Source: Tequatrovirus BCH953P4. From it: DNA of 64,000 nt. Below the pieces are notes generated by a model. The model made no database searches and was not told the origin of the DNA. It saw only the letters and a list, made by a program, of their open reading frames with translations. This document shows, one piece after another, positions 1 to 64,000 of the stretch. The stretch lies in the sequence record OZ035789.1. The stretch is one strand, 5' to 3'. Both the position numbers and the translations under genes were made by a program. Numbering within the stretch: the first letter of the stretch is position 1; the number at the start of each line of letters is the position of its first letter.

Positions 1-1053
1 AAAATTATCGGCGGGAATGGTTATAATGCTAATTCTCCTGAACAAGCATCTGTAAGTGAAATTGTTCTTAGAACTGGTAATAATAATCCTAAATCTATTA
101 ATGCGGTGCTGTGGTCTAGCACTAGTACCAGCCCGTCAAACATTGCTACAGTGAATACATCTGGCGATGATTATGATGTATATGTATACATGGGCTCTTT
201 TGCCCAATCTTTATTAGTTGAATATGATGCTACAGTGAATATTAGCAATATTTCGGTAATCGGTCTTAATGGTGCATCTCAATCACCGGTAGAAGAATTA
301 CCTGCAGACCATGTACTTGGACACGTGTATAAGATGTATTCCGATGCTCAGATACCTTATCCGGTCGGTGCTCCAATTCCATGGCCACGTGATTCAATTC
401 CTGATGGATTTGCTTTAATGGAAGGCCAGACCTTTGATAAGTCTGCATATCCAAAGCTAGCTATAGCGTATCCTGGTGGTGTTATTCCTGATATGCGAGG
501 CCAGACTATTAAGGGTAAACCGAGCGGTCGTGCTGTGTTGAGTGCTGAAGCTGATGGTATTAAGTCCCATACCCATATTGCCTCAGCATCCACTACTGCT
601 TTGTCTGGTACTACAAGCGCTACTGATTTAGGGACTAAAACTGTTAGTACAACAGATCTAGGCCGTAAACATACTAACACCGCTGGTGCACATACTCATA
701 CAGTATCCGGTACAACGAGTACTGACGGTAGGCACGCACACACTGCTTCACTTGGTAACAACGCTAACGTTCAGTCCGGTAGATTTGCAGCATCCAATTC
801 CGGTCAGACAGCAACGACATGGACAAACGAGGATGGTCTACACTCACACACGTGGTCAGGTACTACGTCAGTAGGTCCAGAGCACAGTCACTATACTGAT
901 ATCGGTACACATAACCATACGGTGGCTATAGGTTCACATACTCACACGTTTTCTATTGCTGCTCATGACCATACGATTACTGTAAATAGTACAGGTAATA
1001 CAGAAAACACGGTTAAAAACATTGCTTTTAACTACATCGTTCGTTTAGCATAA
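1..1053 (+). CDS. 37: Long tail fibre distal subunit gp37, C-terminal part (5' end lies outside the window)
   Basis: Open frame from nt 1 to TAA at 1051-1053; His-rich HxH repeat tip typical of T4-type gp37; followed by 38 and t. Confidence 0.85.
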
Positions 1054-1083
1054 GGAGAGGGGCTTCGGCCCCTTCTAAATATG
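1053..1083 (+). promoter_or_regulatory. Split ribosome-binding site of gene 38: SD AGGAG (1053-1057), GGGGC-TTCG-GCCCC hairpin (1059-1072), ATG at 1081
   Basis: Read directly; SD is 23 nt from ATG unless the hairpin forms; matches my recollection of the T4 gene 38 initiation region. Confidence 0.6.
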
Positions 1084-1632
1084 AAAATCTATCATTATTA
1101 TTTTGACACGAAAGAATTTTACAAAGAAGAAAATTACAAACCGATTAAAGGCATTGGTCTTCCTGCTCATTCAACAAATAAAAAACCTTTAGATCCTAAA
1201 GAAGGATACGCAGTTGTATTTGATGAACGTACTCAGGATTGGATTTATGAAGAAGACCATCGTGGTAAACGAGCATGGACTTTTAATAAAGAAGAAATTT
1301 TTATAAGTGACATTGGAAGCCCGGTTGGTATAACCTTTGATGAGCCCGGCGAATTTGATATATGGACTGATGATGGCTGGAAAGAAGACGAAACATATAA
1401 ACGTGTTTTAATTCGTAATAGAAAAATTGAAGAATTATATAGAGAGTTCCAAGTTTTAAATAATATGATTGAAGCTTCTGTCGCCAATAAAAAGGAAAAA
1501 TTCTATTATAAAAACCTTAAGCGGTTCTTTGCTCTTTTAGAAAAACATGAGCATTTAGGTGGTGAATTCCCTGCATGGCCTGAAAAAGAACAGAAGCCTT
1601 GGTATAAGCGTTTATTCAAGCATTACGTATAA
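1081..1632 (+). CDS. 38: gp38, tail fibre assembly chaperone (183 aa)
   Basis: ORF track; length and sequence T4 gp38-like; position between 37 and t. Confidence 0.9.
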   Translation: MKIYHYYFDTKEFYKEENYKPIKGIGLPAHSTNKKPLDPKEGYAVVFDERTQDWIYEEDHRGKRAWTFNKEEIFISDIGSPVGITFDEPGEFDIWTDDGWKEDETYKRVLIRNRKIEELYREFQVLNNMIEASVANKKEKFYYKNLKRFFALLEKHEHLGGEFPAWPEKEQKPWYKRLFKHYV

Positions 1633-1635
1633 ATA
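1628..1635 (+). promoter_or_regulatory. Late promoter TATAAATA upstream of holin gene t
   Basis: Exact TATAAATA 18 nt upstream of ATG 1653, with SD AAGGAGGG. Confidence 0.7.
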
Positions 1636-1652
1636 TCTTAAAAGGAGGGTCT

Positions 1653-2309
1653 ATGGCAGCACCTAGAATATCATTTTCGCCCTCTGATATTCTGTTTGGT
1701 GTTCTAGATCGCTTGTTCAAAGATAACGCTACCGGGAAAGTTCTTGCTTCTCGGGTAGCTGTCGTAATTCTTTTGTTTATAATGGCGATTGTTTGGTATA
1801 GGGGAGATAGTTTCTTTGAGTACTACAAGCAATCAAAGTATGAAACATACAGTGAAATTATTGAAAAGGAAAGAAATGCACGCTTTGAATCTGTCGCCCT
1901 GGAACAACTCCAGATAGTTCATATATCATCTGAGGCAGACTTTAGTGCGGTGTATTCTTTCCGCCCTAAAAACTTAAACTATTTTGTTGATATTATAGCA
2001 TATGAAGGAAAATTACCTTCAACAATAAGTGAAAAATCACTTGGAGGATATCCCGTTGATAAAACTATGGATGAATATGCAGTTCATTTAAACGGACGTC
2101 ATTATTATTCCAACTCAAAATTTGCTTTTTTACCAACTAAAAAGCCTACTCCCGAAATAAACTACATGTACAGTTGTCCATATTTTAATTTGGATAATAT
2201 CTATGCTGGAACGATAACCATGTACTGGTATAGAAATGATCATATAAGTAATGACCGCCTTGAATCAATATGTGCTCAGGCGGCCAGAATATTAGGAAGG
2301 GCTAAATAA
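1653..2309 (+). CDS. t: Holin / lysis timing protein T (218 aa)
   Basis: ORF track; N-terminal TM segment; T4 holin length and sequence. Confidence 0.92.
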   Translation: MAAPRISFSPSDILFGVLDRLFKDNATGKVLASRVAVVILLFIMAIVWYRGDSFFEYYKQSKYETYSEIIEKERNARFESVALEQLQIVHISSEADFSAVYSFRPKNLNYFVDIIAYEGKLPSTISEKSLGGYPVDKTMDEYAVHLNGRHYYSNSKFAFLPTKKPTPEINYMYSCPYFNLDNIYAGTITMYWYRNDHISNDRLESICAQAARILGRAK

Positions 2310-2582
2310 TTATTTGTTCGTATACATCTCTAGATATCGATATACACCCTCAAAACCCTCGTTGAATTCGTCGATGAGGGTTTTCTTATCTTCTTGAGTT
2401 AATTCAGAAACAATTTTACGGAATGAATTCTGATTTAATTTTCTACCTTCATGCGTTACTCCAATCTCATTCAGAAATGCAATAAAATTAGCACGATTCT
2501 CAACAATATCTTCTCTGGAAAATTTAATCAAAATAGACGCAACAGTAATAATTTCACGAACTGTATCGATGTTTTTATTCAT
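2310..2582 (-). CDS. asiA: Anti-sigma70 factor AsiA (90 aa)
   Basis: ORF track; sequence recognised as T4 AsiA; convergent with t. Confidence 0.93.
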   Translation of the reverse strand: MNKNIDTVREIITVASILIKFSREDIVENRANFIAFLNEIGVTHEGRKLNQNSFRKIVSELTQEDKKTLIDEFNEGFEGVYRYLEMYTNK

Positions 2583-2594
2583 TAACTATACCAC

Positions 2595-2747
2595 TCAATT
2601 AGTTGACTTTGTTATAATATCATCAGACGCTTGATTTGTAAACTGGTCTGTGTTATTTTCTTCAAAAATTTTTTCTACGAATTCCTTGAACGACTCACGT
2701 TCCTGAGCTACATTATGCTCGATTACCTTTTCAAGATTATGACTCAT
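2595..2747 (-). CDS. Small hypothetical protein (50 aa), start overlaps arn stop (ATGA)
   Basis: Hand translation MSHNLEKVIEHNVAQERESF...; not in ORF track (below length cutoff). Confidence 0.3.
   Translation of the reverse strand: MSHNLEKVIEHNVAQERESFKEFVEKIFEENNTDQFTNQASDDIITKSTN
2614..2643 (-). promoter_or_regulatory. Early sigma70-type promoter upstream of asiA (-35 TTTACA, 17 bp, -10 TATTAT)
   Basis: Plus strand shows ATAATA (2614-2619) and TGTAAA (2637-2642), i.e. minus-strand -10 and -35 at canonical spacing. Confidence 0.55.
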
Positions 2748-3022
2748 TCGAAATAATCTTCAATTTCGTAATCATGGACATAAAACATTATAGTTTTTAA
2801 TACATCATCGATACTTTTTCCTGGAGCTGGAATTACGTAGAAATATCCTGCTTTTGAGAGGTCTTTATAAGTTCCAATCAAGAAATCATTATTCTCAAGA
2901 TGCAGTTCTTCAACTAATTCATTAACAATTGAGTGGTATAAATTTGGTAGAAACTTATATAGCTTTTCTAGAATATCAATTTTGATTGTGTATTGAATCA
3001 CAGACTGAGAATCAATAATCAT
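2744..3022 (-). CDS. arn: Anti-restriction nuclease Arn-like protein (92 aa)
   Basis: ORF track; length and position (between asiA and motA) as in T4. Confidence 0.65.
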   Translation of the reverse strand: MIIDSQSVIQYTIKIDILEKLYKFLPNLYHSIVNELVEELHLENNDFLIGTYKDLSKAGYFYVIPAPGKSIDDVLKTIMFYVHDYEIEDYFE

Positions 3023-3105
3023 AGACCTTCCCCTTATGTTTCTGTTTGCGATTAGATTCTTTAAACGCTTTCTTCTTATCCTTATGAACAGAAGCTTTAT
3101 TAAAA

Positions 3106-3324
3106 TTATGTTTTGCGACTAAATTGTTCATAATGCTGAATTACCTCTCTTAAACATTTGCATGTGAATGAAAACTTTTTAGCTACACCACATTCAAATA
3201 TATGTTCTCTTAAATCACGTGTATCAGTATATCCCATCTCAACAATAAAATGCCGTATTAGATTTTTATCTTTATCATTGAGAGAATTAAAATAATCAGA
3301 TTTTGAATTAATTTCCCTGGCCAA
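3106..3324 (-). CDS. Hypothetical protein (72 aa; track start is TTG)
   Basis: ORF track; arn-motA variable region. Confidence 0.4.
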   Translation of the reverse strand: MAREINSKSDYFNSLNDKDKNLIRHFIVEMGYTDTRDLREHIFECGVAKKFSFTCKCLREVIQHYEQFSRKT

Positions 3325-3604
3325 ATTGAATCACCTTCAGTTGACGTTTTAACTCTTTTATCATTTCTTCGTTCATCGCAATATAAAGATCGCGTAAAGC
3401 AGGTTTTAGCATTCCATTTACTGGAGAACTAAATGGACATATATAATCTTTTCCTACAAGCTTTTTGGTGAATTCCATATCACAGAACTTAAATCCCGGC
3501 TCATTGGTATAAATTCCCCAATTAGTTGACATCATTTTGTTAGCATATTCCAGTGCCTGGATTTGATTCATAATTCCATCAATTTGAAACTGTTTAATAT
3601 TCAT
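3308..3604 (-). CDS. Hypothetical protein (98 aa)
   Basis: ORF track; ATG start; TAATG overlap with upstream gene. Confidence 0.55.
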   Translation of the reverse strand: MNIKQFQIDGIMNQIQALEYANKMMSTNWGIYTNEPGFKFCDMEFTKKLVGKDYICPFSSPVNGMLKPALRDLYIAMNEEMIKELKRQLKVIQFGQGN

Positions 3605-4062
3605 TAGTAAAGGTCCTCAGAGTAAAGTTCTTTTTCACTACCACGTTCAATACGTACTTGTCCAGCGTAAGTTGCAATAATCATTGCTTCTTCACGTGTC
3701 CAATAATTACTATATTGGTCAATAAACCCTTGGTCATCATCACAAACTTGCTGAGTAACTAATTGAGGTTTAACTACATCTAAAACTTCTGCCATATCTT
3801 TAGAATAATGACGAGCACCTGGAATAACAAGAGTTCGTCCATCTTTTAATTTAAAACGGTTGGCTGCGCAAACAATTCGTCGTTGATACTTTTGGTTTTC
3901 ATCCCAGTACGCAGTCTGCCAACAGATTTCAGGAACTTCTTTCAGAATATCTTCTTCTGTGCATTTATAACCATGCGCTTTAAATTTTTGAACAAGACTC
4001 TCCGGAGTCTCACGAGATAAAAGCACATTCAGCATTTTTAAACGATTAATAAATGGGTTCAT
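3604..4062 (-). CDS. Hypothetical protein (152 aa)
   Basis: ORF track; ATG start. Confidence 0.55.
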
Positions 4063-4388
4063 TTAAACCATCCTTTAATACGCTGCCACAAAGTTTTCTG
4101 CTGAGCTTTGTTAACACCAATTGAGCGAATAACCGGTTGAGATTCCTGGAATTCTTTATAATCATCAAGGTAAATTTCGTAAGCTGCATCTGTAAATGAA
4201 CTTATTGCTGCCATAAAATTATTGCGAATACCTACTGGAGCATCTTTACTTTCACGAATAATCATGTATTTACCAGTCTTAATCTTTACGATAGTTCCAA
4301 GATAAGCTCCATGATACCAGATGTCCCAACCCTCTTGAGTAGGTTCTGCGCAACGACGAAGTTCATTAACGATTTCTAACTTGTTCAT
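4059..4388 (-). CDS. Hypothetical protein (109 aa)
   Basis: ORF track; ATG start; 4-nt overlap with downstream gene. Confidence 0.55.
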
Positions 4389-4398
4389 TATTTATTCC

Positions 4399-5034
4399 TC
4401 ACAGTTCAGATGCTACAGTGATTACAGCTTCAATGTTTTCTGCCGAGCGTTTAATGTCAAGATACACATTACCGTTTTTAGCGATTTTACATGACATTCC
4501 GATGTCAGTAAATTTCTGAATATGATGTTCCATCATTTTATATCCAAAAATTCGCATATTTCCATTGTTGTTAATTTCAAAATTACGAATTCCGTGAGTG
4601 CGTTTTTCTAAAATGGCAAGATAATTACTGCGATAAGTTTCAACCTTTTTAAGAACAAATCCATTTTCATCTAAAAGTTTTAACATGAGGTCTTTATCTT
4701 CTTCCATATCAGAAGTAATCTCGCGAGCTTTACGAGTTGCTCGTTTTTTCAGCAGTTCCGGAGCATTTTCCTGTGCGTATAAAGTTGCTGCATTTGAAAT
4801 AATATCTTGCGCTTCGCCTGTAATGATTAATCCATCACCTGATTTCTCTACCAGGCCTTTTTTAATTAATACCCCAATATTACTATTAACTACTGCGTTA
4901 CCTAAATCTGGATGCACCTCACGAACTTCTGCAGCTGTAATGAAATCTTTCTTAGCAATGGTAATTAAAATCGCAGCAGTTTTTTCATTCAGAACATCGT
5001 TAGAAGCTTTGATGATGTAAGTTACTTTAGACAT
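4399..5034 (-). CDS. motA: Middle-transcription activator MotA (211 aa)
   Basis: ORF track; sequence recognised as T4 MotA; SD GGAG upstream. Confidence 0.93.
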   Translation of the reverse strand: MSKVTYIIKASNDVLNEKTAAILITIAKKDFITAAEVREVHPDLGNAVVNSNIGVLIKKGLVEKSGDGLIITGEAQDIISNAATLYAQENAPELLKKRATRKAREITSDMEEDKDLMLKLLDENGFVLKKVETYRSNYLAILEKRTHGIRNFEINNNGNMRIFGYKMMEHHIQKFTDIGMSCKIAKNGNVYLDIKRSAENIEAVITVASEL

Positions 5035-5075
5035 TTTCTAATCTCCGTAATTCTGTATCAGTAGTTGATAGTTGT

Positions 5076-5105
5076 ATAGTACCACAGTATGCTTTGGTTG
5101 TAAAC
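5076..5105 (-). promoter_or_regulatory. Early promoter upstream of motA (-35 GTTTACA, 17 bp, extended -10 TGGTACTAT)
   Basis: Plus strand ATAGTA-CCA (5076-5084) and TGTAAA (5099-5104). Confidence 0.6.
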
Positions 5106-5136
5106 CGTTTTGTGAAAAAAATTTTGAAATAAAAAA

Positions 5137-5156
5137 GGGAGAGCCAAGGCTCTCCC
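5137..5156 (-). terminator. Rho-independent terminator after gene 52 / 52.1-like ORF
   Basis: GGGAGAGCC/GGCTCTCCC stem followed on the minus strand by a T-run. Confidence 0.6.
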
Positions 5157-5161
5157 TAAAA

Positions 5162-5311
5162 TTACTGCATGACTGTGATAACTGTCATGATAACACGTTG
5201 AATTCCGAACGCAAGAAGACCTCCTGCTACGGCTGGAACAACACCTACCCCCGCTAGTAAAATGCCGCCAGATACTAATGCAGCGCTTGTAATACCAATG
5301 AATGGACTCAT
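5162..5311 (-). CDS. Small hydrophobic peptide (49 aa), ATG overlaps gene 52 stop (ATGA)
   Basis: Hand translation MSPFIGITSAALVSGGILLAGVGVV...; not in ORF track. Confidence 0.4.
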   Translation of the reverse strand: MSPFIGITSAALVSGGILLAGVGVVPAVAGGLLAFGIQRVIMTVITVMQ

Positions 5312-6636
5312 TTGATTTCCTCTAAATCTTTGGTGTATTCGGTAACTACATCAGTAGTTTTCCAATATTCGTTTTCTTCTTTCTTAGCTTTAGCTTCTTC
5401 AGCAAGTTTCTTTGCTTCATCGGAAGTCATATGAAAAATATTCATTCCAACTAGTTTATCAACATAAGAAGAATACATCTCAATTTTAGAAAGTTCTTCG
5501 GTCAGTTCTTTACGAGTTTTACCCTGTACAACAATTTCACCTGAAATTACTTTCTTAATGAAATGCGCCTTGGCAAAGGCTAAACGAAAAGCTGACTCAG
5601 TTTCTTTAATTTTGTTATCAATTCGTTTTTGGACATAAGTTTTACGAACTTCAACGAAGTCTTTAATTAAATCAACTACGTTATCGTAAACTTGTAGTTT
5701 TCCTTTCTCATTAATAACCGTAATATTCTGAGAACGACGCTCAATCAACCCGAAGTCTTTCATAATTTTTGCATGACGTTCTTCTTCATTATCGCTCAAA
5801 GAATATTCTTTGCGGAATTTAACTTTGAATCCAAAACCATGCTCACCACAAGCATCATCCCATGTAATGAAGCCTTTATCTTCAAGTGGGTCTAAGATTT
5901 TACTCACATAAGTTTCACGATCATACTTATACGGAATCTCAGTGATATGCATTTGAGTTCGTGAAGTAAACTTATATGTTCCACGAATTTCATATTGCCC
6001 ATCAATTTCAACGACTTCACCACGAAATTCTGGGAATTCTACCTTCGGTTTAGTTACTTTCTTTCCTTGAAGAGCTTGCAGTACAGCTTTCTTGACAGAA
6101 GAAACACTATGAGGAAGAATGTAAGTTGCATAACCAGTTGCAATACCGGAAACGCCATTAAGAAGAACAGTAGGAATAATAGGCAAATAGAAAGCAGGCG
6201 GAATGTGTTCTTTATCTTGATGTACCGGAGCATATTCAGTATCTTTATATACGTTATAGAAATTTTTACTTACACGAGCAAAAATATAACGACTTGCCGC
6301 TGCCTTTTGGACAGTACGAGAACCGAAGTTTCCTTGACCATCTAACAAAGGAAAGTTATTATTCCAAGTGTTAGCCATCAAAGCACCTGCGTCTTGTGCA
6401 GAGTTTTCACCATGATGATATCCAAGGTCCGCTACACCACCTGCGATAGAAGCGAGTTTGTGAAACTTATCTTTATTTCCTCGTGCCAAATCAAGAGCTC
6501 GAGCAATAACAAATCGTTGAACTGGCTTAAATCCGTCAATCATATTTGGGATAGCACGATTTTCAACCGTGTACATAGCATAAGCCAATGCTTCATTATC
6601 AATGATACTTTTTAAATCGCGATTATTCAGTTGCAT
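5308..6636 (-). CDS. 52: DNA topoisomerase II medium subunit gp52 (442 aa)
   Basis: ORF track; length identical to T4 gp52; position between motA and ac. Confidence 0.9.
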   Translation of the reverse strand: MQLNNRDLKSIIDNEALAYAMYTVENRAIPNMIDGFKPVQRFVIARALDLARGNKDKFHKLASIAGGVADLGYHHGENSAQDAGALMANTWNNNFPLLDGQGNFGSRTVQKAAASRYIFARVSKNFYNVYKDTEYAPVHQDKEHIPPAFYLPIIPTVLLNGVSGIATGYATYILPHSVSSVKKAVLQALQGKKVTKPKVEFPEFRGEVVEIDGQYEIRGTYKFTSRTQMHITEIPYKYDRETYVSKILDPLEDKGFITWDDACGEHGFGFKVKFRKEYSLSDNEEERHAKIMKDFGLIERRSQNITVINEKGKLQVYDNVVDLIKDFVEVRKTYVQKRIDNKIKETESAFRLAFAKAHFIKKVISGEIVVQGKTRKELTEELSKIEMYSSYVDKLVGMNIFHMTSDEAKKLAEEAKAKKEENEYWKTTDVVTEYTKDLEEIK

Positions 6637-6773
6637 AAATTTACCATACTAGTGAATGTAGTGCCATAATAACATCAGAAATGAAAAGCACGACTTGAAT
6701 TAATCCGAACATTACTCCATAATATAGTGCTATTAATAAAATAGCAAGGGCTAATGAATAGCCCAAGATTTTC

Positions 6774-6929
6774 TTAATCATTAGATAACAACACAAATGT
6801 TAAATATGCGCACATACCCTGGGCTAAAGCTTGTGAAAACACACTGCTAGCATCGATACAGATAGTTAAAACACATGCTACTATCCAACAAATAAATGAA
6901 ATAACTCCTAATAATTTTGCGATATTCAT
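6774..6929 (-). CDS. ac: Acriflavine-resistance-like small membrane protein (51 aa from ATG; track start is TTG)
   Basis: ATG at 6929 preceded by GAGGA; hydrophobic; T4 ac position. Confidence 0.5.
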   Translation of the reverse strand: MNIAKLLGVISFICWIVACVLTICIDASSVFSQALAQGMCAYLTFVLLSND

Positions 6930-6983
6930 AATATTCTCCTCAACTATTTTTAGAACCAATGTACGCGAATAATGATAAAATCG

Positions 6984-7094
6984 CTAATACGCCCTGAGCT
7001 GATGCTTGCAAAATACTGAAGTTTCTCCAGTTATTACTGTTCCGATGCATAAAAAGAACCAACAGAAAAAGGCTATACCGTGAACAAATTTCAT
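6984..7094 (-). CDS. ac-like small membrane peptide (36 aa)
   Basis: Hand translation MKFVHGIAFFCWFFLCIGTVITGETSVFCKHQLRAY; resembles the neighbouring ac product. Confidence 0.3.
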   Translation of the reverse strand: MKFVHGIAFFCWFFLCIGTVITGETSVFCKHQLRAY

Positions 7095-7101
7095 ATTTTC
7101 C

Positions 7102-7182
7102 TCACTGGCGTCCGAAGACGCCTTTGGTTTTAAGATTGTTACGATAGAACTGCATCACGTGTTCGTTGTGGAAATTACTCAT
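7102..7182 (-). CDS. stp: Stp peptide (26 aa), [26 protein letters not shown]
   Basis: Hand translation; matches the T4 Stp sequence as I recall it; ATG overlaps ndd stop (TAATG); not in ORF track. Confidence 0.8.
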
Positions 7183-7640
7183 TAATATGCCTGCAAAACA
7201 AATTTAAAGTTATCAGCCAACATACGGTTCATTTCTTCAAGTGTTTGATACTCAGAATGATGATTACGAGTAAACGCCAAAGCTAACTGACCTTTACCAA
7301 ATCCCGTCGTCAGAGGTTTCATCTTAGAAGCAGGCAGATAAAACACTGTGTATGGAACATTGTTATTTGCAATAGTACGCGCAAGTTGAGACCGGCGTTG
7401 ACGAATATGACTTAAAACCGCACTGAATCCTTGCTTAGAACGCTGATTACCTACATAAAATCGTGCAGACACACATGGATTACTAAATGGACGACCATCT
7501 AATTTACTTACTAAAAAGTAAAATCCAGGTTTAGATAAAATATCTTTATGTGGAGTTCCTAAAAACCATTCACCACCCTTGATTGTACCAATAACAGTAG
7601 CGCCTGCGTTGTTCAGATCAGTAACAGTCATATATTTCAT
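7182..7640 (-). CDS. ndd: Nucleoid disruption protein Ndd (152 aa from ATG at 7640)
   Basis: Sequence [13 protein letters not shown]... recognised as T4 Ndd; track N-terminal extension rejected. Confidence 0.88.
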
Positions 7641-7700
7641 ATTAATTTCCTCTAAATTATTTTCTACTCCAAGGCCGCATGAATACACACGGCCATTAAA

Positions 7701-7916
7701 TTAATCGTCGCAGTCGACGCTCAATTCCCAAAACTCTTCTACGGTATAAGTTTCAGTATCATTTTCAATACAGAAACGTTCATTACTGTTATTTACTAAA
7801 GTAGCGTTAACTGTCATTTTCTCGCTGGTGCTCTTAAGAGGCGAAATACGAATTAACTGATCACCGTTATCTAAACAAAAAATTTCACCAACTTTTACAT
7901 CTTTAAAAATTTTCAT
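7701..7916 (-). CDS. Hypothetical protein (71 aa)
   Basis: ORF track; ndd-denB variable region. Confidence 0.45.
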   Translation of the reverse strand: MKIFKDVKVGEIFCLDNGDQLIRISPLKSTSEKMTVNATLVNNSNERFCIENDTETYTVEEFWELSVDCDD

Positions 7917-7924
7917 AATTCACC

Positions 7925-8035
7925 TCAAGGAGTATAAAATCCAAATGCAGTTGTTGACCATCCCATCCAATATGGAAAATTTGCACCAATGTAAAACATA
8001 AGAATATAAAACCAAATGTTTAGTAAATTCATCAT
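7925..8035 (-). CDS. Tiny hydrophobic peptide (36 aa)
   Basis: Hand translation MMNLLNIWFYILMFYIGANFPYWMGW...; ATGA overlap with upstream ORF. Confidence 0.3.
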   Translation of the reverse strand: MMNLLNIWFYILMFYIGANFPYWMGWSTTAFGFYTP

Positions 8036-8250
8036 TTTACGCCATTCCAAATTGTTTCAACTACGGATTTTAAACCATTTTGATGAATATCAATTCCGAC
8101 TACTGTCATCAAATAGATTCCAACTACAACTGAACCTAAGGCAAAAATCAGCATGAAAATGAATAAAGCCGGAAAAATATTATCGAAAAACCATTCAATA
8201 AATGTAAAAGCACTGCGTTTACGCTTCATATTTTCCTCACATAAATCCAA
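8032..8250 (-). CDS. Small membrane protein (72 aa)
   Basis: ORF track; hydrophobic. Confidence 0.45.
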   Translation of the reverse strand: MDLCEENMKRKRSAFTFIEWFFDNIFPALFIFMLIFALGSVVVGIYLMTVVGIDIHQNGLKSVVETIWNGVK

Positions 8251-8350
8251 AGTAAACGTTTAATACATCAATCATTAAAACGATTGGGAATATACTCAAA
8301 ACTAATAGTATTATAACTACATTCCATATAGCTTTAATAATCTTTTTCAT
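8237..8350 (-). CDS. Small membrane peptide (37 aa from ATG at 8350)
   Basis: Track ORF trimmed: its N-terminus is translated promoter/leader; ATG 8350 has SD GGAGG. Confidence 0.4.
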   Translation of the reverse strand: MKKIIKAIWNVVIILLVLSIFPIVLMIDVLNVYFGFM

Positions 8351-8378
8351 TTTCTGTTCCTCCGTAGTTGATAGGGTA

Positions 8379-8408
8379 ATAATACCACAGAGGAACAGTC
8401 TTGTAAAC
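8379..8408 (-). promoter_or_regulatory. Early promoter (-35 GTTTACA, 17 bp, -10 TGGTATTAT)
   Basis: Plus strand ATAATA-CCA (8379-8387) and TGTAAAC (8402-8408). Confidence 0.6.
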
Positions 8409-8593
8409 AACTTTTTTAAAAATATTCGTAATAAATGTGAATACCAACTACTACCGCTGAAACCTGTGCAACCCACCACGCACAAGCAATAAGTATAGAA
8501 TTCATAATTTTCATAATAACCTCATTACAAAAGTAAATGTTAAACAAATTACTGGAATACTAATTAACCAAACAAAACACCACCACAGTGAAC

Positions 8594-8857
8594 TCATAGC
8601 TCAATCTCAATGATTTCAAGATTATTTTCTTTAATAGCTTTCTTTAAATCATCGTAAATAAGAACTTCCCAAGAATTGTTTAAATCACCATTCAACAAAC
8701 GCTCTTGTTGCAATTTATCAGTAAGATATGGTTGATCTGATTCATATTTAGACAATCCCAATGAAATAAATGATGTTGCATCATCAATTTCAGAATATTG
8801 TACATAAACAAATTCACCTGTGATTTTATGTTTAACATAAAAGAATTTAAATTTCAT
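8594..8857 (-). CDS. Hypothetical protein (87 aa)
   Basis: ORF track; ATG with SD GGAGG. Confidence 0.55.
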   Translation of the reverse strand: MKFKFFYVKHKITGEFVYVQYSEIDDATSFISLGLSKYESDQPYLTDKLQQERLLNGDLNNSWEVLIYDDLKKAIKENNLEIIEIEL

Positions 8858-8884
8858 TTTTGTTCCTCCGTAGTTGATAGGGTA

Positions 8885-8914
8885 ATAGTACCACGGTCCT
8901 TGTGGTATGTAAAC
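8885..8914 (-). promoter_or_regulatory. Early promoter (-35 GTTTACA, 17 bp, -10 TGGTACTAT)
   Basis: Plus strand ATAGTA-CCA and TGTAAAC; near-identical cassette to 8379-8408 and 63204-63233. Confidence 0.6.
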
Positions 8915-8930
8915 TAGTTTATGAAAATTT

Positions 8931-9488
8931 TTAGATGGAAAGATACCATCCGTTGTAGTTGCTTTTTCGCACTACCTTACGAAGGTCTTCTCTATCCCCA
9001 ATGAACTTCGGAGTGTACTGGATGACACCTGGATGAATTTCTTTAGTGTTGAATATAATTATACAGTCCGCGACTTGATGATTTAGAATGGGCCCTAGAT
9101 TTATTCCAGAACCATATGGATACTCTCCGCTGCATCCTGTTGTTACCGAAATCCAACGTGAGTCAGTTTGATGTGTCTTAACTTCTACACGAAGCCCACA
9201 GTATTTTGGATGTGCTAAAACATCCCATGCATATGTGTACGGATCATCGACATCTTCTTGGCCTTTATTGACATATCCGCTTAGCCAATCTGCCACAAAA
9301 AACTCTGCGTACACAGCGATACGGCATCTTTCGATAACTTCTGCCTTATCCTGATTTGGGTTCTGTTTTAAAGAGTATCTTACAGTATCAGCAATTTTGA
9401 CCTTCATTTCATTGGTTAAATCGCTGTTCGATAGAGTAAATGTCGGAATCTGAAATAGTCTCTGCAAACCCGGATTCGTTTTCTGCAT
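8931..9488 (-). CDS. denB: Endonuclease IV DenB-like (185 aa)
   Basis: ORF track; length and position (between ndd region and rIIB) as in T4. Confidence 0.7.
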   Translation of the reverse strand: MQKTNPGLQRLFQIPTFTLSNSDLTNEMKVKIADTVRYSLKQNPNQDKAEVIERCRIAVYAEFFVADWLSGYVNKGQEDVDDPYTYAWDVLAHPKYCGLRVEVKTHQTDSRWISVTTGCSGEYPYGSGINLGPILNHQVADCIIIFNTKEIHPGVIQYTPKFIGDREDLRKVVRKSNYNGWYLSI

Positions 9489-9552
9489 TTAAACTTTCCT
9501 TTTATGTCTGAATCACTGGTATTCATATAAATCATAATTTCTCTTAAAACAA

Positions 9553-9568
9553 AAGGGCCGAAGCCCTT
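9553..9568 (-). terminator. Stem-loop with CGAA tetraloop followed by T-rich tract
   Basis: AAGGGC-CGAA-GCCCTT palindrome; T-run follows on minus strand. Confidence 0.5.
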
Positions 9569-9571
9569 ATT

Positions 9572-9766
9572 TTATTTGAATTGTGCAATTCTTTTCTCTA
9601 GACATTCAGCATAAGATTTCATTGAGATGAACTGTGAAAGTAGTAGTTCTTGCTCAACTGCACTAACTGTTAGAAACTTTGCGCTTTCTAAAAATTTACT
9701 CAGTGCATTAATTTTGAGCATTAATTGATCGTATTCTTCTTTTACTCGTGCTTGATAACCTAACAT
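9572..9766 (-). CDS. Hypothetical protein (64 aa)
   Basis: ORF track; ATG start. Confidence 0.5.
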   Translation of the reverse strand: MLGYQARVKEEYDQLMLKINALSKFLESAKFLTVSAVEQELLLSQFISMKSYAECLEKRIAQFK

Positions 9767-9784
9767 AATTTTCCTTGATGTGAT

Positions 9785-9800
9785 AAGGGCCGAAGCCCTT
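9785..9800 (-). other. Intercistronic stem-loop overlapping the rIIB stop codon
   Basis: AAGGGC-CGAA-GCCCTT; no clear T-run, so probably an RNA structure rather than a terminator. Confidence 0.4.
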
Positions 9801-10737
9801 ATTTAAATTGTTCAGTAACGTCTTCAACTACTTCGTATTGGCAGGTACGCATTTTAGCGTCGTTGTAATCAATCGGAATTGATACTACATCACGCGGATG
9901 TACTTTAACTTTTACAACTCGGCTGGTTGAACTGCCAAAGTGACGAATATAAGATTTAGAACACACATGCAGACCACGAGAACAAGTTTGTGTATCATCG
10001 TCATTCACACGAGTACGTGGCATTTTAACTACTTTACCAGGACTGTTATCAAAGGTATTTGAGTGACAGTCAAAGTAGTTGTCACGAACTACTTTCCAAG
10101 CATAGAAGTAACCATCTTCGGTGATTTCAATATCGTTTGCTACCAAGAAATCAAAGAGTCGAGATACCGCTTTTTGGCTTGGGTTTTCCAGCAGATTTTC
10201 CAAGAACGGAAAATAAAATTCAAAGTTTTCGCCTTTTTCCATCGAGTCAAGAATACGATCAACCAAACCAGACCGCAATTCAATATTTTGATAGAACAAG
10301 CTTCCACCTTCAATTCGAACATCACCGGAAATATATTTTTCAACAGCGCGACGAACATTAATTTTTTGTGCCGCTTCTTCCAATTTATCTGCTACGAGCA
10401 GATTAAGAATTTCCTGGAAGTTTGAATGAGTATTAGGAGTTGCGTTATAAGTTACACCGTCAACAGTAATTGAAATGAATTTTTTAGATGCATTCCAAAT
10501 AATGTCAGATTTAGCAACTGGAGCAATAACTGCATCGCTATTAACTTTAACTGTAATATCACCGCTAATAGTAACTTTAGGGCGTTTAGCTTCTTCAGCA
10601 TTTTTCAAAACACGACGGATTGTGTCAACCGATACACCTTGCCAATCAGCCAATTCCTGTTGGGTGTAATTACCACTTGAATACAGTTTAACAATTTCAG
10701 CTTGTTCGTTTTTGGTCAGGCATTTAATATTGTACAT
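9799..10737 (-). CDS. rIIB: rIIB protein (312 aa)
   Basis: ORF track; T4 rIIB length and sequence. Confidence 0.9.
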   Translation of the reverse strand: MYNIKCLTKNEQAEIVKLYSSGNYTQQELADWQGVSVDTIRRVLKNAEEAKRPKVTISGDITVKVNSDAVIAPVAKSDIIWNASKKFISITVDGVTYNATPNTHSNFQEILNLLVADKLEEAAQKINVRRAVEKYISGDVRIEGGSLFYQNIELRSGLVDRILDSMEKGENFEFYFPFLENLLENPSQKAVSRLFDFLVANDIEITEDGYFYAWKVVRDNYFDCHSNTFDNSPGKVVKMPRTRVNDDDTQTCSRGLHVCSKSYIRHFGSSTSRVVKVKVHPRDVVSIPIDYNDAKMRTCQYEVVEDVTEQFK

Positions 10738-10748
10738 AATTTTCCTTA

Positions 10749-12926
10749 TTAGGCCGCAAGGGCCTTCATAGTTTTAGCGATTTGAGAAACTTCATCATCA
10801 CTTAAAGAGTTGCGATATCCGATGAAGTCGGAAACAATACGGAATTTCTTGGTAAACTCAGCAACCATTTTATCACTGTTTTTTGAAGCATTATTTGATA
10901 ATACATCAAAAAGATTAGTTACTGTCCAGATGTCATGACCAATGGTATCTTTTCCACCATTAAAATATACACCCTGTAATGAACTAACCATATTAGCGAG
11001 TCGTGTATATTCTTCAGAAACTTCATCTACACTGAAGTACTTCATCATAAAATCTAATTCAGGATACTTGATAATTTTATCAATATATCGTTTAGCTGAA
11101 CTTGAATAACCTACATACTTATCATAATCTACATCATCAAAAGCATCTACATATAAATCACGCAAAGCTTCAAAAATACATTGGCACTGACCGAGTTCTT
11201 TTACCTTTTTCTGTAAAAGCGGACGAATAACATAAAATTCATTAATGCCAATAAGATTAGCCATACGAATCAAAATATTCATAGATGGATGACAAAGCGA
11301 TGTAGTACCATCCATAGAGAAAATATCAGAACGATGCATATACGCTACATAACCAGTAATTTCATCTGCTTCTGACGTAAGTGTAAATAGTTCCTCTTTT
11401 TCCCAGCGCCCATCTTTAATTTCAAACTTAAATGCTGTAGCAGCTTTAGGACGAGGAGCTTTACTTTTAACTACCTTTGGAATATAGCTTTTAACTAAAG
11501 CTTCAATTTCTGACAAATAATGAATGTTAACTTCATCACTTTCAAACATCGCAATAATGTCAGGAAGCAAATCAATCTGTGATTCTACTTCTGGATTAAT
11601 AAACAGAAGGCGTTCGTTGTGATGAATATTCAAAGTGTTATTAAATTCACTATCATCTAACGCACGTGCTAATCCACGGACAATATTAACACGATTTTTA
11701 ATATTATCAATAACGATATTAATTTTTGTTGTATTAATACCAAACAGACGATAACTTGATGCAATGGCTGAAGTTTCATGACTTTGCTTAATGCGCTTCA
11801 GTCGAGGGTCAAGATTTACTTCATACACAACTCCTGCATTGCATAACTTACTGTCAGGTTCAAACATACTCTGCATCTTCTTATATGACAGATTTTTAGT
11901 CGTGAATTTGACTGAATTACTAATCATATAATCTCGAGCAGAATACCCCATCTTCATCAATTCACGATATGTGTGACGAGGAGATGTAGATTCTTTAAAT
12001 CGTTTTACATCTTCATTAAATGCTTTCTCACTGAGTTCTTTAACTCGTTCAATAATATTTTTACGAGTACGATCATCCAGCGAAAGAGCCTCGCGAGATG
12101 GAGCAATATCAAGTGAACCCATTGGAAACTTAATGTAATTCACTTCATTGCGAATGCTTAACCAGTTGCGGTCTCTAATAACACCATCAATAGGATAAAC
12201 AATACCGCCATAGATAGCATATAATCCACCACGATCAGGCCAGTATCTTTCTGGATTTACACCGTAATAGTCATCAAAATCCGGAAAATAGTCAATTTCG
12301 CGGTCAAGACCATTAATGATAGCCAAATCTTTGAATGGTCGCATGATATAAGAAACTTCATAAGCAAAGTTTCTAAAGTCTTTTTCTTCAACTGGAACTA
12401 CGATTTCAATACCAGTTTTATCATCTGGACCCATTTCTTTTACGAATGTAGGTTTAATCTGTGGACCATCACCATCCATATAAGCTACATAACCACGAAT
12501 TTCACCTTTATGATACGAAGTAATACTAAATGTATCAGTATAACTAAACGGAGATTTAGAACCTAAACCAAATCCGCCAATGAAATCGTTAGATTCAGCC
12601 TTAGATGAACTGAAGTATGAATTATACAACCCAGGAGAATTATCATCACCTTGAATATCAAAATCACTCATACCCGGACCAAAATCTCGACAAACAAATC
12701 GTGGATCTAAACGTCCTGGAACTTGTATGATAAATTTTTCAGGATTTCCATTGAGAGCATGGGCATCAATCATGTTGGTAATCAATTCACGGACTACTGC
12801 GCGAATCTTGTTTGTATACAAATCAGATGACAGAATTTTAAATACTTTAGGATTTGCTGCGATGCTAAATGCTTTTGATTTAGAACCATTGCCAAGAATT
12901 GTTTCTTTTTCAGTGGTGATAATCAT
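10749..12926 (-). CDS. rIIA: rIIA protein (725 aa)
   Basis: ORF track; T4 rIIA length and sequence. Confidence 0.92.
10751..10765 (-). other. Stem-loop at the rIIA stop / rIIB start junction
   Basis: AGGCC-GCAAG-GGCCT palindrome. Confidence 0.35.
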
Positions 12927-12936
12927 AATTTCCTCA

Positions 12937-13140
12937 TTAATTCATATTACGCTTAATAACTTCAGCAACTTCTAGTAATTCATCTTTAGTTGCGGTGTCG
13001 GATTGAATTTTATCTCTAATATCTTTAAAGCGGTTTTTAAATTCTTCGGCTTCTCCCATATCGAAAAAGCGTTGAATGATTCTATATTCTCGATGAACTG
13101 CTTTATCAAAAAGTTCTAAATTTACTTTATATGATTTCAT
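12937..13140 (-). CDS. rIIA.1-like small protein (67 aa)
   Basis: ORF track; ATG start; position between 39 and rIIA. Confidence 0.55.
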
Positions 13141-13165
13141 TCCAATATCCTCATTTGCCCAATTA

Positions 13166-13195
13166 ATTATACCACATCCTTGTGGTAAAGTAAAC
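13166..13195 (-). promoter_or_regulatory. Early promoter upstream of rIIA.1/rIIA (-35 TTTACT, 17 bp, -10 TGGTATAAT)
   Basis: Plus strand ATTATA-CCA (13166-13174) and AGTAAA (13189-13194); overlaps gene 39 stop. Confidence 0.6.
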
Positions 13196-15015
13196 TACTG
13201 ACTCATCCATTCTTTGCGAAGGTCAGCATTATCTCCCATGAGCATTTCAAAAAGCTCTTTCCAGTTCTCAGGAAGTTTAACAACATCATATACTGGATTT
13301 TGAATCATTTCACGATATTCAGATTTTTCCAAAGAGCCAAGTCCTTTAATATAACGGATGCTATGTTTAGGTAGAGCATCTTTGGCACTCTCATATTCAG
13401 CGACTGTATAAAACCATTCTTGTTTTTTACCGACCTGAGCGATGATTACAGGAGTTTTGACAAAGCGAATTCGTCCTTGCTCAAACAATTCTGGCCAATT
13501 ACTAAAAAACCCGAGCAGAGAAGGATAAATGCTTCCTAAACCATCATGGTCAGCATCGGTCATAATAGCAATATTATGATAATTCAAGTTTTCAGCTTTT
13601 TCACCAAGAACTAATCCAGTGATTGCGCAAATATCAAATAGTTCTTTGTTTTTAAGCATATCTGCATATGACATACCCCAACTGTTGAGAACTTTACCAC
13701 GCAATGGATAACCACCATGAAGTTCTTTATCACGAACATCAATAAGATACCCGATAGCAGAATCACCCTCAGTCAAGAAAAGAGTAGTGTCAGCATCTTT
13801 ACCGCAAAGATTCGCTTTGATATGTTTATGAACTTTAGCTTTAGAAGCCTTTTTAGCTGCTTTAGTTTCTGCTGCTTTTTCTGCTGCCAATTTACGAGCC
13901 AAGGCAGCTTCAATAATTGGCATCAAAATAGCTTCATTATTTAGAATAGCGCGTGAAATCTTTTTAGCATCAAGCTGAATATGACTACGAATTTCGCCAA
14001 ATGGAGAAGTCAAACGCTCTTTAGTTTGAGAATCAAATCGCATGTTTTTCATATCACGAACAAACATAACGATAGTCAAACATTCTTTAACACGTGCTTT
14101 AGTTACATCAATTTTAAACTTACGTTTGATTTGTGGAATAAGGTCTTCACAAATATCATCCATAACACAGTCAATGTGATGGCCACCATTCTTAGTGTGA
14201 ATGTTATTCACATAAGTTAATTGACGAAAACCATCCGGTGAACGACCAACCGCAATAGAACAATTTTCTTGTTCCTGAACAATAGCATGCTCATCATATT
14301 GGCGTGCATATTTCTTAAAATTGCCCTGAACCTTTTTACCATTAAAGGTAAATTGAATATCAGGATAAACTACTGCAAGTGTCTGGAGACGATCTAGTGT
14401 AATGTCAAGATAAACTTGTGACAGCTCATTAGTTTCAAATGACATAAAATCAGGAATGAAAGTAACACGAGTTCCTTTCCATTTTCCAGGAATAGTTTCC
14501 CATGATTTATTTTCCATGCCATTTGAACAACGAACTACAATATTATTTTGACCATCACCAGTTTCACCGACAAACATCACAGAAAAAATGTTTGTCAAAC
14601 TAGAACCAACACCATTCATACCGCCGGTGACGCGTTCTTTATCATCACCGAAGTTACCACCTGCTTTTGGAATAGTCCACGCAGCAACAGGACCAGGAAT
14701 TTCTTCACCTGTAGGTGTTTTAACCATCGCCTGTGGAATACCACGACCGTTATCTTCAACTGTTACTTGATTGTTTTTAATAGTAACATTAATTTTATTT
14801 GCGAATTTAAACTTAGTACGAATACCTTCATCTACTGAGTTATCGATAATTTCATCAATAAGCTTAACAAGACCAGGTACATACTGAACACTTTCCCATT
14901 TACCAAACAGAAAGCGCTCATGCATTTCATTAGCAGAAGAGCCAATGTACATGCCGCTACGCTTTTTGATATGTTCAATATCGCTCAGAATTTTAATTTC
15001 ATTCTTAATCATCAC
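13195..15015 (-). CDS. 39: DNA topoisomerase II large subunit gp39, continuous 606-aa ORF
   Basis: ORF track; ATG start; no interruption where T4 has the gene 39/60 split. Confidence 0.9.
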   Translation of the reverse strand: MMIKNEIKILSDIEHIKKRSGMYIGSSANEMHERFLFGKWESVQYVPGLVKLIDEIIDNSVDEGIRTKFKFANKINVTIKNNQVTVEDNGRGIPQAMVKTPTGEEIPGPVAAWTIPKAGGNFGDDKERVTGGMNGVGSSLTNIFSVMFVGETGDGQNNIVVRCSNGMENKSWETIPGKWKGTRVTFIPDFMSFETNELSQVYLDITLDRLQTLAVVYPDIQFTFNGKKVQGNFKKYARQYDEHAIVQEQENCSIAVGRSPDGFRQLTYVNNIHTKNGGHHIDCVMDDICEDLIPQIKRKFKIDVTKARVKECLTIVMFVRDMKNMRFDSQTKERLTSPFGEIRSHIQLDAKKISRAILNNEAILMPIIEAALARKLAAEKAAETKAAKKASKAKVHKHIKANLCGKDADTTLFLTEGDSAIGYLIDVRDKELHGGYPLRGKVLNSWGMSYADMLKNKELFDICAITGLVLGEKAENLNYHNIAIMTDADHDGLGSIYPSLLGFFSNWPELFEQGRIRFVKTPVIIAQVGKKQEWFYTVAEYESAKDALPKHSIRYIKGLGSLEKSEYREMIQNPVYDVVKLPENWKELFEMLMGDNADLRKEWMSQ

Positions 15016-15064
15016 TTATCCTCGTTTGGTTTCGGGAATATTATACTCCGGTAATCATAAAGCT

Positions 15065-15082
15065 AAAGGCCCGAAGGCCTTT
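15065..15082 (-). other. Intercistronic stem-loop (7-bp stem, CGAA loop) upstream of gene 39
   Basis: AAAGGCC-CGAA-GGCCTTT. Confidence 0.4.
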
Positions 15083-15342
15083 TATTTAAAACGAATAGTC
15101 GAATCCTTGAAGAATAGTCCAGAACATACTGTTCCTTCTACTTTCTGCCCAGTAGGTCCAATAGCACGAAATCCAGTATGCTGGAAATCATTTTCAGAGC
15201 AACCGAACCAATTATATCCAGTGATTTCAATATTAGTAAAACCACTTGAAGACAAAACTTTGGTTGCATTATCAGCATCAGTACATCCTATTAAAGACAC
15301 TGCTAATACTAATGCTGCGATAGAACGATTAATATATTTCAT
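15082..15342 (-). CDS. Putative lipoprotein (86 aa)
   Basis: ORF track; signal peptide with lipobox LIGC. Confidence 0.55.
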   Translation of the reverse strand: MKYINRSIAALVLAVSLIGCTDADNATKVLSSSGFTNIEITGYNWFGCSENDFQHTGFRAIGPTGQKVEGTVCSGLFFKDSTIRFK

Positions 15343-15344
15343 AA

Positions 15345-15521
15345 TTACCCTTTAAGCAAGTCGTAAAATCCGCCATTCACATGCTTAGGAGCGGAAACTA
15401 ACCGAATAGCAATCCGATGACAATCAGGACATACATCAGTATCCCTTTCAGAAATTTTCTTGATTTTTTCGTATTCTTTTGCACAGTCTTTGGATTGACA
15501 TTTATAATCATAAAGAGGCAT
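15345..15521 (-). CDS. Small zinc-ribbon protein (58 aa, CxxC...CxxC)
   Basis: Hand translation MPLYDYKCQSKDCAKEYEKIKKISERDTDVCPDCH...; not in ORF track. Confidence 0.45.
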   Translation of the reverse strand: MPLYDYKCQSKDCAKEYEKIKKISERDTDVCPDCHRIAIRLVSAPKHVNGGFYDLLKG

Positions 15522-15523
15522 AA

Positions 15524-15949
15524 TTATTCCTTAAAGTGAGCTTTCAACATCTGATACAAGGACCATGCCTGTTCATTATTTTCAATAGTAACTTTCATGA
15601 CCGGGAATTCTGTGAAATCTTCTATTTGTTCTTGCTCTTTCTCTTCCTGCTCTTTCTCTTCAACTGCCTGATATGGATTTTCCACTTCATCAAAGAACCC
15701 AGCTTCGTTAGTAGAAAGCCAGATAAAGTTTTCGTCAAGGATATCACCATGTGTTGCATATCCAACTGTGCCAGCAGATGTCACAATTTTAGTAGGACGA
15801 CCAAGATGGTCAACATCTAAAATTTTAAAAGGATGCATACCTAAACGTCGTGCATAGATTCCGTTATCAGTATGGTCTTTAATAAAATTTTCTTGAGCTT
15901 GTTTATTTTTAAATTGATACCATTTATTAACTTCAAATTTAATAGCCAT
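15524..15949 (-). CDS. goF: GoF-like protein (141 aa)
   Basis: ORF track; length and position match T4 goF; sequence identity not verified. Confidence 0.5.
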
Positions 15950-16164
15950 TAATAAATTTCCTTCCAGTAAGTTGTGCCATCTTCAGTAATTTCACGAAAT
16001 ACACCGTAAATTGGTTGTTTATCACCGACTTTCTCATACACATAAACCGAAGTCAAGTGAGTAAACTTGCTAGTATGTTCCTTTTGAACTACTACCAAAT
16101 CTGGATCGAATAATACATCTTCAAATTCATCATTAGTGCAATTCTGAACAATTTTACGTTTCAT
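15949..16164 (-). CDS. cef: Cef-like protein (71 aa)
   Basis: ORF track; length and position as T4 cef. Confidence 0.5.
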
Positions 16165-16282
16165 TACAATTTCCTCATTAATTGAACATTGGAGAGATGC
16201 GTTTCAGAAGAGTATCAGCACCTTTAACGAATTATCCATTTTATTCTTCAAGTTGTTTTCTGTATCAGTAGTTGATATTGAT

Positions 16283-16312
16283 ATAGTACCATAATCAACT
16301 ACTGATGTATAT
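16283..16312 (-). promoter_or_regulatory. Early promoter with weak -35 (TATACA), -10 TGGTACTAT lying between 13-bp inverted repeats
   Basis: Plus ATAGTA-CCA (16283-16291); inverted repeat 16264-16276 / 16294-16306. Confidence 0.4.
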
Positions 16313-16336
16313 AGTTTTATGAAAAAATTTTAAACC

Positions 16337-16828
16337 TTATGCATAGCGAGCTTTGCTGTAGTGTTTAATCCAACTTTCAGGAATGACTTTGTATGTTCCT
16401 AAAAATACCACATTGTACAGCTTAACACCATCTTCTACCCATTGATCAGTAATGTATGCACACATAGCGCGAGTACGCTGAGGAAGTGGTTGTCCACCTT
16501 CGGTAAATTCAAACTCATAAGGAGCAATGAACTTGATAGCTTGACCAAGTTTCCACTTAAAGTCTACACCTACATGTGAAGTATCAATCGTTTCAATTCC
16601 TTTAGCAGGAACAGCTTTCAAAAACGCAGATTCAAGAAATTTCGCGCGAACATAACCAAACTGAGGTTTAGACTTTCCATCTTTAGGAATGATACGCACT
16701 TTTACTTCAGAATCTTCATCTTTAACGCCATGTTTAAGCTGAATGCTTACAATTTCGACCAATTTTCCTGCTGCTTTAGAACGGGATTTATCAGATACAC
16801 GAGCAATTTCACCAATATTAATAATCAT
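16337..16828 (-). CDS. motB: MotB-like protein (163 aa)
   Basis: ORF track; length and position as T4 motB. Confidence 0.6.
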   Translation of the reverse strand: MIINIGEIARVSDKSRSKAAGKLVEIVSIQLKHGVKDEDSEVKVRIIPKDGKSKPQFGYVRAKFLESAFLKAVPAKGIETIDTSHVGVDFKWKLGQAIKFIAPYEFEFTEGGQPLPQRTRAMCAYITDQWVEDGVKLYNVVFLGTYKVIPESWIKHYSKARYA

Positions 16829-16872
16829 AGTTATCTCTCACTTGTTAAAAAGATTTTATACTCCACAGGACC

Positions 16873-16902
16873 ATTATACTCTGGTCCCAAGAGTTTGTAA
16901 AC
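16873..16902 (-). promoter_or_regulatory. Early promoter upstream of motB (-35 GTTTACA, 17 bp, -10 TATAAT)
   Basis: Plus ATTATA (16873-16878) and TGTAAA (16896-16901). Confidence 0.6.
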
Positions 16903-16904
16903 TA

Positions 16905-17447
16905 TTAATTCAAAATAGCTACCACTGCACTACGAGGTACTACGCTAAAATCACCTGCATGAACAACGTTCAGAAGTTCAACACCATCTTCAATCCATTG
17001 GTCTGTTACCCAACCACAGACCGAAATAAATGGAGTCTTGATAGCTACCGCATGAGTTAGAAGGTCGGTAGGGTCTTGTTCTTCAACTTCTTGGAACAGG
17101 ATGAACTCATCTTCATAAACCAGGTTTTTCTTTATTTTGTTATTATCTAACCGGCGACCGTGGATGACGTAAGATTTGTCAAACCACTCACTTTTGGCAA
17201 ATTCTTCAACAATAAATTCGCCTTCGCCAAAAACATCAGTCAGAGTTTTATGACCGGAAATCAAGGCATTAGTTTTAATTTTAGGTTCAACCAGTTTGTA
17301 GGTTTTGCCGATTTCAATAGCGGTAGTCATAGTAGGTTCCTCAATTTCCAGCGGTTTAACAGGGCATACATAAGTGCTTACAACATCAAAATCAATCAGT
17401 TTAGCTACCGGATTTGGTATGTATTCAGGATTATAATTAAATTTCAT
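16905..17447 (-). CDS. Hypothetical protein (180 aa), paralogous C-terminal motif with MotB
   Basis: ORF track; shares TDQW(V/I)EDGV(K/E)L.NVV with the adjacent motB product. Confidence 0.55.
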   Translation of the reverse strand: MKFNYNPEYIPNPVAKLIDFDVVSTYVCPVKPLEIEEPTMTTAIEIGKTYKLVEPKIKTNALISGHKTLTDVFGEGEFIVEEFAKSEWFDKSYVIHGRRLDNNKIKKNLVYEDEFILFQEVEEQDPTDLLTHAVAIKTPFISVCGWVTDQWIEDGVELLNVVHAGDFSVVPRSAVVAILN

Positions 17448-17449
17448 AA

Positions 17450-17950
17450 TTATCTCATTTCAATAAAATCTACGAGTTCAGCATGCGATTTGCGGAACAT
17501 TACTTGGTGCCCGCCAATGATAACTTGGTCATCTGGCACTTCGTATACAGCAAGATAAAATCCTTTAGAAGCTAATTCTTCACGCTCTTCTCGTGTGAAC
17601 CATCTCATCATATCATATTCACTAGCGAAAGCAAAATGATAAAGACCTATAAACCATCCTGGAATATGATATTCTACTCCAACATAATCTTTCTTGAACT
17701 TAGTATTAATTACTATATTAGCGTTTTTAACTAATAGTTTATCTTCGTGTGGTAAAGGAATTCTTTTATTATTATCGCTATGATGCATAAAATTAGGTCT
17801 GTCATAACCTACGTGTAATAGCCACTCTTCGCTCCATGAATCTATTATACTCCTATACGGCGTTATTTGAACACAAAGATTTCGACGTATTGTTATAGCA
17901 TCTTCATAATCAAGAATACTAAACGATGATTCAACACGATAAATTTTCAT
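17450..17950 (-). CDS. Hypothetical protein (166 aa from ATG at 17950)
   Basis: Track ORF trimmed because its first 13 codons overlap the promoter; ATG 17950 has SD GAGGA. Confidence 0.5.
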   Translation of the reverse strand: MKIYRVESSFSILDYEDAITIRRNLCVQITPYRSIIDSWSEEWLLHVGYDRPNFMHHSDNNKRIPLPHEDKLLVKNANIVINTKFKKDYVGVEYHIPGWFIGLYHFAFASEYDMMRWFTREEREELASKGFYLAVYEVPDDQVIIGGHQVMFRKSHAELVDFIEMR

Positions 17951-17977
17951 TTTATTATCCTCAGTAGCTATGGTGTT

Positions 17978-18007
17978 ATAATACCACAACTAACCGAGGA
18001 AGTAAAC
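17978..18007 (-). promoter_or_regulatory. Early promoter (-35 TTTACT, 17 bp, -10 TGGTATTAT)
   Basis: Plus ATAATA-CCA (17978-17986) and AGTAAA (18001-18006). Confidence 0.55.
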
Positions 18008-18013
18008 AACTTT

Positions 18014-18697
18014 TTATCGTTTTGTTGGAAGAGACAGAGGATCGCAATCTTCCTCTGACGGAGCATCTTCAAGACCCATAGCGTATCGCAAAGCATACTT
18101 CATCATCAGGATGTCTTTCGCACAGTCATGAATAGAATCATGCGCAACGAATCCATCTAAAGTTCCTTTTGGAAGAGGACACGTTGTCATATCACGAACA
18201 AGTAGAAGTGCTTCAATTCTGGTACGAATATCACGCTGATTCCAAAATTTACAAGGTTCTAACTTAAATGTATCAAGCTCATTCTCGGAAACGCCGTTAA
18301 GACGTTGAATATCGCGAATGAGATCGACTAAAATTGGAAAATCAAACGACATTCCACGGCACCAGCCTTGAGATTTCCAAGGATCGATATTATGCGCATT
18401 GATGTAATCATTAAATTTTGCAATACCATCGATAGTGCTTACATCTTCATCTGATGGCGCAATATTTTTTCGAGCTTCAGGAGATTGATTCTTCCACCAT
18501 TCGATAGTGCTTTTAGTAAAAAGACGATGTCCTTTTTGGCTTTTTAAATCAAATTTGATTTTAATGCCACGTGAAACTAATTCATCAAATGTTTCAACGA
18601 CTTCTGGATTAGGGTCAAAAGCAATTACAGCCAAATCAATAACAGCTGCTTTTTCACCGCTTCCCATTGTTTCAAAATCTATAATAAAATCAAACAT
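18014..18697 (-). CDS. dexA: Exonuclease A DexA (227 aa)
   Basis: ORF track; length as T4 DexA; 3'-5' exonuclease-like acidic motifs. Confidence 0.75.
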   Translation of the reverse strand: MFDFIIDFETMGSGEKAAVIDLAVIAFDPNPEVVETFDELVSRGIKIKFDLKSQKGHRLFTKSTIEWWKNQSPEARKNIAPSDEDVSTIDGIAKFNDYINAHNIDPWKSQGWCRGMSFDFPILVDLIRDIQRLNGVSENELDTFKLEPCKFWNQRDIRTRIEALLLVRDMTTCPLPKGTLDGFVAHDSIHDCAKDILMMKYALRYAMGLEDAPSEEDCDPLSLPTKR

Positions 18698-18972
18698 TAA
18701 ATTTTCCTTGCTAAATCGCGAATTTGACCTACAGTATAATCTTGGATATAAACTTTATTAATAGGCTCATCAATAAATTTTGCCATAGATTCAATATCTT
18801 TTTGTATCTCTTCAAGACTGTATACTATCTTTAAAGCTTTTTCGCGAATAGTAATATTTTCAGGACTAGAATTTTCCTCAATGACAGCTTTAACATTTGT
18901 CATAAGAGATTTAAACTGATGCAAACTTAATTCAATCATTAATAACCGCCTTATAAAGATGGCTAATTTCAC
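18697..18972 (-). CDS. Hypothetical small protein (91 aa; start uncertain)
   Basis: ORF track; overlaps next ORF by 41 nt so the true start may be internal. Confidence 0.4.
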   Translation of the reverse strand: MKLAIFIRRLLMIELSLHQFKSLMTNVKAVIEENSSPENITIREKALKIVYSLEEIQKDIESMAKFIDEPINKVYIQDYTVGQIRDLARKI

Positions 18973-19192
18973 CTAAAACATAATCACTGATTGTAACAGT
19001 TTTTACTTCACCACAAAAGAATTCTAACGCAATTAAATCTCGTTCAATTTCTTCTAATTGAAGCATTAACTTGCCTGATTCAGTTTTCACGTTTTTGCGA
19101 TTTTTGCTATAAGCAATTTCATAAATTTCGCTTACTTTATCTTGAAGAAGATAAAACTGATCTTTAGTTATTTCCACGAATAGCTTCCTCAA
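18932..19192 (-). CDS. Hypothetical small protein (86 aa), paralog of 18697-18972
   Basis: ORF track; shared LEEI...DY.(V/L)G(Q/E)I motif. Confidence 0.4.
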   Translation of the reverse strand: MRKLFVEITKDQFYLLQDKVSEIYEIAYSKNRKNVKTESGKLMLQLEEIERDLIALEFFCGEVKTVTISDYVLGEISHLYKAVIND

Positions 19193-19424
19193 ATTTAATT
19201 AGTAATTTACAGACACTTTCATCTAGTGTAATTACCGTATCTGTATTACTGTGATATGATTGTTTTTCAATTCGTTTAATTGCTAATATAGTATCACTTA
19301 TAAGATAAAGCTTATGAAGGAGCTCAGCTCCTGTTACCATAACATCGAGATTATCTTGCTTATTAGTATGCTTCCTTATACCATCTATTAGACGATTTAA
19401 ATATTTTGAATTGATGTTAATCAT
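19164..19424 (-). CDS. Hypothetical small protein (86 aa)
   Basis: ORF track. Confidence 0.4.
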   Translation of the reverse strand: MININSKYLNRLIDGIRKHTNKQDNLDVMVTGAELLHKLYLISDTILAIKRIEKQSYHSNTDTVITLDESVCKLLIKFEEAIRGNN

Positions 19425-19430
19425 ATAGCC

Positions 19431-20750
19431 TCACACATAAAATACATCATAACGACCACGAGTTACACCAACATAAAGAAGTTGTTGAGCTAATTCAGCA
19501 TCTGCATAATGAATACAAGGCGTATAAATGAAAGCACGGTCTACAGACATACCCTGAGCTTTATGGAATGTTGACGCAGGAAGTGCTTTCACTTTACTAA
19601 ACTGCGATTTAGCATCCCAAAAATCACTCCACGGGGCTTTTCCGCCTTTATTCCAATTTTTATAAGTTTCTGCCGTTTTACCTAAAAATAAGTTAAACTT
19701 ATACAGCTCTTCATCAGATGAAATTATTTTAATCTTTTCACGATAATATTCATCATCGCCGTAAGTTTCTACTGTTAAATCCCAATGACGAATTAGATAT
19801 TCTCCAGAAACACCACGAGCTTTAACAAAGGTTGATGTATACTCTGCTTCTATAATACGAACTAATTGTCCGTTATTAAAAATAATTTCTGACACAGGCT
19901 TTCCATCAATTTTATATGTTTTAATTAATGGTTCCTGCATTACAATAATTTCACCGACAATAAAATCTTTATCAGTTTCAAAAATCTTTTTACGAATGAT
20001 GCTATTTAACTTATCAACAGATTTATTCGTAAATGCCATTACACGATTTTCAAACAAATCATCTAGTGATTTGACGATTGAAAAATAATTTACCATAAAA
20101 TCGCGTAAAGCGGTATCACCGGTAAATCCACGTACTCCATGACCGTCAACAACTTTATCATAAATCCACTTACCGTTGCGAACATCAGTAGCTACATCAA
20201 TAATAGGAGCATTACTGCGTTTAACTTCAGTGAGTTCACACTGATAAAAATCTTTATGTGTAAAGAATGGACTGATATAAGCAATGTTTTCTCCTGGGTC
20301 AACAGGTCTAATTTGCTTATTATCACCTATTCCAATTATAGTACACCAAGGTGGAATAGTTGAAAGCAGAATTTTAAACAGCTTTCTATCATACATTGAC
20401 ACTTCGTCGCAGATTAATACCCTGCATTTAGCTAAATCTGGTACTTCCTTCTGTTCAAAAAGAACGTTTTCTTCATACGTAACTGGGTTAATTTTAAGAA
20501 TACTGTGAATAGTACTCGCTTCTTTCCCTGACAGTTTTGAAAGAATCTTTTTAGCTGCATGAGTAGGAGCTGCTAAAATAATACCAGTTTCACCCGTAGA
20601 TATTAAAGCTTCAATGATGAACTTAGTAAGAGTAGTCTTACCAGTACCAGCAGGTCCATTAATAGTTACATGATGTTTCTTTTCTTTAATAGCCCTCATA
20701 ACGATGTTAAAGGCATTTTTCTGGCCTTCTGTCAAATCATCAAATGTCAT
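19431..20750 (-). CDS. dda: Dda DNA helicase (439 aa)
   Basis: ORF track; Walker A GPAGTGKT; T4 Dda length and sequence. Confidence 0.92.
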   Translation of the reverse strand: MTFDDLTEGQKNAFNIVMRAIKEKKHHVTINGPAGTGKTTLTKFIIEALISTGETGIILAAPTHAAKKILSKLSGKEASTIHSILKINPVTYEENVLFEQKEVPDLAKCRVLICDEVSMYDRKLFKILLSTIPPWCTIIGIGDNKQIRPVDPGENIAYISPFFTHKDFYQCELTEVKRSNAPIIDVATDVRNGKWIYDKVVDGHGVRGFTGDTALRDFMVNYFSIVKSLDDLFENRVMAFTNKSVDKLNSIIRKKIFETDKDFIVGEIIVMQEPLIKTYKIDGKPVSEIIFNNGQLVRIIEAEYTSTFVKARGVSGEYLIRHWDLTVETYGDDEYYREKIKIISSDEELYKFNLFLGKTAETYKNWNKGGKAPWSDFWDAKSQFSKVKALPASTFHKAQGMSVDRAFIYTPCIHYADAELAQQLLYVGVTRGRYDVFYV

Positions 20751-21058
20751 CGTAAATTCCCTGCAATTGGTATACTAACAATACGCCCAGTATCTAAAAT
20801 TCGCTGATATAATCTTTGTGTGTCTACGTCAGGCTTAACATGTTTAACTTCTATTTTATTAAACCAAAATTTACGTGGAGTCTCAACTAATCTTGGAATT
20901 CCCTTACCTAAAGCTAGTTGATACTGCTCTTTAAGAGTGGTAAATACTTTATCAGCAATCTTCCATTCAAAAAATACAGCAGGACGATGTTCATCAAGCG
21001 GAACTGGCGCAGTAAATCCGTCTTTGTCTCGGTAAACTATCGCATATACATAAACCAT
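20747..21058 (-). CDS. Hypothetical protein (103 aa), dda.1-like
   Basis: ORF track; 4-nt overlap with dda. Confidence 0.5.
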   Translation of the reverse strand: MVYVYAIVYRDKDGFTAPVPLDEHRPAVFFEWKIADKVFTTLKEQYQLALGKGIPRLVETPRKFWFNKIEVKHVKPDVDTQRLYQRILDTGRIVSIPIAGNLR

Positions 21059-21059
21059 A

Positions 21060-21806
21060 TTATCCTCGGATAAGTTTAAAAATTGAACAATTTAGCGGGT
21101 ATCCTCTTTTCAGTTTAAGTTTATCAATAAAAGACAAGTTTTGATACCGCTCTACACCTTGAATAATTTTATCACACATATCATATTGCATTTCTGCTTC
21201 TGACAACTTTTTCACAGTTTTCCAATCCGAGCCTTTAAGAAGAACGTTCAATTTAACAACTTCAGCGCCTTCTGCTATACGAGAACCATCAATACGAGCT
21301 TTGAGTGCTACAATCGTTAGCTTAATATCAGAGGTTTGTTTTGATTTAGAAAGCTGAGAAATGTGTTCAATTCGGTTTTCACGTTTTTTCTGTATAGCTT
21401 TAATTTGATTATAAGTCTTTTTGATTTTAGCCCATTTCTTTTCATCTAAATTTAGTTTATGAACTTTTTTCGCAGATGAACGACCAATTCGCAAAGCAAA
21501 TAAATCACGCTTTTCAATCAACTCTTCTAAAGTATAATCAGAACGAAATGTATTATACTTTTTCTTTACTGCAATAACATTCCCTTTAATGTATCCAACG
21601 TTATTATCAAAACGTTCTAATGATAATTTCTCTCCTTCAATACGATTATCAAAAGGTTCTCCCGAGTAAGCGCAAACTTTCTGATCTAAAATGTTCTTAA
21701 TGTAATTGAAGTCTAAGTTAAAATCTTTAGAACGTCTTTTAGCAGATGCCTGAGTATGCTCTAGACGACGTTTAATTTTACGAATTTGATTATTAGACAG
21801 TTTCAT
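21060..21806 (-). CDS. srd: Srd-like protein (248 aa)
   Basis: ORF track; position upstream of dda.1 as in T4. Confidence 0.55.
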   Translation of the reverse strand: MKLSNNQIRKIKRRLEHTQASAKRRSKDFNLDFNYIKNILDQKVCAYSGEPFDNRIEGEKLSLERFDNNVGYIKGNVIAVKKKYNTFRSDYTLEELIEKRDLFALRIGRSSAKKVHKLNLDEKKWAKIKKTYNQIKAIQKKRENRIEHISQLSKSKQTSDIKLTIVALKARIDGSRIAEGAEVVKLNVLLKGSDWKTVKKLSEAEMQYDMCDKIIQGVERYQNLSFIDKLKLKRGYPLNCSIFKLIRG

Positions 21807-21842
21807 ATTTTTCTCACATCTTACGGACGGTTAACTACTTAT

Positions 21843-21872
21843 ACTATAACATTTTTACTTCAGCTTGTAAAC
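21843..21872 (-). promoter_or_regulatory. Early promoter upstream of srd (-35 GTTTACA, 17 bp, -10 TATAGT)
   Basis: Plus ACTATA (21843-21848) and TGTAAA (21866-21871). Confidence 0.6.
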
Positions 21873-21928
21873 AACTTTATGAAAAATGCTTTAAAACTTT
21901 CATGGTATAATGAATCTAAGTCCTTCCG

Positions 21929-22531
21929 TTATAGATTAAATCCTTCAAAATCAAGAGTATAGATAGTGTATGTTGAACACTTTTTATACTCATATCTATC
22001 TGCAATTCTAAATACACTTCCAGCCGGTATCATTACTTCTTGTTCATCTGAAACTAATTCCATATTACGATAACGATGACTATCCGGAAACTTAAAGTTT
22101 GGATTGTATTCTTTACAGCGTAGAGCTTTTATAGCATACTCCTGGAAATTGAATACCATAGGAGCTTTGAATTCAAAAATAACTTGTGTGTTATACTCTA
22201 AACCGGAAGCAAAATGTAGAGCTATATTTTTATCATATGAAGCTGATACGACTTTATCAAATGTAATAATATCAATTCCTTGATTTAACACCTGCTTAGT
22301 CTCAGCTGGAACACCTCTCCAAAGAGGTTTATCGTTTGGAACCAAACGAGATTTGATTATTTCATTTAACCAAGAATGATCGTCTGGCTTATTAGTAATA
22401 CAATGAATTAAAAGTTCAATTTCGGATAAATTAAATCCTTCGGAAAGTAATTCTTCACGAATAGAAGCACGCACCGATGCATCCATTGATTTGATTTTAA
22501 AATCTTTTAATTGCATTGCTGAATATTTCAT
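21929..22531 (-). CDS. modA: ADP-ribosyltransferase ModA (200 aa)
   Basis: ORF track; R-S-E ADP-ribosyltransferase motifs; T4 ModA length. Confidence 0.7.
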   Translation of the reverse strand: MKYSAMQLKDFKIKSMDASVRASIREELLSEGFNLSEIELLIHCITNKPDDHSWLNEIIKSRLVPNDKPLWRGVPAETKQVLNQGIDIITFDKVVSASYDKNIALHFASGLEYNTQVIFEFKAPMVFNFQEYAIKALRCKEYNPNFKFPDSHRYRNMELVSDEQEVMIPAGSVFRIADRYEYKKCSTYTIYTLDFEGFNL

Positions 22532-23151
22532 TCAACTACCTCAATATCATACACTTTAAATGTTCCAAATGAATCGTGTAATTTTTCTTTTGAAATAGAA
22601 GTTATTTTATACTTTCCAATTGGAATCATCCATTCTTGTTCACGTACAATCATCATTAAGTTATCAGTACGTTCTGAATCTAATCCATCAGTATCTTCAT
22701 ATGTATACTTAAACTCAGTATTAGGAGAAGAAAGTATAATATCGCTGATATGGTCAGAATAATTAAAAGCTTTATCAGTTTTTAAGCGAAATATTATTTC
22801 AGTGAAATACTCAACATAAGAAAAACCACATGCTGTGTGCAAACTAGTAGTAAATGAATCTACCCTGTTCGTTGAAAACACCTCTCCAACTTGTAAATCT
22901 TTAATGAGTTCTTTTGTCGATTTTGATATACCACGATATAACTGATAAGGTGATTTAGTTAAATGCTTTTTAATGATTTTATTCAACTGCTGATGAAGAG
23001 CTTCATTCTTTTTGGCTTCCATACATTGCCAAAGAACAGATTGCTCAAAGTCAGTAAATTTTTCACAGACCTTTTTATACATATCATATTGAAAATCAAC
23101 GCTTTCAGCTTTTATAGATAACTGTTCAACATCTGCAAGATTAATAATCAT
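22528..23151 (-). CDS. modB: ADP-ribosyltransferase ModB (207 aa)
   Basis: ORF track; paralog of ModA with the same motifs; T4 ModB length. Confidence 0.7.
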   Translation of the reverse strand: MIINLADVEQLSIKAESVDFQYDMYKKVCEKFTDFEQSVLWQCMEAKKNEALHQQLNKIIKKHLTKSPYQLYRGISKSTKELIKDLQVGEVFSTNRVDSFTTSLHTACGFSYVEYFTEIIFRLKTDKAFNYSDHISDIILSSPNTEFKYTYEDTDGLDSERTDNLMMIVREQEWMIPIGKYKITSISKEKLHDSFGTFKVYDIEVVE

Positions 23152-23177
23152 GATAGCCTCCGTATACTTCAGAAGCT

Positions 23178-23207
23178 ATCATATCATCGTTAGAAAGGAA
23201 AGTAAAC
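23178..23207 (-). promoter_or_regulatory. Early promoter upstream of modB (-35 GTTTACT, 17 bp, -10 TATGAT)
   Basis: Plus ATCATA (23178-23183) and AGTAAA (23201-23206). Confidence 0.55.
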
Positions 23208-23218
23208 AACTTTTTGAA

Positions 23219-23401
23219 TTATTTTGCCCAGGGAGCCCAGGGCGGAGGGTCAAGATGGTATGAAGCTAGTTCTTCTAGAAGAGCATCTGGGGCTTCAATT
23301 CCATAATTCTGTAATACTATACGGTACTCTTTCTTATAATCACTAGAATCATTCTGGATATTCGTAGAATGATTATCTTCTAACATCTCAAATAAATCCA
23401 T
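23219..23401 (-). CDS. Hypothetical small acidic protein (60 aa)
   Basis: ORF track. Confidence 0.4.
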   Translation of the reverse strand: MDLFEMLEDNHSTNIQNDSSDYKKEYRIVLQNYGIEAPDALLEELASYHLDPPPWAPWAK

Positions 23402-23409
23402 ATTAATTC

Positions 23410-23880
23410 CTAGCGATAAAAACCAAAATGACGATTAGCTTCAGCAATCTTTCTTTCTTCTTCGGACATTCTCCAGCGTAATCCAACGTCAAAATGAGCC
23501 CAGACCATCTTAACAAATGCATTTATATCTTTAATATCTTCAATAATGAATGTTTTACTTTTCGAAGGTTGACTCGCTAATTTAACCTTATCATCTTCAA
23601 ACAGGTCAAAAAGACCATATTCATGAGCTCTTTTATAGCCTTTAATAGTTAAAGCTTCGGAAGAAGAAAACGGTGAATCAGTATTTTGCAAAATATCTTC
23701 AGTATGCTTTATAATTAGAATAATATTTTCTGGATATTTTCTTTCTTTTATATCTTTAATTAAAAAATCCGGATTTTCTGCTAAAGGAATAATTAATGAG
23801 CATTTTTTATCAAGTGTATTTACTGATTTACCTTCTTTAGACATAAATTCTATTGAATAATGTTTTGCTACTTCAATCAT
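23410..23880 (-). CDS. Hypothetical protein (156 aa)
   Basis: ORF track; modB-soc variable region. Confidence 0.5.
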
Positions 23881-24037
23881 GTGATTTCCTTTTGCCTACT
23901 AATGGACCGTCAGGAATTTTGTTTTCCTGGATATATTTCTCATTTTCTTCCATCATTTTACTACCAATTTTAAGAAGCAAATCCATTGCTTCATTTGCTT
24001 TTGCTTTAGCCTCTTCCAATGTCATATCTTTGCTCAT
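23873..24037 (-). CDS. Small hypothetical protein (54 aa)
   Basis: Hand translation [25 protein letters not shown]...; ATGA overlap upstream; not in ORF track. Confidence 0.3.
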
Positions 24038-24237
24038 GATTTATCACCATAGATGTCTCTCATCAATTTAAGCGCTGAGCGTTCTAATTTCTTTTCTTTC
24101 TCAGCACTAATCATTGATTTCATCCATTCTTCCGATTCGTTCTGCATTTCTTTATTTGCTTGTTCAACCCAACCATCATCAATATACATTGAGTTTGGTC
24201 TATTGAACCATTCAAGCATTTTCTTCAGAGCTTTCAT
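24034..24237 (-). CDS. Hypothetical protein (67 aa)
   Basis: ORF track. Confidence 0.4.
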
Positions 24238-24709
24238 TTGTTTTACCTAAAACAACAGTAGGAGCATCATCAAATTCATGAATTTTTAGCAAATTTGGAT
24301 GTAAACTATTCCATACAGAAGAAATAAAGTATGATAAAGCATCTTCGTCCACAATTATAAATTTATTTCCTTTATCTATTTTCCAACTATATACTGAATC
24401 GTACGAATAAAAAGATAAAGGTTCATCATTATATTTTTCTGTGTTAACATTAATGTATTCTGATTTAGTAAATGCTTCAATTGCTCTAAACGGAATATTT
24501 GGTACAGTTTCAATAATTCCGATCTTTTTAAGTTTTATTTCAGCATCTTCTGGAACTGGCATTGAAACGAAATTTTCTACGAGATACATAGGATTACGAT
24601 AACCCTTATCAATCATTACTGCTACGGTAATTGGAACGTCTTTAGCAAACGACATGCTATTACTGCTGATATACATTTCAAACAAAATCGCTTCCATAAT
24701 TTTCCTCAA
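24212..24709 (-). CDS. Hypothetical protein (165 aa)
   Basis: ORF track. Confidence 0.5.
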
Positions 24710-25044
24710 TCACAAGATGTGGATGAACAACTAGAATCACAAGAACTTCCACATGAATCGCCCGTCCATACATGAACAGGAACATTAGTATCATATGAAT
24801 CAGAACTAGACTGTGTATTCTGCGTATTAGATGATGCAGGTGTTGACCAGCGCCAAGGATTTTTATAATATTCTTGGGCTTCTTCATAAGTCATAGTGAC
24901 TGCTTCTACTGTTCCATCTCCCATATAAACATACTCAACTACAGTTAAAGGAAGGTAGTCATTTGAAATAGGAACTACACCTTCTCCGGGAGTCGTAGAG
25001 AAAAAATCCGTAAAGAAATTTTTAAACCAATTAAAGATAAACAT
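24706..25044 (-). CDS. Hypothetical protein (112 aa) with Cys/Ser-rich C-terminal tail
   Basis: ORF track; tail [17 protein letters not shown]. Confidence 0.45.
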
Positions 25045-25250
25045 TACAAAAAGCCTCTTTTGAATTCAACTTGCTTTTCACCATAATCATATCGAATCTC
25101 TGCATTAAATTCGACAGAACCATCTGCGTACATCATAAATGAATGCACAACAACTTCTGTAGACCATGGTTGCAATTCATATTTCTTCATTACATGCCGT
25201 GAAATGATAATATCTAAATCTTCATTCGGTTTAATCCAACGATTTAACAT
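25044..25250 (-). CDS. Hypothetical protein (68 aa)
   Basis: ORF track; ATG start; served by the promoter at 25277-25306. Confidence 0.5.
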   Translation of the reverse strand: MLNRWIKPNEDLDIIISRHVMKKYELQPWSTEVVVHSFMMYADGSVEFNAEIRYDYGEKQVEFKRGFL

Positions 25251-25276
25251 AGTGCTCTCCTCTATAAGATAATTCT

Positions 25277-25306
25277 ATTATACCATACTCATTTTGGAAA
25301 GTAAAC
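25277..25306 (-). promoter_or_regulatory. Early promoter (-35 GTTTACT, 17 bp, -10 TGGTATAAT)
   Basis: Plus ATTATA-CCA (25277-25285) and AGTAAA (25300-25305). Confidence 0.6.
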
Positions 25307-25320
25307 CGGTAAAATGAAAA

Positions 25321-25342
25321 AAGGACTCCCGAAGGAGTCCTT
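25321..25342 (-). terminator. Rho-independent terminator after soc
   Basis: GGACTCC-CGAA-GGAGTCC stem-loop followed on the minus strand by TTTTTT. Confidence 0.7.
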
Positions 25343-25346
25343 GAAT

Positions 25347-25592
25347 TTATTCACCAGTTACTTTCCACAAATCTTCATTTGCAGTAATCCATTCAGTACG
25401 TTGATTTTCTTCATATACTGTAGAATATGCTGCTTTTTCTGAAGGGAATGTCTGATAATGAGCGCCAGAAATTTTGTGAACGTCAGAATAAAGAGGGAAA
25501 GCTACGGAAATTTCCTTTCCTTCAATTTTCTTATTTCCATCTAATTTCTGCTCAAATGTTTTGATATTAACATAACCGCGAGTACTAGCCAT
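25347..25592 (-). CDS. soc: Small outer capsid protein Soc (81 aa)
   Basis: ORF track; sequence MASTRGYVNIKTFEQ... recognised as T4 Soc. Confidence 0.9.
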   Translation of the reverse strand: MASTRGYVNIKTFEQKLDGNKKIEGKEISVAFPLYSDVHKISGAHYQTFPSEKAAYSTVYEENQRTEWITANEDLWKVTGE

Positions 25593-25622
25593 GTAATTCT
25601 CCTTTTATTTAAATTACATGAT

Positions 25623-25630
25623 TATTTATA
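25623..25630 (-). promoter_or_regulatory. Late promoter TATAAATA upstream of soc
   Basis: Plus TATTTATA, 31 nt upstream of soc ATG, with SD AGGAG. Confidence 0.65.
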
Positions 25631-25660
25631 ATAAATTCTCACGGCTTTTAAGACGAGTTG

Positions 25661-26179
25661 TTAATAACCTCGGTCTTGACGCGCGAAATTTTCGGCATTT
25701 TTCAGATAATAAAGTTTAAAGATTTCTTCTGCTGTAAGACCAAGACCTTGGAACATGTTCAGAACGAAATGAAGAATATCAATCATTTCGAATTTAATTT
25801 CCAACTGGTCTTGTGGAGACAAATCAGTAATTAGAGTTTCACGACGTTCACCATGTTGAGCTTTCCAAGGCTTCCATACAGCAGATGCATCTTTTTCGCC
25901 ATTGCTCATACCGCCAAGAGAAGTTAGAAGTTCACGGAATTCATCGTCAATATAATCTTTCTGATTACGCAGCCAATCAACAACTTCACCGGCAGTAGCC
26001 AAGTCATCAGGATGACGATTATATTCAGGTTTATCTTTAGCTAAACGAATCTGCAGAGATTTCTGCATGTCAAGCATTACCTGCAGCGGGTCTTTTTCAT
26101 CACCTAGAATATCCCAGTATTCATTTTGAGCTTTATCAGCGCCTTCGATCAGTTGACTACATTCGTTAAAGTAAGCCAT
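25661..26179 (-). CDS. 56: dCTPase/dUTPase gp56 (172 aa from ATG at 26179)
   Basis: Sequence MAYFNECSQLIEG... MazG-like; track start is a TTG extension. Confidence 0.85.
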   Translation of the reverse strand: MAYFNECSQLIEGADKAQNEYWDILGDEKDPLQVMLDMQKSLQIRLAKDKPEYNRHPDDLATAGEVVDWLRNQKDYIDDEFRELLTSLGGMSNGEKDASAVWKPWKAQHGERRETLITDLSPQDQLEIKFEMIDILHFVLNMFQGLGLTAEEIFKLYYLKNAENFARQDRGY

Positions 26180-26213
26180 TATTTTTCCTTTCAATTCATT
26201 AATAAGTTAAATA

Positions 26214-26239
26214 ATTATATCATTTGAGTATGTAAGCAA
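26214..26239 (-). promoter_or_regulatory. Candidate MotA-dependent middle promoter for gene 56 (MotA box TTGCTTA, 13 bp, -10 TATAAT)
   Basis: Plus TAAGCAA (26233-26239) and ATTATA (26214-26219). Confidence 0.45.
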
Positions 26240-27579
<1,340 letters not shown>

Positions 27580-27604
27580 TATATCATCCTCAGCAATTTA
27601 TTTT

Positions 27605-27634
27605 ATAATACCATAACAAGCTGAGAAAGTAAAC
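27605..27634 (-). promoter_or_regulatory. Early promoter driving the 186-aa ORF and dam (-35 GTTTACT, 17 bp, -10 TGGTATTAT)
   Basis: Plus ATAATA-CCA (27605-27613) and AGTAAA (27628-27633). Confidence 0.6.
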
Positions 27635-27678
27635 AAATTTATGAAATTTGTGATAAATATTAATTTAAAGGAGGACAT

Positions 27679-27879
27679 ATGGTACAAAAATTAATGGCAC
27701 TTGTTAATGCCATAAAAGGTAATAAAAAACGTATAGCTTTTACTATTTCTGCTATGGTAGGAATTTTACTCTGGAACTTTATTTTATCACCAATTGCAAT
27801 TGCGCATGGTGTTAATATTCCAGTAGTTACTCTTGATACATTCGTAGATCTAGCATTTGCTTTAGTTGGGTTAATTTAA
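27679..27879 (+). CDS. Small hydrophobic protein (66 aa), divergent from the dam operon
   Basis: ORF track; ATG preceded by AAAGGAGGA; two predicted TM segments; stop overlaps gene 61 stop. Confidence 0.5.
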   Translation: MVQKLMALVNAIKGNKKRIAFTISAMVGILLWNFILSPIAIAHGVNIPVVTLDTFVDLAFALVGLI

Positions 27880-28904
27880 ATCTTGGCATATTTAGATAGC
27901 CGCATTTTAGCCATCAACCCCTGGGCAATATTATTTTTCATATATTCCATAATTTGTTCAGGGGTTGCACCTTCCTTTCTAATCATATCATTGACATCTT
28001 TTGATTTCCAGGGAGATTTATCCCAAAACATAACCCTTTCTCCTGCATCAACTAATTTAGTCATTCGTTTGATAGTGTCAGGGTGACGAGGTTCATTATC
28101 TAAAACCCACACTCGTCTATCTTTAAATGGAACAACTTCTAGGTCTAATTGACCACCCGTAATAGCTATACCATTTTCAATAAAAAGTGAATCTATAGGT
28201 CCTTCTAGAACATATACATCACCATCTTTAACTCGTTCGACTCCATATATTTTTGTTGCCTCAGGATAAGCTTTGATGGTGATATATTTTTGAGGAGCAT
28301 CTTTCTTTAATGCACGTCCTTGAAAAGACTCAGCTTTTCCATTAGCATTATAAATTGGAATAACAAGACGAGGCTCAGAAATTTCCTTTTTGTATGTTCC
28401 CGGTGCTATGCTATTAACTAATTTAGGCCATTCGGTTGTAAACCAAAGATATTTCCATTTATCCTTTGGAATACAACGAGCTTTTACATATTTTATAATT
28501 GGATGGTCTTCCGCCAGTTTATCTAATCTAACACATGACGGAAGAGATTTAATTATTTTCTTCTCAGGTTGTTTAGGAAGTTCTTTAGGTTTTTCTACTG
28601 GACGACTTTTACCTTTTTCTTTTCTTATTTCAAAGATATACTCACGATATAAATCAGGTTCAAACTCCTTTAAATATATTCCGATTGGTGCATGATAGTT
28701 ACAGTTATAACAGTGAATATTTCCTTCATTATTATCGCCATAATACCATCCACGGGCTTTATTTTGGTCGGTTTTTGAATCTCCACAAACAGGGCATCTA
28801 AACCGCAATTTAAAAGTTGAACTATTATTTACTTGTGTGAATTTAGGTAAATGAGCTAATGCACGGTATGCAAACTCATTATCAATCCAAGGTATTGATG
28901 ACAT
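27876..28904 (-). CDS. 61: DNA primase gp61 (342 aa)
   Basis: ORF track; zinc-ribbon CPVCGDS...CYNC; T4 gp61 length. Confidence 0.9.
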   Translation of the reverse strand: MSSIPWIDNEFAYRALAHLPKFTQVNNSSTFKLRFRCPVCGDSKTDQNKARGWYYGDNNEGNIHCYNCNYHAPIGIYLKEFEPDLYREYIFEIRKEKGKSRPVEKPKELPKQPEKKIIKSLPSCVRLDKLAEDHPIIKYVKARCIPKDKWKYLWFTTEWPKLVNSIAPGTYKKEISEPRLVIPIYNANGKAESFQGRALKKDAPQKYITIKAYPEATKIYGVERVKDGDVYVLEGPIDSLFIENGIAITGGQLDLEVVPFKDRRVWVLDNEPRHPDTIKRMTKLVDAGERVMFWDKSPWKSKDVNDMIRKEGATPEQIMEYMKNNIAQGLMAKMRLSKYAKI

Positions 28905-28906
28905 TT

Positions 28907-29071
28907 TTACTCTTCTTTTTCTTTAGATTCCTCTTTTTTCTTTTTAGGAATCTGTTCAGGACCTTTATTTACTACAGCACCTGATGTTGTTCCAGTAGAG
29001 ATATTTTCAGGATTACCACCTGAATCTCCAGCGACCATATCTTCTTTAATAAATTCTTTATATGTTTTCAT
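28907..29071 (-). CDS. Small hypothetical protein (54 aa)
   Basis: Hand translation MKTYKEFIKEDMVAGDSGGNPENIS...; not in ORF track. Confidence 0.3.
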   Translation of the reverse strand: MKTYKEFIKEDMVAGDSGGNPENISTGTTSGAVVNKGPEQIPKKKKEESKEKEE

Positions 29072-29072
29072 A

Positions 29073-29429
29073 TTAACCTCTATTCATAAAAGCATTAAAA
29101 ATTTGGTCATCAATAGATGGCGCAGTAATATTTTCTGCATCATTTAGCAAATCATTAATTTCATCAGATAGCATAACACATGTACCTTTATTTCCTGTAA
29201 TTGTTACTGCACAATTACGAACGTTTTCTTTATCAAATTTTAGGTTAATATTTTCGTAGTGAAAATCCTTTAATGCCGAATATATCTTTAAAATGAAATT
29301 GTCTTTTACTACAATAAACCCAACCTCACTATTAAAACGCGGTTCATGGAAACTGTAATAAACCTTTTCATCTATAAAATCGTATGAAATTTTTTCCATT
29401 TTTAAATATGAAAATTCAGAACTATGCAT
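29073..29429 (-). CDS. Hypothetical protein (118 aa)
   Basis: ORF track; 61-41 intergenic gene cluster. Confidence 0.5.
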   Translation of the reverse strand: MHSSEFSYLKMEKISYDFIDEKVYYSFHEPRFNSEVGFIVVKDNFILKIYSALKDFHYENINLKFDKENVRNCAVTITGNKGTCVMLSDEINDLLNDAENITAPSIDDQIFNAFMNRG

Positions 29430-29441
29430 ACTAACCTCTAA

Positions 29442-29735
29442 TTACTCACCTACCACTTCAGCGATGATATTTTTGTTATTAAAGTTTTTATCGCAATACA
29501 GAACATAATTATACTGCATTACACCACCAGACTTAAGCTGTTTTTGCACTTCAGCTTTCATTTCAGGACGATCGCGCTCAACGATATTCATAATATCTGC
29601 TTCAATTTGGGTTTCAACCTCAGTCTGATCTGCAGTCATAGACCATTCACATAAATCTTTATCATAGCCTGCCATAGCAGGCTGAGCAGCACAAGAAGCT
29701 AAAGCAAAAATTGTAGCAAAGATAAATTTTTTCAT
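29442..29735 (-). CDS. sp: Spackle-like periplasmic protein (97 aa)
   Basis: ORF track; signal peptide; T4 Sp length and position. Confidence 0.65.
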   Translation of the reverse strand: MKKFIFATIFALASCAAQPAMAGYDKDLCEWSMTADQTEVETQIEADIMNIVERDRPEMKAEVQKQLKSGGVMQYNYVLYCDKNFNNKNIIAEVVGE

Positions 29736-29763
29736 GATAATCTCCTCAGTAGTTTATGTTTAT

Positions 29764-29793
29764 ATAGTATCTCAATTTCCAACAAAAGTAAAC
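29764..29793 (-). promoter_or_regulatory. Early promoter upstream of sp (-35 GTTTACT, 17 bp, -10 TACTAT)
   Basis: Plus ATAGTA (29764-29769) and AGTAAA (29787-29792). Confidence 0.55.
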
Positions 29794-29795
29794 AG

Positions 29796-30095
29796 TTATT
29801 TTAAAACTTTTGCGTAATCACATGTTACAAACTGTTTCTCTAGCTTAACGATCTTACGAAAATACCTTTTACACTGACGAATCTGTCGCTTCGTAGGACG
29901 TACAGCAAACTTAATAAATTCCACTCTACCAAATGGAGGGCTTTCTTCTGCTGGAATATCTAGCACCAATTCCCATGTATCTGCAATAAGTGCTTTGAAT
30001 TGCGTATTTTTCCTGACGTTATACGGAGTGGGTTTAAATAAAACAATATGCATATTATCCTCGGCAATCCACTTCACATACTTTCTTGTCATCAA
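29796..30095 (-). CDS. Hypothetical protein (99 aa)
   Basis: ORF track. Confidence 0.5.
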   Translation of the reverse strand: MMTRKYVKWIAEDNMHIVLFKPTPYNVRKNTQFKALIADTWELVLDIPAEESPPFGRVEFIKFAVRPTKRQIRQCKRYFRKIVKLEKQFVTCDYAKVLK

Positions 30096-30237
30096 TGAAA
30101 GCTTTAACTAATGCTTTATTAACTTCAGCATACTGAGTAGTAGCCCATTGAACGTCATCTTTCATCATTGTGGTTTCTTTAGTAAACATGCTTTCATTCT
30201 TAAACCACCCCATAAAAACTACCTTTACCAATTCCAT
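30055..30237 (-). CDS. dmd: Dmd, antitoxin against RnlA/LsoA (60 aa from ATG at 30237)
   Basis: Sequence MELVKVVFMGWFKNESMF... recognised as T4 Dmd; track N-terminal extension rejected. Confidence 0.8.
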   Translation of the reverse strand: MELVKVVFMGWFKNESMFTKETTMMKDDVQWATTQYAEVNKALVKAFIDDKKVCEVDCRG

Positions 30238-30266
30238 AACAATCTCCACATTTAACCAACAAGACT

Positions 30267-30296
30267 ACTATACCATAGTCTTGTCAGCTTGTAAAC
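30267..30296 (-). promoter_or_regulatory. Early promoter upstream of dmd (-35 GTTTACA, 17 bp, -10 TGGTATAGT)
   Basis: Plus ACTATA-CCA (30267-30275) and TGTAAA (30290-30295). Confidence 0.6.
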
Positions 30297-31723
30297 TAAA
30301 ATTTTAATTCATTTGCCAAAGCATCTAACTGAGCTCGAGCTGATTCGTTTCTTTGATAGCGATTCTGTTCAGCCTGAATCTGTTGTGAACCTGCTACTTC
30401 GTTCACTTCAGTTGGAGTAGAATCTTGTTCAATTTCTACCCATTTCTGATTTCCCTTTTGAACACCCATCAAAAACTTATTCCATTTGTTCTTATCGCCA
30501 TATCGTGATTTGATTTGCTTAATGAGTTGTTGTTCAGCAGCTGCTAGCTCCTCGGTTTCAATGACCGCAAGCATAAAATCAGCTGTTGCTGGAAGACCAG
30601 CAGATTCTGCAATATCGCTCATGTTAACATCGGAAGAGTCCCAAGCTTGTTTACCAACCTGTGCTGCAGTCCAAAGAACAGTTTCGGTTTCAACAGCCAG
30701 AGCACGCAATTCCTCGGCAATAGCTTTAACAGTTGTGTAACTATTTTCTGAATAAACTCTAATGCGGCAAGATTTACAAATACCTAGATAGTCGACAATA
30801 ATGATTGTTGGAACAAAATTCTTCTTGAGCTTCAATTCGTTTAAAAGTGATCGAAATGTATTAGCGTCTGCTCCACCAGTAGGATACTGTTTAACGATTA
30901 AACGACCAAGGGTAGATTTCTCACGCCATTTTTCCATTTTTCCTTTATATTCAGCGTAAGAAATATGTCCATCATCAATATCGTCAAGAGAAACATCGAG
31001 CATGTTAGCATCAATACGTTTAGCACAGACTTCTTCTGCCATTTCCATGGAGATATAAAGAACGTTATGACCAAGCTGCAAATAATCTGCTGCTAATGAA
31101 CAAAGTCCTAATGATTTACCAACGTTAACACCAGCCATTAAAACGTTCAGTGTTCCAGTCTCAGCTCCGCCTTTAGTAATTTTGTTTAGAATTCTGAGTT
31201 TAAATGGAACCTTACGAGCTTTATTCATATAAGATAGCCAACGCGCTTCGTAGTCATCCATCCAATCATGACCAACGTAACTATCAAATGAAATAGATAA
31301 TGCCTGGCGCATGATGTCAGGAATAGCACCTACATCTGGCATTTTCTTATTTCGTTTTTCCGGAGGAAGCTCAGCATTAGTTTGAATTTCGATTATTTTA
31401 GACGTAGCATTAAACATCGCCCTTTGCTGAACATATTTTTCTGTTTCTTTTATTAACCAACTGTGGTCTTCCGGAGAATCAGCCAGTTTTGAAATAAGTG
31501 TTTTTACACCAGAATATTCTGTTTCAGTAAATGAACTATTTTCTAATGCAACATTTAACGCATTAATAGATGGAACGCTATGGTACTCATTAACATGAGA
31601 TTTAATTAATTTGAATGTATTTTTAGCTGGACCACTTTCAAAATATTCTGAATCCATATATGGCCAAACTTTTGAAAAATAAGCTTGATCAAATATGAGA
31701 TGAGAAAGAATAATTTCTACCAC
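30296..31723 (-). CDS. 41: Replicative DNA helicase gp41 (475 aa)
   Basis: ORF track; DnaB-like Walker motifs; T4 gp41 length; track start codon is GTG. Confidence 0.9.
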   Translation of the reverse strand: MVEIILSHLIFDQAYFSKVWPYMDSEYFESGPAKNTFKLIKSHVNEYHSVPSINALNVALENSSFTETEYSGVKTLISKLADSPEDHSWLIKETEKYVQQRAMFNATSKIIEIQTNAELPPEKRNKKMPDVGAIPDIMRQALSISFDSYVGHDWMDDYEARWLSYMNKARKVPFKLRILNKITKGGAETGTLNVLMAGVNVGKSLGLCSLAADYLQLGHNVLYISMEMAEEVCAKRIDANMLDVSLDDIDDGHISYAEYKGKMEKWREKSTLGRLIVKQYPTGGADANTFRSLLNELKLKKNFVPTIIIVDYLGICKSCRIRVYSENSYTTVKAIAEELRALAVETETVLWTAAQVGKQAWDSSDVNMSDIAESAGLPATADFMLAVIETEELAAAEQQLIKQIKSRYGDKNKWNKFLMGVQKGNQKWVEIEQDSTPTEVNEVAGSQQIQAEQNRYQRNESARAQLDALANELKF

Positions 31724-31732
31724 ACTTACTCC

Positions 31733-32077
31733 TTAAAAGAATTTAAATTTTTTCTTTGACCTTTTATTAAATGCATCTTGTAGTTGCATTGTAATACATT
31801 TTTCTACATGAGGAGCTAACTCAGCTTTTCTTTCTTGGTCAAGAACAGCAAAGTCCATTACGACTTTTCCATCAACCCAATCTAATTTTGTCACATACAC
31901 AATGTGTGTAGAACCATCTTCTAGTTTAATGACAATCTCCTGGATAACATTTTCCATAGCGGATTTAATTATCTTAAGAGACTCATTAAAAAGACGTTCT
32001 TTTCTTTCTTCTTCCCCCTCCGAAGAGGGGGATTCATCGATAATTTCTAGATCTAAATCTAAATCATCTTTACTCAT
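31733..32077 (-). CDS. 40: gp40-like acidic protein (114 aa from ATG at 32077)
   Basis: Position between 41 and uvsX; track start is GTG, trimmed to first ATG. Confidence 0.55.
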   Translation of the reverse strand: MSKDDLDLDLEIIDESPSSEGEEERKERLFNESLKIIKSAMENVIQEIVIKLEDGSTHIVYVTKLDWVDGKVVMDFAVLDQERKAELAPHVEKCITMQLQDAFNKRSKKKFKFF

Positions 32078-33251
32078 TAAATTCTTCCATATCACTTAAC
32101 TGCTCGAGGTCAGTTTCTAAATCAGCAGCTGATTTACTTTTACTTTCTGGAGATTTAAATTTTTCAACCTTTGAGTTAATCAATTCATCAACTTCCGCTT
32201 CAACAATTTCATTACTATCAATAGCACCTAACTGATAAGCACGTTTAATAGCATCTCGGAATGGTTGATGCTTAAATAAAGGACCCCAGAATGTAGTGCA
32301 GTTGGTATCTTTTGCACGCCAAGATTTTTCTTCGCGAATCATCTCACCGGTTTCTTCATCAAGAAATTCACGGGCATACCAGCCATTTTTAGGTTTTACT
32401 ACAAATCCTAATTCTAGAGCCATATCTAACAATCCAGAATAAGGATCGATACCACCGTCAAATTTAACATCAATAAAGAATTTACTTTTTTCTTTAACGG
32501 TACGAGATTTTTCTACATTTAGAACAAATTGATACCCCTGAAGATCAGAACCATCTTTAATTTGACGTTTACCGATAATGAATACAGTATCAGCCGAATA
32601 CATTACGCCTGTACCGCCTGTCATCACGGTTTTACTAAACATTTCAATTGTTTCAATTGTATGGTTAACCGCAACGCACGGAATATTTTTAATGCTAAAA
32701 TAAGGAGTAACAATACGGAATAATGACTTCAGTGATTTAGCACGAGTCATATCTGCCACAGATTTTTCATTCAAGGCATCTTCCGTTTCTTTCTTAGAAG
32801 CCATATTACCGATTGAGTCGATGAATACAATAACCTTTTCACCACGCTCAATAGTTTCAAGCTGATTCACCATATCAATTTTCAGCTGTTCAACTGATTG
32901 GATTGGCGTATGAATTACTCGTTCCGGGTCAACTCCCATGGATCGCAAATAAGCTGGAGTAATACCAAATTCGCTATCATAGAATAGACAAACCGCATCA
33001 GGATATTTGTTCAAATACGCCGCAACCATAGTCAAAGACATATTTGATTTAAAGTGTTTAGAAGGCCCTGCGAAAATAGTTAAACCAGACTGCATACCAC
33101 CATCAATCGCGCCAGAAATAGCAATATTAAGCATTGGGATTTTTGTACGGATTACATCCTTTTCATTAAAGAATTTAGATGTAGTCAGTTCAGCAGTCAT
33201 TTTAGAAGTGGAAGCTTTAATCAAACGGGATTTTAAATCTGCAATAGACAT
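32070..33251 (-). CDS. uvsX: RecA-like recombinase UvsX (393 aa)
   Basis: ORF track; Walker A GPSKHFKS; close to T4 UvsX. Confidence 0.92.
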   Translation of the reverse strand: MSIADLKSRLIKASTSKMTAELTTSKFFNEKDVIRTKIPMLNIAISGAIDGGMQSGLTIFAGPSKHFKSNMSLTMVAAYLNKYPDAVCLFYDSEFGITPAYLRSMGVDPERVIHTPIQSVEQLKIDMVNQLETIERGEKVIVFIDSIGNMASKKETEDALNEKSVADMTRAKSLKSLFRIVTPYFSIKNIPCVAVNHTIETIEMFSKTVMTGGTGVMYSADTVFIIGKRQIKDGSDLQGYQFVLNVEKSRTVKEKSKFFIDVKFDGGIDPYSGLLDMALELGFVVKPKNGWYAREFLDEETGEMIREEKSWRAKDTNCTTFWGPLFKHQPFRDAIKRAYQLGAIDSNEIVEAEVDELINSKVEKFKSPESKSKSAADLETDLEQLSDMEEFNE

Positions 33252-33328
33252 TCATTTTTTCCATAGGCATCATTATATTTTCCTCACTGGTTAAAGATAG
33301 AGTAATTATAACACAATAAATTTAGGCA

Positions 33329-34171
33329 TTAATCAACTGCTATTGGATGAATAGCATTAAACTTATGAAATGCTTCTGATTTTTCTTTACGCGAAACGCA
33401 CATGCGAAGAACCTTTAGTGGTTCATCTTCTTCACCCAACGATTTTCGTTTTTCAATATTAGAAGTTTTCCAACGAGCTTGCTCTGGAAACTCTCTATTG
33501 ATTTGCTCAAGCGCTCTATTATGTTTAGAATTACTACGAATTGAACTGCACCCGCCAGGAGCTTGTGCTTTTCCAGATACAACCAGATATTTGAACAAGG
33601 CCAAATGCGGATAACCTTGATTAATTAAATTGAGAAATGCATACATATCTTCGCATAAATCAATTTTTCCATATCCAATTTGTTCTGTCGTAAGTTTTCC
33701 AAGGTCATACCATGTATTCGTGAATCCATATGAATTTTCACGATAATTACCCCAAGATGAAGTAATTTTAAAAATTGGTAGACGAGCATGGCCATGATAA
33801 TACCCGCAATCCATGGCATCTTCAACATATTGAATCAATTCATAGAACTGTTCACGAGTTAATTGATTAATTTTATCTACACAACGACGATCATCTCTTT
33901 TTCGCATTGAACTCATACGAATAGTAGTATCATCGTCAATCATCCAGATTCGTTGACCTGCATACATATCAGTAATTGCTTTACGAGTACCGGCAATTCC
34001 GTTTACATCATCAGGAATAGTTATAATTTTAGCTCTAGACCCATAGGCATCATAATAAGCTTTTTCTTCATGTTCACGCACTACAATATGGGGTTCATAA
34101 TCAGTCGGAAACATATCAAGGGCAGAAACTGCCCCGACACGCTGATAGCTCGGAATTACGAATTGAATCAT
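33329..34171 (-). CDS. Putative DNA glycosyltransferase at the beta-gt locus (280 aa)
   Basis: ORF track; sits where T4 has beta-gt but is unlike T4 beta-gt; DDD motif; I suspect the T2/T6-type beta-glucosyl-HMC alpha-glucosyltransferase but cannot confirm. Confidence 0.5.
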   Translation of the reverse strand: MIQFVIPSYQRVGAVSALDMFPTDYEPHIVVREHEEKAYYDAYGSRAKIITIPDDVNGIAGTRKAITDMYAGQRIWMIDDDTTIRMSSMRKRDDRRCVDKINQLTREQFYELIQYVEDAMDCGYYHGHARLPIFKITSSWGNYRENSYGFTNTWYDLGKLTTEQIGYGKIDLCEDMYAFLNLINQGYPHLALFKYLVVSGKAQAPGGCSSIRSNSKHNRALEQINREFPEQARWKTSNIEKRKSLGEEDEPLKVLRMCVSRKEKSEAFHKFNAIHPIAVD

Positions 34172-34809
34172 TTAAGTGCCTTACATTTATCAAAATGGTA
34201 TCTTGTCATATTTGGCCCACGTCCTTTTAGTCCGCAATGCGGACATATTTTTTCTATCAAATTATGAGGTTTTCCTTTACGATTTTTAGACATCGTTTCT
34301 TTAATTATTTTAGCTTTTTCTACGCCAAAAATTTCTTCATAAGTTTTACCAGAATTTTCCTTGGCTCGATTTATAATTCCATATGCCTGCTCATTTTTAC
34401 CATACATTGGATTACCTTCGCCTTTCATTCTTTTAGAATGATCAGGACGCTTGATTCCACGAAAGGCATTTCCGCACTTATATCTTTCTTCTGGAGATAG
34501 TTTTTTACCGTACATTCCATTTAATTTGCCTGGAAAACTTCCTCCCCATGCTTCATTCTTTAAATTATATGAATCCGGACAATTAGCAGCATCTAAACAA
34601 GTTAAAATAATTTCTTCAACCTGTCTAAACATTGGTCCTTCATATAATATTTCTTTATTAAAGGATTTTATTCCATATTTCTTTTTAACATGTTGCCAAA
34701 CTACACCCGAACCATCATAATTCGGGTTGTGACCATCATGACTTCCTATATACCACTTTTTAGTTTTAGGATGTTTATACTTATAAACATGCGGCACATT
34801 TACTTCCAT
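34168..34809 (-). CDS. GIY-YIG homing endonuclease (213 aa) with C-terminal zinc finger
   Basis: ORF track; VYKYK...KWYIGSHDG motif; NUMOD-like repeats; CPHCGLKGRGPNMTRYHFDKC. Confidence 0.7.
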   Translation of the reverse strand: MEVNVPHVYKYKHPKTKKWYIGSHDGHNPNYDGSGVVWQHVKKKYGIKSFNKEILYEGPMFRQVEEIILTCLDAANCPDSYNLKNEAWGGSFPGKLNGMYGKKLSPEERYKCGNAFRGIKRPDHSKRMKGEGNPMYGKNEQAYGIINRAKENSGKTYEEIFGVEKAKIIKETMSKNRKGKPHNLIEKICPHCGLKGRGPNMTRYHFDKCKALK

Positions 34810-35540
34810 TTTCCAGTATAATCCTTTTTAGCAATATGAGTCTCACCGGTGTTCCACCAATGGTCAACTAAATAAAACTGATTTTCGTACACATGAAGAC
34901 TTCCAACGTTCCATATAATAGAACCTGCTTTATATTGCCGCGATGGGTCGCCTGCATTCAAATCAGATACTAATTTATCTAGTACGTATTTTTGCCAAGC
35001 ATAATCATTACGATAGCCTGCCCAGCAATCATTGCTTCTCATGCTAACAACCGCATTGACTTTCTTATCACGAATCAGGTACTGTACTGTATTAGTACAC
35101 ATGAAATCTGACATACCATCTTTATTGTAATCAAATTGCATGGATGGACGAGTATAAATCATGATACCACGTCGAGAATCAGGATTTTGACCAAGTTCAG
35201 CTAAACACATATCATACTGGGCATAGTTATCTTCTGACCAAATAGCCCAACCATAATTCGAGTTAATTTCGCCTTTAGAAGATGCTACTTGTTGCCAAAT
35301 CTTCGGTGTTTCACCCGGAATATCTTTAACAAACAAACTCTTAGATTTATACCATTCAAGTTCACGCTGAATGTATTCATCATTAAGAGCGCCAAAAATA
35401 AACGGTTCATCTGCTACAAATGATGCGCCAATAATTTCAATAGTTTTAACACCAGTTTTATCAACTACGAAATCTTTTTCCTTTAATGCAGTTCCCAAAT
35501 AAAAACGGATTTCTTCAACTGTCATAGAGTCATTAATCAT
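34800..35540 (-). CDS. 42: dCMP hydroxymethylase gp42 (246 aa)
   Basis: ORF track; T4 gp42 length and sequence. Confidence 0.92.
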   Translation of the reverse strand: MINDSMTVEEIRFYLGTALKEKDFVVDKTGVKTIEIIGASFVADEPFIFGALNDEYIQRELEWYKSKSLFVKDIPGETPKIWQQVASSKGEINSNYGWAIWSEDNYAQYDMCLAELGQNPDSRRGIMIYTRPSMQFDYNKDGMSDFMCTNTVQYLIRDKKVNAVVSMRSNDCWAGYRNDYAWQKYVLDKLVSDLNAGDPSRQYKAGSIIWNVGSLHVYENQFYLVDHWWNTGETHIAKKDYTGKWK

Positions 35541-35547
35541 TTAAACC

Positions 35548-35697
35548 TCAATTGATGCATTCATATTTAAATTGTAACAGTAATAAACCCCACCCTATGA
35601 TAAGAGTTGGAATCATAGCAGGAACTGTTACGCTATAGTATATACTTATTATAACCATCAAGATTAAAAGCAACACTGCTATAATTTTGCTTTTCAT
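35548..35697 (-). CDS. Small membrane peptide (49 aa)
   Basis: Hand translation MKSKIIAVLLLILMVIISIYYSVTV...; ATGA overlap with imm stop. Confidence 0.3.
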   Translation of the reverse strand: MKSKIIAVLLLILMVIISIYYSVTVPAMIPTLIIGWGLLLLQFKYECIN

Positions 35698-35945
35698 TCT
35701 TTCTCTCTGATGATAATTACCTGATTTGGCTGTGCAGACTTTTTAGTTTCACCAGCAATTGACCAAATAAATGTAATAAACCAACCAATAATTGACCAGT
35801 TAAACAGTAAAGATGTGAAAAAGATTCCTACTGTCGATTTTGACCCACGCATCAAGGCGATAAACCATGGAAGCATGTATATAATAATAGCCAACACGCC
35901 TGAAACTAAAACCATAAAAATTGAACCTGCTACTAAAGTTTCCAT
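35694..35945 (-). CDS. imm: Superinfection immunity protein Imm (83 aa)
   Basis: ORF track; two TM segments; T4 Imm length and sequence. Confidence 0.85.
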   Translation of the reverse strand: METLVAGSIFMVLVSGVLAIIIYMLPWFIALMRGSKSTVGIFFTSLLFNWSIIGWFITFIWSIAGETKKSAQPNQVIIIREKE

Positions 35946-35952
35946 GTTTTCC

Positions 35953-36333
35953 TCACTTAGTCAAATTTTTTACACATGAATTATAAGAATTCACTACATA
36001 CTCCATCGGAGCATTTTTACCAGTACGCCATTGGTAATTATTAGCCCAATTAGCCCAAATTTCGGCGCAGTAGTTTTCAATTTTTTCTTCGCGTGTAATT
36101 ACATCAGAATTACGATATGCTTGAGCAGATTCATCTGGACGAATAGCTTCGTCAAAATTCGCCTGCATTTGTTCTACTGTTTGCTTTGGAGCTTCTTTAT
36201 AACACTTGACATTAGGATTATAAAATTTGCTTGAACAGTTTACAATTTTTCCTGCATCAGACTGATTTACTACCGGTCCTTGAGCTACACAACCAGTAAG
36301 ACCTAATGCAATAACCAAAATAGCGATTTTCAT
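35953..36333 (-). CDS. Putative lipoprotein, imm.1-like (126 aa from ATG at 36333)
   Basis: Signal peptide MKIAILVIALGLTGC; track start is TTG, trimmed to ATG with SD GGAG. Confidence 0.55.
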   Translation of the reverse strand: MKIAILVIALGLTGCVAQGPVVNQSDAGKIVNCSSKFYNPNVKCYKEAPKQTVEQMQANFDEAIRPDESAQAYRNSDVITREEKIENYCAEIWANWANNYQWRTGKNAPMEYVVNSYNSCVKNLTK

Positions 36334-36367
36334 TTCATTCTCCAAATCCGTATTAGTTGATAGTTGT

Positions 36368-36397
36368 ATAGTACCATGGAAGAACAGTCTTGTAAAC
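36368..36397 (-). promoter_or_regulatory. Early promoter upstream of imm.1/imm (-35 GTTTACA, 17 bp, -10 TGGTACTAT)
   Basis: Plus ATAGTA-CCA (36368-36376) and TGTAAA (36391-36396). Confidence 0.6.
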
Positions 36398-36485
36398 AGT
36401 TTTGTGAAAAATTTTTTAGGGAATTCTAAAGGTCCAGAATCATCTGTTTTTCATAAGTATAGATTTATATTACTTGTATGAAAAA

Positions 36486-36501
36486 GGGACCCGGAGGTCC
36501 C
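36486..36501 (-). terminator. Rho-independent terminator after gene 43
   Basis: GGGACC-CGGA-GGTCCC followed on the minus strand by TTTTT. Confidence 0.65.
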
Positions 36502-36514
36502 TAGATTTATTCTA

Positions 36515-39211
36515 TCAGCCAAACAGGAAGTCTAACGAAGCTTTTTCTTCATAGTCCATACCAGCCGATTCACACATACCCGCAAGCGGTTTAACAAACG
36601 ATTTTTGGAACAAAGTTGAGTAGTCAATCCAAGATAGTACATCAGAACGAATTTCTTTTGGAAGTTCTGTACCCGACGGCCAAGCAATGCACTTGTCGCC
36701 AAATGGATTTCCTTCACGTAATGGAAGAACCATTACCTTATTTCCATCCAAAATTGGAGCTACACCTAGACCGCTAACAGCTCGACGATAAGTTAGCACA
36801 CCACGAATATGGAACGGGCATTTAAATCCTGGCCAACCTTTATCATCATATTTCGCTATATCGTTCGCAGTTTTTACTTCAGCAATAACTTTATAGTCAA
36901 GTTGACGATATTCTTTCTCGAAGTTTTTGTAATATTCTTGGACAGACTCTTCACCTTCCTGAAGAATACGACGAATACTTTCTTCGAGAGCTTCTTGCAC
37001 TGCTTTTGGTGTTGAACTCTGCTGAGTTTCCATACCCATGATTTTTAGATGTGGTTCAGCAAATCGCTTATCTTCCATATCATAAACGTTCAGAGCATAA
37101 CGCTTTTTCGCTTTCCAAAATCCACCAACGCCCTTTGAACCAAGTGGAGGGCAAGAAATAGCTTCACGGTCCATATGCATCAGATGCTCGCGGTTATTCA
37201 TATAATCACATAACTCGCGATATGCAACATCAATCATAGGTTCCATCTTTTTCTTACCGAACTGATTCATGAATTCAACTAAATCGTTCTGCTCTTTGAA
37301 TCGGTCAAGACCTACTTTTTCAATAACTTTATCTACGCAAACATATACCGAATCAGTATCACCTGCTGCAATGAAATCTTCGCCATTAGTTCCGCATACT
37401 TTATTCAGATATTCATTAATTTTACGAGCAATCCACTGAATACCAACTTGGCCGAAAATTGTGATAGCAGTAGCATTTCGCAAATCATAGTAACGGAAAT
37501 GAATATTACCAAGAGCACCATAAAGACTGTTAATAAGAATTTTACGGTTCAGCTGATTTGTGTTAGCAAGTGTAGCTGCTTTTTCACATTCTTCGATCAG
37601 ACTATTAAGAACAGATTCAGTGTAATTCGATAATTCATTTAAGAAATCATCACTGAACTTAACATATCGTTCAACTTCTGGTTTAGTTGAACAAGACCCT
37701 GCGCCTTTCATAATAATCTTTTTAATAGCTTCGGCATTCATTTCTTCAGCGAACATTTTCTTTTTCCAGTCTTTACGCTGGAAAAATACTTTAGCGATTT
37801 CCTTTGGAATGATACCTTCTTGATGCTTATCATACATCCATCCATTCGGAGAACAAGAATATTCATCACTCGGTTTAGGAGCTGTTCCTGCAATATATTC
37901 ATGAATTGGATGAACTTTAAACTGCCCACGAATAGTCTCAGGACTAATGTTAACCTGACGAATAATGCTAGGATACAGAGACGTCAAGTCAAAACTCATA
38001 ATATATCGACGAGCAATTGGTTTAGGTTCAAACACAAATGCACCCGGAAAACTTTGTTTAACGTGCGAACCCTGTTGAGGAATAACCTTATGTTCACCTT
38101 TCAATGAGTTAAAAATAATAGCATCCCAAGTTTTAATAGGACTCATTACGCCAGAAAAAGGCATTTTAGCATAATAAGACATACTTAAAACTAGATCGAT
38201 AAACCCGCGAATTTTATCAATTGCTTGAACTGATTCTACGTCAATGATGTTATAACTAATGTATCGTTGATGATTAGTTTCACGAAGTTTATTAATAGGA
38301 CCGTCGTATGGTAATTTACCTTTTTTGGTTTCATGTTGAGCAACTGATTCCAAAGAGAATGACGGCAAATTAGTAAAAGCGAATTTCTTGTACAAATCTA
38401 AATAATCAAGAATAGATACACCATCAATAGAATAAATTTCTTTGCTACCGTACATATTTTGAATTAGTTTAGATTTTACTCGACCGATTGGAGAGAAGCG
38501 TTTCATACTACGTTCACCGAGAACCATTTTAACACGATTCATGATATACGGAACGTCAAATCCCTCAATATTCCAACCAGTAAAAATAGCAGGTCGTTTC
38601 TGTTCCCAAAGATTGATATATTCCATGAGCATATCACGCTCGTTATCGAATGGCATATAAATTACTCGGTCAAGAATTTCTTGAGGAACTTCATCACCAC
38701 CTTCACAGTCAAGCTTAGCAGCTAACTTTGCATCCCATTTTGATACTGAACCGTACATTGAATTCAAAAGGTCGAAAACATAAAAACGATCGTCAATTGA
38801 ATCGTAATGAGTGATAGCATCAATTTCATATTCAGCTTTCATTGGGTCAGGAAATTTATCACCAGTAACCTCAATGTCACAGTTAGCTACGCGAACAAAT
38901 TTTCGGTCATAAACAATTTCTGAACCATATGTATCACTAATGTAAGCGAGTTTAAAATCGTTCATACCGAGAGCTTCGAGACCGATGTCTTCCATTCGCT
39001 TCATCCAGTCTCGTGCATCTTTCATTGATGGAAATTTTTGAGGAGCGCAATTTTTACCATAGATGTCTTTGTACTTTGACTCTTCCTTACAATGCCTAAA
39101 CATAGTCGGAAGATATTCTACTTCACGGGTACGTTCCTTTCCGTTTTCATCAATATAACGTTCAACAATGTTATTTCCGACTGTTTCGATAGAGATATAA
39201 AATTCTTTCAT
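36515..39211 (-). CDS. 43: DNA polymerase gp43 (898 aa)
   Basis: ORF track; family B exonuclease and polymerase motifs; T4 gp43 length. Confidence 0.95.
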   Translation of the reverse strand: MKEFYISIETVGNNIVERYIDENGKERTREVEYLPTMFRHCKEESKYKDIYGKNCAPQKFPSMKDARDWMKRMEDIGLEALGMNDFKLAYISDTYGSEIVYDRKFVRVANCDIEVTGDKFPDPMKAEYEIDAITHYDSIDDRFYVFDLLNSMYGSVSKWDAKLAAKLDCEGGDEVPQEILDRVIYMPFDNERDMLMEYINLWEQKRPAIFTGWNIEGFDVPYIMNRVKMVLGERSMKRFSPIGRVKSKLIQNMYGSKEIYSIDGVSILDYLDLYKKFAFTNLPSFSLESVAQHETKKGKLPYDGPINKLRETNHQRYISYNIIDVESVQAIDKIRGFIDLVLSMSYYAKMPFSGVMSPIKTWDAIIFNSLKGEHKVIPQQGSHVKQSFPGAFVFEPKPIARRYIMSFDLTSLYPSIIRQVNISPETIRGQFKVHPIHEYIAGTAPKPSDEYSCSPNGWMYDKHQEGIIPKEIAKVFFQRKDWKKKMFAEEMNAEAIKKIIMKGAGSCSTKPEVERYVKFSDDFLNELSNYTESVLNSLIEECEKAATLANTNQLNRKILINSLYGALGNIHFRYYDLRNATAITIFGQVGIQWIARKINEYLNKVCGTNGEDFIAAGDTDSVYVCVDKVIEKVGLDRFKEQNDLVEFMNQFGKKKMEPMIDVAYRELCDYMNNREHLMHMDREAISCPPLGSKGVGGFWKAKKRYALNVYDMEDKRFAEPHLKIMGMETQQSSTPKAVQEALEESIRRILQEGEESVQEYYKNFEKEYRQLDYKVIAEVKTANDIAKYDDKGWPGFKCPFHIRGVLTYRRAVSGLGVAPILDGNKVMVLPLREGNPFGDKCIAWPSGTELPKEIRSDVLSWIDYSTLFQKSFVKPLAGMCESAGMDYEEKASLDFLFG

Positions 39212-39269
39212 AGATATTCCTTAGTTTATAGCCCGAGTTATTAGGCTCTTGATATATTATACTCCAAAT

Positions 39270-39287
39270 AAGGGGCCGAAGCCCCTT
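39270..39287 (-). other. Intercistronic stem-loop between regA and 43
   Basis: AGGGGC-CGAA-GCCCCT. Confidence 0.4.
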
Positions 39288-39289
39288 GC

Positions 39290-39658
39290 TTAATTACCAA
39301 TCGTATATTTAGGAACGAGTTTCCATTCATGTTTTTGTTTAAAAGAAATAACTCGGAAGTTATTAGTTAAATCTTTCATAAAAGTTCTTTGACCAGGGAC
39401 GATTTCAATCAGTCCCCAATCTTCTAATAGCCATGCAATCGAATCACGACGAACTTCATCTTCTTCTGTCATTTCAACTTGGCGACCATCCATACGAAGC
39501 ATTTCTTTAAAATGAACGATATAGTATAGTCCTTTTTTCTGAAGAATATGACAGGACTGATACAGAACTTTATCTTTATTATTAGCAATTCCCATACGAG
39601 TCAAAGTTTCTTTTACTTTCAGAAAATCTTCAGGTTTTTTAAGAGTAATTTCAATCAT
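39290..39658 (-). CDS. regA: Translational repressor RegA (122 aa)
   Basis: ORF track; T4 RegA length; position. Confidence 0.85.
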   Translation of the reverse strand: MIEITLKKPEDFLKVKETLTRMGIANNKDKVLYQSCHILQKKGLYYIVHFKEMLRMDGRQVEMTEEDEVRRDSIAWLLEDWGLIEIVPGQRTFMKDLTNNFRVISFKQKHEWKLVPKYTIGN

Positions 39659-39659
39659 T

Positions 39660-40223
39660 TTACCATTCCAATGCTAGTTTTTTGAGTTGTTTCTGTTCTT
39701 TTACGTTCTTAGTCACTTCTTTCAAAAAATCATCCGTGACTAATCCTTTTAGTTCTTTTAATACTAAAGGTAGTTTTCCATTTTTAGTAAGAATTGATTT
39801 ATAGTTAATTGCATCATTTGTATTAACTTGATACCGCTTAGCAAGTAACTTAATAATCAATACTTCGGTGGAATCTTCAACCAGTTTTGCCCATTTACCA
39901 TATCTTTTACCACGAGGAACTGCAGCCATTAGATAATTAAAATGAGCTTCATCACTTAAACCTGATCCAATTAAATTCATAGCATATACAGCTGGCATGC
40001 ACTCCGGAAATTGTGATAATGCATTTTCAACCATGAATTTTGAATAATCTTTTTGAGCAATAGAGCATTTAGTTTTATTATTAATAGCTCCAATTATTTC
40101 AAAAAATTCATTTTCAGCTTTTTCTTTAAAAGAATCAGCAGCAGATTGGACAGCTGTCCAATCTTTTGAATACCAAGCAACTTGATGCTCGTTTAATTGA
40201 ATATCATCTTCAAATAAGCTCAT
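39660..40223 (-). CDS. 62: Clamp loader small subunit gp62 (187 aa from ATG at 40223)
   Basis: Sequence [20 protein letters not shown]...; track N-terminal extension rejected. Confidence 0.85.
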
Positions 40224-40224
40224 A

Positions 40225-41184
40225 TCACTTCCACTGCATTTCACATGCTAATTGAATGAAAAGATAAGCTAAATGTAATTCAGTGTTAGCTGCAATTCCA
40301 TGATACTGATTATTTTCACCAACAATTTCGTACATACGAATAATACTTTGCGGAGTTACACGTGAATAGATTTCTTCGGCAAGTTTACCCACAAACCACG
40401 AATAATCAGCCGCATATTTTGGTGCTAAAGCTCTGAGTTGTTTAACATCTTTATTTTTGAGAGACTCAAGAACATCATCAATAGCACCACGATCGTTAGT
40501 AACCAGTGATAAAATACCAGCATCCAAAACACCTTTAGATGAATAACTATCGAGCTCGCCAATAGTTTTACGAAAATCAGGAAAATTCTTTTTAACCAAA
40601 GCTGCTACAACTTTCATATCAGCTATAGCAATTCCTTCATGCTTGCAGATTTCAGTCAATCGACGAATCATCTGCTTCATCATTTCAATTTTATCTTCAT
40701 CGGTCGGTTGACCGAATGTAATAACTCGGCAGCGTGACTGAAGCGGTTTAATAATACCATCAATATTGTTAGCAGTAATAATAATACTACAGTTTGAACT
40801 ATAAGCTTCCATAAAGGAACGAAGATGTCGCTGAGATTCTGCTAAACCTGAACGGTCAAATTCATCAATAACAATTACCTTTTGACGACCATCAAATGAA
40901 GCTGCACTCGCAAAATTAGTTAAAGGACCACGAACGAAATCAATTTTACAATCTGATCCATTCACAAACATCATATCAGCATTTACATCATGACACAATG
41001 CTTTTGCTACAGTTGTTTTACCTGTTCCTGGAGAAGGAGAATGAAGAATAATATGTGGAATCTTACCTTTACTTGTAATAGATTTAAAGGTTTCTTTATC
41101 AAAGGCGGGAAGAATACATTCATCGATAGTAGATGGACGATATTTCTGTTCAAGAATGTGTTCTTTTTCATTTACGGTAATCAT
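40225..41184 (-). CDS. 44: Clamp loader ATPase gp44 (319 aa from ATG at 41184)
   Basis: Walker A GTGKTT; sequence [17 protein letters not shown]... Confidence 0.9.
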
Positions 41185-41216
41185 AATTTCCTCATTCAAG
41201 TTTTAGTGTAAATTAT

Positions 41217-41234
41217 AAAGGGCCGAAGCCCTTT
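41217..41234 (-). other. Intercistronic stem-loop between 45 and 44
   Basis: AAAGGGC-CGAA-GCCCTTT. Confidence 0.4.
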
Positions 41235-41235
41235 A

Positions 41236-41922
41236 TTAAAAATCGTGGGTAGAATCAGCTTCAAGAGCTACCACATAATTCGCGTGTTCACCTTCAAATT
41301 TAGCAGCACCTTGTTTACCTTTTGCCCAGAGCAGAAGTTTATAATTTCCTGGTTGCATTTTCATATTTGCCATATTGATAATGAAATTAAATGTATTTTC
41401 ACCATCATAATCACCAAGAGTCAAAGAATATTTAACACGGGTCAGAGCAGAATCTTCTACTTTATTAAAACCGTTAATTACGATTTTACCTTCTTTTACT
41501 GTGATAGCAATTGTATCAATCTGCAGACCGCGAGATACACGCAACAGCTGTTGAAGGTCTTCAGCTTTAATTTCGGTAACAACAGATGCTACCGGGAATG
41601 GAATTGGTTTATTAGGAGCAACTACTGTACTCGGATCGGCTGCTGGCCAAAAAATTGTTGAGCGAGCATCAGCAATTTTAATATTTCCATCTTCTGATTG
41701 CGAAATTTCTGCATCATCATTAACTAGAGACAGAATACCGAGAAAACCGTTCAAATCGTAAATTGCTACATCAAAATCAATAACGTCAGAAATATTTGCT
41801 TCCGCATAAGTTGTACCATTAACTGCGCGAGTCATAATAAATTGACCGGATTTAAGCATAATACCGGAGTTAATAGTAGCGAAATTTTTCAAAATATTCA
41901 GTGTGTCTTTAGATAATTTCAT
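41236..41922 (-). CDS. 45: Sliding clamp gp45 (228 aa)
   Basis: ORF track; T4 gp45 length and sequence. Confidence 0.9.
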   Translation of the reverse strand: MKLSKDTLNILKNFATINSGIMLKSGQFIMTRAVNGTTYAEANISDVIDFDVAIYDLNGFLGILSLVNDDAEISQSEDGNIKIADARSTIFWPAADPSTVVAPNKPIPFPVASVVTEIKAEDLQQLLRVSRGLQIDTIAITVKEGKIVINGFNKVEDSALTRVKYSLTLGDYDGENTFNFIINMANMKMQPGNYKLLLWAKGKQGAAKFEGEHANYVVALEADSTHDF

Positions 41923-42806
41923 TTCAATTTCCTATTTACATAATAGTTAGACCAGGACCGTACAGCACCCTGATAAGATTCGTCGTTAAACCCATTAGCT
42001 ACTGCAATTTTACGAAATTTATTATAACTCGGTTTTCCGTAAGCATGCCATAAAGATTTTAATTCATCTTCATGTTCAATCCAAGTTCCTCTAGCTTTAG
42101 ATTTTCTAAATTTTGATTTGAATTCCGGTGAATTATTTCTAACAGTTGCTTGAATTGAAGCCCTCTGTCTTCTTTCAGCATTATTCCATAACTCTTTTTG
42201 AGATTTAGAAATTTTTGATTTTACACTTTCTGAATTCATTATATCACTAAACTTTTTAGCATAACTACAATCAAGATATTTCAATTTCATCTTATTTGAA
42301 AGTTTAAGCTTTTTCTCATCGGTCCAGTGATTCTTCATTGAATTAGATATTTTGTATTTTACGTCAGAACTATGTTTGTAACCTTTACGAATACCAACAT
42401 AATCGGGCGTAATTTCAGATTGCGAAAGCTTTACAATTTTTCCAGTTAAAACATTTTTATATGTTCCATATCCTTTAGCGCCAATTAAAGTATTTTCATC
42501 TGCGTATGCTTTATTAAAATATTTTATATTACTTTTTGCTTTAACTTTTAATTGAAAAAATCTTTCCAATTTTCTTGGATCTAATATAGTTTCAGCTAAA
42601 ATTTTGACGGTATATTTAGTGGTTTTAATAAGCTCAAAATATTCATCGCTATAACTCGATGACACGCTTCCAGTATAAATCTTTCCAGCTGAATCAATTA
42701 TATTTGTTCCATCGAAAATTGCGTCAATTTTCGAACCTATATAATAACATGGAAAAATATTTTTAGCTTCCCGCTCTGGAAAGCTAATAAGATATACTAA
42801 ATTCAT
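41919..42806 (-). CDS. GIY-YIG-like (Seg-type) homing endonuclease candidate (295 aa)
   Basis: ORF track; LVYLISF...CYYIGSK motif; basic repeat-rich C-terminus; 4-nt overlaps with rpbA and 45. Confidence 0.55.
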
Positions 42807-43192
42807 TTATTAAAATCAGCTGCGATTGTTTCGGCAACAATTTGAGCAGCAACAATCAGACGTTCATCTGCATTGCCGCAATATTCATCTTCAAGGCGTT
42901 CACCACATGAAGTCATAATAAATTTAGCACCGGCGTTTAGGGATTCTGTAGTATGTTTGCGCATTAGTTCAATCCATTTATTACTTACTTCACGATCGAT
43001 AGCTTCATAATACGCATGACGAGCAGGTGCAGATTTAATTTTGTTCTGAATAACTTCCATTGCGTTATCAGAAAGAGACAAAACCCATGCTCGACGAATT
43101 TTATTTTGGTTTTGTGGATTTGATTCAGAACGCACGTGTTTTGGCTGAATATCTTTTACATCAACAGTATAATTCACAGTAATTTTAGTCAT
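42803..43192 (-). CDS. rpbA: RNA polymerase-binding protein RpbA (129 aa)
   Basis: ORF track; length and sequence T4 RpbA-like. Confidence 0.7.
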
Positions 43193-43201
43193 AATACACC
43201 T

Positions 43202-43393
43202 TTAGTCATAATAATCAGTGACAGTCCAAGCTTCATTTCTATTGGACATTATTTTTGTATATTCTGCTTTAAATGCATTCCTAAGCATAGATTCAGTAAC
43301 TATATGCTCTTCATTAGAAAAATTATTTCTCAGAATATATCGTTTTATTTCAGGAATAGTTAATAGATGCTGTCCGGTTGAATATTCTGCCAC
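43202..43393 (-). CDS. Hypothetical small protein (63 aa; GTG start with SD GGAGG)
   Basis: ORF track. Confidence 0.4.
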   Translation of the reverse strand: MAEYSTGQHLLTIPEIKRYILRNNFSNEEHIVTESMLRNAFKAEYTKIMSNRNEAWTVTDYYD

Positions 43394-43403
43394 AATTCCT
43401 CCG

Positions 43404-43411
43404 TATAAATA
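43404..43411 (+). promoter_or_regulatory. Late promoter TATAAATA upstream of the plus-strand HNH endonuclease gene
   Basis: Exact TATAAATA 34 nt upstream of ATG 43445. Confidence 0.6.
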
Positions 43412-43444
43412 TGTTTATCACTCGCTGTATCAAAAGGATATGTT

Positions 43445-44161
43445 ATGAATTATAAACTAATTTATGAAAAGTTAATCTCTAATGCTAAATCTCGAAAACT
43501 TGATTGCTATACTGAATCTCATCACATTATACCACGCTGTTTAAATGGCAGCGATGATGCTTCAAACTTAGTAGATTTAACACCAGAAGAGCACTATGTA
43601 GCTCATCAACTTTTAGTAAAAATTTATCCTTCTGAACCAAAATTAGTATATGCTGCTAACATGATGACAGTTTCCACGAAATACGCTAAACGCAACAATA
43701 AAACTTTCGGTTGGATTCGTCGTAAACTCTGGGAAATAGAAAAGAACAAAGAATTCTCCCAGGAGACACGAAAGAAAATGTCTGATGCAGTAGCTAATAA
43801 AGCAAGACTAACTTGTCCTCATTGCGGTAAGTCTGGATTAAGCGGGAATATGAATCGTTGGCATTTTGATAACTGCCCAAATCACCCTAATCCTAAAGTT
43901 AGACCACCAATGTCTAAAGAACACAGAAATAATATCTCAAACGGGCTTAAAGCAATCGTTCTTGAAGAAACATCTTGCGAATTCTGCGGAATGATAGGCA
44001 AGAAATGCGTTATCGCAGCGCATAGAAATTTCTGCAAGAAAAATCCAAATGGACGCAAGAAAACTGAAAAGACTGGTACTTGCGTCCATTGTGGTAAAGT
44101 TACCACTTTCGGAAATTTATCAAGATGGCATAATGATAACTGTAAATATAAACCTAGCTAA
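43445..44161 (+). CDS. HNH homing endonuclease with three zinc-finger repeats (238 aa)
   Basis: ORF track; HHIIPRC...N...H HNH motif; repeats CPHCGKSG...RWHFDNC; opposite strand to all neighbours. Confidence 0.8.
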   Translation: MNYKLIYEKLISNAKSRKLDCYTESHHIIPRCLNGSDDASNLVDLTPEEHYVAHQLLVKIYPSEPKLVYAANMMTVSTKYAKRNNKTFGWIRRKLWEIEKNKEFSQETRKKMSDAVANKARLTCPHCGKSGLSGNMNRWHFDNCPNHPNPKVRPPMSKEHRNNISNGLKAIVLEETSCEFCGMIGKKCVIAAHRNFCKKNPNGRKKTEKTGTCVHCGKVTTFGNLSRWHNDNCKYKPS

Positions 44162-45842
44162 TCTTAGCTAAACTAAATCTACCAACTTTTTCCATCTGAA
44201 TATGCTGACCATATTCTTGTGGGTCATGGTCTTTATGCGAAATTATGAAGAAGTTGGTATCCTTCAAACCATCTAAAATTTTAGCTACATTTTTAATACC
44301 TTCAGCATCAAATGCACCGTCATACACTTCATCAAGAAATAAACAACTTATTTTAACACCTGAAACTTTTTCAGCAATATCACGCCAAGTAAATAAAAGA
44401 GCAATATCAATTCGTGCTTTTTCACCTTGACTGAATGAAGCATAACTAAAATCTTCACGACCACGGGATTTAATTGTCTCATTAAATTCTTCATCTAATG
44501 TAAACACATAATCCGCTTCCATTATTTTAAGATAATGGTTAATCTGCTTATTAAATAATGGAATGTACTTTTTAATAATAGCACCTTTAATACCAGAATC
44601 TTTGAGCATATCAGTCAAAATTCCTCGGTGGTATTTTTCCATTACTAAATTAGTTTTTGTCTTAACAATTTTATCAAGTTCTTCTTGAAGCAGTGCTATT
44701 TCATCAGCATGGTCAATAAACTCAGAAGATGCTTTTTCTATAGCCGCTTTAACCTTTTTAGCTTTATCTACTGCTGCGATCAAAGATTGCTTTTTATTGC
44801 GAATATCATTTGCCAACGACTGTTGGGTTTTAATATTATCTCGGTATTCATCAACAAGAACTTTTAAATTATCACGATGTGTTGAAAGCTGTTCAAACGA
44901 ATGCGTACATTCAGAAACTTTATCTTTAATTTTAGAAACAACTTTATCACCGGAACTCAATTGTGACAAACAGGTTGGACATAATCCACCTTCGTGATAC
45001 ATATTAATGACTTTATTATACGAGTCAATTTTTGATTTAATTAAAAATGCTTCTTGACCGATTTTATTAAATGCATCAGTTGGGTCTTCGTCTAAAACAA
45101 TATTAACTAATCTTTCATTAGCTTCTTCTATTTCCGATTTTAGCGTTCTAGCTTCTTTTGCCAAATCATCATACATATTTTGCAGACGAGTAAGGTTGTC
45201 ACCCGTTAATTTTTTCTGGCGTTCAACGTTATCATTATATATTTTAATTTGTTGGATAATACTATCTTTTTTAACATCAAGCACTTGGTTCTGCGAATTT
45301 AATTCGCGTATTAGTGCTTTATTAAGCTTATCCATTTCAGCTAATGTTCCTACCTCAAGCAGGTCTTCCACAAGCTTTCTTCGCGCAGGGGTCGACAAAC
45401 CCATGAAAGGGGTATACCCTGCTGTACCAAGGACAACAATCTGCTTGAAACTGGCATATGACATTCCGATAAGCTGTTCAAATTCTGCTTGGAAATCTTT
45501 ACTGCTGGCAGATTCATTAAGACGTGTACCGTTAACGGTGATTTCGAAAACGTTTGGTTTTTGTCCTCTTTTGATATAGTACTTTTTCTCATCATATTCC
45601 ATCCACAGTTCAACTAAAAGTTCTTTCTTATTTGTGCTGTTTATTAATTGACCTTTCTTTACATCACGAAATGGCTTGCCAAAAAGCCCAAACGTGATGG
45701 CTTCTAGCATAGTAGACTTACCACCGCCATTTCGTCCAGTAATAAGAGTTTTTTGAACCTTATCTAATTGAATGTCAATCCCATTTTGACCAACTGACAT
45801 TATATTTTTATATTTTACTCTATTAAGTTTAAAATTCTTCAC
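44154..45842 (-). CDS. 46: Recombination endonuclease subunit gp46 (562 aa), SbcC/Rad50-like
   Basis: ORF track; Walker A GRNGGGKST and long coiled coil. Confidence 0.88.
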   Translation of the reverse strand: MKNFKLNRVKYKNIMSVGQNGIDIQLDKVQKTLITGRNGGGKSTMLEAITFGLFGKPFRDVKKGQLINSTNKKELLVELWMEYDEKKYYIKRGQKPNVFEITVNGTRLNESASSKDFQAEFEQLIGMSYASFKQIVVLGTAGYTPFMGLSTPARRKLVEDLLEVGTLAEMDKLNKALIRELNSQNQVLDVKKDSIIQQIKIYNDNVERQKKLTGDNLTRLQNMYDDLAKEARTLKSEIEEANERLVNIVLDEDPTDAFNKIGQEAFLIKSKIDSYNKVINMYHEGGLCPTCLSQLSSGDKVVSKIKDKVSECTHSFEQLSTHRDNLKVLVDEYRDNIKTQQSLANDIRNKKQSLIAAVDKAKKVKAAIEKASSEFIDHADEIALLQEELDKIVKTKTNLVMEKYHRGILTDMLKDSGIKGAIIKKYIPLFNKQINHYLKIMEADYVFTLDEEFNETIKSRGREDFSYASFSQGEKARIDIALLFTWRDIAEKVSGVKISCLFLDEVYDGAFDAEGIKNVAKILDGLKDTNFFIISHKDHDPQEYGQHIQMEKVGRFSLAKIS

Positions 45843-46102
45843 AAAAGATTCCTTTTAATGTATCTTTTAGACCATTCTATCATATCATCATAATCTAAAA
45901 AGTATTCATCAAATTCAGCCATGCAAACAACACCTTGCGCTGTTTTTGATGTGATATAAATTATTCCAACATATCTAGAATCTTCTTCGGTATAATTAAT
46001 GTTTGCTATGAATTCATCATTAATGTCAAATGTCGAAAACTTCACAGTATGCATCCTTAATACAAGATACAGCCATATCTCGTAATGATTTAGGTGTGTC
46101 AT
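45839..46102 (-). CDS. Hypothetical protein (87 aa)
   Basis: ORF track; between 47 and 46. Confidence 0.45.
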   Translation of the reverse strand: MTHLNHYEIWLYLVLRMHTVKFSTFDINDEFIANINYTEEDSRYVGIIYITSKTAQGVVCMAEFDEYFLDYDDMIEWSKRYIKRNLL

Positions 46103-46289
46103 TATCTAAAATGTTGAAGTTAAAAGATACAGCCCAGTCAGTGCAGACCGTGACCTTTTTAATACAATTATCTTCAGCCTCTAACGGTTCAAACCAATAT
46201 TCAATAATTTCTTTATGTCCAATATCATCTTTTACTTCGCATTCAAAATGCTGACTCATCATAACATTTTTAAATTCATCAAAAGTCAT
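46026..46289 (-). CDS. Hypothetical protein (87 aa)
   Basis: ORF track; overlaps the previous ORF so its start is uncertain. Confidence 0.4.
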   Translation of the reverse strand: MTFDEFKNVMMSQHFECEVKDDIGHKEIIEYWFEPLEAEDNCIKKVTVCTDWAVSFNFNILDNDTPKSLRDMAVSCIKDAYCEVFDI

Positions 46290-47305
46290 TGTGTTGCCTC
46301 TACATATAACTGATTTGCATATTGAATAAGTGCTTCACGGTCAGAATCAGTGATGTCTGGAATTGCATTAATGTATTCTTCCATCAACGTCTGAAGAGAT
46401 TGAACTTCAACTTCTTCACTGTCATCTGACTCGACAGAGTTATCAATTTTTGACACAACTCGTAATGAATGCACAACTTTTTCTAGTTCAGATTCGAACT
46501 TCGTTAGATTTTTGTCTACTTCAGTTACTATAACACGTACTGATAGATTTGTAAAATCTTTATAGTCAATTTTTCCTTTAAATGGATAATGAATTCTACG
46601 ATGCCAGGTAGTGTTGTTTGGAATAAATTCCATTTGTTCTGTTTCTGTATCAAACATCCAGAACCCACGAGGGTCATTCTCGTCACCTGCAGTTAGTGTC
46701 CATGGTGTCCCAATATATCTGACGTTAGCAGCCTCAGAGATAGTATGGAAGTGACCAGACCACACTTCTTTATAAGTCTTAAGGAAATCAGGTTCAAGAC
46801 CATGAGATTTCATTCCTTTATAAAAATAAAATCCGTTCAGTTCCCAGTGACCAACGCAAAAAGAAGCAGATGAAGTTTTGATGTGTTCAAGAATTTCACC
46901 AGTATTTTCTTCACACATCCAAGGAATTAAATCAATTAAACATCCGTCAAAATCTACTGTAGTAGGCTTATCATATACTTTAACATTAGGATATTTAGCC
47001 AAAAGCTCAGTAGAGGCATTTGGATGCATTACATTTTTGTAGTGGAGATCGTGATTTCCTACAATAGTATGTAATGTGATTCCAGCATCATCAAGCATTT
47101 GAACTATTTCACGGGCAAACTCCATAGTTTTATGTGTGATCGCTTTTCGTACATCAAAAATATCACCATATTGAATCCATACAGTAATTCCATTTTTCTT
47201 AGAATATTCTATCGCTTGTTTAATTCCATCAATTTGAATACCGCGAATCCACTCATCATCGGCTTTAACGCCTAAATGCCAATCACCTAAATTTAAAATT
47301 TTCAT
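46286..47305 (-). CDS. 47: Recombination endonuclease subunit gp47 (339 aa), SbcD/Mre11-like
   Basis: ORF track; phosphoesterase motifs DWH and GNHD; T4 gp47 length. Confidence 0.88.
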   Translation of the reverse strand: MKILNLGDWHLGVKADDEWIRGIQIDGIKQAIEYSKKNGITVWIQYGDIFDVRKAITHKTMEFAREIVQMLDDAGITLHTIVGNHDLHYKNVMHPNASTELLAKYPNVKVYDKPTTVDFDGCLIDLIPWMCEENTGEILEHIKTSSASFCVGHWELNGFYFYKGMKSHGLEPDFLKTYKEVWSGHFHTISEAANVRYIGTPWTLTAGDENDPRGFWMFDTETEQMEFIPNNTTWHRRIHYPFKGKIDYKDFTNLSVRVIVTEVDKNLTKFESELEKVVHSLRVVSKIDNSVESDDSEEVEVQSLQTLMEEYINAIPDITDSDREALIQYANQLYVEATQ

Positions 47306-47465
47306 ATATCAAGAACCGTCATTGAAATGCAAAATAAAATTATTGAAATAAATCCATCTGGAGTGCTAAAGAACCCAATCCAACATGCTCTAGTGAATAG
47401 ATAAAATGCAAGAAAAAGTATCACATATCCAAGAAATATCATTATATCAAACTCCGTATAAAGCT

Positions 47466-47483
47466 AAAGGGCCGAAGCCCTTT
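47466..47483 (-). other. Stem-loop overlapping the alpha-gt stop codon
   Basis: AAAGGGC-CGAA-GCCCTTT. Confidence 0.4.
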
Positions 47484-48684
47484 ATTTTGTAATAATGTCA
47501 AACTGTTCTTTAAAGCAGAAGCTTGAATCTTGATGCTGATACAAAAATTCATATGCTTTTTCTCGCTCACGGTCATAAAGAGCTCGGTCAGATGACAGTT
47601 CTTTAATACGCTCGAATGTTGATTCCATGTCATTTTCATCAAACCAAACGATACCGCTATCATGCGAGGTCAAAGGAGTATTATCAACACGGAATTTTAA
47701 ATTTTCGCCAGTAGATTTCCAAAATACCGGAATTGTTCCACATGCACCAAGCTCGAGGTGAGTATATTCTAAAGAGCGCTGTAGATATTTTTTATCCAAC
47801 TTACTCAACTGATAACCAAATCCGGATTTACTCATACGTTCAAGCATTTCGCTATTTACATAACGATCGAGAATTTGCGTTGGTAAATTAGGAGCAATTT
47901 TAATTTGGTCTACTTGATGAAGACGATAATACTCGTATGGAATTCCTTTTTCTTTAATAGGAATGAACGCTGGAGAACGTTCCAGACCTTCCATAATAGT
48001 ACTTAGTCCTGCAGGTTTAAGATGTTTTTCGTGAAAATCAAACATCTGATAAAAACCTTTCCATGTAGTCGTACGACCAATCCAACGGTTGATATTCATG
48101 TTAATTTCAGAAACATCTTTCCAGTAGGTTGATCGAACCTTCGCAATATCCATAGGAGGCTGAAAGTTGTATACGGTCGGTGCTTCTTCAATATCATCAA
48201 ACAGAGAAACTGTTTCTGGATACCATTCTTTCATCAGAACTTTATTAAAATCACCATTATCAGAATGGCTAAAAATAACATCAGCTCGACGAACAGTTTC
48301 TTCTAATCCCAAATTTCGACGCAAAGAAAGAGAAGAATGGTCATGTTGATAAACTACAACACGAACCGAAGGTTTAATGTTATCAATAATTTTTTTATAG
48401 TTATTAATAGTGTCTTCTTCAACTGAAGTAGCAGGAACGGAATTGATAATTAGAATATCACAATCATTTACCAGCTTAAGTGTTTTATCGTATTCTTTTG
48501 CCAATAAAACCGGAATTGAAAATGATTTATAATCATGCGCGCAATTACGGGTAAATGATTTATCTTTAGCATAAACCAAAGTTACTTCATGACCATTTTT
48601 AATAAACCAATCACGCTGCTCAAGAGAAAATTTAGTTACACCGCAACCTTCAAGACCCCGAGCCATAAAAATGCAAATACGCAT
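47482..48684 (-). CDS. a-gt: DNA alpha-glucosyltransferase (400 aa from ATG at 48684)
   Basis: Sequence MRICIFMARGLEGCGVTKF... T4 alpha-gt-like; track N-terminal extension rejected. Confidence 0.88.
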   Translation of the reverse strand: MRICIFMARGLEGCGVTKFSLEQRDWFIKNGHEVTLVYAKDKSFTRNCAHDYKSFSIPVLLAKEYDKTLKLVNDCDILIINSVPATSVEEDTINNYKKIIDNIKPSVRVVVYQHDHSSLSLRRNLGLEETVRRADVIFSHSDNGDFNKVLMKEWYPETVSLFDDIEEAPTVYNFQPPMDIAKVRSTYWKDVSEINMNINRWIGRTTTWKGFYQMFDFHEKHLKPAGLSTIMEGLERSPAFIPIKEKGIPYEYYRLHQVDQIKIAPNLPTQILDRYVNSEMLERMSKSGFGYQLSKLDKKYLQRSLEYTHLELGACGTIPVFWKSTGENLKFRVDNTPLTSHDSGIVWFDENDMESTFERIKELSSDRALYDREREKAYEFLYQHQDSSFCFKEQFDIITK

Positions 48685-48742
48685 AGTTTTCCTCTTTTCA
48701 TTCAATAAATCATGTAAATAATATTTTATTTTCTATAAAACG

Positions 48743-49537
48743 CTACGAATAGGCCCAAACATATCCATAAGCAATTTTGCTTTTTCCAGATATACACTTT
48801 TTAATATTAGACATGCATCCTTTAACGGATACAGCTGCGTCTTTAATTTTAGGAAATACTCGTAATAATTTTCCAGTAGTATCATATTGAAATACTGGCA
48901 CATTTCTTTTCTGAGTTATCCCACGTTTAGATTTAGACATTTTTTGTTTAGTTGCATTAGACATCCTAGAGGGCTTTCCTATGTTATCAGAATAATAATA
49001 TTTCCATTGAAATCCTCCAGCGGTTTTCCTTTTCCCATCTACACATTGTTTAATTGAACTTGAACAGCTATATGACATATCTTCTGCAGCATCTGTAATA
49101 CATCTATATTTGCGAATAAAATTTCCATTTAAATCATATTGATAAATTGGTTTTCCAGCATTTCGTCTAGCGTTAGACATGTATTTTTTATTATCATCAT
49201 CTTTCCAGAACTCTTTCATGCCTTCCGATATTGAGGAAGATACAGCTGTTTTAATCCATCCATACATTTTATTATTTAGTCTTGTTCCGTCAGAACTATA
49301 ACACATCATACGAATAGCTAAAGCCAATTTAGGAAGTCTATAAATTTTAAATAATAATAAATGCGCGGTAAAATGTTCTTCTGGTGTCAAAAGAACTAAA
49401 TTAGTTTTATCATCTGTACCACCCATACATCTAGGAATTATATGATGAGTTTCAGTATAGTATGTCAAAAGACTTTTATCATTGCCTCTGTTTAGTCCTT
49501 TTTCGATCAGTAAATTATATATGTTTAAATAATTCAT
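48743..49537 (-). CDS. HNH homing endonuclease (264 aa), MobB-like position
   Basis: ORF track; HHIIPRC...N...H motif; NUMOD-like C-terminal repeats. Confidence 0.75.
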   Translation of the reverse strand: MNYLNIYNLLIEKGLNRGNDKSLLTYYTETHHIIPRCMGGTDDKTNLVLLTPEEHFTAHLLLFKIYRLPKLALAIRMMCYSSDGTRLNNKMYGWIKTAVSSSISEGMKEFWKDDDNKKYMSNARRNAGKPIYQYDLNGNFIRKYRCITDAAEDMSYSCSSSIKQCVDGKRKTAGGFQWKYYYSDNIGKPSRMSNATKQKMSKSKRGITQKRNVPVFQYDTTGKLLRVFPKIKDAAVSVKGCMSNIKKCISGKSKIAYGYVWAYS

Positions 49538-49570
49538 TTTAATTATTTTATCAAAAATTTATAAAGCAAT

Positions 49571-49590
49571 ATAGGAGCCGAAGCTCCTAT
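49571..49590 (-). other. Stem-loop (8-bp stem, CGAA loop)
   Basis: ATAGGAGC-CGAA-GCTCCTAT. Confidence 0.4.
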
Positions 49591-49763
49591 CCACATAATA
49601 CGCCATACAAAGGCTCATTAGAGCTTCTAAATTTTATGCGCTTATATGTTATAGTTCCTTCTGCTTTAGCTTTATCATGAGACTCTTTAAAGCGTCTCAT
49701 GATTTCTACTTTAGAGGAACGAATTTTATTATAATCTATTTCAGAAGTCTGGGTGTTCATCTT

Positions 49764-49970
49764 TCATAACTGCCACCATTTTTTGACTTGATAAGAATCA
49801 ACCCACACTTTCATATTAGGGTCTGCTCTTACAATAGGAGGATTAACTTCTTTAATTGAACTATCATGGTATTCTTTTTCAGAAATTTTCACACAAAGAT
49901 GACCATTCAAAGATTCAGTAAATCCTGCATTAATTTTAAGACGCTTGAATTTTACGTGTGTAAGCATCAA
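49764..49970 (-). CDS. Hypothetical protein (68 aa)
   Basis: ORF track. Confidence 0.4.
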   Translation of the reverse strand: MMLTHVKFKRLKINAGFTESLNGHLCVKISEKEYHDSSIKEVNPPIVRADPNMKVWVDSYQVKKWWQL

Positions 49971-50253
49971 TCATATCCTCAATCTGCGATCTAGTAGTCT
50001 TCCAAAGAATACTGATGAGTTCATCGTTATATGGCTGTTTTAGAATATCCCGACTTTTCTTGATAGCATATTCGTATTGAGCAAAATTATTATTTTCAGC
50101 TGCGATCTGAGCGTGCTTATAAAGACGATTCAGTTCGCGTTTGTTTTTAGACAATAACTTATTTGCTTTTCTTTCTGCTTCAAGACGGTTCTTTTCTTCA
50201 ATAGAAGAAATAAGCTTTTCCACTTCATCATTAATTTCGGGTTTATCAGTCAT
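49936..50253 (-). CDS. Hypothetical protein (105 aa)
   Basis: ORF track. Confidence 0.45.
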   Translation of the reverse strand: MTDKPEINDEVEKLISSIEEKNRLEAERKANKLLSKNKRELNRLYKHAQIAAENNNFAQYEYAIKKSRDILKQPYNDELISILWKTTRSQIEDMIDAYTRKIQAS

Positions 50254-50254
50254 A

Positions 50255-50473
50255 TTATTTCTCTAATATAAAATAAAAATCATCATCTGTTAAATGATAC
50301 CGATAGTTTAATTCTACACCATTAGATTTAAAAGCGGTATCATACGGATTTTCTGGATCAATATCAATGTCAAGAGCTAAAACTTCCCTGAGATACATTT
50401 TAAGTAAATAGGGAATAGCTTCAACTTCAGGTATTTCTTCCAAGAATCCGGAGAGGTTAATCGTTAGCCTCAT
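50255..50473 (-). CDS. Hypothetical protein (72 aa)
   Basis: ORF track. Confidence 0.45.
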
Positions 50474-51014
50474 ATAAAAAATCCAAACTAGGAGAATCGT
50501 CTACAACACTTTTCTTTTCAGCCCCCGGTGTTCTATAGGTTGATTCTTCGTAATGCGTCATTTTATCGTAGATGTCTTGAATAAAAGTTTCATCTACTAA
50601 CGCAACCATATCGTCGTCACGGCTGTCATAGACATTGTGAACGAAGTAACTATATTTCTTTGCAACTTCCTTACGTTCTTTTTTAATACGTTGGACGAAT
50701 GCATTAAAACAAGCTTGAGTTATATACGCATGTGGGTTTTTATATTTCGTTTCATCAAAATTATGAAGCCCCTTAATAGAAGCTTCTATACCATCTGCAA
50801 TCATTTCTTGTTTCCAAGACTGGGTGTATCCTGAAAAGTTGAAACGTTTAGATAAGCCTTCTGCAATAAGCATAATGGCTAATCCGATAGTATCATTCTG
50901 ACGAACTACTTTATTTGGGTCTTTATTATTTGCTAATTCTGTTTTCCAATCGATAATAGCTTGTAAAAGCTCTTTATTGTTTACGTAATTATATTTAGGC
51001 TTAGTTTCTGACAT
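50457..51014 (-). CDS. 55: Late-transcription sigma factor gp55 (185 aa from ATG at 51014)
   Basis: Sequence [17 protein letters not shown]...; track start is a GTG extension. Confidence 0.9.
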
Positions 51015-51096
51015 TTTCACCTCTTAGCTCAATTCATAGATCTATTATATCATAATATTTGAAGATCTATCTTAAAGCATAGAGGATGAATCAATT

Positions 51097-51312
51097 TCAA
51101 GAATTCATCAGCTTAGCCGCTCCAAGAGCTGCATCTAGTGAATCAAATTGGTCAACATATTCAATCAATTCGCCGTAATTAGCATATAACCACCATTGGC
51201 TAAATTCATACTCAAGGATGAATCCATTTCCTTCAATTTGAGTTAAACCATTGCCATTTGTATTTACTTCATATCCGGCAAGACGCAAATCGTTAATAAG
51301 AGCTTCGTTCAT
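51097..51312 (-). CDS. Hypothetical protein (71 aa)
   Basis: ORF track. Confidence 0.45.
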   Translation of the reverse strand: MNEALINDLRLAGYEVNTNGNGLTQIEGNGFILEYEFSQWWLYANYGELIEYVDQFDSLDAALGAAKLMNS

Positions 51313-51314
51313 AA

Positions 51315-51641
51315 TTATACCTTAGTAATTTTCAGGTCTGCAAATTTTTTCTTGCGTTGATTTTTCATGCGACGAATAGTTTTATCGGAAATTTCATGCT
51401 TTTGATAAGCTTTAGATTCTACACCAAAAGCTTTAACATCAAATTCTGACAAGATATATTGAACCAACAATTCACGGACAGTATTGCGTCCAATCTTCTG
51501 ATCATTCTGTTTCATCGTCTGATGAAGCTCTTTTTCCCATTTATCCAAAATTTGAGGAGTTACAATATCGCCTTTTTCTAGCAAAGAAACTACTTTATCA
51601 TATGCGTAAGAATTAATGACGTTTTTAATTTGAATAGTCAT
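51315..51641 (-). CDS. Hypothetical protein (108 aa)
   Basis: ORF track. Confidence 0.45.
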   Translation of the reverse strand: MTIQIKNVINSYAYDKVVSLLEKGDIVTPQILDKWEKELHQTMKQNDQKIGRNTVRELLVQYILSEFDVKAFGVESKAYQKHEISDKTIRRMKNQRKKKFADLKITKV

Positions 51642-51679
51642 ACATTATCCTCAATTACGTTAAAATTTTATTATCCAAA

Positions 51680-51695
51680 AAGGGCCGAAGCCCTT
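51680..51695 (-). terminator. Stem-loop followed by T-rich tract
   Basis: AAGGGC-CGAA-GCCCTT; T-rich sequence follows on the minus strand. Confidence 0.45.
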
Positions 51696-51894
51696 AGCTA
51701 AACTTTTTGGCACCCTTCCAGCCTTCATACATCATTGCGGCTGATATTAATATTGCTCCTGAGCAACTCGAATATTTGTGATTCCAAAACCAGTTTAGAA
51801 AAACTTCATCATCAATACCTTGGGCTATCATATTTTCAAAGAACTGACGACGAGATTCGGCAATTCGTTGTGATAATTTAGATTCAGGATTCAT
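51694..51894 (-). CDS. Hypothetical protein (66 aa)
   Basis: ORF track. Confidence 0.45.
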   Translation of the reverse strand: MNPESKLSQRIAESRRQFFENMIAQGIDDEVFLNWFWNHKYSSCSGAILISAAMMYEGWKGAKKFS

Positions 51895-52110
51895 TTAAAT
51901 TTTCCAGTTACCGTTTTCATCAATAAATTTAATCCAGTCATTTACTGACCACTTAGTTGTATCGCCTTTTGGAGTAGCATTTAAAGTATATAGCCCTTGC
52001 TTAAAAAGCATTCGTTTGATATTCATATTTTCCTCAGCTGTAACGATAACACTCGTTTGATTTACGTTTAGCAACTCGTTGAGAAGTATTATAATCAAAA
52101 TCATCGTCAA
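51895..52110 (-). CDS. Hypothetical protein (71 aa)
   Basis: ORF track. Confidence 0.4.
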   Translation of the reverse strand: MTMILIIILLNELLNVNQTSVIVTAEENMNIKRMLFKQGLYTLNATPKGDTTKWSVNDWIKFIDENGNWKI

Positions 52111-52327
52111 TGTAAACTGATTTTTTCAACTTTCTTACTTCACCGCGTAATTGGCGATTTAGCTCATCTTTAACTTCTGAATCAATACCTTTCATTCTAC
52201 GCCATTTATCTGAGCGAAAAATGTTTTCAACCATATCTTTATGACTTACACCGTCTGGAGCTTTACGCTTTCCGAAATAGTCATAATCACGCACTTTTAA
52301 GTCTTTACGACGATACGTTTTACCCAT
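52034..52327 (-). CDS. Hypothetical basic protein (97 aa from ATG at 52327)
   Basis: Track ORF trimmed to the first in-frame ATG. Confidence 0.4.
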   Translation of the reverse strand: MGKTYRRKDLKVRDYDYFGKRKAPDGVSHKDMVENIFRSDKWRRMKGIDSEVKDELNRQLRGEVRKLKKSVYIDDDFDYNTSQRVAKRKSNECYRYS

Positions 52328-52496
52328 GGAGTTTAATTTCCTTAGCAACTGAACTAAATACAGCACGATCGCAAATCATCTGTTTATTCCATTTAAGTAC
52401 AGTATAATGAACATCTAGATCATCTACTGCTGTAACAATAACAATATGTCCGTTAACACGATAATACTGATCTCTTTTAATCTCTTTATCAACCAT
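52320..52496 (-). CDS. Small hypothetical protein (58 aa)
   Basis: Hand translation MVDKEIKRDQYYRVNGHIVIV...; SD GAGGA; not in ORF track. Confidence 0.3.
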   Translation of the reverse strand: MVDKEIKRDQYYRVNGHIVIVTAVDDLDVHYTVLKWNKQMICDRAVFSSVAKEIKLHG

Positions 52497-52526
52497 ATCA
52501 AATCCTCAAAGGCAATTCATATGTTA

Positions 52527-52556
52527 ATAATACCACAGTTTGAACTTGTTGTAAAC
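52527..52556 (-). promoter_or_regulatory. Early promoter (-35 GTTTACA, 17 bp, -10 TGGTATTAT)
   Basis: Plus ATAATA-CCA (52527-52535) and TGTAAA (52550-52555). Confidence 0.55.
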
Positions 52557-52637
52557 AACTTTGTGAAAAATATTTTAGGGAATGATAAGAAAGGAACGAT
52601 AGATTAGAATGGTAATATACAGAATGTGAGAAAGAAA

Positions 52638-52650
52638 GGCCCAGAGGGCC
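52638..52650 (-). terminator. Terminator-like hairpin after nrdH
   Basis: GGCCC-AGA-GGGCC followed on the minus strand by a T-rich run. Confidence 0.5.
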
Positions 52651-52654
52651 CGTC

Positions 52655-52963
52655 TTAATCTTCTATGATATCTCTATCATATCCAAGTGAAATGAGAGTT
52701 TCTTTGAAGTGTTTAATGTTCTTTTGTCTAGAATCATTAATGAAAATGACTGGATAACGAATGTTAAGAGATGTGAATCCAGCGCGTTTAGCAAGAGATA
52801 CAATCAGTGGACGATCATACTCAATCTTACCATTATTTGTAAGAACTTTATAGAAAGTAAAAGGAGCATTGAGCTCCTTTAGAAGTTTTGTAACTGATTG
52901 ACACCCAGGACAACGACCTACTTCATCTGGAATTCCATAGACTTCAATCTTGTTTTGTTTCAC
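52655..52963 (-). CDS. nrdH: Glutaredoxin/thioredoxin-like protein (102 aa, CPGC motif)
   Basis: ORF track; CxxC redox motif; position next to nrdG. Confidence 0.6.
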   Translation of the reverse strand: MKQNKIEVYGIPDEVGRCPGCQSVTKLLKELNAPFTFYKVLTNNGKIEYDRPLIVSLAKRAGFTSLNIRYPVIFINDSRQKNIKHFKETLISLGYDRDIIED

Positions 52964-52965
52964 AA

Positions 52966-53178
52966 CTATTCCTTACTAAGAGCAGCATTCAGCTTATTAG
53001 TAATTTTATCCAGACGCTCATTGAACTCACTAGAAGACAGTCCTTTTTCTGGAGAAATCAAACTAATCACGAAAAATATAGCAATAAAAGGAATAAGGAA
53101 AATAGCTCCAACTGCCATAAACAGAAAGAATGTTACAGTTGTAAGAAAATCAGCTAAACCTTTACGAAATTTATACAT
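52966..53178 (-). CDS. Small membrane protein (70 aa)
   Basis: ORF track; hydrophobic core. Confidence 0.45.
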   Translation of the reverse strand: MYKFRKGLADFLTTVTFFLFMAVGAIFLIPFIAIFFVISLISPEKGLSSSEFNERLDKITNKLNAALSKE

Positions 53179-53296
53179 TTACCTTTACCTTTAATTGATT
53201 AACCAAGCATTGATAAGCACTAAACTATATTGCGAATAAAATTCTGGACCAAAATGAAAAATCATATCATTTATAGTGTCCATAATATAATTCAAT

Positions 53297-53767
53297 TTAA
53301 TCATGTTTCCACACCCCATCGGTATTTGACCAAAGTCGCTGATTATCTGATCCTCGCCACAGCTTTTTGGTCGGAAGATTTTTCTCATACTTCCCATCAA
53401 TAATAACATCAACATATTTAAGCATTTCTAGTTGTTTAATATCTTCAAACTTATATCCTGTCCACAACCAAATGCTTTTATTGGGATAAAGATTTTTAAT
53501 AGTTTGAACCACAGAGTGAATCACGTCTCTGTTATCAGGATAAAGAGGGTCACCTCCGGTTATAGTCAATCCTTCTATATAATCATTATTCAAACATTCA
53601 ATTAATTGTTCTAGTGTTTCACCAGTGAATGGAACACCATTTCTAGCATTCCATGTTGATTTATTATAACACCCTTCGCATTTATGCAAACAACCTGTAA
53701 CGAAAAGAACGACCCTGCATCCAGGGCCATTCACAAAATCACAGGGATAAAATCTATCGTAATTCAT
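53297..53767 (-). CDS. nrdG: Anaerobic ribonucleotide reductase activase NrdG (156 aa)
   Basis: ORF track; radical-SAM CxxxCxxC cluster motif. Confidence 0.88.
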   Translation of the reverse strand: MNYDRFYPCDFVNGPGCRVVLFVTGCLHKCEGCYNKSTWNARNGVPFTGETLEQLIECLNNDYIEGLTITGGDPLYPDNRDVIHSVVQTIKNLYPNKSIWLWTGYKFEDIKQLEMLKYVDVIIDGKYEKNLPTKKLWRGSDNQRLWSNTDGVWKHD

Positions 53768-55037
53768 TGGTGTTTAACCCTATGCATGATTTCTTTGTTT
53801 TTACCGAGATTAAATCCGCGTTCGTTCGGGTTTCCAAGATATCCGCATGTTCTTCTTATGGTATTCATCTTTTTAGGATCAGTTTCTCCACAAATAGAAC
53901 AAACAAATCCGTTTTCAGTAGGAGTCATTTCATGGGTACTTCCGCATGTAAAACATTTATCTACCGGCATGTTAACACCAAAATAATCTAAATGTTGTGC
54001 AGCATAATCCCATACGGCCTCAAGGCCTTTTAAGTTATTTTTCATATCAGGAAGTTCAACATAAGAAATGTGACCACCTGTCGCAATGAAATGATATGGC
54101 GCTTCACGAGAAATCTTTTCAAACGGAGTAATATTTTCTTCTACTGAAACATGGAAACTGTTAGTGTACCAGCCTTTATCGGTAACATCTTTTACACTTC
54201 CATATTTTTCTGTATCAAGTTTACAGAAGCGATAACAAAGGTTTTCAGCAGGAGTCGAATATAAACTAAAAGCAAATCCAGTTCTTTCAGTCCACTGTTT
54301 AAGATGAGCATTCATCTTAGTTAAAATTTCTTGTCCAATATCACGACCGACAAGAATATTCAATTCGTGAATACCAATGTATCCTAGGGACACTGAACTT
54401 CTACCGTTTTTAAATAACTCAATTATGTCGTCATCAGGTTTAAGACGAACCCCGAATGCACCTTCTTGGTAAAGAATAGGAGCAACAGTAGCTTTAACTC
54501 CTTTTAAGGAACTAATTCTACACATCAAAGCTTCAAAACATAAATCCATTCGTTCATTAAATAGCTCAACAAATTTCTGTTCATTGAACTGTGTTCCAAT
54601 ATAAGAATCTAACGCAATGCGAGGAAGATTCAGTGTTACAACACCAAGATTATTACGTCCATCAAGAATTTCATTACCAGTTGAATCTTTCCATACGCTC
54701 AAGAAACTACGGCAACCCATTGGAGAAACAGGAACAGATGAACCAGTGATAGCTTTATTGTTTTTAGCTGAAATAATATCAGGATACATCCTTTTGCTTG
54801 CACACTCTAGAGCAAGCTGCTTAATATCATAGTTCGGATCGTCTTTATAAAGATTAACACCTTCTTCGACGAACATAACAAGCTTAGGAAAAATAGGAGT
54901 TATCCCATCACGACCGAGACCTTTAATACGATTTTTCAGAATTGCTTTCTGAATCATTCGTTCAGTCCAGTCAGTTCCCGTACCAAATGTAATTGTTACA
55001 AAAGGTGTTTGTCCGTTAGAGCTGAAAAGTGTATTTA
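53764..55037 (-). CDS. nrdD: Anaerobic ribonucleotide reductase NrdD, exon 2 (3' splice junction approximate)
   Basis: Track ORF 53764-55095 trimmed at an inferred splice site after G 55038; C-terminal glycyl-radical and Cys-rich region. Confidence 0.6.
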
Positions 55038-55069
55038 CTTCATCATTATATTCAGCATGAGTCGCAAAT

Positions 55070-55840
55070 TCATGCCCGTTTATATGAAACAACAAAATTT
55101 GGATAGTCCATAGATATGCAACGTTCTTTTATAGTGCTAGGATGAAAATTTAGCGCTTTAGCTGCTTCTATATAAGACGTATACTTAATACCGTCAACAA
55201 CCACATATTCAGGAACTTTATGAATAGTAGTCTTAATACTCAAAACAAGAGGATGAGTTTCGACTTCACTTTCAGTGCAATTTAAATATTCCGCTGCTTT
55301 TTTAAAACTTCTAAAAGTTTTATTTTTAAGCTTTATCGATACTTGTTTTTTACTTTTTCGACTATTGATATTATTTTGCACATGTTCCTTAGATCTTCCG
55401 TTTTTAGCATAATATTCAGCTACAGAAGATTTTATATTGTTTTTATGAGATTCGGATAACACTTTACCCTTATGAGCATCTCTTAATTTTTGAATATGTT
55501 CTTCAGTATCCGGATGCTTATAAAACTTTTTACCGCCTATGGATTTATTTAAACATTTTTTGCTATAAAAATATTTACGTATGACCTCTTCTTCATGTTT
55601 TAATGCATCTTTATAACTATCAAATGTTTTTAAAATTATCCATTTAGTAGGTGTATCAGTTTTTAAGCGTTCATTTATATACTTAGATGACGTTGTGTAA
55701 GTTTTCCAGTTTGTGGGCTTGTTTTTAATTGTTCTAAATTTTTTATAACCGATATAAATGTCGCCATTAGAAAACTTAACTAAGTATGTAAATGCGTCTT
55801 TATCTTTTATTTTAGTACAACGTCTTTTTATCCATTTCAT
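55070..55840 (-). CDS. Intron-encoded GIY-YIG homing endonuclease, I-TevII-like (256 aa)
   Basis: ORF track; AFTYLVKF...DIYIGY motif; located in the 3' part of the intron. Confidence 0.8.
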   Translation of the reverse strand: MKWIKRRCTKIKDKDAFTYLVKFSNGDIYIGYKKFRTIKNKPTNWKTYTTSSKYINERLKTDTPTKWIILKTFDSYKDALKHEEEVIRKYFYSKKCLNKSIGGKKFYKHPDTEEHIQKLRDAHKGKVLSESHKNNIKSSVAEYYAKNGRSKEHVQNNINSRKSKKQVSIKLKNKTFRSFKKAAEYLNCTESEVETHPLVLSIKTTIHKVPEYVVVDGIKYTSYIEAAKALNFHPSTIKERCISMDYPNFVVSYKRA

Positions 55841-55869
55841 TGTTTCACCTCGTATTCATAAGATAATCT

Positions 55870-55877
55870 TATTTATA
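55870..55877 (-). promoter_or_regulatory. Late promoter TATAAATA inside the intron, upstream of the endonuclease ORF
   Basis: Plus TATTTATA, about 30 nt upstream of ATG 55840. Confidence 0.6.
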
Positions 55878-56088
55878 CAAGATGACTGCTGCATGTCGCC
55901 ATGCAGATTAGACTATATCTTCATCTTTCGATGCCGGCCGTTTCGAATAGCATTAGCTTCTATTCTACACCGCTACATTCATCACGGTTAGTCGTTAGGC
56001 ATTTAGTTCAAAAGAACATTTAGCACGGGATTGTCTACTAGAGAGGTTCCCCGTTTAGACCGGTTTTACATGAGCCTGAATTAAATTA

Positions 56089-56626
56089 ACTCATACGCCT
56101 GAAACGCGTCGTATACATCTTTTTCTGTTTTAGATTGAGCATAATTCAACGCATCAGCGATTTGCCATTTTTCTGCATCCTCAATATGTTTTGCATAGGT
56201 GCGTTTAACATAAGGAGAAAGTACTTTATCTACATTAGCAAAAGTCGTTCCGCCATATTGGTGAGAAGCAACCTGTGCAGTAATTTGTGCCATAATTGCA
56301 GTAGCAACACCGATTGATTTAGGAGTTTCAATCTGTGCATTACCAAGCTTAAATCCGTTCTCAAGCATTCCTTTTAAATCTACTAAACAGCAATTAGTAA
56401 ATGGAAGAGCAGGGGAATAATCAATATCGTGGAAATGAATAATTCCGCTTTCATGCGCTTTCATAATAAAAGACGGGACCATATTTTTGGCAATGTGTTT
56501 AGACACAATACCAGCCATAAGGTCCCGTTGAGTTGGAAAAACACGAGAATCTTTGTTAGCATTCTCGTTTAAAAGGTCTTTATTAGTTTTATGAATCAAT
56601 CCTTCAATTTCTTTTTCAATTGTCAT
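56089..56626 (-). CDS. nrdD: Anaerobic ribonucleotide reductase NrdD, exon 1 (5' splice junction approximate)
   Basis: Track ORF 56081-56626; 5' splice site placed after the U of GAGU by analogy with T4. Confidence 0.6.
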
Positions 56627-57096
56627 TTTAAACTCTTTCTAAGCTGCTTCTTAAATGAAGCTATTAATTGTGTTTTGGTGTCAGATTCATTATATTCAAA
56701 TCCTCTTTGAAGCATCTCGGCCATCATTTCCTCTTTTCCTAAACGAGAAAATTCCTTTGATTTATCTCCAACAAAGTTAGGGTGAATATTATTTTGGGTG
56801 TAATCGGATTTTAAATAAGTAAGTAAATTTTCTAACCATTCAAGATAATCAACACCTTGTCCCTTTAAGCCAGAACGATTAAATTTATGCTTCATTTGAC
56901 CTTCTGCGGCATTGCAGAGATTACAAAGCAATCCACGTACCTTTCCTGCTTTTGGTCCATTTAATTCATGGTCATGGTCGAGGTGATTAGCTTGAACATC
57001 AGGATTTAGTTCTCGTTGGCAAATTAAGCATTTACCGTTTTGTGCATCATAAAATTTCTGTTTTTCTTCTTTATATAATTTGCCAGTCAATAACAT
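56623..57096 (-). CDS. 49: Endonuclease VII gp49, Holliday junction resolvase (157 aa)
   Basis: ORF track; zinc-binding Cys cluster and HNH-like motif; T4 gp49 length. Confidence 0.88.
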   Translation of the reverse strand: MLLTGKLYKEEKQKFYDAQNGKCLICQRELNPDVQANHLDHDHELNGPKAGKVRGLLCNLCNAAEGQMKHKFNRSGLKGQGVDYLEWLENLLTYLKSDYTQNNIHPNFVGDKSKEFSRLGKEEMMAEMLQRGFEYNESDTKTQLIASFKKQLRKSLK

Positions 57097-57137
57097 AATA
57101 AACCCTTACCTTAAATAGATAAGGGTATTTATTATTT

Positions 57138-57623
57138 TCAAGTATTGTAAAACATTTGATGCAATCGCTTATATTGCTGAATCATTCGGTCAGAAAAAGA
57201 AATTTGATTTTCAAGCCATTCAATGTATTCTGCGGCAGCTTGCATCAGGTTACCTTCATAGCCATCGTTATTTTCTTGCGCAGCTAATTTAGCTAATGCG
57301 TATGAAATACGTTCACCTTGAAAAGAGGCTTCAGGCTTCTGAACAACTTGATTAGTTCGCTCTACAACTTCTTCAATTTCGCCAATTTCGACTGATTCAG
57401 TATTCCACAAGCACCAATACGTAATTGGCTTATCGTAGATATTAATAATCTTTCCATCAGAAAGTTCAATTTCAATAATTCCAGTATCAGGCTCTATATC
57501 ATCTTCACATTCTTTTGCAAGTTCACGAACTTTAAAGACAGTACCTGCACTAAGTTCAGGCCAGTAATTACACAGCCCTGTATCAGCACGATTAATTCTA
57601 AACCACTTATCTACTGTAATCAT
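57138..57623 (-). CDS. pin: Pin-like protein (161 aa from ATG at 57623)
   Basis: Position after 49; trimmed length equals T4 Pin; track start is TTG. Confidence 0.5.
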   Translation of the reverse strand: MITVDKWFRINRADTGLCNYWPELSAGTVFKVRELAKECEDDIEPDTGIIEIELSDGKIINIYDKPITYWCLWNTESVEIGEIEEVVERTNQVVQKPEASFQGERISYALAKLAAQENNDGYEGNLMQAAAEYIEWLENQISFSDRMIQQYKRLHQMFYNT

Positions 57624-57746
57624 GTCCCATCTCCATATCAATTAAGTCATTTATCGTTGGTTCATTATATACTGTTTCTTCATCAGTGTAAACCGGTTCT
57701 TCCGGCTCTGGCTCTACAGTTTCCCATCTAGCCGCCCACCAAGGTT

Positions 57747-58067
57747 TTATAGCGTAATCCATTCTCTTACTGTCTGAGTTACTACACGTTCTCGAAGCTC
57801 AACCAGTTCAACGGTAGGAACTGCATAATACCAGTCAGAATGGTAAGAACCTGAGCGAGATTCATTTACGGAAACATATACGTAGTGTTTTGGGCTAAAG
57901 TAAATTACTCGACGATATTGGCATTTGCCTTGTTGAGTCCATTCTTCGGATTCAATCGGAATAAGATAGTCGGAAAAATCGAAATCATAGTTTTCCGAAA
58001 ATGCATCATGGTCTTCAATGATTTCGCTCAGAACTGCATCAACATCTAATTTATTTTCAGTATTCAT
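57747..58067 (-). CDS. Hypothetical protein (106 aa)
   Basis: ORF track. Confidence 0.45.
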   Translation of the reverse strand: MNTENKLDVDAVLSEIIEDHDAFSENYDFDFSDYLIPIESEEWTQQGKCQYRRVIYFSPKHYVYVSVNESRSGSYHSDWYYAVPTVELVELRERVVTQTVREWITL

Positions 58068-58078
58068 TTTTTCACCAA

Positions 58079-58273
58079 TTAATTTCGCAATTTATTAAGT
58101 TCTTCATAATCAATCCAGGATTCTAATCCTGATGGCAAATCAGATTCAATTTCCCAAAGAAGTTCTTCAATTTTATGAAGACGATCTAATTCTTCAGCTG
58201 GAATAGTAACCATTGACGGAGTTCTTGATACACTAATATCGTAAATCATATTTACCCCAGTTTGACCATGCAA
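58079..58273 (-). CDS. Hypothetical protein (64 aa)
   Basis: ORF track. Confidence 0.4.
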   Translation of the reverse strand: MHGQTGVNMIYDISVSRTPSMVTIPAEELDRLHKIEELLWEIESDLPSGLESWIDYEELNKLRN

Positions 58274-58467
58274 TCACCGTATTTCCACTTAGAAATAGAC
58301 TTTTCACCATTAGAATAATAAACTTCGAGTTTAGCACGATTATTTTTAATTTGAATAACCTTGGCTGTCATCAAAGTTCCATACCCATAATAAACTGCAA
58401 CTTCATCACCTACATATACCGTGCTTCCGCGGTAATCATGAATATAGTCAGTTCCTTCGAGCATCAT
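58252..58467 (-). CDS. Hypothetical protein (71 aa)
   Basis: ORF track. Confidence 0.45.
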   Translation of the reverse strand: MMLEGTDYIHDYRGSTVYVGDEVAVYYGYGTLMTAKVIQIKNNRAKLEVYYSNGEKSISKWKYGDCMVKLG

Positions 58468-58727
58468 TTAAAGTATTCCCGCAATTGATCAAATCCACCA
58501 ATATGACTTCCATCAGGAGCAAATACCTGAGGCATTGTCAAGCCGATTTGAGTATCACGACCTAGTTTAGTCAGAAGCTCAGCGATTTTCTCATCATCAA
58601 AAACACCTTTTTCCGGCATAATGTTGATAAATTCAAACGGCTGTTTCTTCACGGTCAAAAGACGTTTTGCATTATCGCAATACACACATTTATGAATGTT
58701 GCTATCATAACCATATACTTTAAACAT
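58464..58727 (-). CDS. nrdC: Thioredoxin/glutaredoxin NrdC (87 aa)
   Basis: ORF track; CVYC redox motif; T4 NrdC length. Confidence 0.82.
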   Translation of the reverse strand: MFKVYGYDSNIHKCVYCDNAKRLLTVKKQPFEFINIMPEKGVFDDEKIAELLTKLGRDTQIGLTMPQVFAPDGSHIGGFDQLREYFK

Positions 58728-58728
58728 A

Positions 58729-58971
58729 TTATTCCTTAATTCCTAGTACTTGTTTAAAAGTCTCGTCGTAATCAAGACTTTGGCCCGTTTGTTCTTTATG
58801 TTTGTATATAATATCACTTACTTCTGATAGCATATTTTTATATGAACGAGTTAAAGCAGATTTAAGCACGCTGTATCTATCAGGAAATTTACCATGTTCA
58901 TTATAATAAGCTATTGCTAATTCACGGACTGCTTTTTCAGCAATCTCCATACATTCTTTACGCTTGGTCAT
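58729..58971 (-). CDS. Hypothetical protein (80 aa from ATG at 58971)
   Basis: Track ORF trimmed; its N-terminal 53 codons overlap the upstream gene in another frame. Confidence 0.4.
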
Positions 58972-59275
58972 TTTCTTCTCTCTCAAATCGATGTTTGCAA
59001 TGACGGCATTTATAACGAAGATTACTAGTCTGCCAATGGACCAATTGCACCTGTTCAGTTCCACATTCAGGGCAATTAGGAACGTTTTTAGAAGCGCGTT
59101 CGCGGCGTTCAACCATAACCATAATGGCATCCCAAGCAGGAGGTTTAAAGTCTAAATCATCACAACCATGAATCTTTCCACGCATTTCCAAATCGTCTTC
59201 TTCACCGGACATAATAATTTTAATTAAACTGGAATTACTTGAAGCTGCAATGTCTTCTAATAGACGCTTTTTCAT
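58958..59275 (-). CDS. Zinc-ribbon protein (105 aa)
   Basis: ORF track; CPECG...CRHCKHRF. Confidence 0.5.
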
Positions 59276-60198
59276 TTCAATACCTCAATAGCATTACGTA
59301 AACCATTTGCTTTTGCATTAAGAGCTTTTAACAATTTGGTGTGTTCTGCAATTTGGGCTTCAACTTCAATCAAACGAGCATTGAGATATTCGCGTTCTTC
59401 ACTCAGATTATCAACCTTTTCTACTTTAGGTTCTTTTACAACTGGCTTATACGTATTAGGGTTCTTCAGTTTAATTAGAATGCGTGAACTGTATAACATT
59501 GAACCATTATCTTCGGTTTCATCATACATTTCTACTACGTCCATGATTTTTAACATCATGCGAAGTTTATAAGACAACGAACGAATAGTTTTGTTGTGCT
59601 TATTAATTTCTCTAGCTGTCATGGTGCCGAGATTACGTGAGTAATAATAAGGAACCTGGATATTAATTAATACTGATGAACCACCTGGCTTGTGTGTTAC
59701 TTCATCAGCAATAACCCAGTCCTTAACATGAACTGTATTTGTACGGTCATCGCCAGCGGTAAACAGTTTGCGAGCATGCTTAAAAAGCATATTCACTTGA
59801 GTATTGAATTGACAAGCAAATTTATCAGCAAATTTAGTTTCAGGAATGGTAGATAACCAATCAGCCAAATGGGTCTTTTTAACATCGTTAATAATAGTAA
59901 ATTCAACCAAATCAGTTATAGATGTCGCAGTTTTAATGAAGCTCGGCTTCATAAAGTTTTTAATGTTATCACGAGCTACAGTAGAAGATAACATACGAGA
60001 ACGTTTAAACCATTCAAGCAAATTGCCCAATGAATGAGAATAGGCGTTCTGAGTATCTTTACAGATATGATTTTCCTGGCCAACATATTGAAGGAAATCA
60101 CGAAGAATATTATTGATTACTGCTCTGTGTCCTATCTGATAATTACGGTGTTTAGTAATAAGACTATCAAAATAATCAATATAATGTTTACGAGTCAT
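59272..60198 (-). CDS. Hypothetical protein (308 aa from ATG at 60198) with C-terminal coiled coil
   Basis: Track ORF trimmed because the promoter overlaps the extension; ATG 60198 has SD GAGGAG. Confidence 0.55.
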   Translation of the reverse strand: MTRKHYIDYFDSLITKHRNYQIGHRAVINNILRDFLQYVGQENHICKDTQNAYSHSLGNLLEWFKRSRMLSSTVARDNIKNFMKPSFIKTATSITDLVEFTIINDVKKTHLADWLSTIPETKFADKFACQFNTQVNMLFKHARKLFTAGDDRTNTVHVKDWVIADEVTHKPGGSSVLINIQVPYYYSRNLGTMTAREINKHNKTIRSLSYKLRMMLKIMDVVEMYDETEDNGSMLYSSRILIKLKNPNTYKPVVKEPKVEKVDNLSEEREYLNARLIEVEAQIAEHTKLLKALNAKANGLRNAIEVLK

Positions 60199-60226
60199 AT
60201 TAATCTCCTCAGTAGAAAGTAAGAAC

Positions 60227-60256
60227 ATTATACCACATCCTTGTGGCAAAGTAAAC
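60227..60256 (-). promoter_or_regulatory. Early promoter (-35 TTTACT, 17 bp, -10 TGGTATAAT)
   Basis: Plus ATTATA-CCA (60227-60235) and AGTAAA (60250-60255); near-identical to the cassette at 13166-13195. Confidence 0.6.
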
Positions 60257-61278
60257 TAGTTCAGTGCATTTAGTGCATTGTTCAGTTTAGAACGTTGCTT
60301 CGTGAGATTTTTGACTTTTTCTTGAGCTTTTTCTAACATCTTTTCAGCTTCTAACACTTCATTAGTTGCTTTAACGAGTTCATCATCTACTGCCTTGATA
60401 GACTTCTCAATCGCATCCGCGTGCCATTTTTCAACAGGTTTAAGACTCGGATTTTCAACAGGAAGAAAATTCACTTTATTGAATTTCCATGCATCCTTAT
60501 TACCTGAACTATACATCCAAAATTTAGGATCGTTTGATGAGTAATTAGATAAATTTAAGTTATCTTGCACTTCCTGCTTTTTCTCTTGCGGGACTTCGTC
60601 CTTTCTCAAAAAATCGTATTTAAATGAAACGATCATATCAAGTTCATACGTTGTTGTGTCTAATTTAAATCGCTCAAAACGAGGTAAAATCTTAGACTGA
60701 ACAGCGGCAACAACATCCATATACTTAAATGCTTCTGTCAACTGCGATTTAAGGCATTCGCAAATTGAAAGAGAATTTTTTGTATTAGGTTTAAAGCTAA
60801 TTCGTGCAGTTCTGTTATTTTCTTTTAATGGTCTTACTTCCATCTGAAGAGTATAACCATCAAATTTCAGGTTCTTTAAGTTAATGTCAGAACCTTTTAA
60901 TCGACTAGCCGTGGACAAAATTTGCTTTAATTGTTTACGGAATAGAGCAATAAATCTCCATTCAATACGATAATGATTTGGATTGAAAAATCCAGATGAT
61001 AAATTAACCTTACTTTGACCAACGCCTTGAACAAATAGAGGATTTTTATAATCAATAGTTTTACAGAAATCGGTGAGCTGCTCACGAGCAGTCATTTGCG
61101 TAATATACCCTGCTTTACTAAAATTACGCACCCATTCACTGCTATTCGTATACTTAAAGTGATGAATAACACGATTAACTTTATCAGGGTCTAAATTATT
61201 TTCACACAAAAATGTCATAACATCACGAGTATAGCTGGCATTACGAACCATATCTTCAATTTGAGAACGAGTTTTCAT
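60256..61278 (-). CDS. Hypothetical protein (340 aa) with C-terminal coiled coil
   Basis: ORF track. Confidence 0.55.
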   Translation of the reverse strand: MKTRSQIEDMVRNASYTRDVMTFLCENNLDPDKVNRVIHHFKYTNSSEWVRNFSKAGYITQMTAREQLTDFCKTIDYKNPLFVQGVGQSKVNLSSGFFNPNHYRIEWRFIALFRKQLKQILSTASRLKGSDINLKNLKFDGYTLQMEVRPLKENNRTARISFKPNTKNSLSICECLKSQLTEAFKYMDVVAAVQSKILPRFERFKLDTTTYELDMIVSFKYDFLRKDEVPQEKKQEVQDNLNLSNYSSNDPKFWMYSSGNKDAWKFNKVNFLPVENPSLKPVEKWHADAIEKSIKAVDDELVKATNEVLEAEKMLEKAQEKVKNLTKQRSKLNNALNALN

Positions 61279-61286
61279 GGTGTTCC

Positions 61287-62198
61287 TTAAGATTTAAGTA
61301 AATCAACAATTTTAATTAACTTTTCACGCTCAGATTTAGCTTTACTACTCAGTCCAGATAGTCTGAAAATTTCATCATCATACTGTTGAATAGAAATATT
61401 CAGCTCTTCAATTTGCTTATTAAAATAATCAATTTGTTCAGAATGTTTTTCATTACTACGAACTGGTACAGGTTTTGTAGGCAATTTAGTTGAACTGGAT
61501 TCATCCGGGCGATAAATTAAAATACAATTTGAACCAATCGGACATTTAGCACCAGACACATATTCTAATGTTCCAGCTTCTTTTAAAACTTCAAAAGCTA
61601 AACAGAGATGATGCCCCATATTAACATAATCTGTAGAGCGAGCTCTGATATAATAATCATCTCCACGAGTGCTAAATTTAAAGCATTTAAGGTCTTCTGT
61701 ATTATTAGTTTTAAAAATCATTTGTTTATCTAGACCTTTAGCTAATCGAGCGCCTAATGCTAATAATCGTCGTTGATTTTCCCACAAATCCGCAATCATT
61801 TGATCGAATGATAATTTTGGCATTAGTCGACCATAAAGGTCATATCCTTTATTATAATTACGAAGGATTTCACTCGCATTAATACGAGATAATGCTCCAA
61901 TTTTATTAAGGGCTTTCATGATGCGATTAGATAAACTCATTCCAGACCCGTTTGTTCGCTGTAAATGTTTTTCTAATCCAAATCCAATATCAACTTTAAA
62001 CTTATCTAAAATTTCAGCATGAACATCTCTGTCAATAACATTCAAATCCAAAGTTGAGTTAAATCTATGAAAAAATTTATCTGGCTCTCCACGACGAAAT
62101 ACAGTCCATTCATTCATCATTTTTTTATTAACTAAAGATTTAATTACTGCATTGACATTATTAATTACTACTGACATATTTTCCTCACTCAATTTCAA
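61287..62198 (-). CDS. Hypothetical protein (303 aa) with C-terminal coiled coil
   Basis: ORF track. Confidence 0.55.
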   Translation of the reverse strand: MKLSEENMSVVINNVNAVIKSLVNKKMMNEWTVFRRGEPDKFFHRFNSTLDLNVIDRDVHAEILDKFKVDIGFGLEKHLQRTNGSGMSLSNRIMKALNKIGALSRINASEILRNYNKGYDLYGRLMPKLSFDQMIADLWENQRRLLALGARLAKGLDKQMIFKTNNTEDLKCFKFSTRGDDYYIRARSTDYVNMGHHLCLAFEVLKEAGTLEYVSGAKCPIGSNCILIYRPDESSSTKLPTKPVPVRSNEKHSEQIDYFNKQIEELNISIQQYDDEIFRLSGLSSKAKSEREKLIKIVDLLKS

Positions 62199-62592
62199 TT
62201 TTACTAAATATACAGAATATGATGGAAAAGACTATATAAGCACCACACACAGATTGAACTAATACCATTCCAAAGAACCAAATAATATTATCAAACCATG
62301 TCTGTTTTACGTCGAAAGGACGTAAACTTACAGTAATATTATCACCTTTTTCTATTGAAGAATACATCTCTGGCGAAATATATTCGCTAAATCTATAACC
62401 GTCTTTGAGTTCATATACGGCAATAAACGATAAACTAGACCCCTTTCCTTGAGTTCCTGTAAGGGTATTAACTACAGTAACATCATAATCTTTATAATGC
62501 ATATAATCATTAATTGCGTAATAACCATATGCAATTACTATACATAAACAACATATCAATAAATTCAATCTTTTAATTATCAACTGTTTCAT
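62185..62592 (-). CDS. Membrane protein (135 aa)
   Basis: ORF track; N- and C-terminal TM segments. Confidence 0.5.
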   Translation of the reverse strand: MKQLIIKRLNLLICCLCIVIAYGYYAINDYMHYKDYDVTVVNTLTGTQGKGSSLSFIAVYELKDGYRFSEYISPEMYSSIEKGDNITVSLRPFDVKQTWFDNIIWFFGMVLVQSVCGAYIVFSIIFCIFSKIEIE

Positions 62593-62647
62593 AATAATCT
62601 CAGTTAAAAGGGCTTAGAACCATTATACCATCCTTGGTATAAAGCGG

Positions 62648-63175
62648 TTATGCGAGTACCGTCTTTAACCGTTCTTCAAATTTCCGAATAGTGTTCTGGC
62701 GTTCAGCTCTTTGCTTTTTGTAAGTTTCAATACGCTCTGAAATGAGAGTGTATCGTTCATTTACTGATTCTTTCATAAAATCAGGAATTTCACGAGAAGC
62801 TTTAATCTCGTCAAATTTATCAATAACAGCTTGCTCTTCAGCAATTAAGTTATCATACATCAAAATATCTTTCTTGATGAACTCAATATCTTCTTGAGTT
62901 ACACGAGATAATTTAGATGCTTTATCCTTTTTGTACTGTTCGTTAGTATCACGAGACCAGTGTAATGTACGATTTTTATTCGTATTCTTGTAAATTTCTA
63001 CAATACCAATCTCATCAATAATAACGATCCAATTCCAACGAGATTTGTAAATTTGCCCTCCGTCAACCGTGATTTCACCTCCGATTGAGATGTCATTAAA
63101 GAACTTGCTTTGTGCTTCAGATTTAAATTTACCATCGTTGTAATTTACCAGGTTGAAAATATCTTTAGCGTTCAT
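62648..63175 (-). CDS. Hypothetical protein (175 aa from ATG at 63175)
   Basis: Track ORF trimmed; its N-terminus is translated promoter/leader; ATG has SD GGAGG. Confidence 0.5.
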   Translation of the reverse strand: MNAKDIFNLVNYNDGKFKSEAQSKFFNDISIGGEITVDGGQIYKSRWNWIVIIDEIGIVEIYKNTNKNRTLHWSRDTNEQYKKDKASKLSRVTQEDIEFIKKDILMYDNLIAEEQAVIDKFDEIKASREIPDFMKESVNERYTLISERIETYKKQRAERQNTIRKFEERLKTVLA

Positions 63176-63203
63176 TTTGTGTTCCTCCGTAGTTGATAGT
63201 TGT

Positions 63204-63233
63204 ATAGTACCACAGAGGAACAGTCTTGTAAAC
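63204..63233 (-). promoter_or_regulatory. Early promoter (-35 GTTTACA, 17 bp, -10 TGGTACTAT)
   Basis: Plus ATAGTA-CCA (63204-63212) and TGTAAA (63227-63232). Confidence 0.6.
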
Positions 63234-63235
63234 AA

Positions 63236-63550
63236 CTAAAAGAAACTTCTTTCACAATTTTTTCCACTGAACCAAGCGCTCACTGCTTTCTTAGTCTCAG
63301 GAGCAGTGTTATCCATAAACCATTCAAAGGCAGCCTTTTTATGATTCTGGAGGGCTTCTCGGGCTTTAATCTGCTCACGGTCTATTAACACTAACATATG
63401 AGCCTTTCTTGTCACCAAGGGCTTCTTATGATTTTTTGAATATTCCCAATCATTTGTCCATCGCATCGTTGTTGCGAATTGAAGTACAGCTTCTTTAATT
63501 TTAGTTTCGTAAATTTCACGAGCCTTTGAGTATAACATCATTACCTCCAT
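63236..63550 (-). CDS. Hypothetical protein (104 aa)
   Basis: ORF track. Confidence 0.45.
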   Translation of the reverse strand: MEVMMLYSKAREIYETKIKEAVLQFATTMRWTNDWEYSKNHKKPLVTRKAHMLVLIDREQIKAREALQNHKKAAFEWFMDNTAPETKKAVSAWFSGKNCERSFF

Positions 63551-63640
63551 TCACCAGTTTAATTCTAGTCATCTTTTTGATTGCAGTCCATATAATCTAT
63601 TTCTGAACTGCCTTTTTGTCTTAGAAGGCCTCTTATGAAT

Positions 63641-63904
63641 TTATTTCAGAAGAGTAACCTCAGCGATTTCTTGCCAACCGTTTTTGTCGGTCATAATAAA
63701 GTCAGCAAGATAAAGAGCAGTACGCAGTGAAACATTACGTAAACGGTTAACATTGACTTTCATCCATGATAATGCTTTATAAGTTTCTTCATCAGAAAGA
63801 CCGCGCTTTTGCATCATGTCGGTTGAAAGAATAACATCTTCAACCCTGACCATAATTTCTTCATTAGTGTGAACACCCAAATCTAAATAAACTGAGCGGG
63901 ACAC
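63641..63904 (-). CDS. Hypothetical protein (87 aa)
   Basis: ORF track. Confidence 0.45.
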   Translation of the reverse strand: MSRSVYLDLGVHTNEEIMVRVEDVILSTDMMQKRGLSDEETYKALSWMKVNVNRLRNVSLRTALYLADFIMTDKNGWQEIAEVTLLK

Positions 63905-64000
63905 TAATGCTTGTAAATGTGGAGCAAGTTTAGTACCACGGTCTAATTCGCGGTCAATGTCAACGTTTGTGATAAAAACAATCGTTCCTTTAAATTCAAA

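Follow-up and report, generated by a model that had tools for sequence, protein, structure and literature searches.

Two copies of a short promoter-plus-leader cassette lie about 500 bp apart in this DNA, and related copies recur beside many small genes around them. The question is whether such repeats are simply early promoters, a family of elements that exchange sequence with one another, or recombination modules that shuffle the genes between them. We addressed it across the window, the whole 64,000-nucleotide stretch of DNA analyzed, which comes from the early region of a T4-like phage (Tequatrovirus), carries its genes on the minus strand, and is 94–98% identical to many Tequatrovirus genomes. 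In our judgment the cassettes are, quite likely, T4-like immediate-early promoters with short leaders, a subset of which exchanges sequence and a subset of which carries a hairpin that masks the Shine-Dalgarno (SD) sequence.

All seven sites listed in a preliminary description of this DNA carry the described elements, in each case on the minus strand. The anatomy given there is also correct: a −35 GTTTACA, a 17-bp spacer from TTTACA to TAYTAT, an extended −10 TGGTA(C/T)TAT, and then an SD and ATG. The −35 is GTTTACT at 13195 and 60256, and A/T tracts such as AAAATTTTTCA(C/T)AAA lie upstream of promoters. A search for GTTTAC-N15-TGNTAYNAT with at most one mismatch returned 16 matches against 0.39 expected, 16 of 16 on the minus strand and co-oriented with the genes, and we count 17 copies of early promoters in the window. 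Sites absent from the earlier list are a sixth family member at 16240–16331 and ten more promoters of the same class. Orthologous T4 positions carry the same promoters, upstream of motA, ndd.4, ndd.6, rIIA.1, motB.2, srd, modB, mrh.2, sp, dmd, imm.1, 55.6, and nrdC.8; promoter features are absent from the T4 GenBank and RefSeq records.

Judged by sequence and position, the repeats are orthologues of the classical T4 early promoters (PmotA, Pndd.4, the post-denB promoter, PrIIA.1, Pimm.1, PnrdC.8, and others; Table 1). The classical set was reportedly described by Liebig and Ruger in 1989. It shares with the window the consensus (UP, GTTTAC, 17 bp, TGn, TAnnAT), the genomic positions, and the orientation, and differs in nothing essential; the window gains P27634 with its ORF and has PnrdC.4 relocated onto nrdC.3. 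Host sigma70 RNA polymerase would fire these cassettes immediately upon infection, reading an UP-element-like A/T tract, −35 GTTTAC(A/T), 17-bp spacer, TGn, −10 TAYNAT, and then a leader of about 20–35 nt that closes with a GGAG/GAGGA SD and ATG. T4 early promoters are known to be of this UP/−35/TGn/−10 type, with extra consensus (PMC2988021).

Table 1. Cassettes, hairpin arms, and neighboring small ORFs in the window (all on the minus strand).
Feature	Position	Strand	Description
Pndd.4 cassette	8348..8408	−	−35 GTTTACA 8402–8408, spacer type A, TGGTATTAT, leader type 1, SD GGAGGA, ATG 8348–8350; orthologous to T4; 12 further natural copies
Pndd.4 hairpin 5′ arm	8384..8398	−	CUGUUCCUCUGUGGU = spacer + TGn
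Pndd.4 hairpin 3′ arm	8354..8368	−	ACUACGGAGGAACAG = leader + SD of ndd.4
Post-denB cassette	8855..8914	−	−35 GTTTACA, spacer type B, TGGTACTAT, leader type 1, ATG 8855–8857 opening the 87-aa ORF; orthologue is the T4 promoter upstream of ndd.6
PmotA cassette	5032..5105	−	leader type 2, SD GGAG, ATG of MotA; T4 motA annotation
Terminator-type hairpin	5131..5156	−	GGGAGAGCC-uugg-GGCUCUCCC + T6, just upstream of PmotA; dG −19
PrIIA.1 promoter	13138..13195	−	spacer type B; promoter part alone common to family
P39.1, sixth family member	16240..16331	−	degenerate −35 TATACA, TGGTACTAT, leader ATATCAACTACTGAUACAG; T4 39.2/39.1 intergenic promoter
PmotB.2 cassette	17948..18007	−	17-bp hairpin; 5′ arm 17983–18000 (spacer + TGn), 3′ arm 17958–17974 (leader + SD GAGGA)
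PmodB	23147..23207	−	14-bp hairpin, −10/TSS region to SD + AUG; z −3.60
Pmrh.2 and upstream terminator	25246..25341	−	GGACUCC-uucg-GGAGUCC + T6; canonical PeSL layout
Inserted module	27106..27647	−	early promoter (−35 at 27634) + 186-aa ORF; bounded by 8-nt repeat ATCACAAA
Pdmd	30233..30296	−	21-bp hairpin enclosing −10; outer stem −35 UUUACA with UGUGGA of SD; z −4.84
Pimm.1 cassette	36331..36397	−	spacer type A variant, leader type 2, SD GGAG; no significant hairpin
Cassette driving nrdC.4 in RB14	60196..60256	−	fused to nrdC.3 in the window
PnrdC.8 cassette	63173..63233	−	92% identical to Pndd.4; hairpin arms 63209–63222 (5′) and 63180–63193 (3′, leader + SD)
87-aa ORF	8594..8857	−	RB14ncORF269c-like, PHROG 2390; slot opens in cassette leader
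ndd.6-like ORF	8511–8597	−	between the two focal cassettes; kept in 7/7 phages compared
ndd.5-like ORF	8416–8514	−	between the two focal cassettes; kept in 7/7 phages compared

Six of the 17 copies (PmotA, Pndd.4, the post-denB promoter, P39.1, Pimm.1, and PnrdC.8) form a sub-family that shares a leader core. The core CTATCAACTA occurs exactly five times in the window, each time at one of the five cassettes that had been called near-identical. That term fits the pair at 8408 and 63233 and overstates the remaining pairs (57–81%). Unrelated early promoters already share 52–76% identity, and the cassette at 5105 (PmotA), at 66–73%, barely exceeds this background. The leader ending ascribed to the repeats, GGAGGAACA..AAAATG, is found in three of five copies and not in those at 5105 and 36397. 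The 27-nt leader TATTACCCTATCAACTACGGAGGAACA is identical at 8355–8381 and 8861–8887 (0 expected), and the spacer at 8408 is 100% identical to that at 63233 and 80% to that at 36397, in a region that sigma70 does not read. In our reading, the six copies resemble one another beyond the promoter consensus because the extra sequence is functional and because the copies exchange sequence. The functional part would comprise the initial transcribed region, the SD and, in some copies, the hairpin.

Polymorphisms shared between paralogous loci indicate that cassette copies demonstrably exchange sequence with one another. A multi-base block, TACCC or ACAAC, flips at the Pndd.4 locus (sutha, L013, and L038) and at the PnrdC.8 locus (L018); TACCC/ACAAC, TACTAT/TATTAT, and ACAG/ACAC variants segregate at the Pndd.4, post-denB, and PnrdC.8 loci in different phages, and block polymorphisms are common to loci 55 kb apart. 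The denB-proximal copy has the other leader type in six other phages, whereas the two focal copies of the window share theirs. Exchange may proceed by ectopic recombination or gene conversion and would leave mosaic cassettes that combine two spacer types and two leader types. One cassette-only match (hit H65), considered as a horizontal transfer, was rejected: it is a partial Tequatrovirus genome that matches via the paralogous PnrdC.8 cassette.

A possible but doubtful alternative goes further and takes the cassettes for PeSL (promoter-early stem-loop) recombination modules, in which pairwise recombination excises or inserts the intervening small ORFs and so drives modular gene shuffling. A PeSL consists of an AT-rich region, an early promoter, a stem-loop, and an SD/ATG and has been reported for T4/PST (Arbiol et al., 2010, PMC2839356; Comeau et al., 2014, PMC4122927), and this reading is already published for the ndd region, including ndd.4/ndd.5 (PMC4122927). 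The composite layout, with a stop codon in an AT-rich tract followed by early promoter, SD, and ATG, is present in the window cassettes: the upstream stop codon lies 2–16 nt from the −35 at 8408, 8914, 18007, 29793, and 63233 and overlaps it at 13195, 30296, and 60256. Also shared with PeSLs are the strong sigma70-type early promoter, in some copies stems possibly between or over the −35 and −10, the 3′ SD and ATG, and repetition through the early region. Crossovers between −10 and SD/ATG have been mapped in PeSLs, shown experimentally with RB49/phi1 mini-circles (PMC2839356), and a T4/PST exchange within the ndd region has been ascribed to PeSLs (PMC4122927). In the present comparison, three indels with one end in or at a cassette, the block polymorphisms of paralogous cassettes, and a 186-aa ORF that moves with an early-promoter cassette in two lineages point the same way. 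Unlike PeSLs, however, only two of the 17 window copies have a terminator-type upstream stem, and in the strongest window stems the SD serves as the 3′ arm, which neither PMC2839356 (where the word "translation" occurs 0 times) nor PMC4122927 discusses.

The junctions count against this alternative. When flanking gene content was compared with relatives, PmotA, PrIIA.1, Pimm.1, and most other cassettes were found in fully collinear DNA. The repeats had been said to flank exactly the variable small-ORF regions, but only 3 of 27 block boundaries relative to T4 (1.25 expected, p = 0.13) and 2 of 22 relative to RB14 (0.93 expected, p = 0.24) fall within 30 nt of a cassette. As for the three indels, the variable slot after denB opens inside the leader; its 87-aa ORF is absent from T4 and T2, and RB14 and UFV09 have a divergent allele of it with an extra ORF (RB32ORF266c) in front. 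T4 and RB14 lack the insertion at 27106–27647, which starts at the edge of the UP element; its 186-aa ORF (27019–27579, minus strand) is restriction-endonuclease-like. The nrdC.4 deletion begins 3 nt past the ATG and runs between copies of a ACTCGTAA repeat located after the two ATGs. In each of these three resolved cases, an 8–10-nt microhomology (AAAATGAAA, ATCACAAA, or ACTCGTAA) forms the second junction, and no indel is bounded by two cassettes. Moreover, the 506 bp separating the two focal cassettes (8408–8914) are retained in all of the ~490 relatives covering this stretch.

Recombination in T4 takes place at any 6–10-bp microhomology (PMC9391042). As in that system, every resolved indel junction here lies on an 8–10-nt direct repeat; the process needs no promoter cassette, and all that cassettes add is that the repeats at gene starts are longer and more frequent. 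Homing endonucleases account for the content of many indels. The general engine of rearrangement would thus be T4 microhomology recombination together with homing endonucleases, not cassette-by-cassette exchange, and the cassettes, as repeated DNA at gene starts, would at times contribute one of the two junctions of an indel. Of the preliminary proposal of PeSL-driven shuffling, what survives is the promoter-leader fusions, the exchange, and the three one-ended indels; the flanking claim and the adjacency to hairpins do not. The idea that PeSLs drive shuffling is tempered for T-even phages to mutual exchange and an occasional single junction. As regards the hairpins, cassettes were thought to abut CGAA-tetraloop hairpins, yet every cassette lies 641 nt or more from the nearest GGGC-cgaa-GCCC, and a strict pattern for cgaa/ttcg tetraloops on GC stems adjoining cassettes gave no hairpin within 641 nt. 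A terminator-type hairpin with a T-run lies directly upstream only at 5105 and 25306, with stem sequences that differ from the CGAA hairpins, and PmotA (5105) is the sole cassette of the earlier list with the canonical stem-loop-then-promoter layout.

Stems of another kind span the promoters themselves. Folding of Pndd.4, PnrdC.8, and PmotB.2 joins the spacer and TGn to the leader and SD in a stem of 14–17 bp (z −4.86, −5.06, and −5.15, respectively; 0/200 shuffles as stable). The Pndd.4 hairpin has a dG of −23.2 (fold) and its arm duplex one of −26.0 (z −7); the PmotB.2 hairpin has a dG of −23.7. These three promoters begin 2–7 nt past the upstream stop codon, and therefore no terminator lies between. 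RNA started upstream would hold both arms and fold the SD into a 14–17-bp helix, and we propose that the gene is therefore translationally silent on it. RNA from the cassette's own promoter would lack the 5′ arm and be translatable: the spacer and TGn are upstream of the −10, and the predicted proximal start falls downstream of the arm by geometry. The predicted probability that the SD is unpaired was 0.00 and 0.01 on read-through RNA versus 0.82 on own-promoter RNA, with a modest predicted gain for PmotB.2 (0.31 to 0.44). On these folding models, read-through RNA probably has its ribosome-binding site hidden by the pairing.

The pairing recurs with different sequences. PmotB.2 has three solutions, T4-type (z −5.2), L026-type CAUG/CAUG (−5.4), and RB69 CUGG/CCAG (−5.7), with compensatory variants in L026–L031 and RB69, and PnrdC.8 has two. 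The PmotB.2 stems of the three lineages are out of register in the MAFFT alignment, and per-lineage folds and cognate versus cross duplex energies were used; cognate spacer:SD duplexes have −16 to −26 kcal/mol and cross-lineage ones −9 to −12. The anti-SD design would thus have been kept by compensatory change in Tequatrovirus, in Mosigvirus (RB69), and in a third lineage. Across 12 natural variants of the Pndd.4 locus, 98.3% of cells are paired and changes are only C<->U opposite G; double-sided covariation was not found among these variants, within-locus variation being too low for it, and pattern scans of IMG/VR and metagenomes gave only 5 and 6 loci. The sense RNA is 7–11 kcal/mol more stable than the antisense because of G.U pairs.

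SD masking is not general: it is clear in 3–4 of 16 window promoters and in 1 of 9 RB69 promoters, the latter scanned with spacers of 16–18 bp allowed, as a strict 17-bp scan missed most. It is absent from PmotA, Pimm.1, and the L016/L019 version of PnrdC.8. Significant stems occur at 8408, 63233, 18007, 30296, 16322, and 23207, and strong hairpins in 6 of 10 promoters with a stop-to-(−35) distance of at most 25 nt versus 0 of 7 others (p = 0.017). At P39.1 the −10 is bracketed by a 13-bp perfect inverted repeat (z −4.81); this promoter, Pdmd, and PmodB may be further members of the anti-SD design. Local hairpins of spacer type B (UACCAC..GUGGUA at 8914, and 13195) are weak and non-significant (z −0.1 and −0.5), with variants without compensation, and no stem was found at 5105 (within the cassette), 36397, 52556, 21872, 29793, or 2643. 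Rfam has no match anywhere in the 64,000-nt window. That the spacer plus TGn of Pndd.4, PnrdC.8, and PmotB.2 acts as an anti-SD arm that leaves these units translationally insulated is a prediction we hold to be evenly balanced.

The same stems might instead be terminators or attenuators of upstream transcripts, not translational masks, which we consider unlikely. This is the function that the discoverers of PeSLs gave to their stem-loops: one RB49 PeSL stem-loop cuts downstream lacZ like a strong terminator, and the stems listed include some that overlap the −35 and −10 boxes or lie between them (Arbiol et al., 2010, PMC2839356). The window itself has genuine hairpin-plus-T6 terminators upstream of PmotA and Pmrh.2, but these are separate hairpins (at 5105 and 25306), the only ones with terminator sequence features. 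The three long stems have loops of 8–15 nt and are followed by A-rich AAAAUG with no U-tract; the SD itself makes up their 3′ arm, the compensatory changes follow the SD sequence specifically, and the stems sit where the cassette's own promoter must still reach the downstream gene.

For templated quasi-palindrome mutation, T4 is the classic model. It is nevertheless highly improbable that the likeness reflects only the long T4 early-promoter consensus and a common SD, with no family, exchange, or hairpin function and with the complementarity arising incidentally from pyrimidine-rich spacers and purine-rich SDs or from quasi-palindrome correction at the DNA level: the high background identity, the barely higher PmotA, and the TTTCC/TTCTC that starts several spacers fit such an account, but the spacer and leader identities and the five exact CTATCAACTA cores do not, composition-preserving shuffles give z −6 to −7, the stems reach well past the SD with double-sided changes, and the G.U pairs make the structure sense-strand-specific, which is not expected from DNA-templated correction. 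The complementarity could still be partly a promoter requirement, where pyrimidine-rich spacers by GTTTAC complement purine-rich SDs by chance.

For the masking hairpin, promoters within RBS-masking hairpins have a precedent in T4 e, soc, 49, and I-TevI (PMC3014915). There too the SD/AUG is sequestered on upstream transcripts, and a promoter within or after the 5′ arm yields an arm-less, translatable RNA, as predicted for the window. In those genes, however, the embedded promoter is late (or middle) and the effect is temporal, delaying expression, whereas in the window the promoter is an immediate-early sigma70 promoter whose own spacer and TGn form the 5′ arm, and the predicted effect is that the gene is insulated from upstream transcription or confined to the early period. 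This complementarity between promoter and SD is the element new here; an earlier description in the older T4 literature is possible.

The leaders also resemble targets of the RegB/S1 endoribonuclease, which lie at early-gene SDs with the consensus GG*AGRAYARAA (PMC1702504). Both have GGAG/GGAU SDs followed by A-rich sequence, although GGAGGAACAGAA departs from the consensus at positions 7–8 (A,C). In T4 in vivo, RegB cuts the motB.2 (GGAU) site and the nrdC.8 site is "moderately" cut (PMC1702504); the modB RNA is structured (Durand, 2006). Secondary structure would shield read-through RNA from RegB. An insulated unit would depend for its expression entirely on its own immediate-early promoter and be silent, and perhaps RegB-shielded, on read-through RNA.

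If this is true, the cassettes are context-independent expression modules, and translational insulation would explain their tolerance of packing 2–7 nt behind an ORF and of relocation. Working as predicted, they would be an early-promoter version of the way T4 hides ribosome-binding sites on long transcripts, and would offer phage engineering a compact, naturally occurring layout for gene cassettes insulated from their context.

The cassettes themselves are textbook T4 biology plus a published concept, and their value is chiefly for annotation, as they mark the true starts of tiny ORFs. They explain the N-terminal extensions "LFLCG.I.LSTTEE", rightly suspected to be spurious, which are in-frame artifacts that arise when ORFs are called mechanically from a TTG within ..GTTGTTTACA... 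The annotated start of T4 ndd.4 is probably mis-called.

The modules reported in the preliminary description are present, on the minus strand, which is also the coding strand. GTTTAC-N15-TGNTAYNAT (≤1 mismatch) has 16 matches in the window, all on that strand, against 0.39 expected, and the two focal cassettes, Pndd.4 (8408; cassettes are named by their -35 coordinate) and the one after denB (8914), share an identical 27-nt leader (expected 0). The leader core CTATCAACTA has five exact copies, one in each of the cassettes already named (5105, 8408, 8914, 36397 and 63233); a sixth, at 16269-16278 and differing by one mismatch, had been overlooked. Calling the copies near-identical suits 8408 and 63233 (92% identity from -35 to ATG) and overstates the rest: identity is 81% for 8408/8914 and for 36397/63233, and only 66-73% between 5105 and the other family copies, where the background between unrelated early promoters of the window is 52-76%. 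Likewise, the ending GGAGGAACA..AAAATG, ascribed to every copy, is found in three of the five. The copies are mosaics of spacer types (A, AAGACTGTTCCTCTG, in 8408, 63233 and 36397; B, ..CCACAAGGA..G, in 8914, 13195 and 60256) and leader types (1, TACCCTATCAACTAC, in 8408 and 8914; 2, ACAACTATCAACTA, in 5105, 36397 and 63233). The spurious N-terminal extensions attributed to the cassettes are indeed in frame, as 'LFLCGIITLSTTEEQK-M' and 'LFLCGTIQLSTTEEHK-M', and arise because a mechanical ORF caller takes the TTG of ..GTTGTTTACA.. as a start.

Every cassette site coincides with the position of an early promoter in T4. T4 early promoters are of the 'UP/-35/TGn/-10' type (TGn, extended -10 element), with a consensus that reaches past the sigma70 elements (PMC2988021). 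The name promoter-early stem-loop (PeSL) was coined in RB49/phi1 for a composite unit of 'AT-rich + early promoter + stem-loop + SD/ATG' (SD, Shine-Dalgarno; PMC2839356), and a later paper described PeSLs in T4/PST, gave their consensus as TTTACW-N17-TAYWAT and worked through ndd.4/ndd.5 as an example (PMC4122927). The cassettes themselves are thus already known, and their earlier interpretation as PeSLs correctly matches a published concept and is not a new finding; it holds for promoter-leader cassettes that exchange sequence, and fails for hairpin adjacency and for the framing of variable regions.

Positions of putative early promoters, cgaa hairpins and selected ORFs, with predicted folds of read-through RNA (started upstream and including the promoter DNA)
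Feature	Position	Strand	dG (kcal/mol)	z	Shuffles as good
Early promoter upstream of motA	5105				
Early promoter upstream of ndd.4	8408		-23.2	-4.86	0/200
Early promoter of post-denB slot (occupied by ndd.6 in T4)	8914				
Early promoter upstream of rIIA.1	13195				
Early promoter in 39.2/39.1 intergenic region	16313				
Early promoter upstream of motB.2	18007		-23.7	-5.15	0/200
Early promoter upstream of srd	21872				
Early promoter upstream of modB	23207				
Early promoter upstream of mrh.2	25306				
Early promoter upstream of sp	29793				
Early promoter upstream of dmd	30296				
Early promoter upstream of imm.1	36397				
Early promoter upstream of 55.6	52556				
Early promoter upstream of nrdC.8	63233		-20.2	-5.06	0/200
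GGGC-cgaa-GCCC hairpin	1059	+			
GGGC-cgaa-GCCC hairpin	9555				
GGGC-cgaa-GCCC hairpin	9787				
GGGC-cgaa-GCCC hairpin	15068				
GGGC-cgaa-GCCC hairpin	39272				
GGGC-cgaa-GCCC hairpin	41220				
GGGC-cgaa-GCCC hairpin	47469				
GGGC-cgaa-GCCC hairpin	51682				
87-aa post-denB ORF (PHROG 2390)	8594-8857	-			
186-aa ORF, cargo of 27634 module (stop 2-3 nt before dam)	27019-27579				
Homing endonuclease (PHROG 655; HNH, jointly with the second)	41919-42806	-			
Homing endonuclease, second (PHROG 655; HNH, jointly with the first)	43445-44161	+			

A TACCC/ACAAC block just past the -10 and the variants TACTAT/TATTAT and ACAG/ACAC all segregate at three loci. Type 2 is found at the Pndd.4 locus in sutha and two other relatives (L013, L038), type 1 at the denB-proximal locus in the window only, and at the PnrdC.8 locus, 55 kb away, one relative (L018) carries a copy identical from -35 to ATG to the window's Pndd.4 cassette. 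Recurrent point mutation is implausible for a five-base block, so the pattern points to ectopic conversion, with paralogous cassettes exchanging sequence.

Around the focal cassettes, a 5-kb stretch (rIIA, rIIB, denB, ndd, ac) matches hundreds of Tequatrovirus (T4-like) genomes at 94-98% identity. By BLAST the window is collinear with T4 160.0-168.9 kb, continuing from 1 to ~49.9 kb, with ~13 interruptions by indels or replacements; GC skew stays negative beyond ~2 kb, and gene direction follows the minus strand. In an alignment from denB to ndd.4 across the window, T4, T2, RB14, UFV09, sutha and fPS-2, the slot behind the denB-proximal cassette varies in content. It holds RB32ORF266c in T2, ORF266c and ORF269c in RB14 and UFV09, and one of three divergent ORF269c alleles each in the window, sutha and fPS-2. 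In T4 (~6997-7030) the promoter leader is followed, ahead of ndd.6, by an 8-codon remnant with an ATGA overlap, MKIAEIEL*, which is a deletion scar of the ORF266c/ORF269c genes carried by RB14 and the window. The 87-aa ORF has at least three alleles with mid-gene nucleotide identity of ~55-60% and conserved 5' (ATGAAATTTAAATT) and 3' (GAGATTGAACTATGA) ends, as would be expected from allele replacement via recombination in the conserved ends. The left junction of the slot falls within the leader, with ATCAACT on one side and SD/ATG on the other, the same zone to which crossovers of PeSL mini-circles were mapped (Arbiol et al., PMC2839356). The right junction has no cassette, only the microhomology AAAATGAAA and the conserved 3' end overlapping the ndd.6 start.

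Comparison of flanking gene content with relatives gave two more cassette-associated indels. The gene nrdC.4 is gone from the window (60179-60256) by deletion between ACTCGTAA repeats, one just behind the ATG of nrdC.4 and one just behind that of nrdC.3, which leaves nrdC.3 behind nrdC.4's early-promoter cassette; the upstream region that nrdC.3 has in T4 and RB14, replaced here, carries TATAAAT and lacks GTTTAC. A 541-nt insertion at 27106-27647 is a promoter and ORF module, bounded at the UP-element edge by the 8-nt repeat ATCACAAA. Its 186-aa ORF has an invariant D72...E85-x-K87 motif and weak, sub-threshold Pfam matches to DpnII, a GATC enzyme. A relative with 59% identity keeps the linkage to a D12 Dam methylase, and there a canonical UUCG-hairpin PeSL lies upstream of the homologue. 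The ORF occurs in 162 phage records ('hypothetical protein' in 10/10 annotated rows sampled), and T4 retains a remnant of the last ~29 codons only.

The claim that cassettes flank exactly the variable small-ORF regions is not supported by this comparison: against T4, 3 of 27 block boundaries lie ≤30 nt from a cassette (1.25 expected, p=0.13), and against RB14, 2 of 22 are at one (0.93 expected, p=0.24). Other indels are mostly homing-endonuclease genes (mobA/60.1, segF, segA and mobC in T4) or unrelated small ORFs, and T4 recombines at any 6-10-bp microhomology (PMC9391042). Cassettes therefore supply a junction now and then but do not frame the variable regions.

Nor do cassettes abut CGAA-tetraloop hairpins, as had been stated for several: at least 641 nt separate any cassette from the closest GGGC-cgaa-GCCC hairpin. 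These hairpins, which have UUCG tetraloops in the RNA, belong to the classical intercistronic stabiliser/terminator class of T4 and are distinct from promoter cassettes. Terminator-type hairpins with T6 lie directly upstream only of PmotA (5105) and Pmrh.2 (25306), and their stems differ in sequence from this family. In mRNA, C(UUCG)G hairpins follow genes such as rIIB and denB.1.

The one element that may be new is a predicted role of the promoter spacer as an anti-SD arm in a small number of early promoters, based on in-silico structure and compensatory change. At Pndd.4, spacer and TGn (CUGUUCCUCUGUGGU) are complementary to leader and SD (ACUACGGAGGAACAG), giving a predicted 15-bp stem, two of whose pairs are G.U, and a loop that contains the -10. 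Besides the three tabulated folds, promoter-spanning stems are predicted for Pdmd (z -4.84), the 39.1 promoter (z -4.81) and PmodB (z -3.60). With the promoter in the RNA, the SD is predicted to be unpaired with a probability of 0.00 at Pndd.4 and 0.01 at PnrdC.8, vs 0.82 in RNA started at the cassette itself. The stop codon of the preceding gene lies 7, 2 and 6 nt ahead of Pndd.4, PnrdC.8 and PmotB.2, so transcripts from upstream have to run through them; strong stems occur only at stop-to-(-35) distances ≤25 nt (6/10 vs 0/7 among 17 promoters; one-sided Fisher p=0.017).

The predicted pairing is conserved through different sequences. At PmotB.2 it is UUCCUCGGUUAG / CUACUGAGGA in the T4 type, UUCUCCUCAUG / CAUGAGGAGAA in a second lineage (L026-L031) and UUCUCCUCUGGUU / AACCAGAGGAGAA in RB69, with several positions altered in both arms and z of -5.2 to -5.7 in each; at PnrdC.8 of one relative (L020) it is AUCUCCAGUAG / CUACUGGAGGU. 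Cognate spacer:SD duplexes reach -16 to -26 kcal/mol, cross-lineage ones -9 to -12. Across 12 natural Pndd.4 copies 98.3% of cells are paired, and the sole internal changes are C<->U opposite G. Lacking a U-tract, the stems would be poor terminators. In 7/9 cases the sense RNA exceeds the antisense in stability by 7-11 kcal/mol, which favours an RNA structure over a DNA cruciform or templated quasi-palindrome.

The closest precedent for the predicted SD masking is in T4 e, soc, 49 and I-TevI, where a late promoter within an RBS-masking hairpin frees translation (PMC3014915); at Pndd.4, PnrdC.8 and PmotB.2 the embedded promoter is early. An early-promoter version is not mentioned in that paper or in the PeSL papers (PMC2839356, PMC4122927), the first of which does not contain the word 'translation'. 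In vivo, RegB cuts the T4 motB.2 SD (GGAU) and moderately that of nrdC.8; structure shields RNA from RegB, and modB RNA is structured (PMC1702504), all of which fits the predicted stems. Anti-SD pairing is clear at 3-4 of the 16 promoters in the window and at one of nine in RB69, and is missing from the PnrdC.8 version of two relatives (L016, L019); the feature is locus-specific, not universal.

As annotated, T4 ndd.4 (6637-6765, 42 aa; window 8237-8350) begins at an in-frame ATG further upstream that owes its existence to a C->T change in the leader (CTACGG -> CTATGG), and the GGAGGA SD thereby falls within the CDS. In all other phages the start is five codons downstream, so the T4 start is probably mis-annotated.

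Rfam gave no family at its gathering score over window 1-64000, including the nrdD-collinear stretch; the nrdD region of T4 has a group I intron with I-TevII (about window 55043-56091), which RB14 lacks. As in RB14 ('60plus39'), the gene for the large topoisomerase subunit is in one piece, and at 13543-13595 the window is without the 1.1-kb T4 insertion that holds the gene 60 bypass region, 60.1 and mobA. The indel junction of RB32ORF047c, present in RB14 and not in the window, adjoins a GGGGC-cgaa-GCCCC (UUCG-tetraloop) hairpin (39272-39293); some junctions may thus be marked by terminator hairpins rather than promoters. The two window homing endonucleases, not in T4 or RB14, are inserted between genes 45/rpbA and 45.2/46, the second on the strand opposite to all its neighbours.

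Follow-up and report, generated by a model that had tools for sequence, protein, structure and literature searches.

An open reading frame (ORF) of 66 codons on the plus strand, at positions 27679-27879 (stop included) of a 64,000-nucleotide stretch of Tequatrovirus BCH953P4 (record OZ035789.1; the whole stretch is hereafter called the window), is almost certainly a real gene that gives a real protein, because its frame, its conservation, its pN/pS, and its syntenic homologues together indicate purifying selection. Taken as a whole, the very probable reading of this gene is that it is specific to the Tevenvirinae and encodes a microprotein of 60-69 amino acids in the inner membrane. The ORF is already known in public records, where it appears as a hypothetical protein and as a PHROG; what is new here is the evidence that the T4 reference lacks a gene of late type that is conserved and under selection, together with the definition of its promoter variant, a topology model, and a conserved residue motif. 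T4 is the reference phage of the whole family, and the findings provide concrete grounds for adding a gene with a late promoter at 17,738-17,938 (plus strand) of its genome.

The curated T4 records NC_000866.4 and AF158101.6 leave the ORF unannotated, with an empty gap of 309 bp between dam and gene 61, and the T2 record (LC348380) omits it likewise; the T4 counterpart lies on the plus strand at 17738-17935 of NC_000866.4. Automatic annotations of T4 and of most relatives do include the ORF: phage RB14 lists it as "RB32ORF030w", and hundreds of records of T4-like genomes use either "hypothetical protein" or "putative membrane protein". The UniProt entry for one member (from phage OE5505) is titled "Holin". 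Literature searches on T4 that covered ribosome profiling, small ORFs, unannotated genes, mapping of transcription start sites (TSSs), and RB32ORF030w brought up nothing on the ORF. A preprint on T4 dRNA-seq gives a total of 150 phage TSSs, of which 22 are antisense (bioRxiv 10.1101/2024.04.04.588121). Transcriptome and proteome studies count only the features that are annotated in NC_000866.4 (PMC9697503); therefore, a gene that is not listed in that record is invisible to such studies.

The ORF begins with an ATG at 27679, ends with a TAA stop at 27877-27879, and is preceded by a Shine-Dalgarno (SD) sequence, AAAGGAGGA, at 27667-27675, the GGAGG of which ends 4 nt before the ATG; GGAGG, AGGAG, or GGAG is found at the matching place in all 13 lineages compared. 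Every neighbouring ORF of at least 80 amino acids lies on the minus strand, opposite to the ORF, and the coding range of the convergent gene 61 (stop at 27876-27878) overlaps that of the ORF by the four bases 27876-27879. The original prediction had described exactly these traits, namely, an orientation opposed to the neighbours, a near-consensus SD, and convergent stops that overlap, and all of them are borne out. The encoded protein, which includes the sequence MVQKLMALVNAIK, yields tryptic peptides that are few and hydrophobic.

The distribution of the ORF is wide within a narrow group of phages. Its protein matches the profile of PHROG 2024 at E = 1.5e-31, with residues 2-66 aligned to profile positions 1-65 of 65, and is found by tblastn to be encoded in 691 phage records, of which 501 show an identity of at least 90%. 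Since gp61 at 95% identity or more is present in 500 records, essentially every Tequatrovirus carries the ORF. The other tblastn matches are 44-56% identical, and those examined, in Mosigvirus (ST0), Gaprivervirus (TH40 and TH57), and Yersinia phage P8, occupy the same locus in the same orientation. A profile search of 1.84 billion representative proteins yields four more relatives of 22-29% identity; all four are encoded on the strand opposite to their neighbours and converge on the primase gene of a T4-like contig, with the gene 56 cluster on the far side where the contig extends enough. A further tblastn search with two of these remote relatives ties the family to Jiaodavirus, Karamvirus, Kanagawavirus, and Moonvirus. 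Position and orientation are thus constant in at least six further genera of Tevenvirinae at 22-55% amino-acid identity, and syntenic homologues also occur in metagenomic T4-like contigs, down to 22% identity. Conservation in related phages, on which the original prediction had staked the gene, is accordingly found across the Tevenvirinae, to which the ORF is confined on present evidence. Beyond gene 61, the ORF is not annotated in Gualtarvirus, Biquartavirus, Krischvirus, Acajnonavirus, or Klebsiella phage Roth26, in all five of which gene 61 abuts the next gene of the same strand; because it is not found downstream of 61 in these four genera, the ORF is not needed by T4-like phages generally.

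Selection on the encoded peptide is evident in the substitution pattern. The dN/dS of the ORF within Tequatrovirus is 0.10-0.15, and comparisons between genera give a saturated dS and a dN of about 0.42-0.54. Among the six frames, pN/pS is lowest in plus frame 1 in every comparison (0.11-0.16 within the genus), and identity by codon position follows the order second, first, third (0.82, 0.54, and 0.38, respectively). Across the 13 lineages, third-codon-position identity is 0.34-0.40, and the frame, start codon, SD, and length are retained. The other frames over the ORF are full of stops, except for a minus frame that continues gene 61 (27679-27875), which is open for 66 codons in the window, T4, and ST0 and has a pN/pS of 0.17-0.19, nearly as low as that of the ORF frame. 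This frame was rejected as coding: it has neither a start codon nor an SD, it contains a stop in fPS-2 and TH57, and its pN/pS is above that of the plus frame. Its low pN/pS arises because its wobble positions are shared with the plus-strand ORF, and its openness is judged to be a mirror effect and not a read-through extension of gene 61.

The surrounding region is 98.9% identical to the Tequatrovirus genomes slur03 and Lutter, and the order of the minus-strand genes follows T4, namely, soc, 56, dam, an extra ORF of 186 amino acids, 61, 61.1, 61.2, sp, 61.4, dmd, and 41. To the left of the ORF, T4 has dam, fPS-2 has a homing endonuclease, the window has the 186-aa ORF, which resembles restriction endonucleases (REases), and other genera have gene 56, MazG-like ORFs, or small ORFs; the ORF and its upstream box stay together while this neighbour changes. 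Because the ORF and the box are constant and the neighbours vary, the unit consists of promoter plus ORF, and the proximity to dam and a nuclease-like gene is incidental. The ORF had been pictured as facing a dam/nuclease operon, which is real in the window and is not a constant arrangement across phages; a functional link with the dam and REase-like genes was rejected, as the left neighbour differs between phages while the ORF and promoter remain.

The 186-aa ORF itself (27019-27579, minus strand) is start/stop-coupled to dam (26240-27019). Its resemblance to restriction endonucleases of type II is weak: the PADLOC family REase_II matches at E = 9e-5, and Pfam DpnII at E = 0.0045, which does not reach the cut-off. 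T4 lacks this ORF, a member of PHROG 8706, and the record of phage Shinka calls it a "putative restriction endonuclease"; if it were a GATC-type nuclease beside the phage Dam methylase, the two would form a phage-borne pair that resembles a restriction-modification system. As a separate observation, some lineages have taken up insertions at the junction of the ORF with gene 61, and on the opposite flank dam, the REase-like ORF, or seg-type endonucleases are likewise found.

The convergent arrangement with gene 61 raises the alternative that the RNA is the main product, such that late plus-strand transcription reads through into gene 61 and shuts off the primase mRNA by antisense pairing, the peptide being secondary. 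[quoted passage not shown] Against this, the ORF peptide is itself under purifying selection, and the arrangement is broken in several lineages: a homing endonuclease gene separates the ORF from 61 in P8 (locus L010, 2280-3047) and in TH57 (L012), a 124-aa ORF (5204-5578) does so in locus L019, and a hairpin follows the ORF stop immediately in L014, L019, and TH40. Given these intervening genes and hairpins, the family as a whole does not conserve the potential for antisense pairing with gene 61. As the principal function, it is quite improbable; as an added effect in T4-type phages, pairing with the gene 61 mRNA is possible.

Expression of the ORF as a late gene is indicated by the box GATAAATA (27652-27659, plus strand), which equals the T4 late consensus TATAAATA except at its first position (-13). 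From the -13 to -6 placement of such boxes (PMC2988020), a late transcription start is predicted at 27664-27666 (plus strand), approximately 6 nt past the box. The box is followed by TTAATTTAAA, an AT-rich downstream segment as in T4-type late genes, and a promoter of 8 bp on the plus strand is marked at this site in the record of phage Lutter; on the plus strand ahead of the ORF, no sigma-70-like site of any quality was found. The heptamer ATAAATA occurs only seven times on the two strands of the window (1629, 27653, and 43405 on the plus strand; 4395, 25629, 55876, and 57132 on the minus strand), against 42.2 +/- 6.7 occurrences expected from dinucleotide-preserving shuffles, which is a six-fold depletion. 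For six of the seven, an SD and ATG follow at a distance of 17-33 nt; the genes that start there encode Soc, the T holin, endonuclease VII (gene 49), a Seg-like endonuclease of the GIY-YIG type, the 238-aa product of a plus-strand ORF, and the protein under study. Since the genome avoids the heptamer other than at sites of use, chance is an unlikely source of the copy at 27653-27659; together with the presence of a box in all 13 lineages, this lends good support to the original call of a late-promoter-like element.

Read across the genome, the depletion of ATAAATA is a plain sign that late promoters arising in the wrong places are selected against, and the statistic is useful as a criterion for late-promoter calls in T4-like genomes generally. 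Two other copies in the window deserve mention in their own right. The 238-aa ORF at 43404-44161, near genes 45 and 46, is a second plus-strand gene within the minus-strand early block and has a perfect TATAAATA box and no Pfam match. The sole copy that is not at promoter distance lies at 4389-4396 on the minus strand, where AATAAATA abuts the ATG of a 109-aa ORF (4059-4388), just upstream of which stands a 211-aa ORF (4399-5034) that we take to be motA.

Comparison across the 13 lineages shows that the box upstream of the ORF is NATAAATA in 11 of them, with G, A, or C and never T at the first position, and ATTAAATA in the other two; a perfect TATAAATA precedes the ORF in none of the 13. The end of the box is separated from the ATG by 14-33 nt, and a strong SD always follows, in flanks that are otherwise unalignable. 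Among 50 listed T4 late promoters, 32 are perfect and 9 carry A at -13, which is the commonest variant, while the remainder are mostly other single deviations, one of the two exceptions being a TA-to-AT change (PMC2988020). Variant T4 late promoters are active in vitro, and some have mapped 5' ends in vivo (PMC2988020). Given that A at -13 is the commonest variant, GATAAATA would represent the best-tolerated type of deviation. In T4, moreover, early and middle transcripts all run counterclockwise, and late ones run in either direction (PMC2988020); the window has the same orientation as NC_000866.4, its plus strand being the clockwise one, so that the clockwise ORF should be transcribable late only.

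On the strength of these sequence features, expression of the ORF is probably late and gp55-dependent. The gene would be transcribed only late, by the gp55-RNA polymerase, from a sub-consensus promoter of the form NATAAATA (N never T), here GATAAATA, and the resulting mRNA would have a short leader of about 14 nt with a strong SD. That the box is never perfect suggests selection for modest expression, in lineages that are not independent of one another. If the late-promoter reading is true, a change of GATAAATA to TATAAATA should raise expression, and a change of GATAAATA to GATCAATA should abolish late expression.

The protein can be divided into three parts. An N-terminal segment (residues 1-18; 27679-27732), which is predicted to be cytoplasmic, comprises a short amphipathic helix followed by the basic cluster KGNKKR; a transmembrane (TM) helix (residues ~19-42; 27733-27804) holds the conserved W32, N33, F/Y34, and P38; and a C-terminal tail (residues 43-66; 27805-27876) contains an HG-x-x-x-P loop and a short hydrophobic helix with the acidic D53, all three being encoded on the plus strand. 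The TM helix is robust in all 13 lineages, with a 19-mer Kyte-Doolittle score of 1.65-2.66, and is preceded in all lineages by 4-6 Lys or Arg residues. Across the lineages, its apparent free energy of insertion ranges from about -3 to +4 kcal/mol; for the helix encoded at 27733-27804, the score is about 2.0 and the energy about +0.4 to +2 kcal/mol. The last 19-22 residues contain at most one basic residue and 1-2 conserved acidic ones (position 53 is D or E in nearly all sequences), and the apparent free energy of inserting them, summed, comes to +4 to +15 kcal/mol. The Kyte-Doolittle score of the tail is 1.8-2.3 in the T4-type, Mosigvirus, and Gaprivervirus forms and 0.7-1.6 in the other genera, where the summed insertion energy is +7 to +15 kcal/mol. 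An AlphaFold2 model from a 24-sequence alignment contains helices at residues 2-12, 16-42, and 52-63, with a mean pLDDT of 79 overall and of 83-85 for residues 16-42.

By the positive-inside rule, the 4-6 Lys and Arg residues ahead of the TM helix place the N-terminus in the cytoplasm, and the protein is likely to have an N-in topology with a single robust TM helix, as judged from its sequence. Of the two TM segments that had been proposed originally, the helix at ~19-42 therefore stands, and the second is not self-inserting in most lineages by hydropathy and insertion energy; a second span is plausible only in the T4-like, Mosigvirus, and Gaprivervirus forms, and is marginal there. The C-terminal tail is predicted to be periplasmic or re-entrant. 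The proposal of a small late membrane protein is nonetheless supported, both by the robust TM helix with its basic N-terminus and by the conserved position and orientation, the conserved variant box, and the confinement of early and middle transcription to the other strand.

Conservation within the protein is concentrated in and next to the membrane. Over the 24 sequences, W32, P38, and G44 are invariant, and N33, P48, and the tail residues G64 and L65 are nearly so. A conserved Asn within a TM helix is a typical driver of helix-helix association, so the conserved face may serve as a contact surface for the protein itself or for a partner, and it is moderately probable that the protein acts through such a TM or juxtamembrane contact. 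In the proposed mechanism, the protein would cross the membrane once, its basic N-terminus staying in the cytoplasm and its tail of ~22 residues lying at the periplasmic leaflet or within it; the invariant Trp-Asn in the outer half of the helix, followed by Pro, Gly, Pro, and an acidic residue, would form a helix-helix or juxtamembrane contact surface, and through that surface the protein would bind itself or a membrane partner. Searches for relatives outside the family returned none: when the protein and six homologues were scanned against Pfam, NCBIfam, and PADLOC, no match rose above threshold, PADLOC at E <= 0.1 gave no family for the protein or two distant homologues, a sequence-profile search of the PDB gave no match at E <= 10, and Foldseek searches of BFVD and the PDB with the AlphaFold2 model recovered only members of the family itself.

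A small, hydrophobic, and apparently late phage membrane protein may also be read as a holin or a pinholin-type lysis protein. The UniProt name "Holin" for the OE5505 member points in this direction, as does a sub-threshold match of one distant member to a Pfam family of holins with three TM helices (E = 0.1; 13.6 bits against a cut-off of 24.8), and class II holins and pinholins, such as S68 of phage 21 (~68 aa, two TM helices), resemble the ORF protein in size, hydrophobicity, and its predicted late expression. However, no member of the family reaches the threshold of any holin family in Pfam or NCBIfam, the UniProt name is not backed by a profile match, and the class II architecture of at least two TM helices with a charged cytoplasmic C-terminal tail differs from that of the ORF protein, in which one TM helix is robust and, in most lineages, the other hydrophobic segment would not form a TM helix by itself; the basic cluster lies at the N-terminus, and there is no charged C-terminal tail. 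Furthermore, the phage already carries the canonical holin T, the gene for which lies in the window with a perfect TATAAATA box. Since T4 mutants in t do not lyse, there is no place for another autonomous holin. It is thus unlikely that the ORF protein is the holin itself, and its classification as a holin, pinholin-type or otherwise autonomous, is highly improbable.

A terminator-like hairpin on the minus strand, ATGGCAttaacaagTGCCAT followed by the T-run TAATTTTTGT (27694-27713), lies inside codons 6-12 of the ORF, at a site where the fPS-2 record annotates a terminator, and may end gene 61 transcripts ~165 nt past the gene 61 stop; it folds in Tequatrovirus sequences only and is not conserved in other genera, for which reason a minus-strand terminator was rejected as a feature of the family. 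The notion that the ORF is spurious and that the stretch is conserved as non-coding DNA (a 3' UTR and terminator for gene 61 transcripts, and room for promoters of the early genes downstream) can appeal to this hairpin within the 5' end of the ORF, to its annotation in fPS-2, and to the empty dam-61 gap of the curated T4 annotation, but it is extremely improbable and effectively refuted by the conservation data, as the hairpin is limited to Tequatrovirus, the frame, start codon, SD, and length persist in 13 lineages despite DNA divergence to saturation, the pN/pS pattern is that of a coding frame, and proteins of 22-30% identity from the profile search sit at the same locus.

With the ORF read as the gene of a late membrane microprotein, its role can be proposed by analogy. 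The most probable role, held with low confidence, is that the protein would tune a late process at the envelope, for instance the timing of lysis, control of the holin, or the integrity of the membrane. Against such a role stands the fact that the known lysis set of T4 is complete without it; as a modulator of lysis timing or holin control specifically, it is a tentative candidate. A part in membrane-associated assembly would be unlikely on the same analogies, and a late superinfection-related function would be more doubtful still; the remaining probability falls to other or unknown roles. A more far-reaching suggestion, of fairly low probability, is that the protein is a missing component of a classic T-even late membrane process, for example, a TM partner of holin T or a membrane factor for prohead initiation. 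If so, a holin T partner would set lysis timing or join lysis inhibition, the conserved sub-consensus promoter would hold the dose of the protein low, and the unterminated late transcript might also silence the primase mRNA in T4-type phages; the component would have been overlooked in 60 years of T4 genetics and omics because it is absent from the reference annotation. As a conserved late membrane microprotein with the motif Trp-Asn...Pro...Gly...Pro, the family offers a cheap and specific target for knockout and interaction tests, which could bear on lysis timing, lysis inhibition, or membrane-associated assembly.

Among the systems with which the ORF can be compared, PHROG 2024 is the same family over the full length and at the same locus in every record examined, under a label that carries no functional information. 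T4 Imm, a membrane protein of 83 amino acids that confers superinfection immunity, Sp (spackle), and the ORF protein are all small T-even envelope proteins, and the sp gene (29442-29735, minus strand) lies in the same window, 1.6 kb from the ORF. Pfam and NCBIfam profile scans showed no similarity of the ORF protein to Imm, Sp, or any characterized family, so that the roles offered originally (regulator, immunity factor, or exclusion protein) find neither support nor contradiction in homology. The imm and sp genes are on the early (minus) strand, whereas the ORF is on the late-only strand behind a late-type box; immunity and exclusion proteins are expressed early, which shields the cell shortly after infection, and the ORF stands on a strand without early or middle transcription, with only the late-type box upstream. 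In addition, Sp is a secreted periplasmic protein with a signal peptide, whereas the product of the ORF would be a membrane-anchored microprotein. The T4 antiholin RI and the LysA and LysB proteins of phage P2 are small and membrane-tethered, have a short periplasmic part, and adjust the time at which the holin fires; they share with the ORF late or late-overlapping expression, which is predicted for the ORF, and a restriction to phages of the T-even type, and no homology of the ORF protein to RI, LysA, or LysB was found. The periplasmic domain of RI has ~70 residues and binds the periplasmic domain of the holin, whereas the ORF protein would expose only ~22 extracytoplasmic residues and has its conserved residues within or just outside the membrane.

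Follow-up and report, generated by a model that had tools for sequence, protein, structure and literature searches.

A C2HC zinc finger shared by a GIY-YIG and an HNH homing endonuclease of a T2/T6-like Tequatrovirus

Introduction

I-TevIII is the HNH endonuclease of the nrdB group I intron of phage RB3; each of its CX2CX12-13HX3C fingers binds one zinc, and its Cys-to-Ala mutants lost DNA binding and cleavage (Robbins et al. 2007, PMC1865063). That paper, which reported no sequence conservation with other endonucleases beyond the HNH motif, does not describe a GIY-YIG domain carrying one such finger. T4 MobE, a free-standing HNH homing endonuclease encoded between nrdA and nrdB, was characterized without mention of a zinc finger (Wilson & Edgell 2009, PMC2790892). 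Here, we analyzed a stretch of 64,000 nucleotides (the window) from a phage that is a T2/T6-like Tequatrovirus, in which a GIY-YIG and an HNH homing endonuclease carry one and three fingers of this kind, respectively. NUMOD modules, reportedly described by Sitbon and Pietrokovski in 2003 as DNA-binding and common to GIY-YIG, HNH and LAGLIDADG enzymes, follow the same principle of small DNA-binding modules spread across catalytically unrelated homing endonucleases, but the finger differs from them in being a beta-beta-alpha unit that binds metal, not a helix or helix-turn-helix.

The finger is already known, being the zinc finger characterized in I-TevIII (PMC1865063). I-TevIII and the window enzymes agree in ligand pattern and spacing, and all are phage homing endonucleases whose fingers are C-terminal. 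However, I-TevIII is intron-encoded, belongs to another HNH subtype (EIHHKDGN, HNH_3-like) and has two fingers, whereas the window enzymes are free-standing, one combining a MobE-type HNH domain with three fingers and the other a GIY-YIG domain with a single finger. With a finger profile derived only from relatives of the window proteins, I-TevIII and MobE being left out, the RB3 I-TevIII fingers scored 13.9 and 29.4 bits and the T4 MobE finger 37.3 bits, while the unrelated C4 finger of I-TevI scored 1.8 bits. I-TevIII finger 1 (CDFCGHIGKGPGFYLKHNDRC) resembles finger 2 of the window HNH protein and I-TevIII finger 2 resembles its finger 3; the T4 remnant of I-TevIII also matched this protein by BLASTP (E=1e-6).

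T4 MobE and the window HNH protein are homologous over their full length (35% identity) and have the same N-terminal HNH domain, and the C-terminal end of MobE, CPHCGKKVNKGNALRWHYDKC, is a finger like those of the window. Both genes are free-standing cassettes, MobE adjoining the conserved gene that it targets, but MobE has one finger rather than three and lies at nrdA/nrdB rather than at 45.2/46. The tail of MobE that bears the finger is annotated separately in the T4 reference, as 'nrdB.1'.

Results

The GIY-YIG enzyme is encoded on the minus strand at 34168..34809 (213 aa) and was identified as a free-standing Seg-like homing endonuclease by its ORF, PHROG 314 ('homing endonuclease', E=8e-30), BLASTP and a structural model. 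A GIY-YIG domain is followed by a NUMOD3-like helical linker and one C-terminal C2HC finger, the ORF ending in ...EKICPHCGLKGRGPNMTRYHFDKCKALK. Its catalytic domain is 31-37% identical to those of T4 SegA-E (BLASTP E=1e-10 to 6e-5). The AF2 model (pLDDT 87) has the catalytic fold of I-TevI, whose catalytic domain (1mk0) was the top Foldseek match (prob 1.0, TMt 0.66). The enzyme is also like T4 Seg proteins and I-TevI in its NUMOD3-like linker and free-standing cassette lifestyle. [quoted passage not shown]

Alignment to phage e11/2 delimited a 632-bp cassette (34172..34803), carried by 76 of 501 matching phage records and missing from 'empty' alleles, in which the glucosyltransferase gene directly adjoins gene 42. 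The adjacent 3′ end of gene 42 (dCMP hydroxymethylase; 34804..34903, minus strand) is locally divergent, with 77% binned identity to the empty allele versus 97-98% further away, and may represent the target or a co-conversion zone.

The HNH enzyme is encoded at 43445..44161 (238 aa) on the plus strand, opposite to its neighboring genes, and was identified as a free-standing MobE-like homing endonuclease by its ORF, PHROG 655 (E=9e-69), BLASTP to T4 MobB, MobC, MobD and MobE (E=1e-20 to 1e-28) and a model (pLDDT 92.7). An HNH domain with invariant H26/H27/N41/H50 precedes a helical linker and three fingers. The I-TevI-like fold and SegA-E matches of the one enzyme, set against these invariant residues and the MobB-E matches of the other, confirm the assignment of the two to catalytically unrelated families in the preliminary description of this DNA. 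The T4 late-promoter consensus, TATAAATA, precedes the start of the HNH gene by 34 nt (43404..43411, plus strand), with an AGGA Shine-Dalgarno sequence at 43435-43438; it is rarer in the window than expected (4 occurrences versus 10.8). From established knowledge of T4 late promoters, the gene is probably expressed from this site.

Promoter and gene make up a 786-bp cassette (43388..44173; blastn to ECML-134), present in 58 of 597 matching records, that stands in place of the 72-bp spacer between genes 45.2 and 46 of empty alleles. The 3′ part of gene 46 has a divergent patch (44234..44353, minus strand; 73-77% identity to the empty allele, versus 100% beyond 44474), again a candidate target or co-conversion zone. 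Both finger genes are sporadic cassettes at fixed loci: they assort independently among related phages, their junctions are exact, the genes adjoining both have divergent patches, and in a Klebsiella phage a decayed 36-aa remnant is present at the same locus.

Three further homing-endonuclease genes, all on the minus strand and without the finger, bring the number in the window to five, and PHROG, Pfam, Rfam and BLASTP to T4 proteins bear out the earlier count. A Seg-like GIY-YIG gene (41919..42806; PHROG 655, 7504) lies between genes 45 and rpbA, a position at which T4 has no gene; its N-terminal 100 aa are 39% identical to T4 SegG (E=6e-14). MobB (48743..49537), 98.9% identical to T4 MobB, has an HNH domain (22.6 bits) and two NUMOD1 domains (Pfam, E=1e-24). 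The fifth (55070..55840), an I-TevII-like GIY-YIG ORF within the nrdD group I intron (Rfam Intron_gpI, 55889-56120, minus strand, 70 bits), matched SegE_GIY-YIG and NUMOD1 in Pfam and is 56% identical to T4 I-TevII.

A regex scan of the six-frame translation for C-x2-C-x10-14-H-x3-C gave four matches, with 0.12 expected per window by chance (mean of 100 shuffles), and these were exactly the four peptides noted previously, at the coordinates given there, one in the GIY-YIG and three in the HNH protein. The GIY finger, CPHCGLKGRGPNMTRYHFDKC (34183..34245, minus strand), is a C2HC finger of the form CX2CX12HX3C. The plus-strand HNH fingers, found by scan and model, are finger 1 (CPHCGKSGLSGNMNRWHFDNC; aa 124-144, 43814..43876), finger 2 (CEFCGMIGKKCVIAAHRNFC; aa 177-196, 43976..44035) and finger 3 (CVHCGKVTTFGNLSRWHNDNC; aa 212-232, 44081..44143). 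Fingers 1 and 3, at 57.2 and 49.8 bits against the finger profile, fit the description of the three as one repeated module, while finger 2 is a divergent CX2CX11HX3C variant that scored 8.7 bits, as a partial match to a profile built without it. Its relation to the other fingers is weak by sequence, and its backing comes mainly from the predicted fold and from its conservation in the roughly 25 closest relatives.

The GIY finger and HNH finger 1 are identical at 13 of 21 residues. Nine of these identities fall among the 17 non-ligand positions, and BLASTP between the two proteins gave E=5e-9 across the NUMOD3-like linker and finger, with E=5e-4 for HNH finger 3. The likeness is therefore not limited to CxxC spacing, and the fingers of the two proteins are homologous.

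A profile search with the finger retrieved representatives of about 10,000 protein clusters (9,986 at E<=1e-3), in which it sits on GIY-YIG or HNH domains and forms arrays, some of fingers only, with as many as nine copies. The finger has no model in Pfam or NCBIfam. The Pfam domains among the top matches were GIY-YIG, SegE_GIY-YIG, HNH and HNH_3. The earlier suggestion of HMM searches for NUMOD and zinc-finger domains was productive for the former, as NUMOD3 was matched by 39 of the 143 top finger proteins, with the finger usually after NUMOD3 repeats, but the window fingers stayed below the zf-C2H2 threshold (E=8.4), which a single relative's finger passed. In the alignment, C, C, H and C are invariant, R (at least 90%), N, M and F nearly so.

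Both finger subtypes occurred on both scaffolds among 344 collected proteins (128 GIY-YIG, 168 HNH; family proportions biased by the use of the window proteins as queries). In five GIY-YIG relatives (P0029, P0042, P0043, P0048 and P0054), catalytic domain and linker are kept while a SegD-type tail replaces the finger at the same boundary, and the finger of HNH protein P0076 is identical to the window GIY finger at 19 of 21 residues. Because the finger occurs on both scaffolds and is swapped in close GIY-YIG relatives, domain shuffling, as first suggested from the shared module, is supported, the tail swap and the P0076 finger showing it directly.

AF2 models predicted a strand-strand-helix unit at all four fingers, the beta-beta-alpha arrangement of classical zinc fingers: strands 185-187 and 194-196 and helix 198-207 in the GIY finger, and 121-123, 130-132 and 133-143 (finger 1), 175-177, 184-186 and 187-199 (finger 2) and 210-212, 219-221 and 222-232 (finger 3) in the HNH protein. 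Foldseek matches of the finger proteins to Rad18 UBZ (C2HC) and to C2H2 arrays such as CTCF, TFIIIA and Tramtrack had little statistical weight (E=0.025 to 3), owing to the very small size of the domain. Classical C2H2 fingers (PF00096) likewise have C-x2-C-x12-H spacing, a beta-hairpin and helix (predicted here) and tandem arrays, but in the window fingers the fourth ligand is a Cys at x3, arrays repeat about every 33-40 aa instead of every 28, and the helix is conserved rather than hypervariable.

Discussion

Taken together, we regard an interchangeable zinc-finger anchor on two cassette-borne homing endonucleases as the probable explanation. Both genes are free-standing cassettes set between conserved replication and recombination genes, each encoding an N-terminal nuclease domain that a helical NUMOD3-like linker joins to C2HC fingers, one in the GIY-YIG and three in the HNH enzyme. 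The finger would most likely be a zinc-stabilized DNA-anchoring module that holds the enzyme on a target in the neighboring conserved gene of a co-infecting phage without the cassette; the tethered nuclease would cleave nearby, and repair templated by the cassette-bearing genome would copy the gene across. On this reading, the two nuclease families have the module in common because such phage enzymes are built from parts that can be exchanged, and over a long time it has passed repeatedly from one scaffold to the other, GIY-YIG or HNH. As a very common part of such enzymes, the finger makes this case real but ordinary.

T-even phages recombine at high frequency, and two copies in one genome with 13 of 21 residues in common might suggest that gene conversion or illegitimate recombination recently transferred the segment from one gene to the other. 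This is extremely improbable, as the finger-coding DNA of the GIY finger and HNH finger 1 is identical at 39 of 63 nucleotides (62%), the longest exact word common to the two genes is 11 nt, the foreign P0076 finger is far closer to the GIY finger than are the fingers of the phage's own HNH protein, and the cassettes occur independently in different phages. At the level of this comparison, recent exchange within the genome, which the preliminary description had raised, is refuted, and the exchange of the module is old. Chance or convergent CxxC...H...C spacing in unrelated zinc knuckles is very improbable too: although short Cys/His motifs are common, the fingers have no single Pfam family (scattered sub-threshold zinc-ribbon matches) and HNH finger 2 is weak by sequence, it would have to account for the non-ligand identities, the BLASTP match, single-finger scores of 50-57 bits and a signature, P-H-G..G..N-M-x-R-[YW]-H-F-D-[NK]-C-K, conserved in thousands of proteins. 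It is refuted for three of the four fingers, all but HNH finger 2.

A homologous, zinc-binding finger with a structural or regulatory role, as a linker organizer or distance determinant, a redox switch as in I-TevI or a dimerization aid, with specificity coming from the NUMOD3-like helices and nuclease domain, is unlikely, though less so. The base-reading helix positions are conserved instead of variable, the I-TevI zinc finger is structural and not DNA-binding (PMC2988022), and in I-TevIII a dimerization determinant maps beside the fingers and the binding loss of the Cys mutants could reflect misfolding (PMC1865063). On the other hand, the fingers are part of the minimal DNA-binding domain of I-TevIII, and mutating them abolishes binding (PMC1865063). 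Nor does a linker role readily account for the finger-only arrays, which reach nine copies. The SegD-type tail found in the finger's place is similar to the helix-turn-helix with which I-TevI binds DNA, which suggests that the finger takes the position of a DNA anchor.

DNA binding by the window fingers and the identity of their target sites are inferred. Conservation within the finger is highest in the helix, where the residues corresponding to the base-reading ones of classical fingers hardly vary (N, M, Y/W), so its affinity for DNA may be general instead of sequence-specific. In T-even DNA, the major groove carries glucosyl groups. Together with the minor-groove contacts indicated by I-TevIII footprints (PMC1865063), this makes a classical major-groove reading mode unlikely.

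The GIY-YIG and HNH proteins share a zinc finger

The ORFs and peptides named in the preliminary description were recovered with exactly matching coordinates and sequences: a GIY-YIG protein (34168-34809, minus strand, 213 aa) with one C-terminal finger, and a MobE-like HNH protein (43445-44161, plus strand, 238 aa) with three. A six-frame scan of the window for C-x2-C-x10-14-H-x3-C yielded four matches, all inside these two ORFs, against a mean of 0.12 in shuffled windows. In BLASTP, the NUMOD3-like linker and finger aligned between the two proteins (E=5e-9), and HNH finger 3 aligned with the GIY-YIG protein (E=5e-4). The GIY finger and HNH finger 1 are identical at 13 of 21 residues, nine of which are not ligands. 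The nine non-ligand identities and the BLASTP alignments therefore show that the likeness extends beyond CxxC spacing, and the proposal that the two enzymes carry one module holds. The further claim that the HNH protein carries this module three times stood for fingers 1 and 3, which have the x12 spacing of the GIY finger and fit the CX2CX12-13HX3C pattern. The middle repeat is the exception: its x11 spacing lies just outside the published x12-13 range, and against a profile built without it, this repeat scored only 8.7 bits, in a partial match, where fingers 1 and 3 reached 57 and 50 bits. Finger 2 is nonetheless kept in the closest ~25 relatives, with the same predicted fold as the other fingers. 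Pfam and NCBIfam returned no dedicated finger model, only scattered sub-threshold zinc-ribbon matches, and a PDB sequence search with both proteins found no related solved structure.

The first ORF encodes a GIY-YIG catalytic domain by both motifs and fold. It carries the motifs HVYKY and KWYIGS, its residues Y8, Y19, G21 and N81 are invariant in 50 relatives, and its best structural match is the I-TevI catalytic domain (Foldseek, prob 1.0, TMt 0.66); in BLASTP it matches T4 SegA-E. No Pfam GIY-YIG model reached E<=1 on this protein, while its relatives do carry PF19835 or PF01541. The second ORF has an HNH (beta-beta-alpha-Me) domain, whose H26, H27, N41 and H50 are invariant in 60 relatives and correspond to the catalytic H26, H27, N39 and H48 of I-TevIII. 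It matches T4 MobB-E with E=1e-20 to 1e-28 (BLASTP), and its Pfam HNH match is sub-threshold (16.9 bits vs a cutoff of 21.4).

The fingers resemble classical zinc fingers in predicted fold

With homologue alignments, AlphaFold2 gave confident models of both proteins (mean pLDDT 87 for GIY-YIG, 92.7 for HNH). At all four fingers a two-strand hairpin followed by a helix was predicted (pLDDT about 88-97), with ligands 1 and 2 on the hairpin and the His and last Cys on the helix. As far as prediction goes, the fingers would have the beta-hairpin and helix of the classical C2H2 finger; topology and C-x2-C-x12-H spacing are the same, but the fourth ligand is Cys. Foldseek matched the GIY model to the Rad18 UBZ C2HC finger and the HNH model to the CTCF, ZFAT, TFIIIA and Tramtrack arrays; these matches between models and fingers are weak, because the unit is tiny, but consistent. 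The Pfam zf-C2H2 model (PF00096) matched the window fingers at E=8.4, below its gathering score, which was passed by only one finger of a relative, P0002 (28.4 vs 25.2 bits). The likeness to classical C2H2 fingers is one of spacing and predicted fold, not of family membership.

The finger is of the I-TevIII type

I-TevIII, an HNH endonuclease of the RB3 nrdB intron, contains two CX2CX12-13HX3C zinc fingers, each holding one zinc as determined by PAR assay and Cys mutants, and its Cys-to-Ala mutants lose DNA binding and cleavage (Robbins et al., PMC1865063). The RB3 fingers read CDFCGHIGKGPGFYLKHNDRC and CPYCDKKDLSPSTYKRWHGDNC, and the C-terminal end of T4 MobE reads CPHCGKKVNKGNALRWHYDKC. A profile of window-related fingers from which I-TevIII was excluded gave 13.9 and 29.4 bits for the two RB3 fingers and 37.3 bits for T4 MobE, while the unrelated C4 finger of I-TevI, at 1.8 bits, was not recognised. 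In addition, the T4 I-TevIII remnant aligned with the window HNH protein (BLASTP, E=1.4e-6). Judged from sequence, the window fingers are homologous to those of I-TevIII beyond the ligands. The invariant ligands and predicted fold suggest that each would bind one zinc, and by analogy with I-TevIII they may be needed for binding the DNA target.

We also considered whether T4 itself already has the finger on both nuclease types. This was rejected: in T4 the finger occurs only in I-TevIII and the MobE/nrdB.1 tail, that is, in HNH-lineage proteins. In the T4 reference (NC_000866, 139716-140416; 39716-40416 of our extracted locus L005) MobE is annotated as two pieces, 'mobE' of 141 aa and 'nrdB.1' of 83 aa, the latter with the finger, and T4 strain GT7 has one read-through protein of 232 aa at the same place; either T4 stocks differ by a frameshift or one of the records contains a sequence error.

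The finger is widespread on both nuclease scaffolds

A finger profile of 33 positions was run, with no word index, over 1.84 billion representatives; 9,986 proteins matched with E<=1e-3, of which 1,337 had E<=1e-10. A word-indexed protein search with the three-finger segment alone gave 11 matches, the index being too coarse for such a query. Most of 70 relatives of the GIY-YIG protein end in CP[HY]C..G.GPNMTRYHFD[KN]C, some with two fingers. The HNH protein has 2,304 relatives, and of the 120 best, 118 have between one and three fingers. Among the 143 highest-ranking profile matches, Pfam identified NUMOD3 (39), GIY-YIG (25), SegE_GIY-YIG (19), HNH (8) and HNH_3 (7). Local HMM classification of 344 collected proteins assigned 128 to GIY-YIG and 168 to HNH; the 48 in neither class include finger-only proteins, fragments and apparent other GIY-YIG subtypes. 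Arrays reach nine fingers with a usual period of 33-40 residues, and in 294 of 331 proteins with fingers no more than 12 residues separate the last one from the C-terminus.

Finger-only proteins exist, such as P0002 (123 aa, three fingers), and in the metagenomic proteins P0202, P0204, P0232 and P0337 a GIY-YIG or HNH domain is joined to a tandem array of 7-9 C2HC fingers. A subgroup of the multi-finger proteins has the helix signature Y.RWHGDNC, like I-TevIII finger 2. It is a long shot, in our judgement, that the I-TevIII-type C2HC finger constitutes a very large, uncurated phage family of classical-type, beta-beta-alpha zinc fingers (~10,000 clusters when grouped at 50% identity, covered by neither Pfam nor NCBIfam), whose arrays of up to nine on GIY-YIG or HNH domains are natural counterparts of engineered zinc-finger nucleases, each finger perhaps being a separable, recombinable DNA-recognition unit.

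The finger has been shuffled between scaffolds, but not recently within this genome

Domain shuffling, to which the shared module had been attributed, is well supported by the relatives. In alignment A1 of the GIY-YIG relatives, P0029, P0042, P0043, P0048 and P0054 are ~50-60% identical to the window protein across the catalytic domain and linker and diverge exactly at the start of the finger, from where their tail aligns with the T4 SegD C-terminus. By resemblance to the I-TevI structure, this SegD-type tail would be a helix-turn-helix; BLASTP of P0029 against I-TevI aligned the catalytic domain only, not the tail. In the other direction, the HNH proteins P0076, P0080 and P0072 bear a GIY-type finger, that of P0076 being identical to the window GIY finger at 19 of 21 residues. 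The two finger subtypes, which differ in having Tyr or Trp next to the His on its N-terminal side, are each found on either scaffold (Y/W counts of 119/83 for GIY-YIG and 72/182 for HNH).

Nucleotide-level comparison had been proposed for detecting a recent exchange of the module within this genome. The finger-coding segments are only 62% identical (39/63 nt) and the longest word common to both genes is 11 nt, and recent intragenomic exchange was rejected on this evidence. The two cassettes are also independent of each other: phage fFiEco06 has the HNH gene without the GIY-YIG gene, and C2-3 the reverse.

Both genes lie in sporadic cassettes at fixed sites

The surrounding 12 kb is 96-98% identical to many Tequatrovirus (T-even) genomes, and the gene order is that of the T4 replication/recombination block, mostly on the minus strand (glucosyltransferase, 42, imm, 43, regA, 62, 44, 45, rpbA, 45.2, 46, 47, a-gt), with a glucosyltransferase of the T2/T6 beta-glucosyl-HMC-alpha-glucosyltransferase type. 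Against the empty allele, in which gene 42 directly adjoins the glucosyltransferase gene, the GIY-YIG cassette is exactly 632 bp (34172-34803), and it is carried by 76 of 501 related phage records. The HNH cassette (43388-44173, 786 bp; 58 of 597 related records) replaces a 72-bp spacer between 45.2 and 46. Both genes are thus sporadic, at a fixed site between conserved genes, as expected of mobile elements. Each locus has a divergent patch: the 3' end of gene 42 is 77% identical to the empty allele, rising to 97-98% further out, and gene 46 is 73-77% identical at 44234-44353 and 100% further out. These patches may reflect an immune target site in the host genome or co-conversion tracts.

Within the HNH cassette, TATAAATA, the exact T4 late-promoter consensus, is found at 43404-43411 (plus strand), 34 nt upstream of the start codon, and the early and middle genes beside the HNH gene are on the other strand. 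This word occurs only four times in the window vs 10.8 expected; two copies lie ~30 nt upstream of homing-endonuclease starts, namely this one, before the HNH gene at 43445, and one at 55870-55877 (minus strand), before the intron ORF starting at 55840. Gene 45.2 has GTG and one extra codon at its start when the cassette is present (43388-43393) and ATG in the empty allele of ECML-134 (539-541 of locus L008), and therefore the insertion rewrote its start codon.

Klebsiella phage vB_KpnM_GF (MK421971.1; 1192-1302 of locus L009) has a stand-alone 36-aa ORF, MPHPHNLIKRSCPHCGKVGSGPNMTRYHFDKCKDKK, between gene 42 and the glucosyltransferase gene; this ORF seems to be all that is left, the finger only, of a GIY-YIG cassette that has decayed. 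Its gene 42 is apparently shortened (214 vs 246 aa), in a partial-genome record where a sequence error is possible.

Possible role of the finger and relation to earlier work

The most likely role of the finger would be that seen in I-TevIII: a DNA anchor, stabilised by zinc, at the far end of an elongated enzyme. Less probably, its function would be purely structural or regulatory. The residues with which classical fingers read bases hardly vary here (N, M and Y/W, plus an Arg that is almost invariant), and the hairpin tip is variable. [quoted passage not shown] The footprints of I-TevIII suggest minor-groove contacts (PMC1865063). Taken together, these points lead us to expect a conserved backbone or minor-groove contact rather than a finger-by-finger code.

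The finger type, MobE-like enzymes and module sharing among homing endonucleases are already known, and both window proteins have counterparts of 99-100% identity in dozens of phage genomes already deposited. The reading given in the preliminary description is correct and unsurprising. That homing endonucleases exchange DNA-binding domains in modular fashion has long been known, and the finding refines existing knowledge without changing it. Outside the HNH motif, I-TevIII was reported to share no conserved sequence with other endonucleases (PMC1865063), and the MobE paper makes no mention of zinc (PMC2790892). Our literature search found no explicit description of the I-TevIII-type finger on GIY-YIG enzymes; one paper likens, in passing, a KVP40 Seg-like protein to I-TevIII and nrdB.1 ('similar in part'). 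The architecture of GIY-YIG plus finger and the family size are modest additions. They extend I-TevIII, the sole experimentally studied example of the finger, to GIY-YIG enzymes and thousands of uncharacterised proteins, and they offer a clean, checkable case of phage homing endonucleases built from interchangeable parts, in which two nuclease scaffolds that are unrelated to each other bear the same finger in one genome and, at the same boundary, close relatives have another tail in its place.

They also expose an annotation gap. Because the module has no Pfam or NCBIfam model, proteins with the finger are often labelled 'hypothetical' or given misleading names. The finger-bearing homing endonucleases P0011 and P0093 have the source names 'DNA-directed RNA polymerase subunit RPC12/RpoP' and 'RNA-binding Zn-ribbon protein involved in translation', which are probably misannotations arising from the absent model.

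Other homing-endonuclease genes of the window

A total of five homing-endonuclease genes had been counted, and when all 15 T4 homing-endonuclease proteins were compared with all window ORFs of at least 60 aa (BLASTP), only the five ORFs named at that time were matched. The three others (at 41919, 48743 and 55070) lack the finger motif. ORF 41919-42806 (minus strand, 295 aa) has a SegG-like GIY-YIG N-terminus (E=6e-14), and its C-terminal two thirds gave no Pfam match above threshold. It separates gene 45 from rpbA, where T4 has an empty site with a spacer of ~55 bp, and overlaps both neighbours, the end of rpbA with its start and the beginning of gene 45 with its stop. ORF 48743 is MobB, at 98.9% identity.

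ORF 55070-55840 (minus strand) is a relative of I-TevII, 56% identical to the T4 protein, and next to it lies the core of a group I intron (70 bits in Rfam). It occupies the same place in the intron as I-TevII and is a strongly diverged allele of it; the genes flanking this nrdD intron ORF, unlike the ORF itself, are >90% identical to those of T4-like phages. The genes nrdG and nrdD are directly adjacent (53297-55095, minus strand), and mobC, which lies between them in T4, is missing, so that this site is an 'empty' allele for MobC. A whole-window Rfam scan at the gathering threshold gave no match, while an E-value scan of 54800-56300 found Intron_gpI at 70 bits (gathering score 50); the long scan lost the true intron match to speed filters.

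Follow-up and report, generated by a model that had tools for sequence, protein, structure and literature searches.

In phage T4, the interval between uvsX and gene 42 harbors the 351-aa β-glucosyltransferase gene (β-gt), with segA positioned between uvsX and the glucosyltransferase gene. What occupies this interval in Tequatrovirus BCH953P4 (OZ035789.1), and what does its content imply for the modification of phage DNA and for the neighboring genes? We addressed this question for the locus at 33,329–34,809 of a window of 64,000 nt (the whole stretch of DNA that was analyzed). An initial annotation had described a 280-aa ORF unrelated to T4 β-gt and, next to it, a homing endonuclease gene; the coordinates of both ORFs were exactly reproduced in the ORF list (Table 1). 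Recurrence in 471 and 76 phage records, respectively, marks both as genuine genes. A 10-nt overlap connects the end of gene 42 with the start of the endonuclease gene, whose stop codon in turn overlaps the start of the 280-aa ORF (ATGA). No segA was found between uvsX and the 280-aa ORF, where the spacer measures 77 nt (ORF list), and neither the locus nor the 64-kb window as a whole contains a β-gt-like ORF. We consider it very probable that the locus represents an ordinary T2/T6-type uvsX–ba-gt–gene 42 arrangement with an optional selfish gene between ba-gt and gene 42, a reading made jointly with a T2/T6-type identity of the transferase and a homing endonuclease that would target gene 42.

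Table 1. Features of the locus and functionally related genes, in window coordinates.
Feature	Position	Strand	Basis or remark
uvsX	32070..33251	(-)	Pfam T4_UVSX_C E=4.7e-39 and ORF list
ba-gt, 280 aa, ATG start	33329..34171	(-)	Pfam TAGT, PHROG 842, T2/T6 near-identity
DDD (DxD-type) motif, ba-gt residues 79-81	33929..33937	(-)	alignment of 9 homologues
Seg-like GIY-YIG homing endonuclease gene (predicted), 213 aa, ATG start	34168..34809	(-)	PHROG 314, SegA/SegC alignment
gene 42, dCMP hydroxymethylase	34800..35540	(-)	Pfam Thymidylat_synt E=1.3e-14
P3, gene 42 nt 654-663	34878..34887	(-)	7 fixed differences in 10 nt
P2, gene 42 nt 594-603	34938..34947	(-)	GDPSRQ here vs GDSTRQ in endonuclease-free phages; 4 fixed differences
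P1, gene 42 nt 502-528	35013..35039	(-)	candidate recognition/cleavage site in immune form
a-gt, DNA α-glucosyltransferase, 400 aa from ATG	47482..48684	(-)	Pfam AGT PF11440 E=3.9e-237

The 280-aa protein is a TAGT-family, GT-A-fold β-glucosyl-HMC-α-glucosyltransferase (ba-gt), essentially the T2/T6 enzyme. It matched the Pfam TAGT model (PF20691) with 38.3 bits (cut-off 27.5) over model positions 2–205 of 205 and PHROG 842 with E = 6.9e-89. Sequence identity amounts to 100% with the RB3 protein, 98.9% with that of T2 (277/280) and 98.2% with that of T6 (275/280), in line with the initial suggestion of a T2/T6-type second-sugar transferase. The DxD-like DDD motif noted at the outset was located at residues D79, D80 and D81, all three invariant in nine aligned homologues down to 32% identity, and falls within the high-confidence N-terminal part of the predicted structure. 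It presumably forms the metal and UDP-glucose site, with a catalytic role suggested by GT-A enzymes generally. Structure prediction, which the initial annotation had proposed as a check for a GT-A fold, indeed yielded a model of this type; TAGT has been classified as GT-A and sister to GT2 (PMC13216743). A PDB sequence search with the 280-aa protein returned nothing meaningful, a model for ba-gt or a-gt was not found in NCBIfam, and the protein had no match at E ≤ 1 to PF09198, the Pfam family of T4 β-gt.

The ba-gt proteins of T2 and T6 (‘ggt’, Q06717/Q06718, PF20691, glucosyl-DNA β-glucosyltransferase) have in common with the protein studied here the length of 280 aa (for T2, Q06717, see PMC6024577), the uvsX/42 position, the partners a-gt and gene 42, the DDD motif and the GT-A fold. 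Just 3–5 substitutions and nothing of substance set them apart; at the level of the locus, ba-gt abuts gene 42 in T2 and T6, whereas here the endonuclease gene separates the two. The original cloning of T2/T6 ba-gt is reportedly due to Winkler and Rueger (1993). T4 β-gt (PF09198, PDB 1JG7) sits in the same slot between uvsX and gene 42 and likewise performs UDP-glucose-dependent modification of hmC DNA (PMC13216743), but adopts a GT-B instead of a GT-A fold, shares 15% identity with ba-gt in a forced global alignment, and acts on free hmC rather than on α-glucosyl-hmC; the lack of relatedness claimed initially was thus borne out. With ba-gt present at ≥90% protein identity in 471 phage records versus about 27–28 records for T4-type β-gt, this locus normally harbors ba-gt in Tequatrovirus, and T4 is the exception. 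This position of ba-gt has been described before (PMC6024577, PMC13390438, PMC13216743), and since synteny, fold and chemistry are already published (papers from 2018 and 2026), the glycosyltransferase part of the locus holds nothing new.

Also encoded in the window are the dCMP hydroxymethylase gp42 and an α-glucosyltransferase, the latter assigned to PHROG 2888 (E = 3e-223), identical to T4 a-gt at 367 of 400 residues and of the T2/RB type (PMC6024577, table). Based on established T-even biochemistry and published LC-MS data for sister phages, gp42 would produce hmdCMP for incorporation at replication, a-gt would add α-glucose to part of the hmC residues, and ba-gt, as an inverting DxD enzyme, would transfer glucose from UDP-glucose in β-1,6 linkage to α-glucosyl-hmC, giving α-gentiobiosyl-hmC. 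With gene 42 and a-gt present in the same window, the DNA is predicted to contain hmC, α-glucosyl-hmC and gentiobiosyl-hmC, without β-glucosyl-hmC. HPLC/MS of Tequatroviruses that encode a-GT and TAGT without β-GT detected α-gentiobiosyl-mdC and no β-glucosyl-mdC (PMC13390438). The T2-like versus T6-like share of the second glucose cannot be read from the sequence, as the enzymes of T2 (5% gentiobiosyl-hmC) and T6 (72%) are 98% identical (PMC6024577). This 14-fold difference in gentiobiosyl content despite near-identical enzymes, together with the occurrence of TAGT homologues alone or alongside β-GT in other phages and their incompletely defined specificity (PMC13216743, discussion), might be taken to mean that the 280-aa protein performs some other chemistry, i.e., transfers a different sugar or glucosylates hmC directly in the manner of T4 β-gt. 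We regard this as highly improbable in view of the near-identity to the T2 and T6 proteins and full identity to that of RB3, the presence in the window of a-gt as the maker of the substrate, and the HPLC/MS profile of sister phages that have this gene pair. How visible the DNA is to host defenses such as McrBC, GmrSD/BrxU, Brig1-type glycosylases and CRISPR depends on which sugar hmC carries; assignment of the phage to the gentiobiosyl type (a-gt and ba-gt) is thus useful for host-range prediction and phage therapy, yet routine annotation.

As shown by homology, motif alignment and presence/absence polymorphism, the 213-aa ORF next to ba-gt is a predicted free-standing GIY-YIG homing endonuclease of the Seg type, as the initial annotation had it in calling this a homing endonuclease gene. 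It matched PHROG 314 (‘homing endonuclease’, E = 8.1e-30) and T4 SegA (BLASTP, E = 2e-8) and is 34.7% identical to SegC over residues 7–138; the positions of the GIY/YIG/E/N motifs (VYKY, WYIGS, YDGSG, E, YNLKN) align with those of both SegA and SegC. With Pfam GIY-YIG, there was no match at E ≤ 1, NUMOD3 and TIGR01453 stayed below their cut-offs (TIGR01453: 21 bits versus 56), and a PDB sequence search gave no match. The 213-aa protein resembles the T4 Seg enzymes (SegA, SegC, SegF, SegG) in its putative N-terminal GIY-YIG-type module, alignable with SegA and SegC at 28–35% identity, and in its genomic setting, namely a location between conserved genes, optional presence in close relatives and dense polymorphism in the adjoining conserved gene. 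The pairing with gene 42 would thereby follow the same logic as SegA/uvsX, SegF/gene 56 and SegG/gene 32 (PMC2988022). Different are the insertion site (42/ba-gt), the presumed target (gene 42) and a CxxC...HxxxC signature in the C-terminal half, which SegA and SegC lack. In scans of 33,100–35,700 for promoters and terminators, sigma-70-like sites were no more numerous than in shuffled sequences, and neither a dedicated promoter nor a strong ribosome-binding site was found for the endonuclease gene; an exact match to the T4 late-promoter TATAAATA and a MotA box were likewise not found upstream of it. In one GenBank record, the ORF is labeled ‘SegD’; its best tblastn match in T4 is SegC (35%, partial), and T4 SegD is located between genes 23 and 24.

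The endonuclease gene occurs in 76 phage records (~16% of the ba-gt records) at 97.5–100% DNA identity, as an intact ORF in phages of several host genera, and in all 76 at a single place, always between gene 42 and ba-gt. Split ORFs are seen in some records (REP2/REP3, PYps5T). T2, T6 and RB3 contain ba-gt and lack the endonuclease gene; in the alignment with T2, the gene appears as a clean insertion that has kept the AAATGA coupling to ba-gt. An orthologue with 65–69% identity over the full length resides at the same 42/ba-gt junction in Klebsiella phages of the genus Jiaodavirus (e.g., ValerieMcCarty03, WKK95809.1), hence in a different genus and backbone, and in Jiaodavirus vB_KpnM_GF the last ~35 codons alone remain, fused to a truncated gene 42. 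The initial annotation had viewed the endonuclease as a mobile element positioned at the boundary of a swapped glucosyltransferase cassette. The boundary position was confirmed, but we rejected the endonuclease as a marker or cause of the β-gt/ba-gt swap, because ba-gt is present and the endonuclease gene missing in T2, T6 and RB3, segA adjoins either β-gt or ba-gt, and β-gt also occurs without segA.

The sequence signature of the endonuclease is found in gene 42 and not in ba-gt. The gene 42 product, a member of the thymidylate-synthase family, is 93% identical to T2 gp42, with mismatches to T2 along the gene of 6, 1, 0, 0, 2, 2, 3, 1, 7, 4, 19, 4, 3, 15 and 10 per 50 nt; its 3’ quarter constitutes the endonuclease-linked allele. 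This 251-bp 3’ allele was recovered at ≥95% identity in 81 records and at 80–90% in 420; the linked allele is present in all 76 endonuclease-carrying records, while 399 non-carriers fall into the 80–90% class, a 76/0 association that derives from BLAST identity bands and not from inspected alignments. Among 13 Tequatrovirus sequences (6 endonuclease-carrying versus 7 endonuclease-free), 33 differences in gene 42 are fixed between the two alleles and cluster in three patches (P1–P3; Table 1). P1 alone holds 17 of the 33 within 27 nt, where ~1.2 would be expected if they were spread evenly. It reads ATG AGA AGC AAT GAT TGC TGG GCA GGC TAT here (MRSND-CWAGY) versus ATG CGC TCA AAT GAC GTG GTC TTC GGA TTC in endonuclease-free phages (MRSND-VVFGF), and includes synonymous recoding of Arg, Ser, Asp and Gly (e.g., AGA AGC versus CGC TCA). 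At P3, TAC GAA AAT CAG (Y-ENQ) stands in place of TAT TCT CGT CAT (Y-SRH). P2 is the weakest of the three patches, and its comparison with Jiaodavirus is blocked by an indel. Carriers and non-carriers also differ in the final ~40 nt of gene 42, beside the insertion. On the ba-gt side, there are no fixed differences between carriers and non-carriers, mismatches amounting to ≤3 per 50 nt versus up to 19 in the gene 42 3’ end. Two apparent endonuclease-free holders of the immune allele were given little weight: the ERS-1 record bears the flag UNVERIFIED, with frameshifts in both gene 42 and ba-gt, and in BYEP02 a 77-bp duplication joins both allele types and breaks gene 42.

In Jiaodavirus, the endonuclease carrier that was examined has CWAGY at P1 and QNQ at P3, as opposed to VVFGY and ERH in endonuclease-free relatives; the gene 42 of the carrier is otherwise of Jiaodavirus type, with these two patches in the place of those typical of the genus. 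CWAGY is always accompanied by a triplet ending in Q in all full-length gp42 sequences that bear it, and genera without the endonuclease likewise show co-variation of P1 and P3. At least one of the two patches may therefore reflect coupling at the protein level and not nuclease recognition. This co-variation and the thymidylate-synthase fold suggest a possible structural coupling of P1 and P3 in gp42; P3 may represent another candidate target, or else its change accompanies that of P1 in the protein.

Linkage of the endonuclease to a recoded gene 42 3’ end appears to be the one new point of this locus; our literature search, with most subscription journals outside its reach, found no paper on the endonuclease or on its association with gene 42. 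The reading we favor, and hold to be moderately probable on the strength of these sequence comparisons, is that during mixed infection genomes devoid of the endonuclease gene are cleaved by its product within the 3’ portion of gene 42. The break would fall in or close to P1 (coding for VVFG(F/Y)) and/or P3 (coding for SRH), 80–240 bp from the insertion point, and recombinational repair off the carrier genome would copy the endonuclease gene along with the flanking gene 42 patches. Immunity of the carrier itself would stem from the CWAGY/ENQ version of its gene 42, an alternative coding native to certain other T4-like genera. Cutting of a neighboring conserved gene is known for T4 Seg enzymes (PMC2988022, Table 1). 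We would give about even chances to a more comprehensive scenario, again derived from sequence, in which an active Seg-family endonuclease is directed against the active-site-coding 3’ part of gene 42, the CWAGY and ENQ escape was acquired through gene conversion from a different T4-like lineage, and the element entered no fewer than two genera, Tequatrovirus and Jiaodavirus. Since repair in crosses with T4-type phages would have to copy the endonuclease gene together with ba-gt across to uvsX, displacement of β-gt by ba-gt could be a further effect of the element. If true, this would be another case of a selfish nuclease directed at the coding sequence of a conserved catalytic site, of small evolutionary interest, with an immunity allele that alters at least five residues adjacent to an essential enzyme’s active site. 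The gene 42 alleles provide a natural experiment on alternative functional dCMP hydroxymethylase sequences.

Some homing enzymes cleave near their own insertion point. An active endonuclease with its target elsewhere, at the 42/ba-gt junction of endonuclease-free phages or within ba-gt or uvsX, would suit the insertion exactly at the AAATGA junction of gene 42 and ba-gt, as well as the precedent of T4 SegA, which is encoded at the same locus and cuts uvsX (PMC2988022). As the final ~40 nt of gene 42 diverge too, a target overlapping the junction itself retains some probability. We nevertheless consider a target other than gene 42 quite improbable, given that ba-gt shows neither fixed carrier differences nor a mismatch density approaching that of the gene 42 3’ end.

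Less remote, though still unlikely in our estimation, is that the endonuclease has become an inactive or domesticated relic, with the patches left over from a single ancient co-conversion tract and devoid of any present role in immunity. The failure to match the Pfam catalytic-domain model, the scan of 33,100–35,700 without a promoter or strong ribosome-binding site, the split ORFs and the residual codons in Jiaodavirus GF would all suit such a relic, and the natural occurrence of CWAGY/ENQ in endonuclease-free genera means that this coding need not have arisen as immunity. What speaks against a relic is an ORF that is intact and nearly invariant across the 76 records from several host genera. 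Moreover, between the patches the sequence returns to the local T2-like or Jiaodavirus-like backbone, while P1, about 230 bp off, remains linked to the endonuclease in each of the 76 carriers as well as in a second genus. Reversion of the backbone combined with persistent P1 linkage suggests that carriers with sensitive patches are selected against. Hitch-hiking within a single ancestral co-conversion tract could explain the patches in part.

The window, part of a T-even (Tequatrovirus) genome, has almost all of its genes on the minus strand. A 280-aa ORF and a homing-endonuclease gene (the 213-aa ORF below) had been reported between uvsX and gene 42 in the initial annotation, and the coordinates given there coincide exactly with those found here; that observation is confirmed and its interpretation supported. 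The stop codon of the 213-aa ORF overlaps the start codon of the 280-aa ORF in the sequence ATGA, and the ATG of the former sits 10 nt within the end of gene 42.

Features of the window, with positions in the window, strand and remarks
Feature	Position	Strand	Remark
gene 41	30296-31723		
gene 40			between gene 41 and uvsX
uvsX	32070-33251		
ba-gt (280-aa ORF)	33329-34171	minus	
ba-gt hairpin	34119-34135	minus	codons 13-18
endonuclease (213-aa ORF)	34168-34809	minus	
gene 42	34800-35540		
P3	34878-34887		gene 42 nt 654-663; 7 fixed differences
P2			gene 42 nt 594-603; 4 fixed differences
P1	35013-35039		gene 42 nt 502-528; 17/33 fixed differences, about 1.2 expected if evenly spread
imm-region genes			between gene 42 and gp43
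DNA polymerase gp43	36515-39211		
295-aa ORF	41919-42806	minus	directly upstream of gene 45
238-aa ORF	43445-44161	plus	strand opposite to neighbours
gene 46	44154-45842		
DNA alpha-glucosyltransferase (a-gt), 400 aa	47482-48684	minus	Pfam AGT, E=3.9e-237
264-aa HNH/NUMOD1 homing endonuclease	48743-49537	minus	directly upstream of a-gt

The 280-aa product (ba-gt) matched PHROG 842, 'beta-glucosyl-HMC-alpha-glucosyltransferase', with E=6.9e-89 and scored above the gathering threshold of Pfam PF20691 (TET-associated glycosyltransferase, TAGT). The RB3 protein was 100% and the T2 protein 98.9% identical in tblastn searches, and direct comparison gave 277/280 identical residues for T2 and 275/280 for T6, bearing out the earlier proposal of a T2/T6-type second-sugar transferase. 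The DDD motif that had been singled out is present at residues 79-81 and invariant among nine homologues down to 32% identity; with these homologues as input, AlphaFold2 returned a model with a pLDDT of 72 and a pTM of 0.75, while a PDB sequence search found no relative of the protein. T4 beta-gt, the 351-aa enzyme that occupies the same slot in T4, is unrelated, as had been claimed: a forced alignment yields 15% identity, and the T4 enzyme has a GT-B fold, whereas T6 TAGT is assigned a GT-A fold in a 2026 survey (PMC13216743).

The reading frame of ba-gt harbors a GC-rich hairpin (GGGGCAG-TTT-CTGCCCT) that is shared with T2 and occurs in an altered version in Jiaodavirus, GGGGCAGTAACTGCCC; it could be an RNA structure acting on ba-gt translation, or may merely reflect the coding sequence. 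In record MH550421.1 of T6, the classical high-gentiobiosyl phage, the ba-gt frame (3138-3980, minus strand) has a TAG at codon 10 (SY*RVGAV) and is annotated as a 261-aa protein starting at Met20; the sequenced stock may have an amber mutation of its own, the TAG may be a sequencing error, or translation may begin at the downstream start.

Among the other genes of the window are those for gp42 (dCMP hydroxymethylase) and an a-gt of the T2/RB type (367/400 residues identical to T4 a-gt). According to established T-even biochemistry, gp42 would produce hmdCMP, a-gt would alpha-glucosylate hmC in DNA, and ba-gt would then extend this by a beta-1,6 glucose to gentiobiosyl-hmC; T2 has 5% of its hmC in this form and T6 72% (PMC6024577). 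For Tequatroviruses with exactly this a-gt and ba-gt pair, HPLC/MS revealed 5-hmdC, alpha-glucosyl-mdC and alpha-gentiobiosyl-mdC in two ratio classes, with beta-glucosyl-mdC being absent (PMC13390438); to which class BCH953P4 belongs cannot be told from its sequence.

A ba-gt of at least 90% protein identity was found by tblastn in 471 phage records, and homologues of 60-80% identity in a further ~200 records of Klebsiella, Enterobacter and Salmonella phages. A single probe covering T4 segA and the 3' end of beta-gt matched 37 records in total, about 27-28 of them via the beta-gt part and mostly T4 laboratory stocks. The 2026 survey likewise found a-GT to be commonly paired with TAGT, and with beta-GT in 6/753 genomes (PMC13216743). 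Thus, ba-gt is the norm of the genus and fully described, and T4, judged by these counts, is the outlier at this slot; the glycosyltransferase part of the locus is textbook knowledge, lately re-surveyed and already known.

For the neighboring gene, the assignment as a homing endonuclease gene held up, with matches of its product to PHROG 314 ('homing endonuclease', E=8e-30) and to T4 SegA (BLASTP, E=2e-8), and 34.7% identity to SegC over residues 7-138. In a four-way alignment, VYKY (GIY-like), WYIGS (YIG), YxGSG, a Glu and the Asn of YNLKN match positions in SegA and SegC, whereas the CxxC...HxxxC motif at its C-terminus is missing from both. Curated models were weak (NUMOD3, E=0.003; TIGR01453 under its cut-off), and the Pfam GIY-YIG model gave no match. 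The gene occurs in 76 phage records (carriers) at 97.5-100% DNA identity, always as a single copy between gene 42 and ba-gt. T2, T6 and RB3 are devoid of it; when aligned with T2, the gene stands out as a clean ~630-bp insertion, which restores the AAATGA overlap of stop and start at ba-gt. At the same junction, Klebsiella Jiaodavirus phages have orthologues of 65-69% identity. GenBank labels range from 'hypothetical' through 'putative homing endonuclease' and 'site-specific intron-like DNA endonuclease' to 'SegD' in one record, and our literature search for an endonuclease of the 42/ba-gt junction found no paper. As an element, the endonuclease gene is of an ordinary type, an uncharacterized member of the Seg family.

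In Klebsiella phage vB_KpnM_GF (MK421971.1, ~1990-2100), gene 42 is cut off near codon 214 and fused to the last ~35 endonuclease codons (80% identical to residues 181-210), with the CWAGY patch described below retained; either the element is decaying here and has damaged an essential gene, or this 'partial genome' record was misassembled.

The carriers share a signature in gene 42. Over ba-gt and most of gene 42, identity to T2 is about 97-99%, but divergence is much higher in the final 250 bp of gene 42 (mismatches per 50 nt along the gene: 6,1,0,0,2,2,3,1,7,4,19,4,3,15,10; no more than 3 in any 50 nt of ba-gt). A 251-bp probe for this 3' end retrieved 81 records at ≥95% and 420 at 80-90% identity, and a probe across the endonuclease/gene-42 boundary detected the linked allele in 76/76 carriers (≥95.6% over the full probe length in every case), with 399 non-carriers at 80-90%. 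Comparing six carrier with seven non-carrier Tequatrovirus genes, we found 33 fixed differences in gene 42, clustered in three patches (P1-P3; see table) separated by T2-like sequence, and none in ba-gt. P1 encodes MRSND-CWAGY-RN in carriers and MRSND-VVFGF-RN in non-carriers, with the codons of the conserved Arg, Ser, Asp and Gly residues recoded as well (AGA AGC vs CGC TCA, etc.); P3 encodes HVY-ENQ-FY and HVY-SRH-FY, respectively. The Jiaodavirus carrier ValerieMcCarty03 combines CWAGY and QNQ with a Jiaodavirus backbone, whereas VVFGY and ERH are found in non-carriers of that genus such as Mineola. Two endonuclease-free T4-like lineages, one of them comprising a Salmonella CGG4-1-like phage, natively have CWAGY/E(N/K)Q together with AGA AGC.

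Two endonuclease-free records have carrier-type patches: ERS-1 (PP337211.1) contains P1-P3 followed by a T2-type final 40 nt, with 42 and ba-gt both frameshifted, and in BYEP02 (OR757454.1) a carrier-type 5' part is joined to a T2-type 3' part by a 77-bp duplication. Recombination, loss of the endonuclease or chimeric assembly of mixed lysates may explain them.

The gene-42 signature follows the pattern known from T4 free-standing endonucleases, which cleave a conserved neighbor and are co-inherited with flanking markers, as for SegA/uvsX, SegF/56, SegG/32 and MobE/nrdB (PMC2988022). P1 is kept in 76/76 carriers at a distance of 230 bp from the insertion, despite recombined sequence in between. 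This persistence, the synonymous recoding and the recurrence in a second genus argue for selection against carriers with a cleavable gene 42, and from them we infer that the endonuclease probably cuts T2/T4-type gene 42 at or close to P1 and/or P3. Immunity of the carrier would come from the CWAGY/ENQ patches, which it probably obtained through co-conversion from a lineage with natural resistance. The main rival, that the endonuclease gene is an inactive relic and the patches are hitch-hikers, seems to us rather unlikely; a minor one shifts the target from P1/P3 to the 42/ba-gt junction itself. Since CWAGY always joins a Q-ending P3 triplet, endonuclease-free genera included, one patch may be coupled to the other at the protein level and not belong to the recognition site. 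A gene-42 target is plausible, apparently undescribed and easy to test.

The endonuclease gene had also been described as a mobile element at the boundary of the swapped cassette, which is literally true of its position, but it is independent of the swap. T4's own GIY-YIG gene, segA, lies on the opposite side of beta-gt; it is found beside ba-gt in about nine records, and about 11 records have beta-gt without segA. One of the nine, Escherichia phage 215Ecol030PP (PP328843.1, 23673-25813), has both genes flanking ba-gt, a T4-type segA towards uvsX and the present endonuclease gene (100% identical) towards gene 42. The endonuclease was seen with ba-gt only (76/76), which says little because ba-gt is the majority state. 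Since the patches presumed to be sensitive are present in gene 42 of T4, a cross could in principle bring the endonuclease gene together with ba-gt into a T4-type genome, although this is speculation.

The 295-aa ORF lies where T4 has the 129-aa rpbA, its sole Pfam match being a sub-threshold one to DUF7132 (E=0.009). The 238-aa ORF just before gene 46 matched PHROG 655 ('homing endonuclease', E=8.6e-69; weak HNH match), with no counterpart in T4 and T6 between 45.2 and 46. The 264-aa homing endonuclease is 98.9% identical to T4 MobB and placed as in T4, while T6 is without it there; together with the 213-aa ORF beside ba-gt, both glucosyltransferase genes therefore adjoin a homing endonuclease gene.
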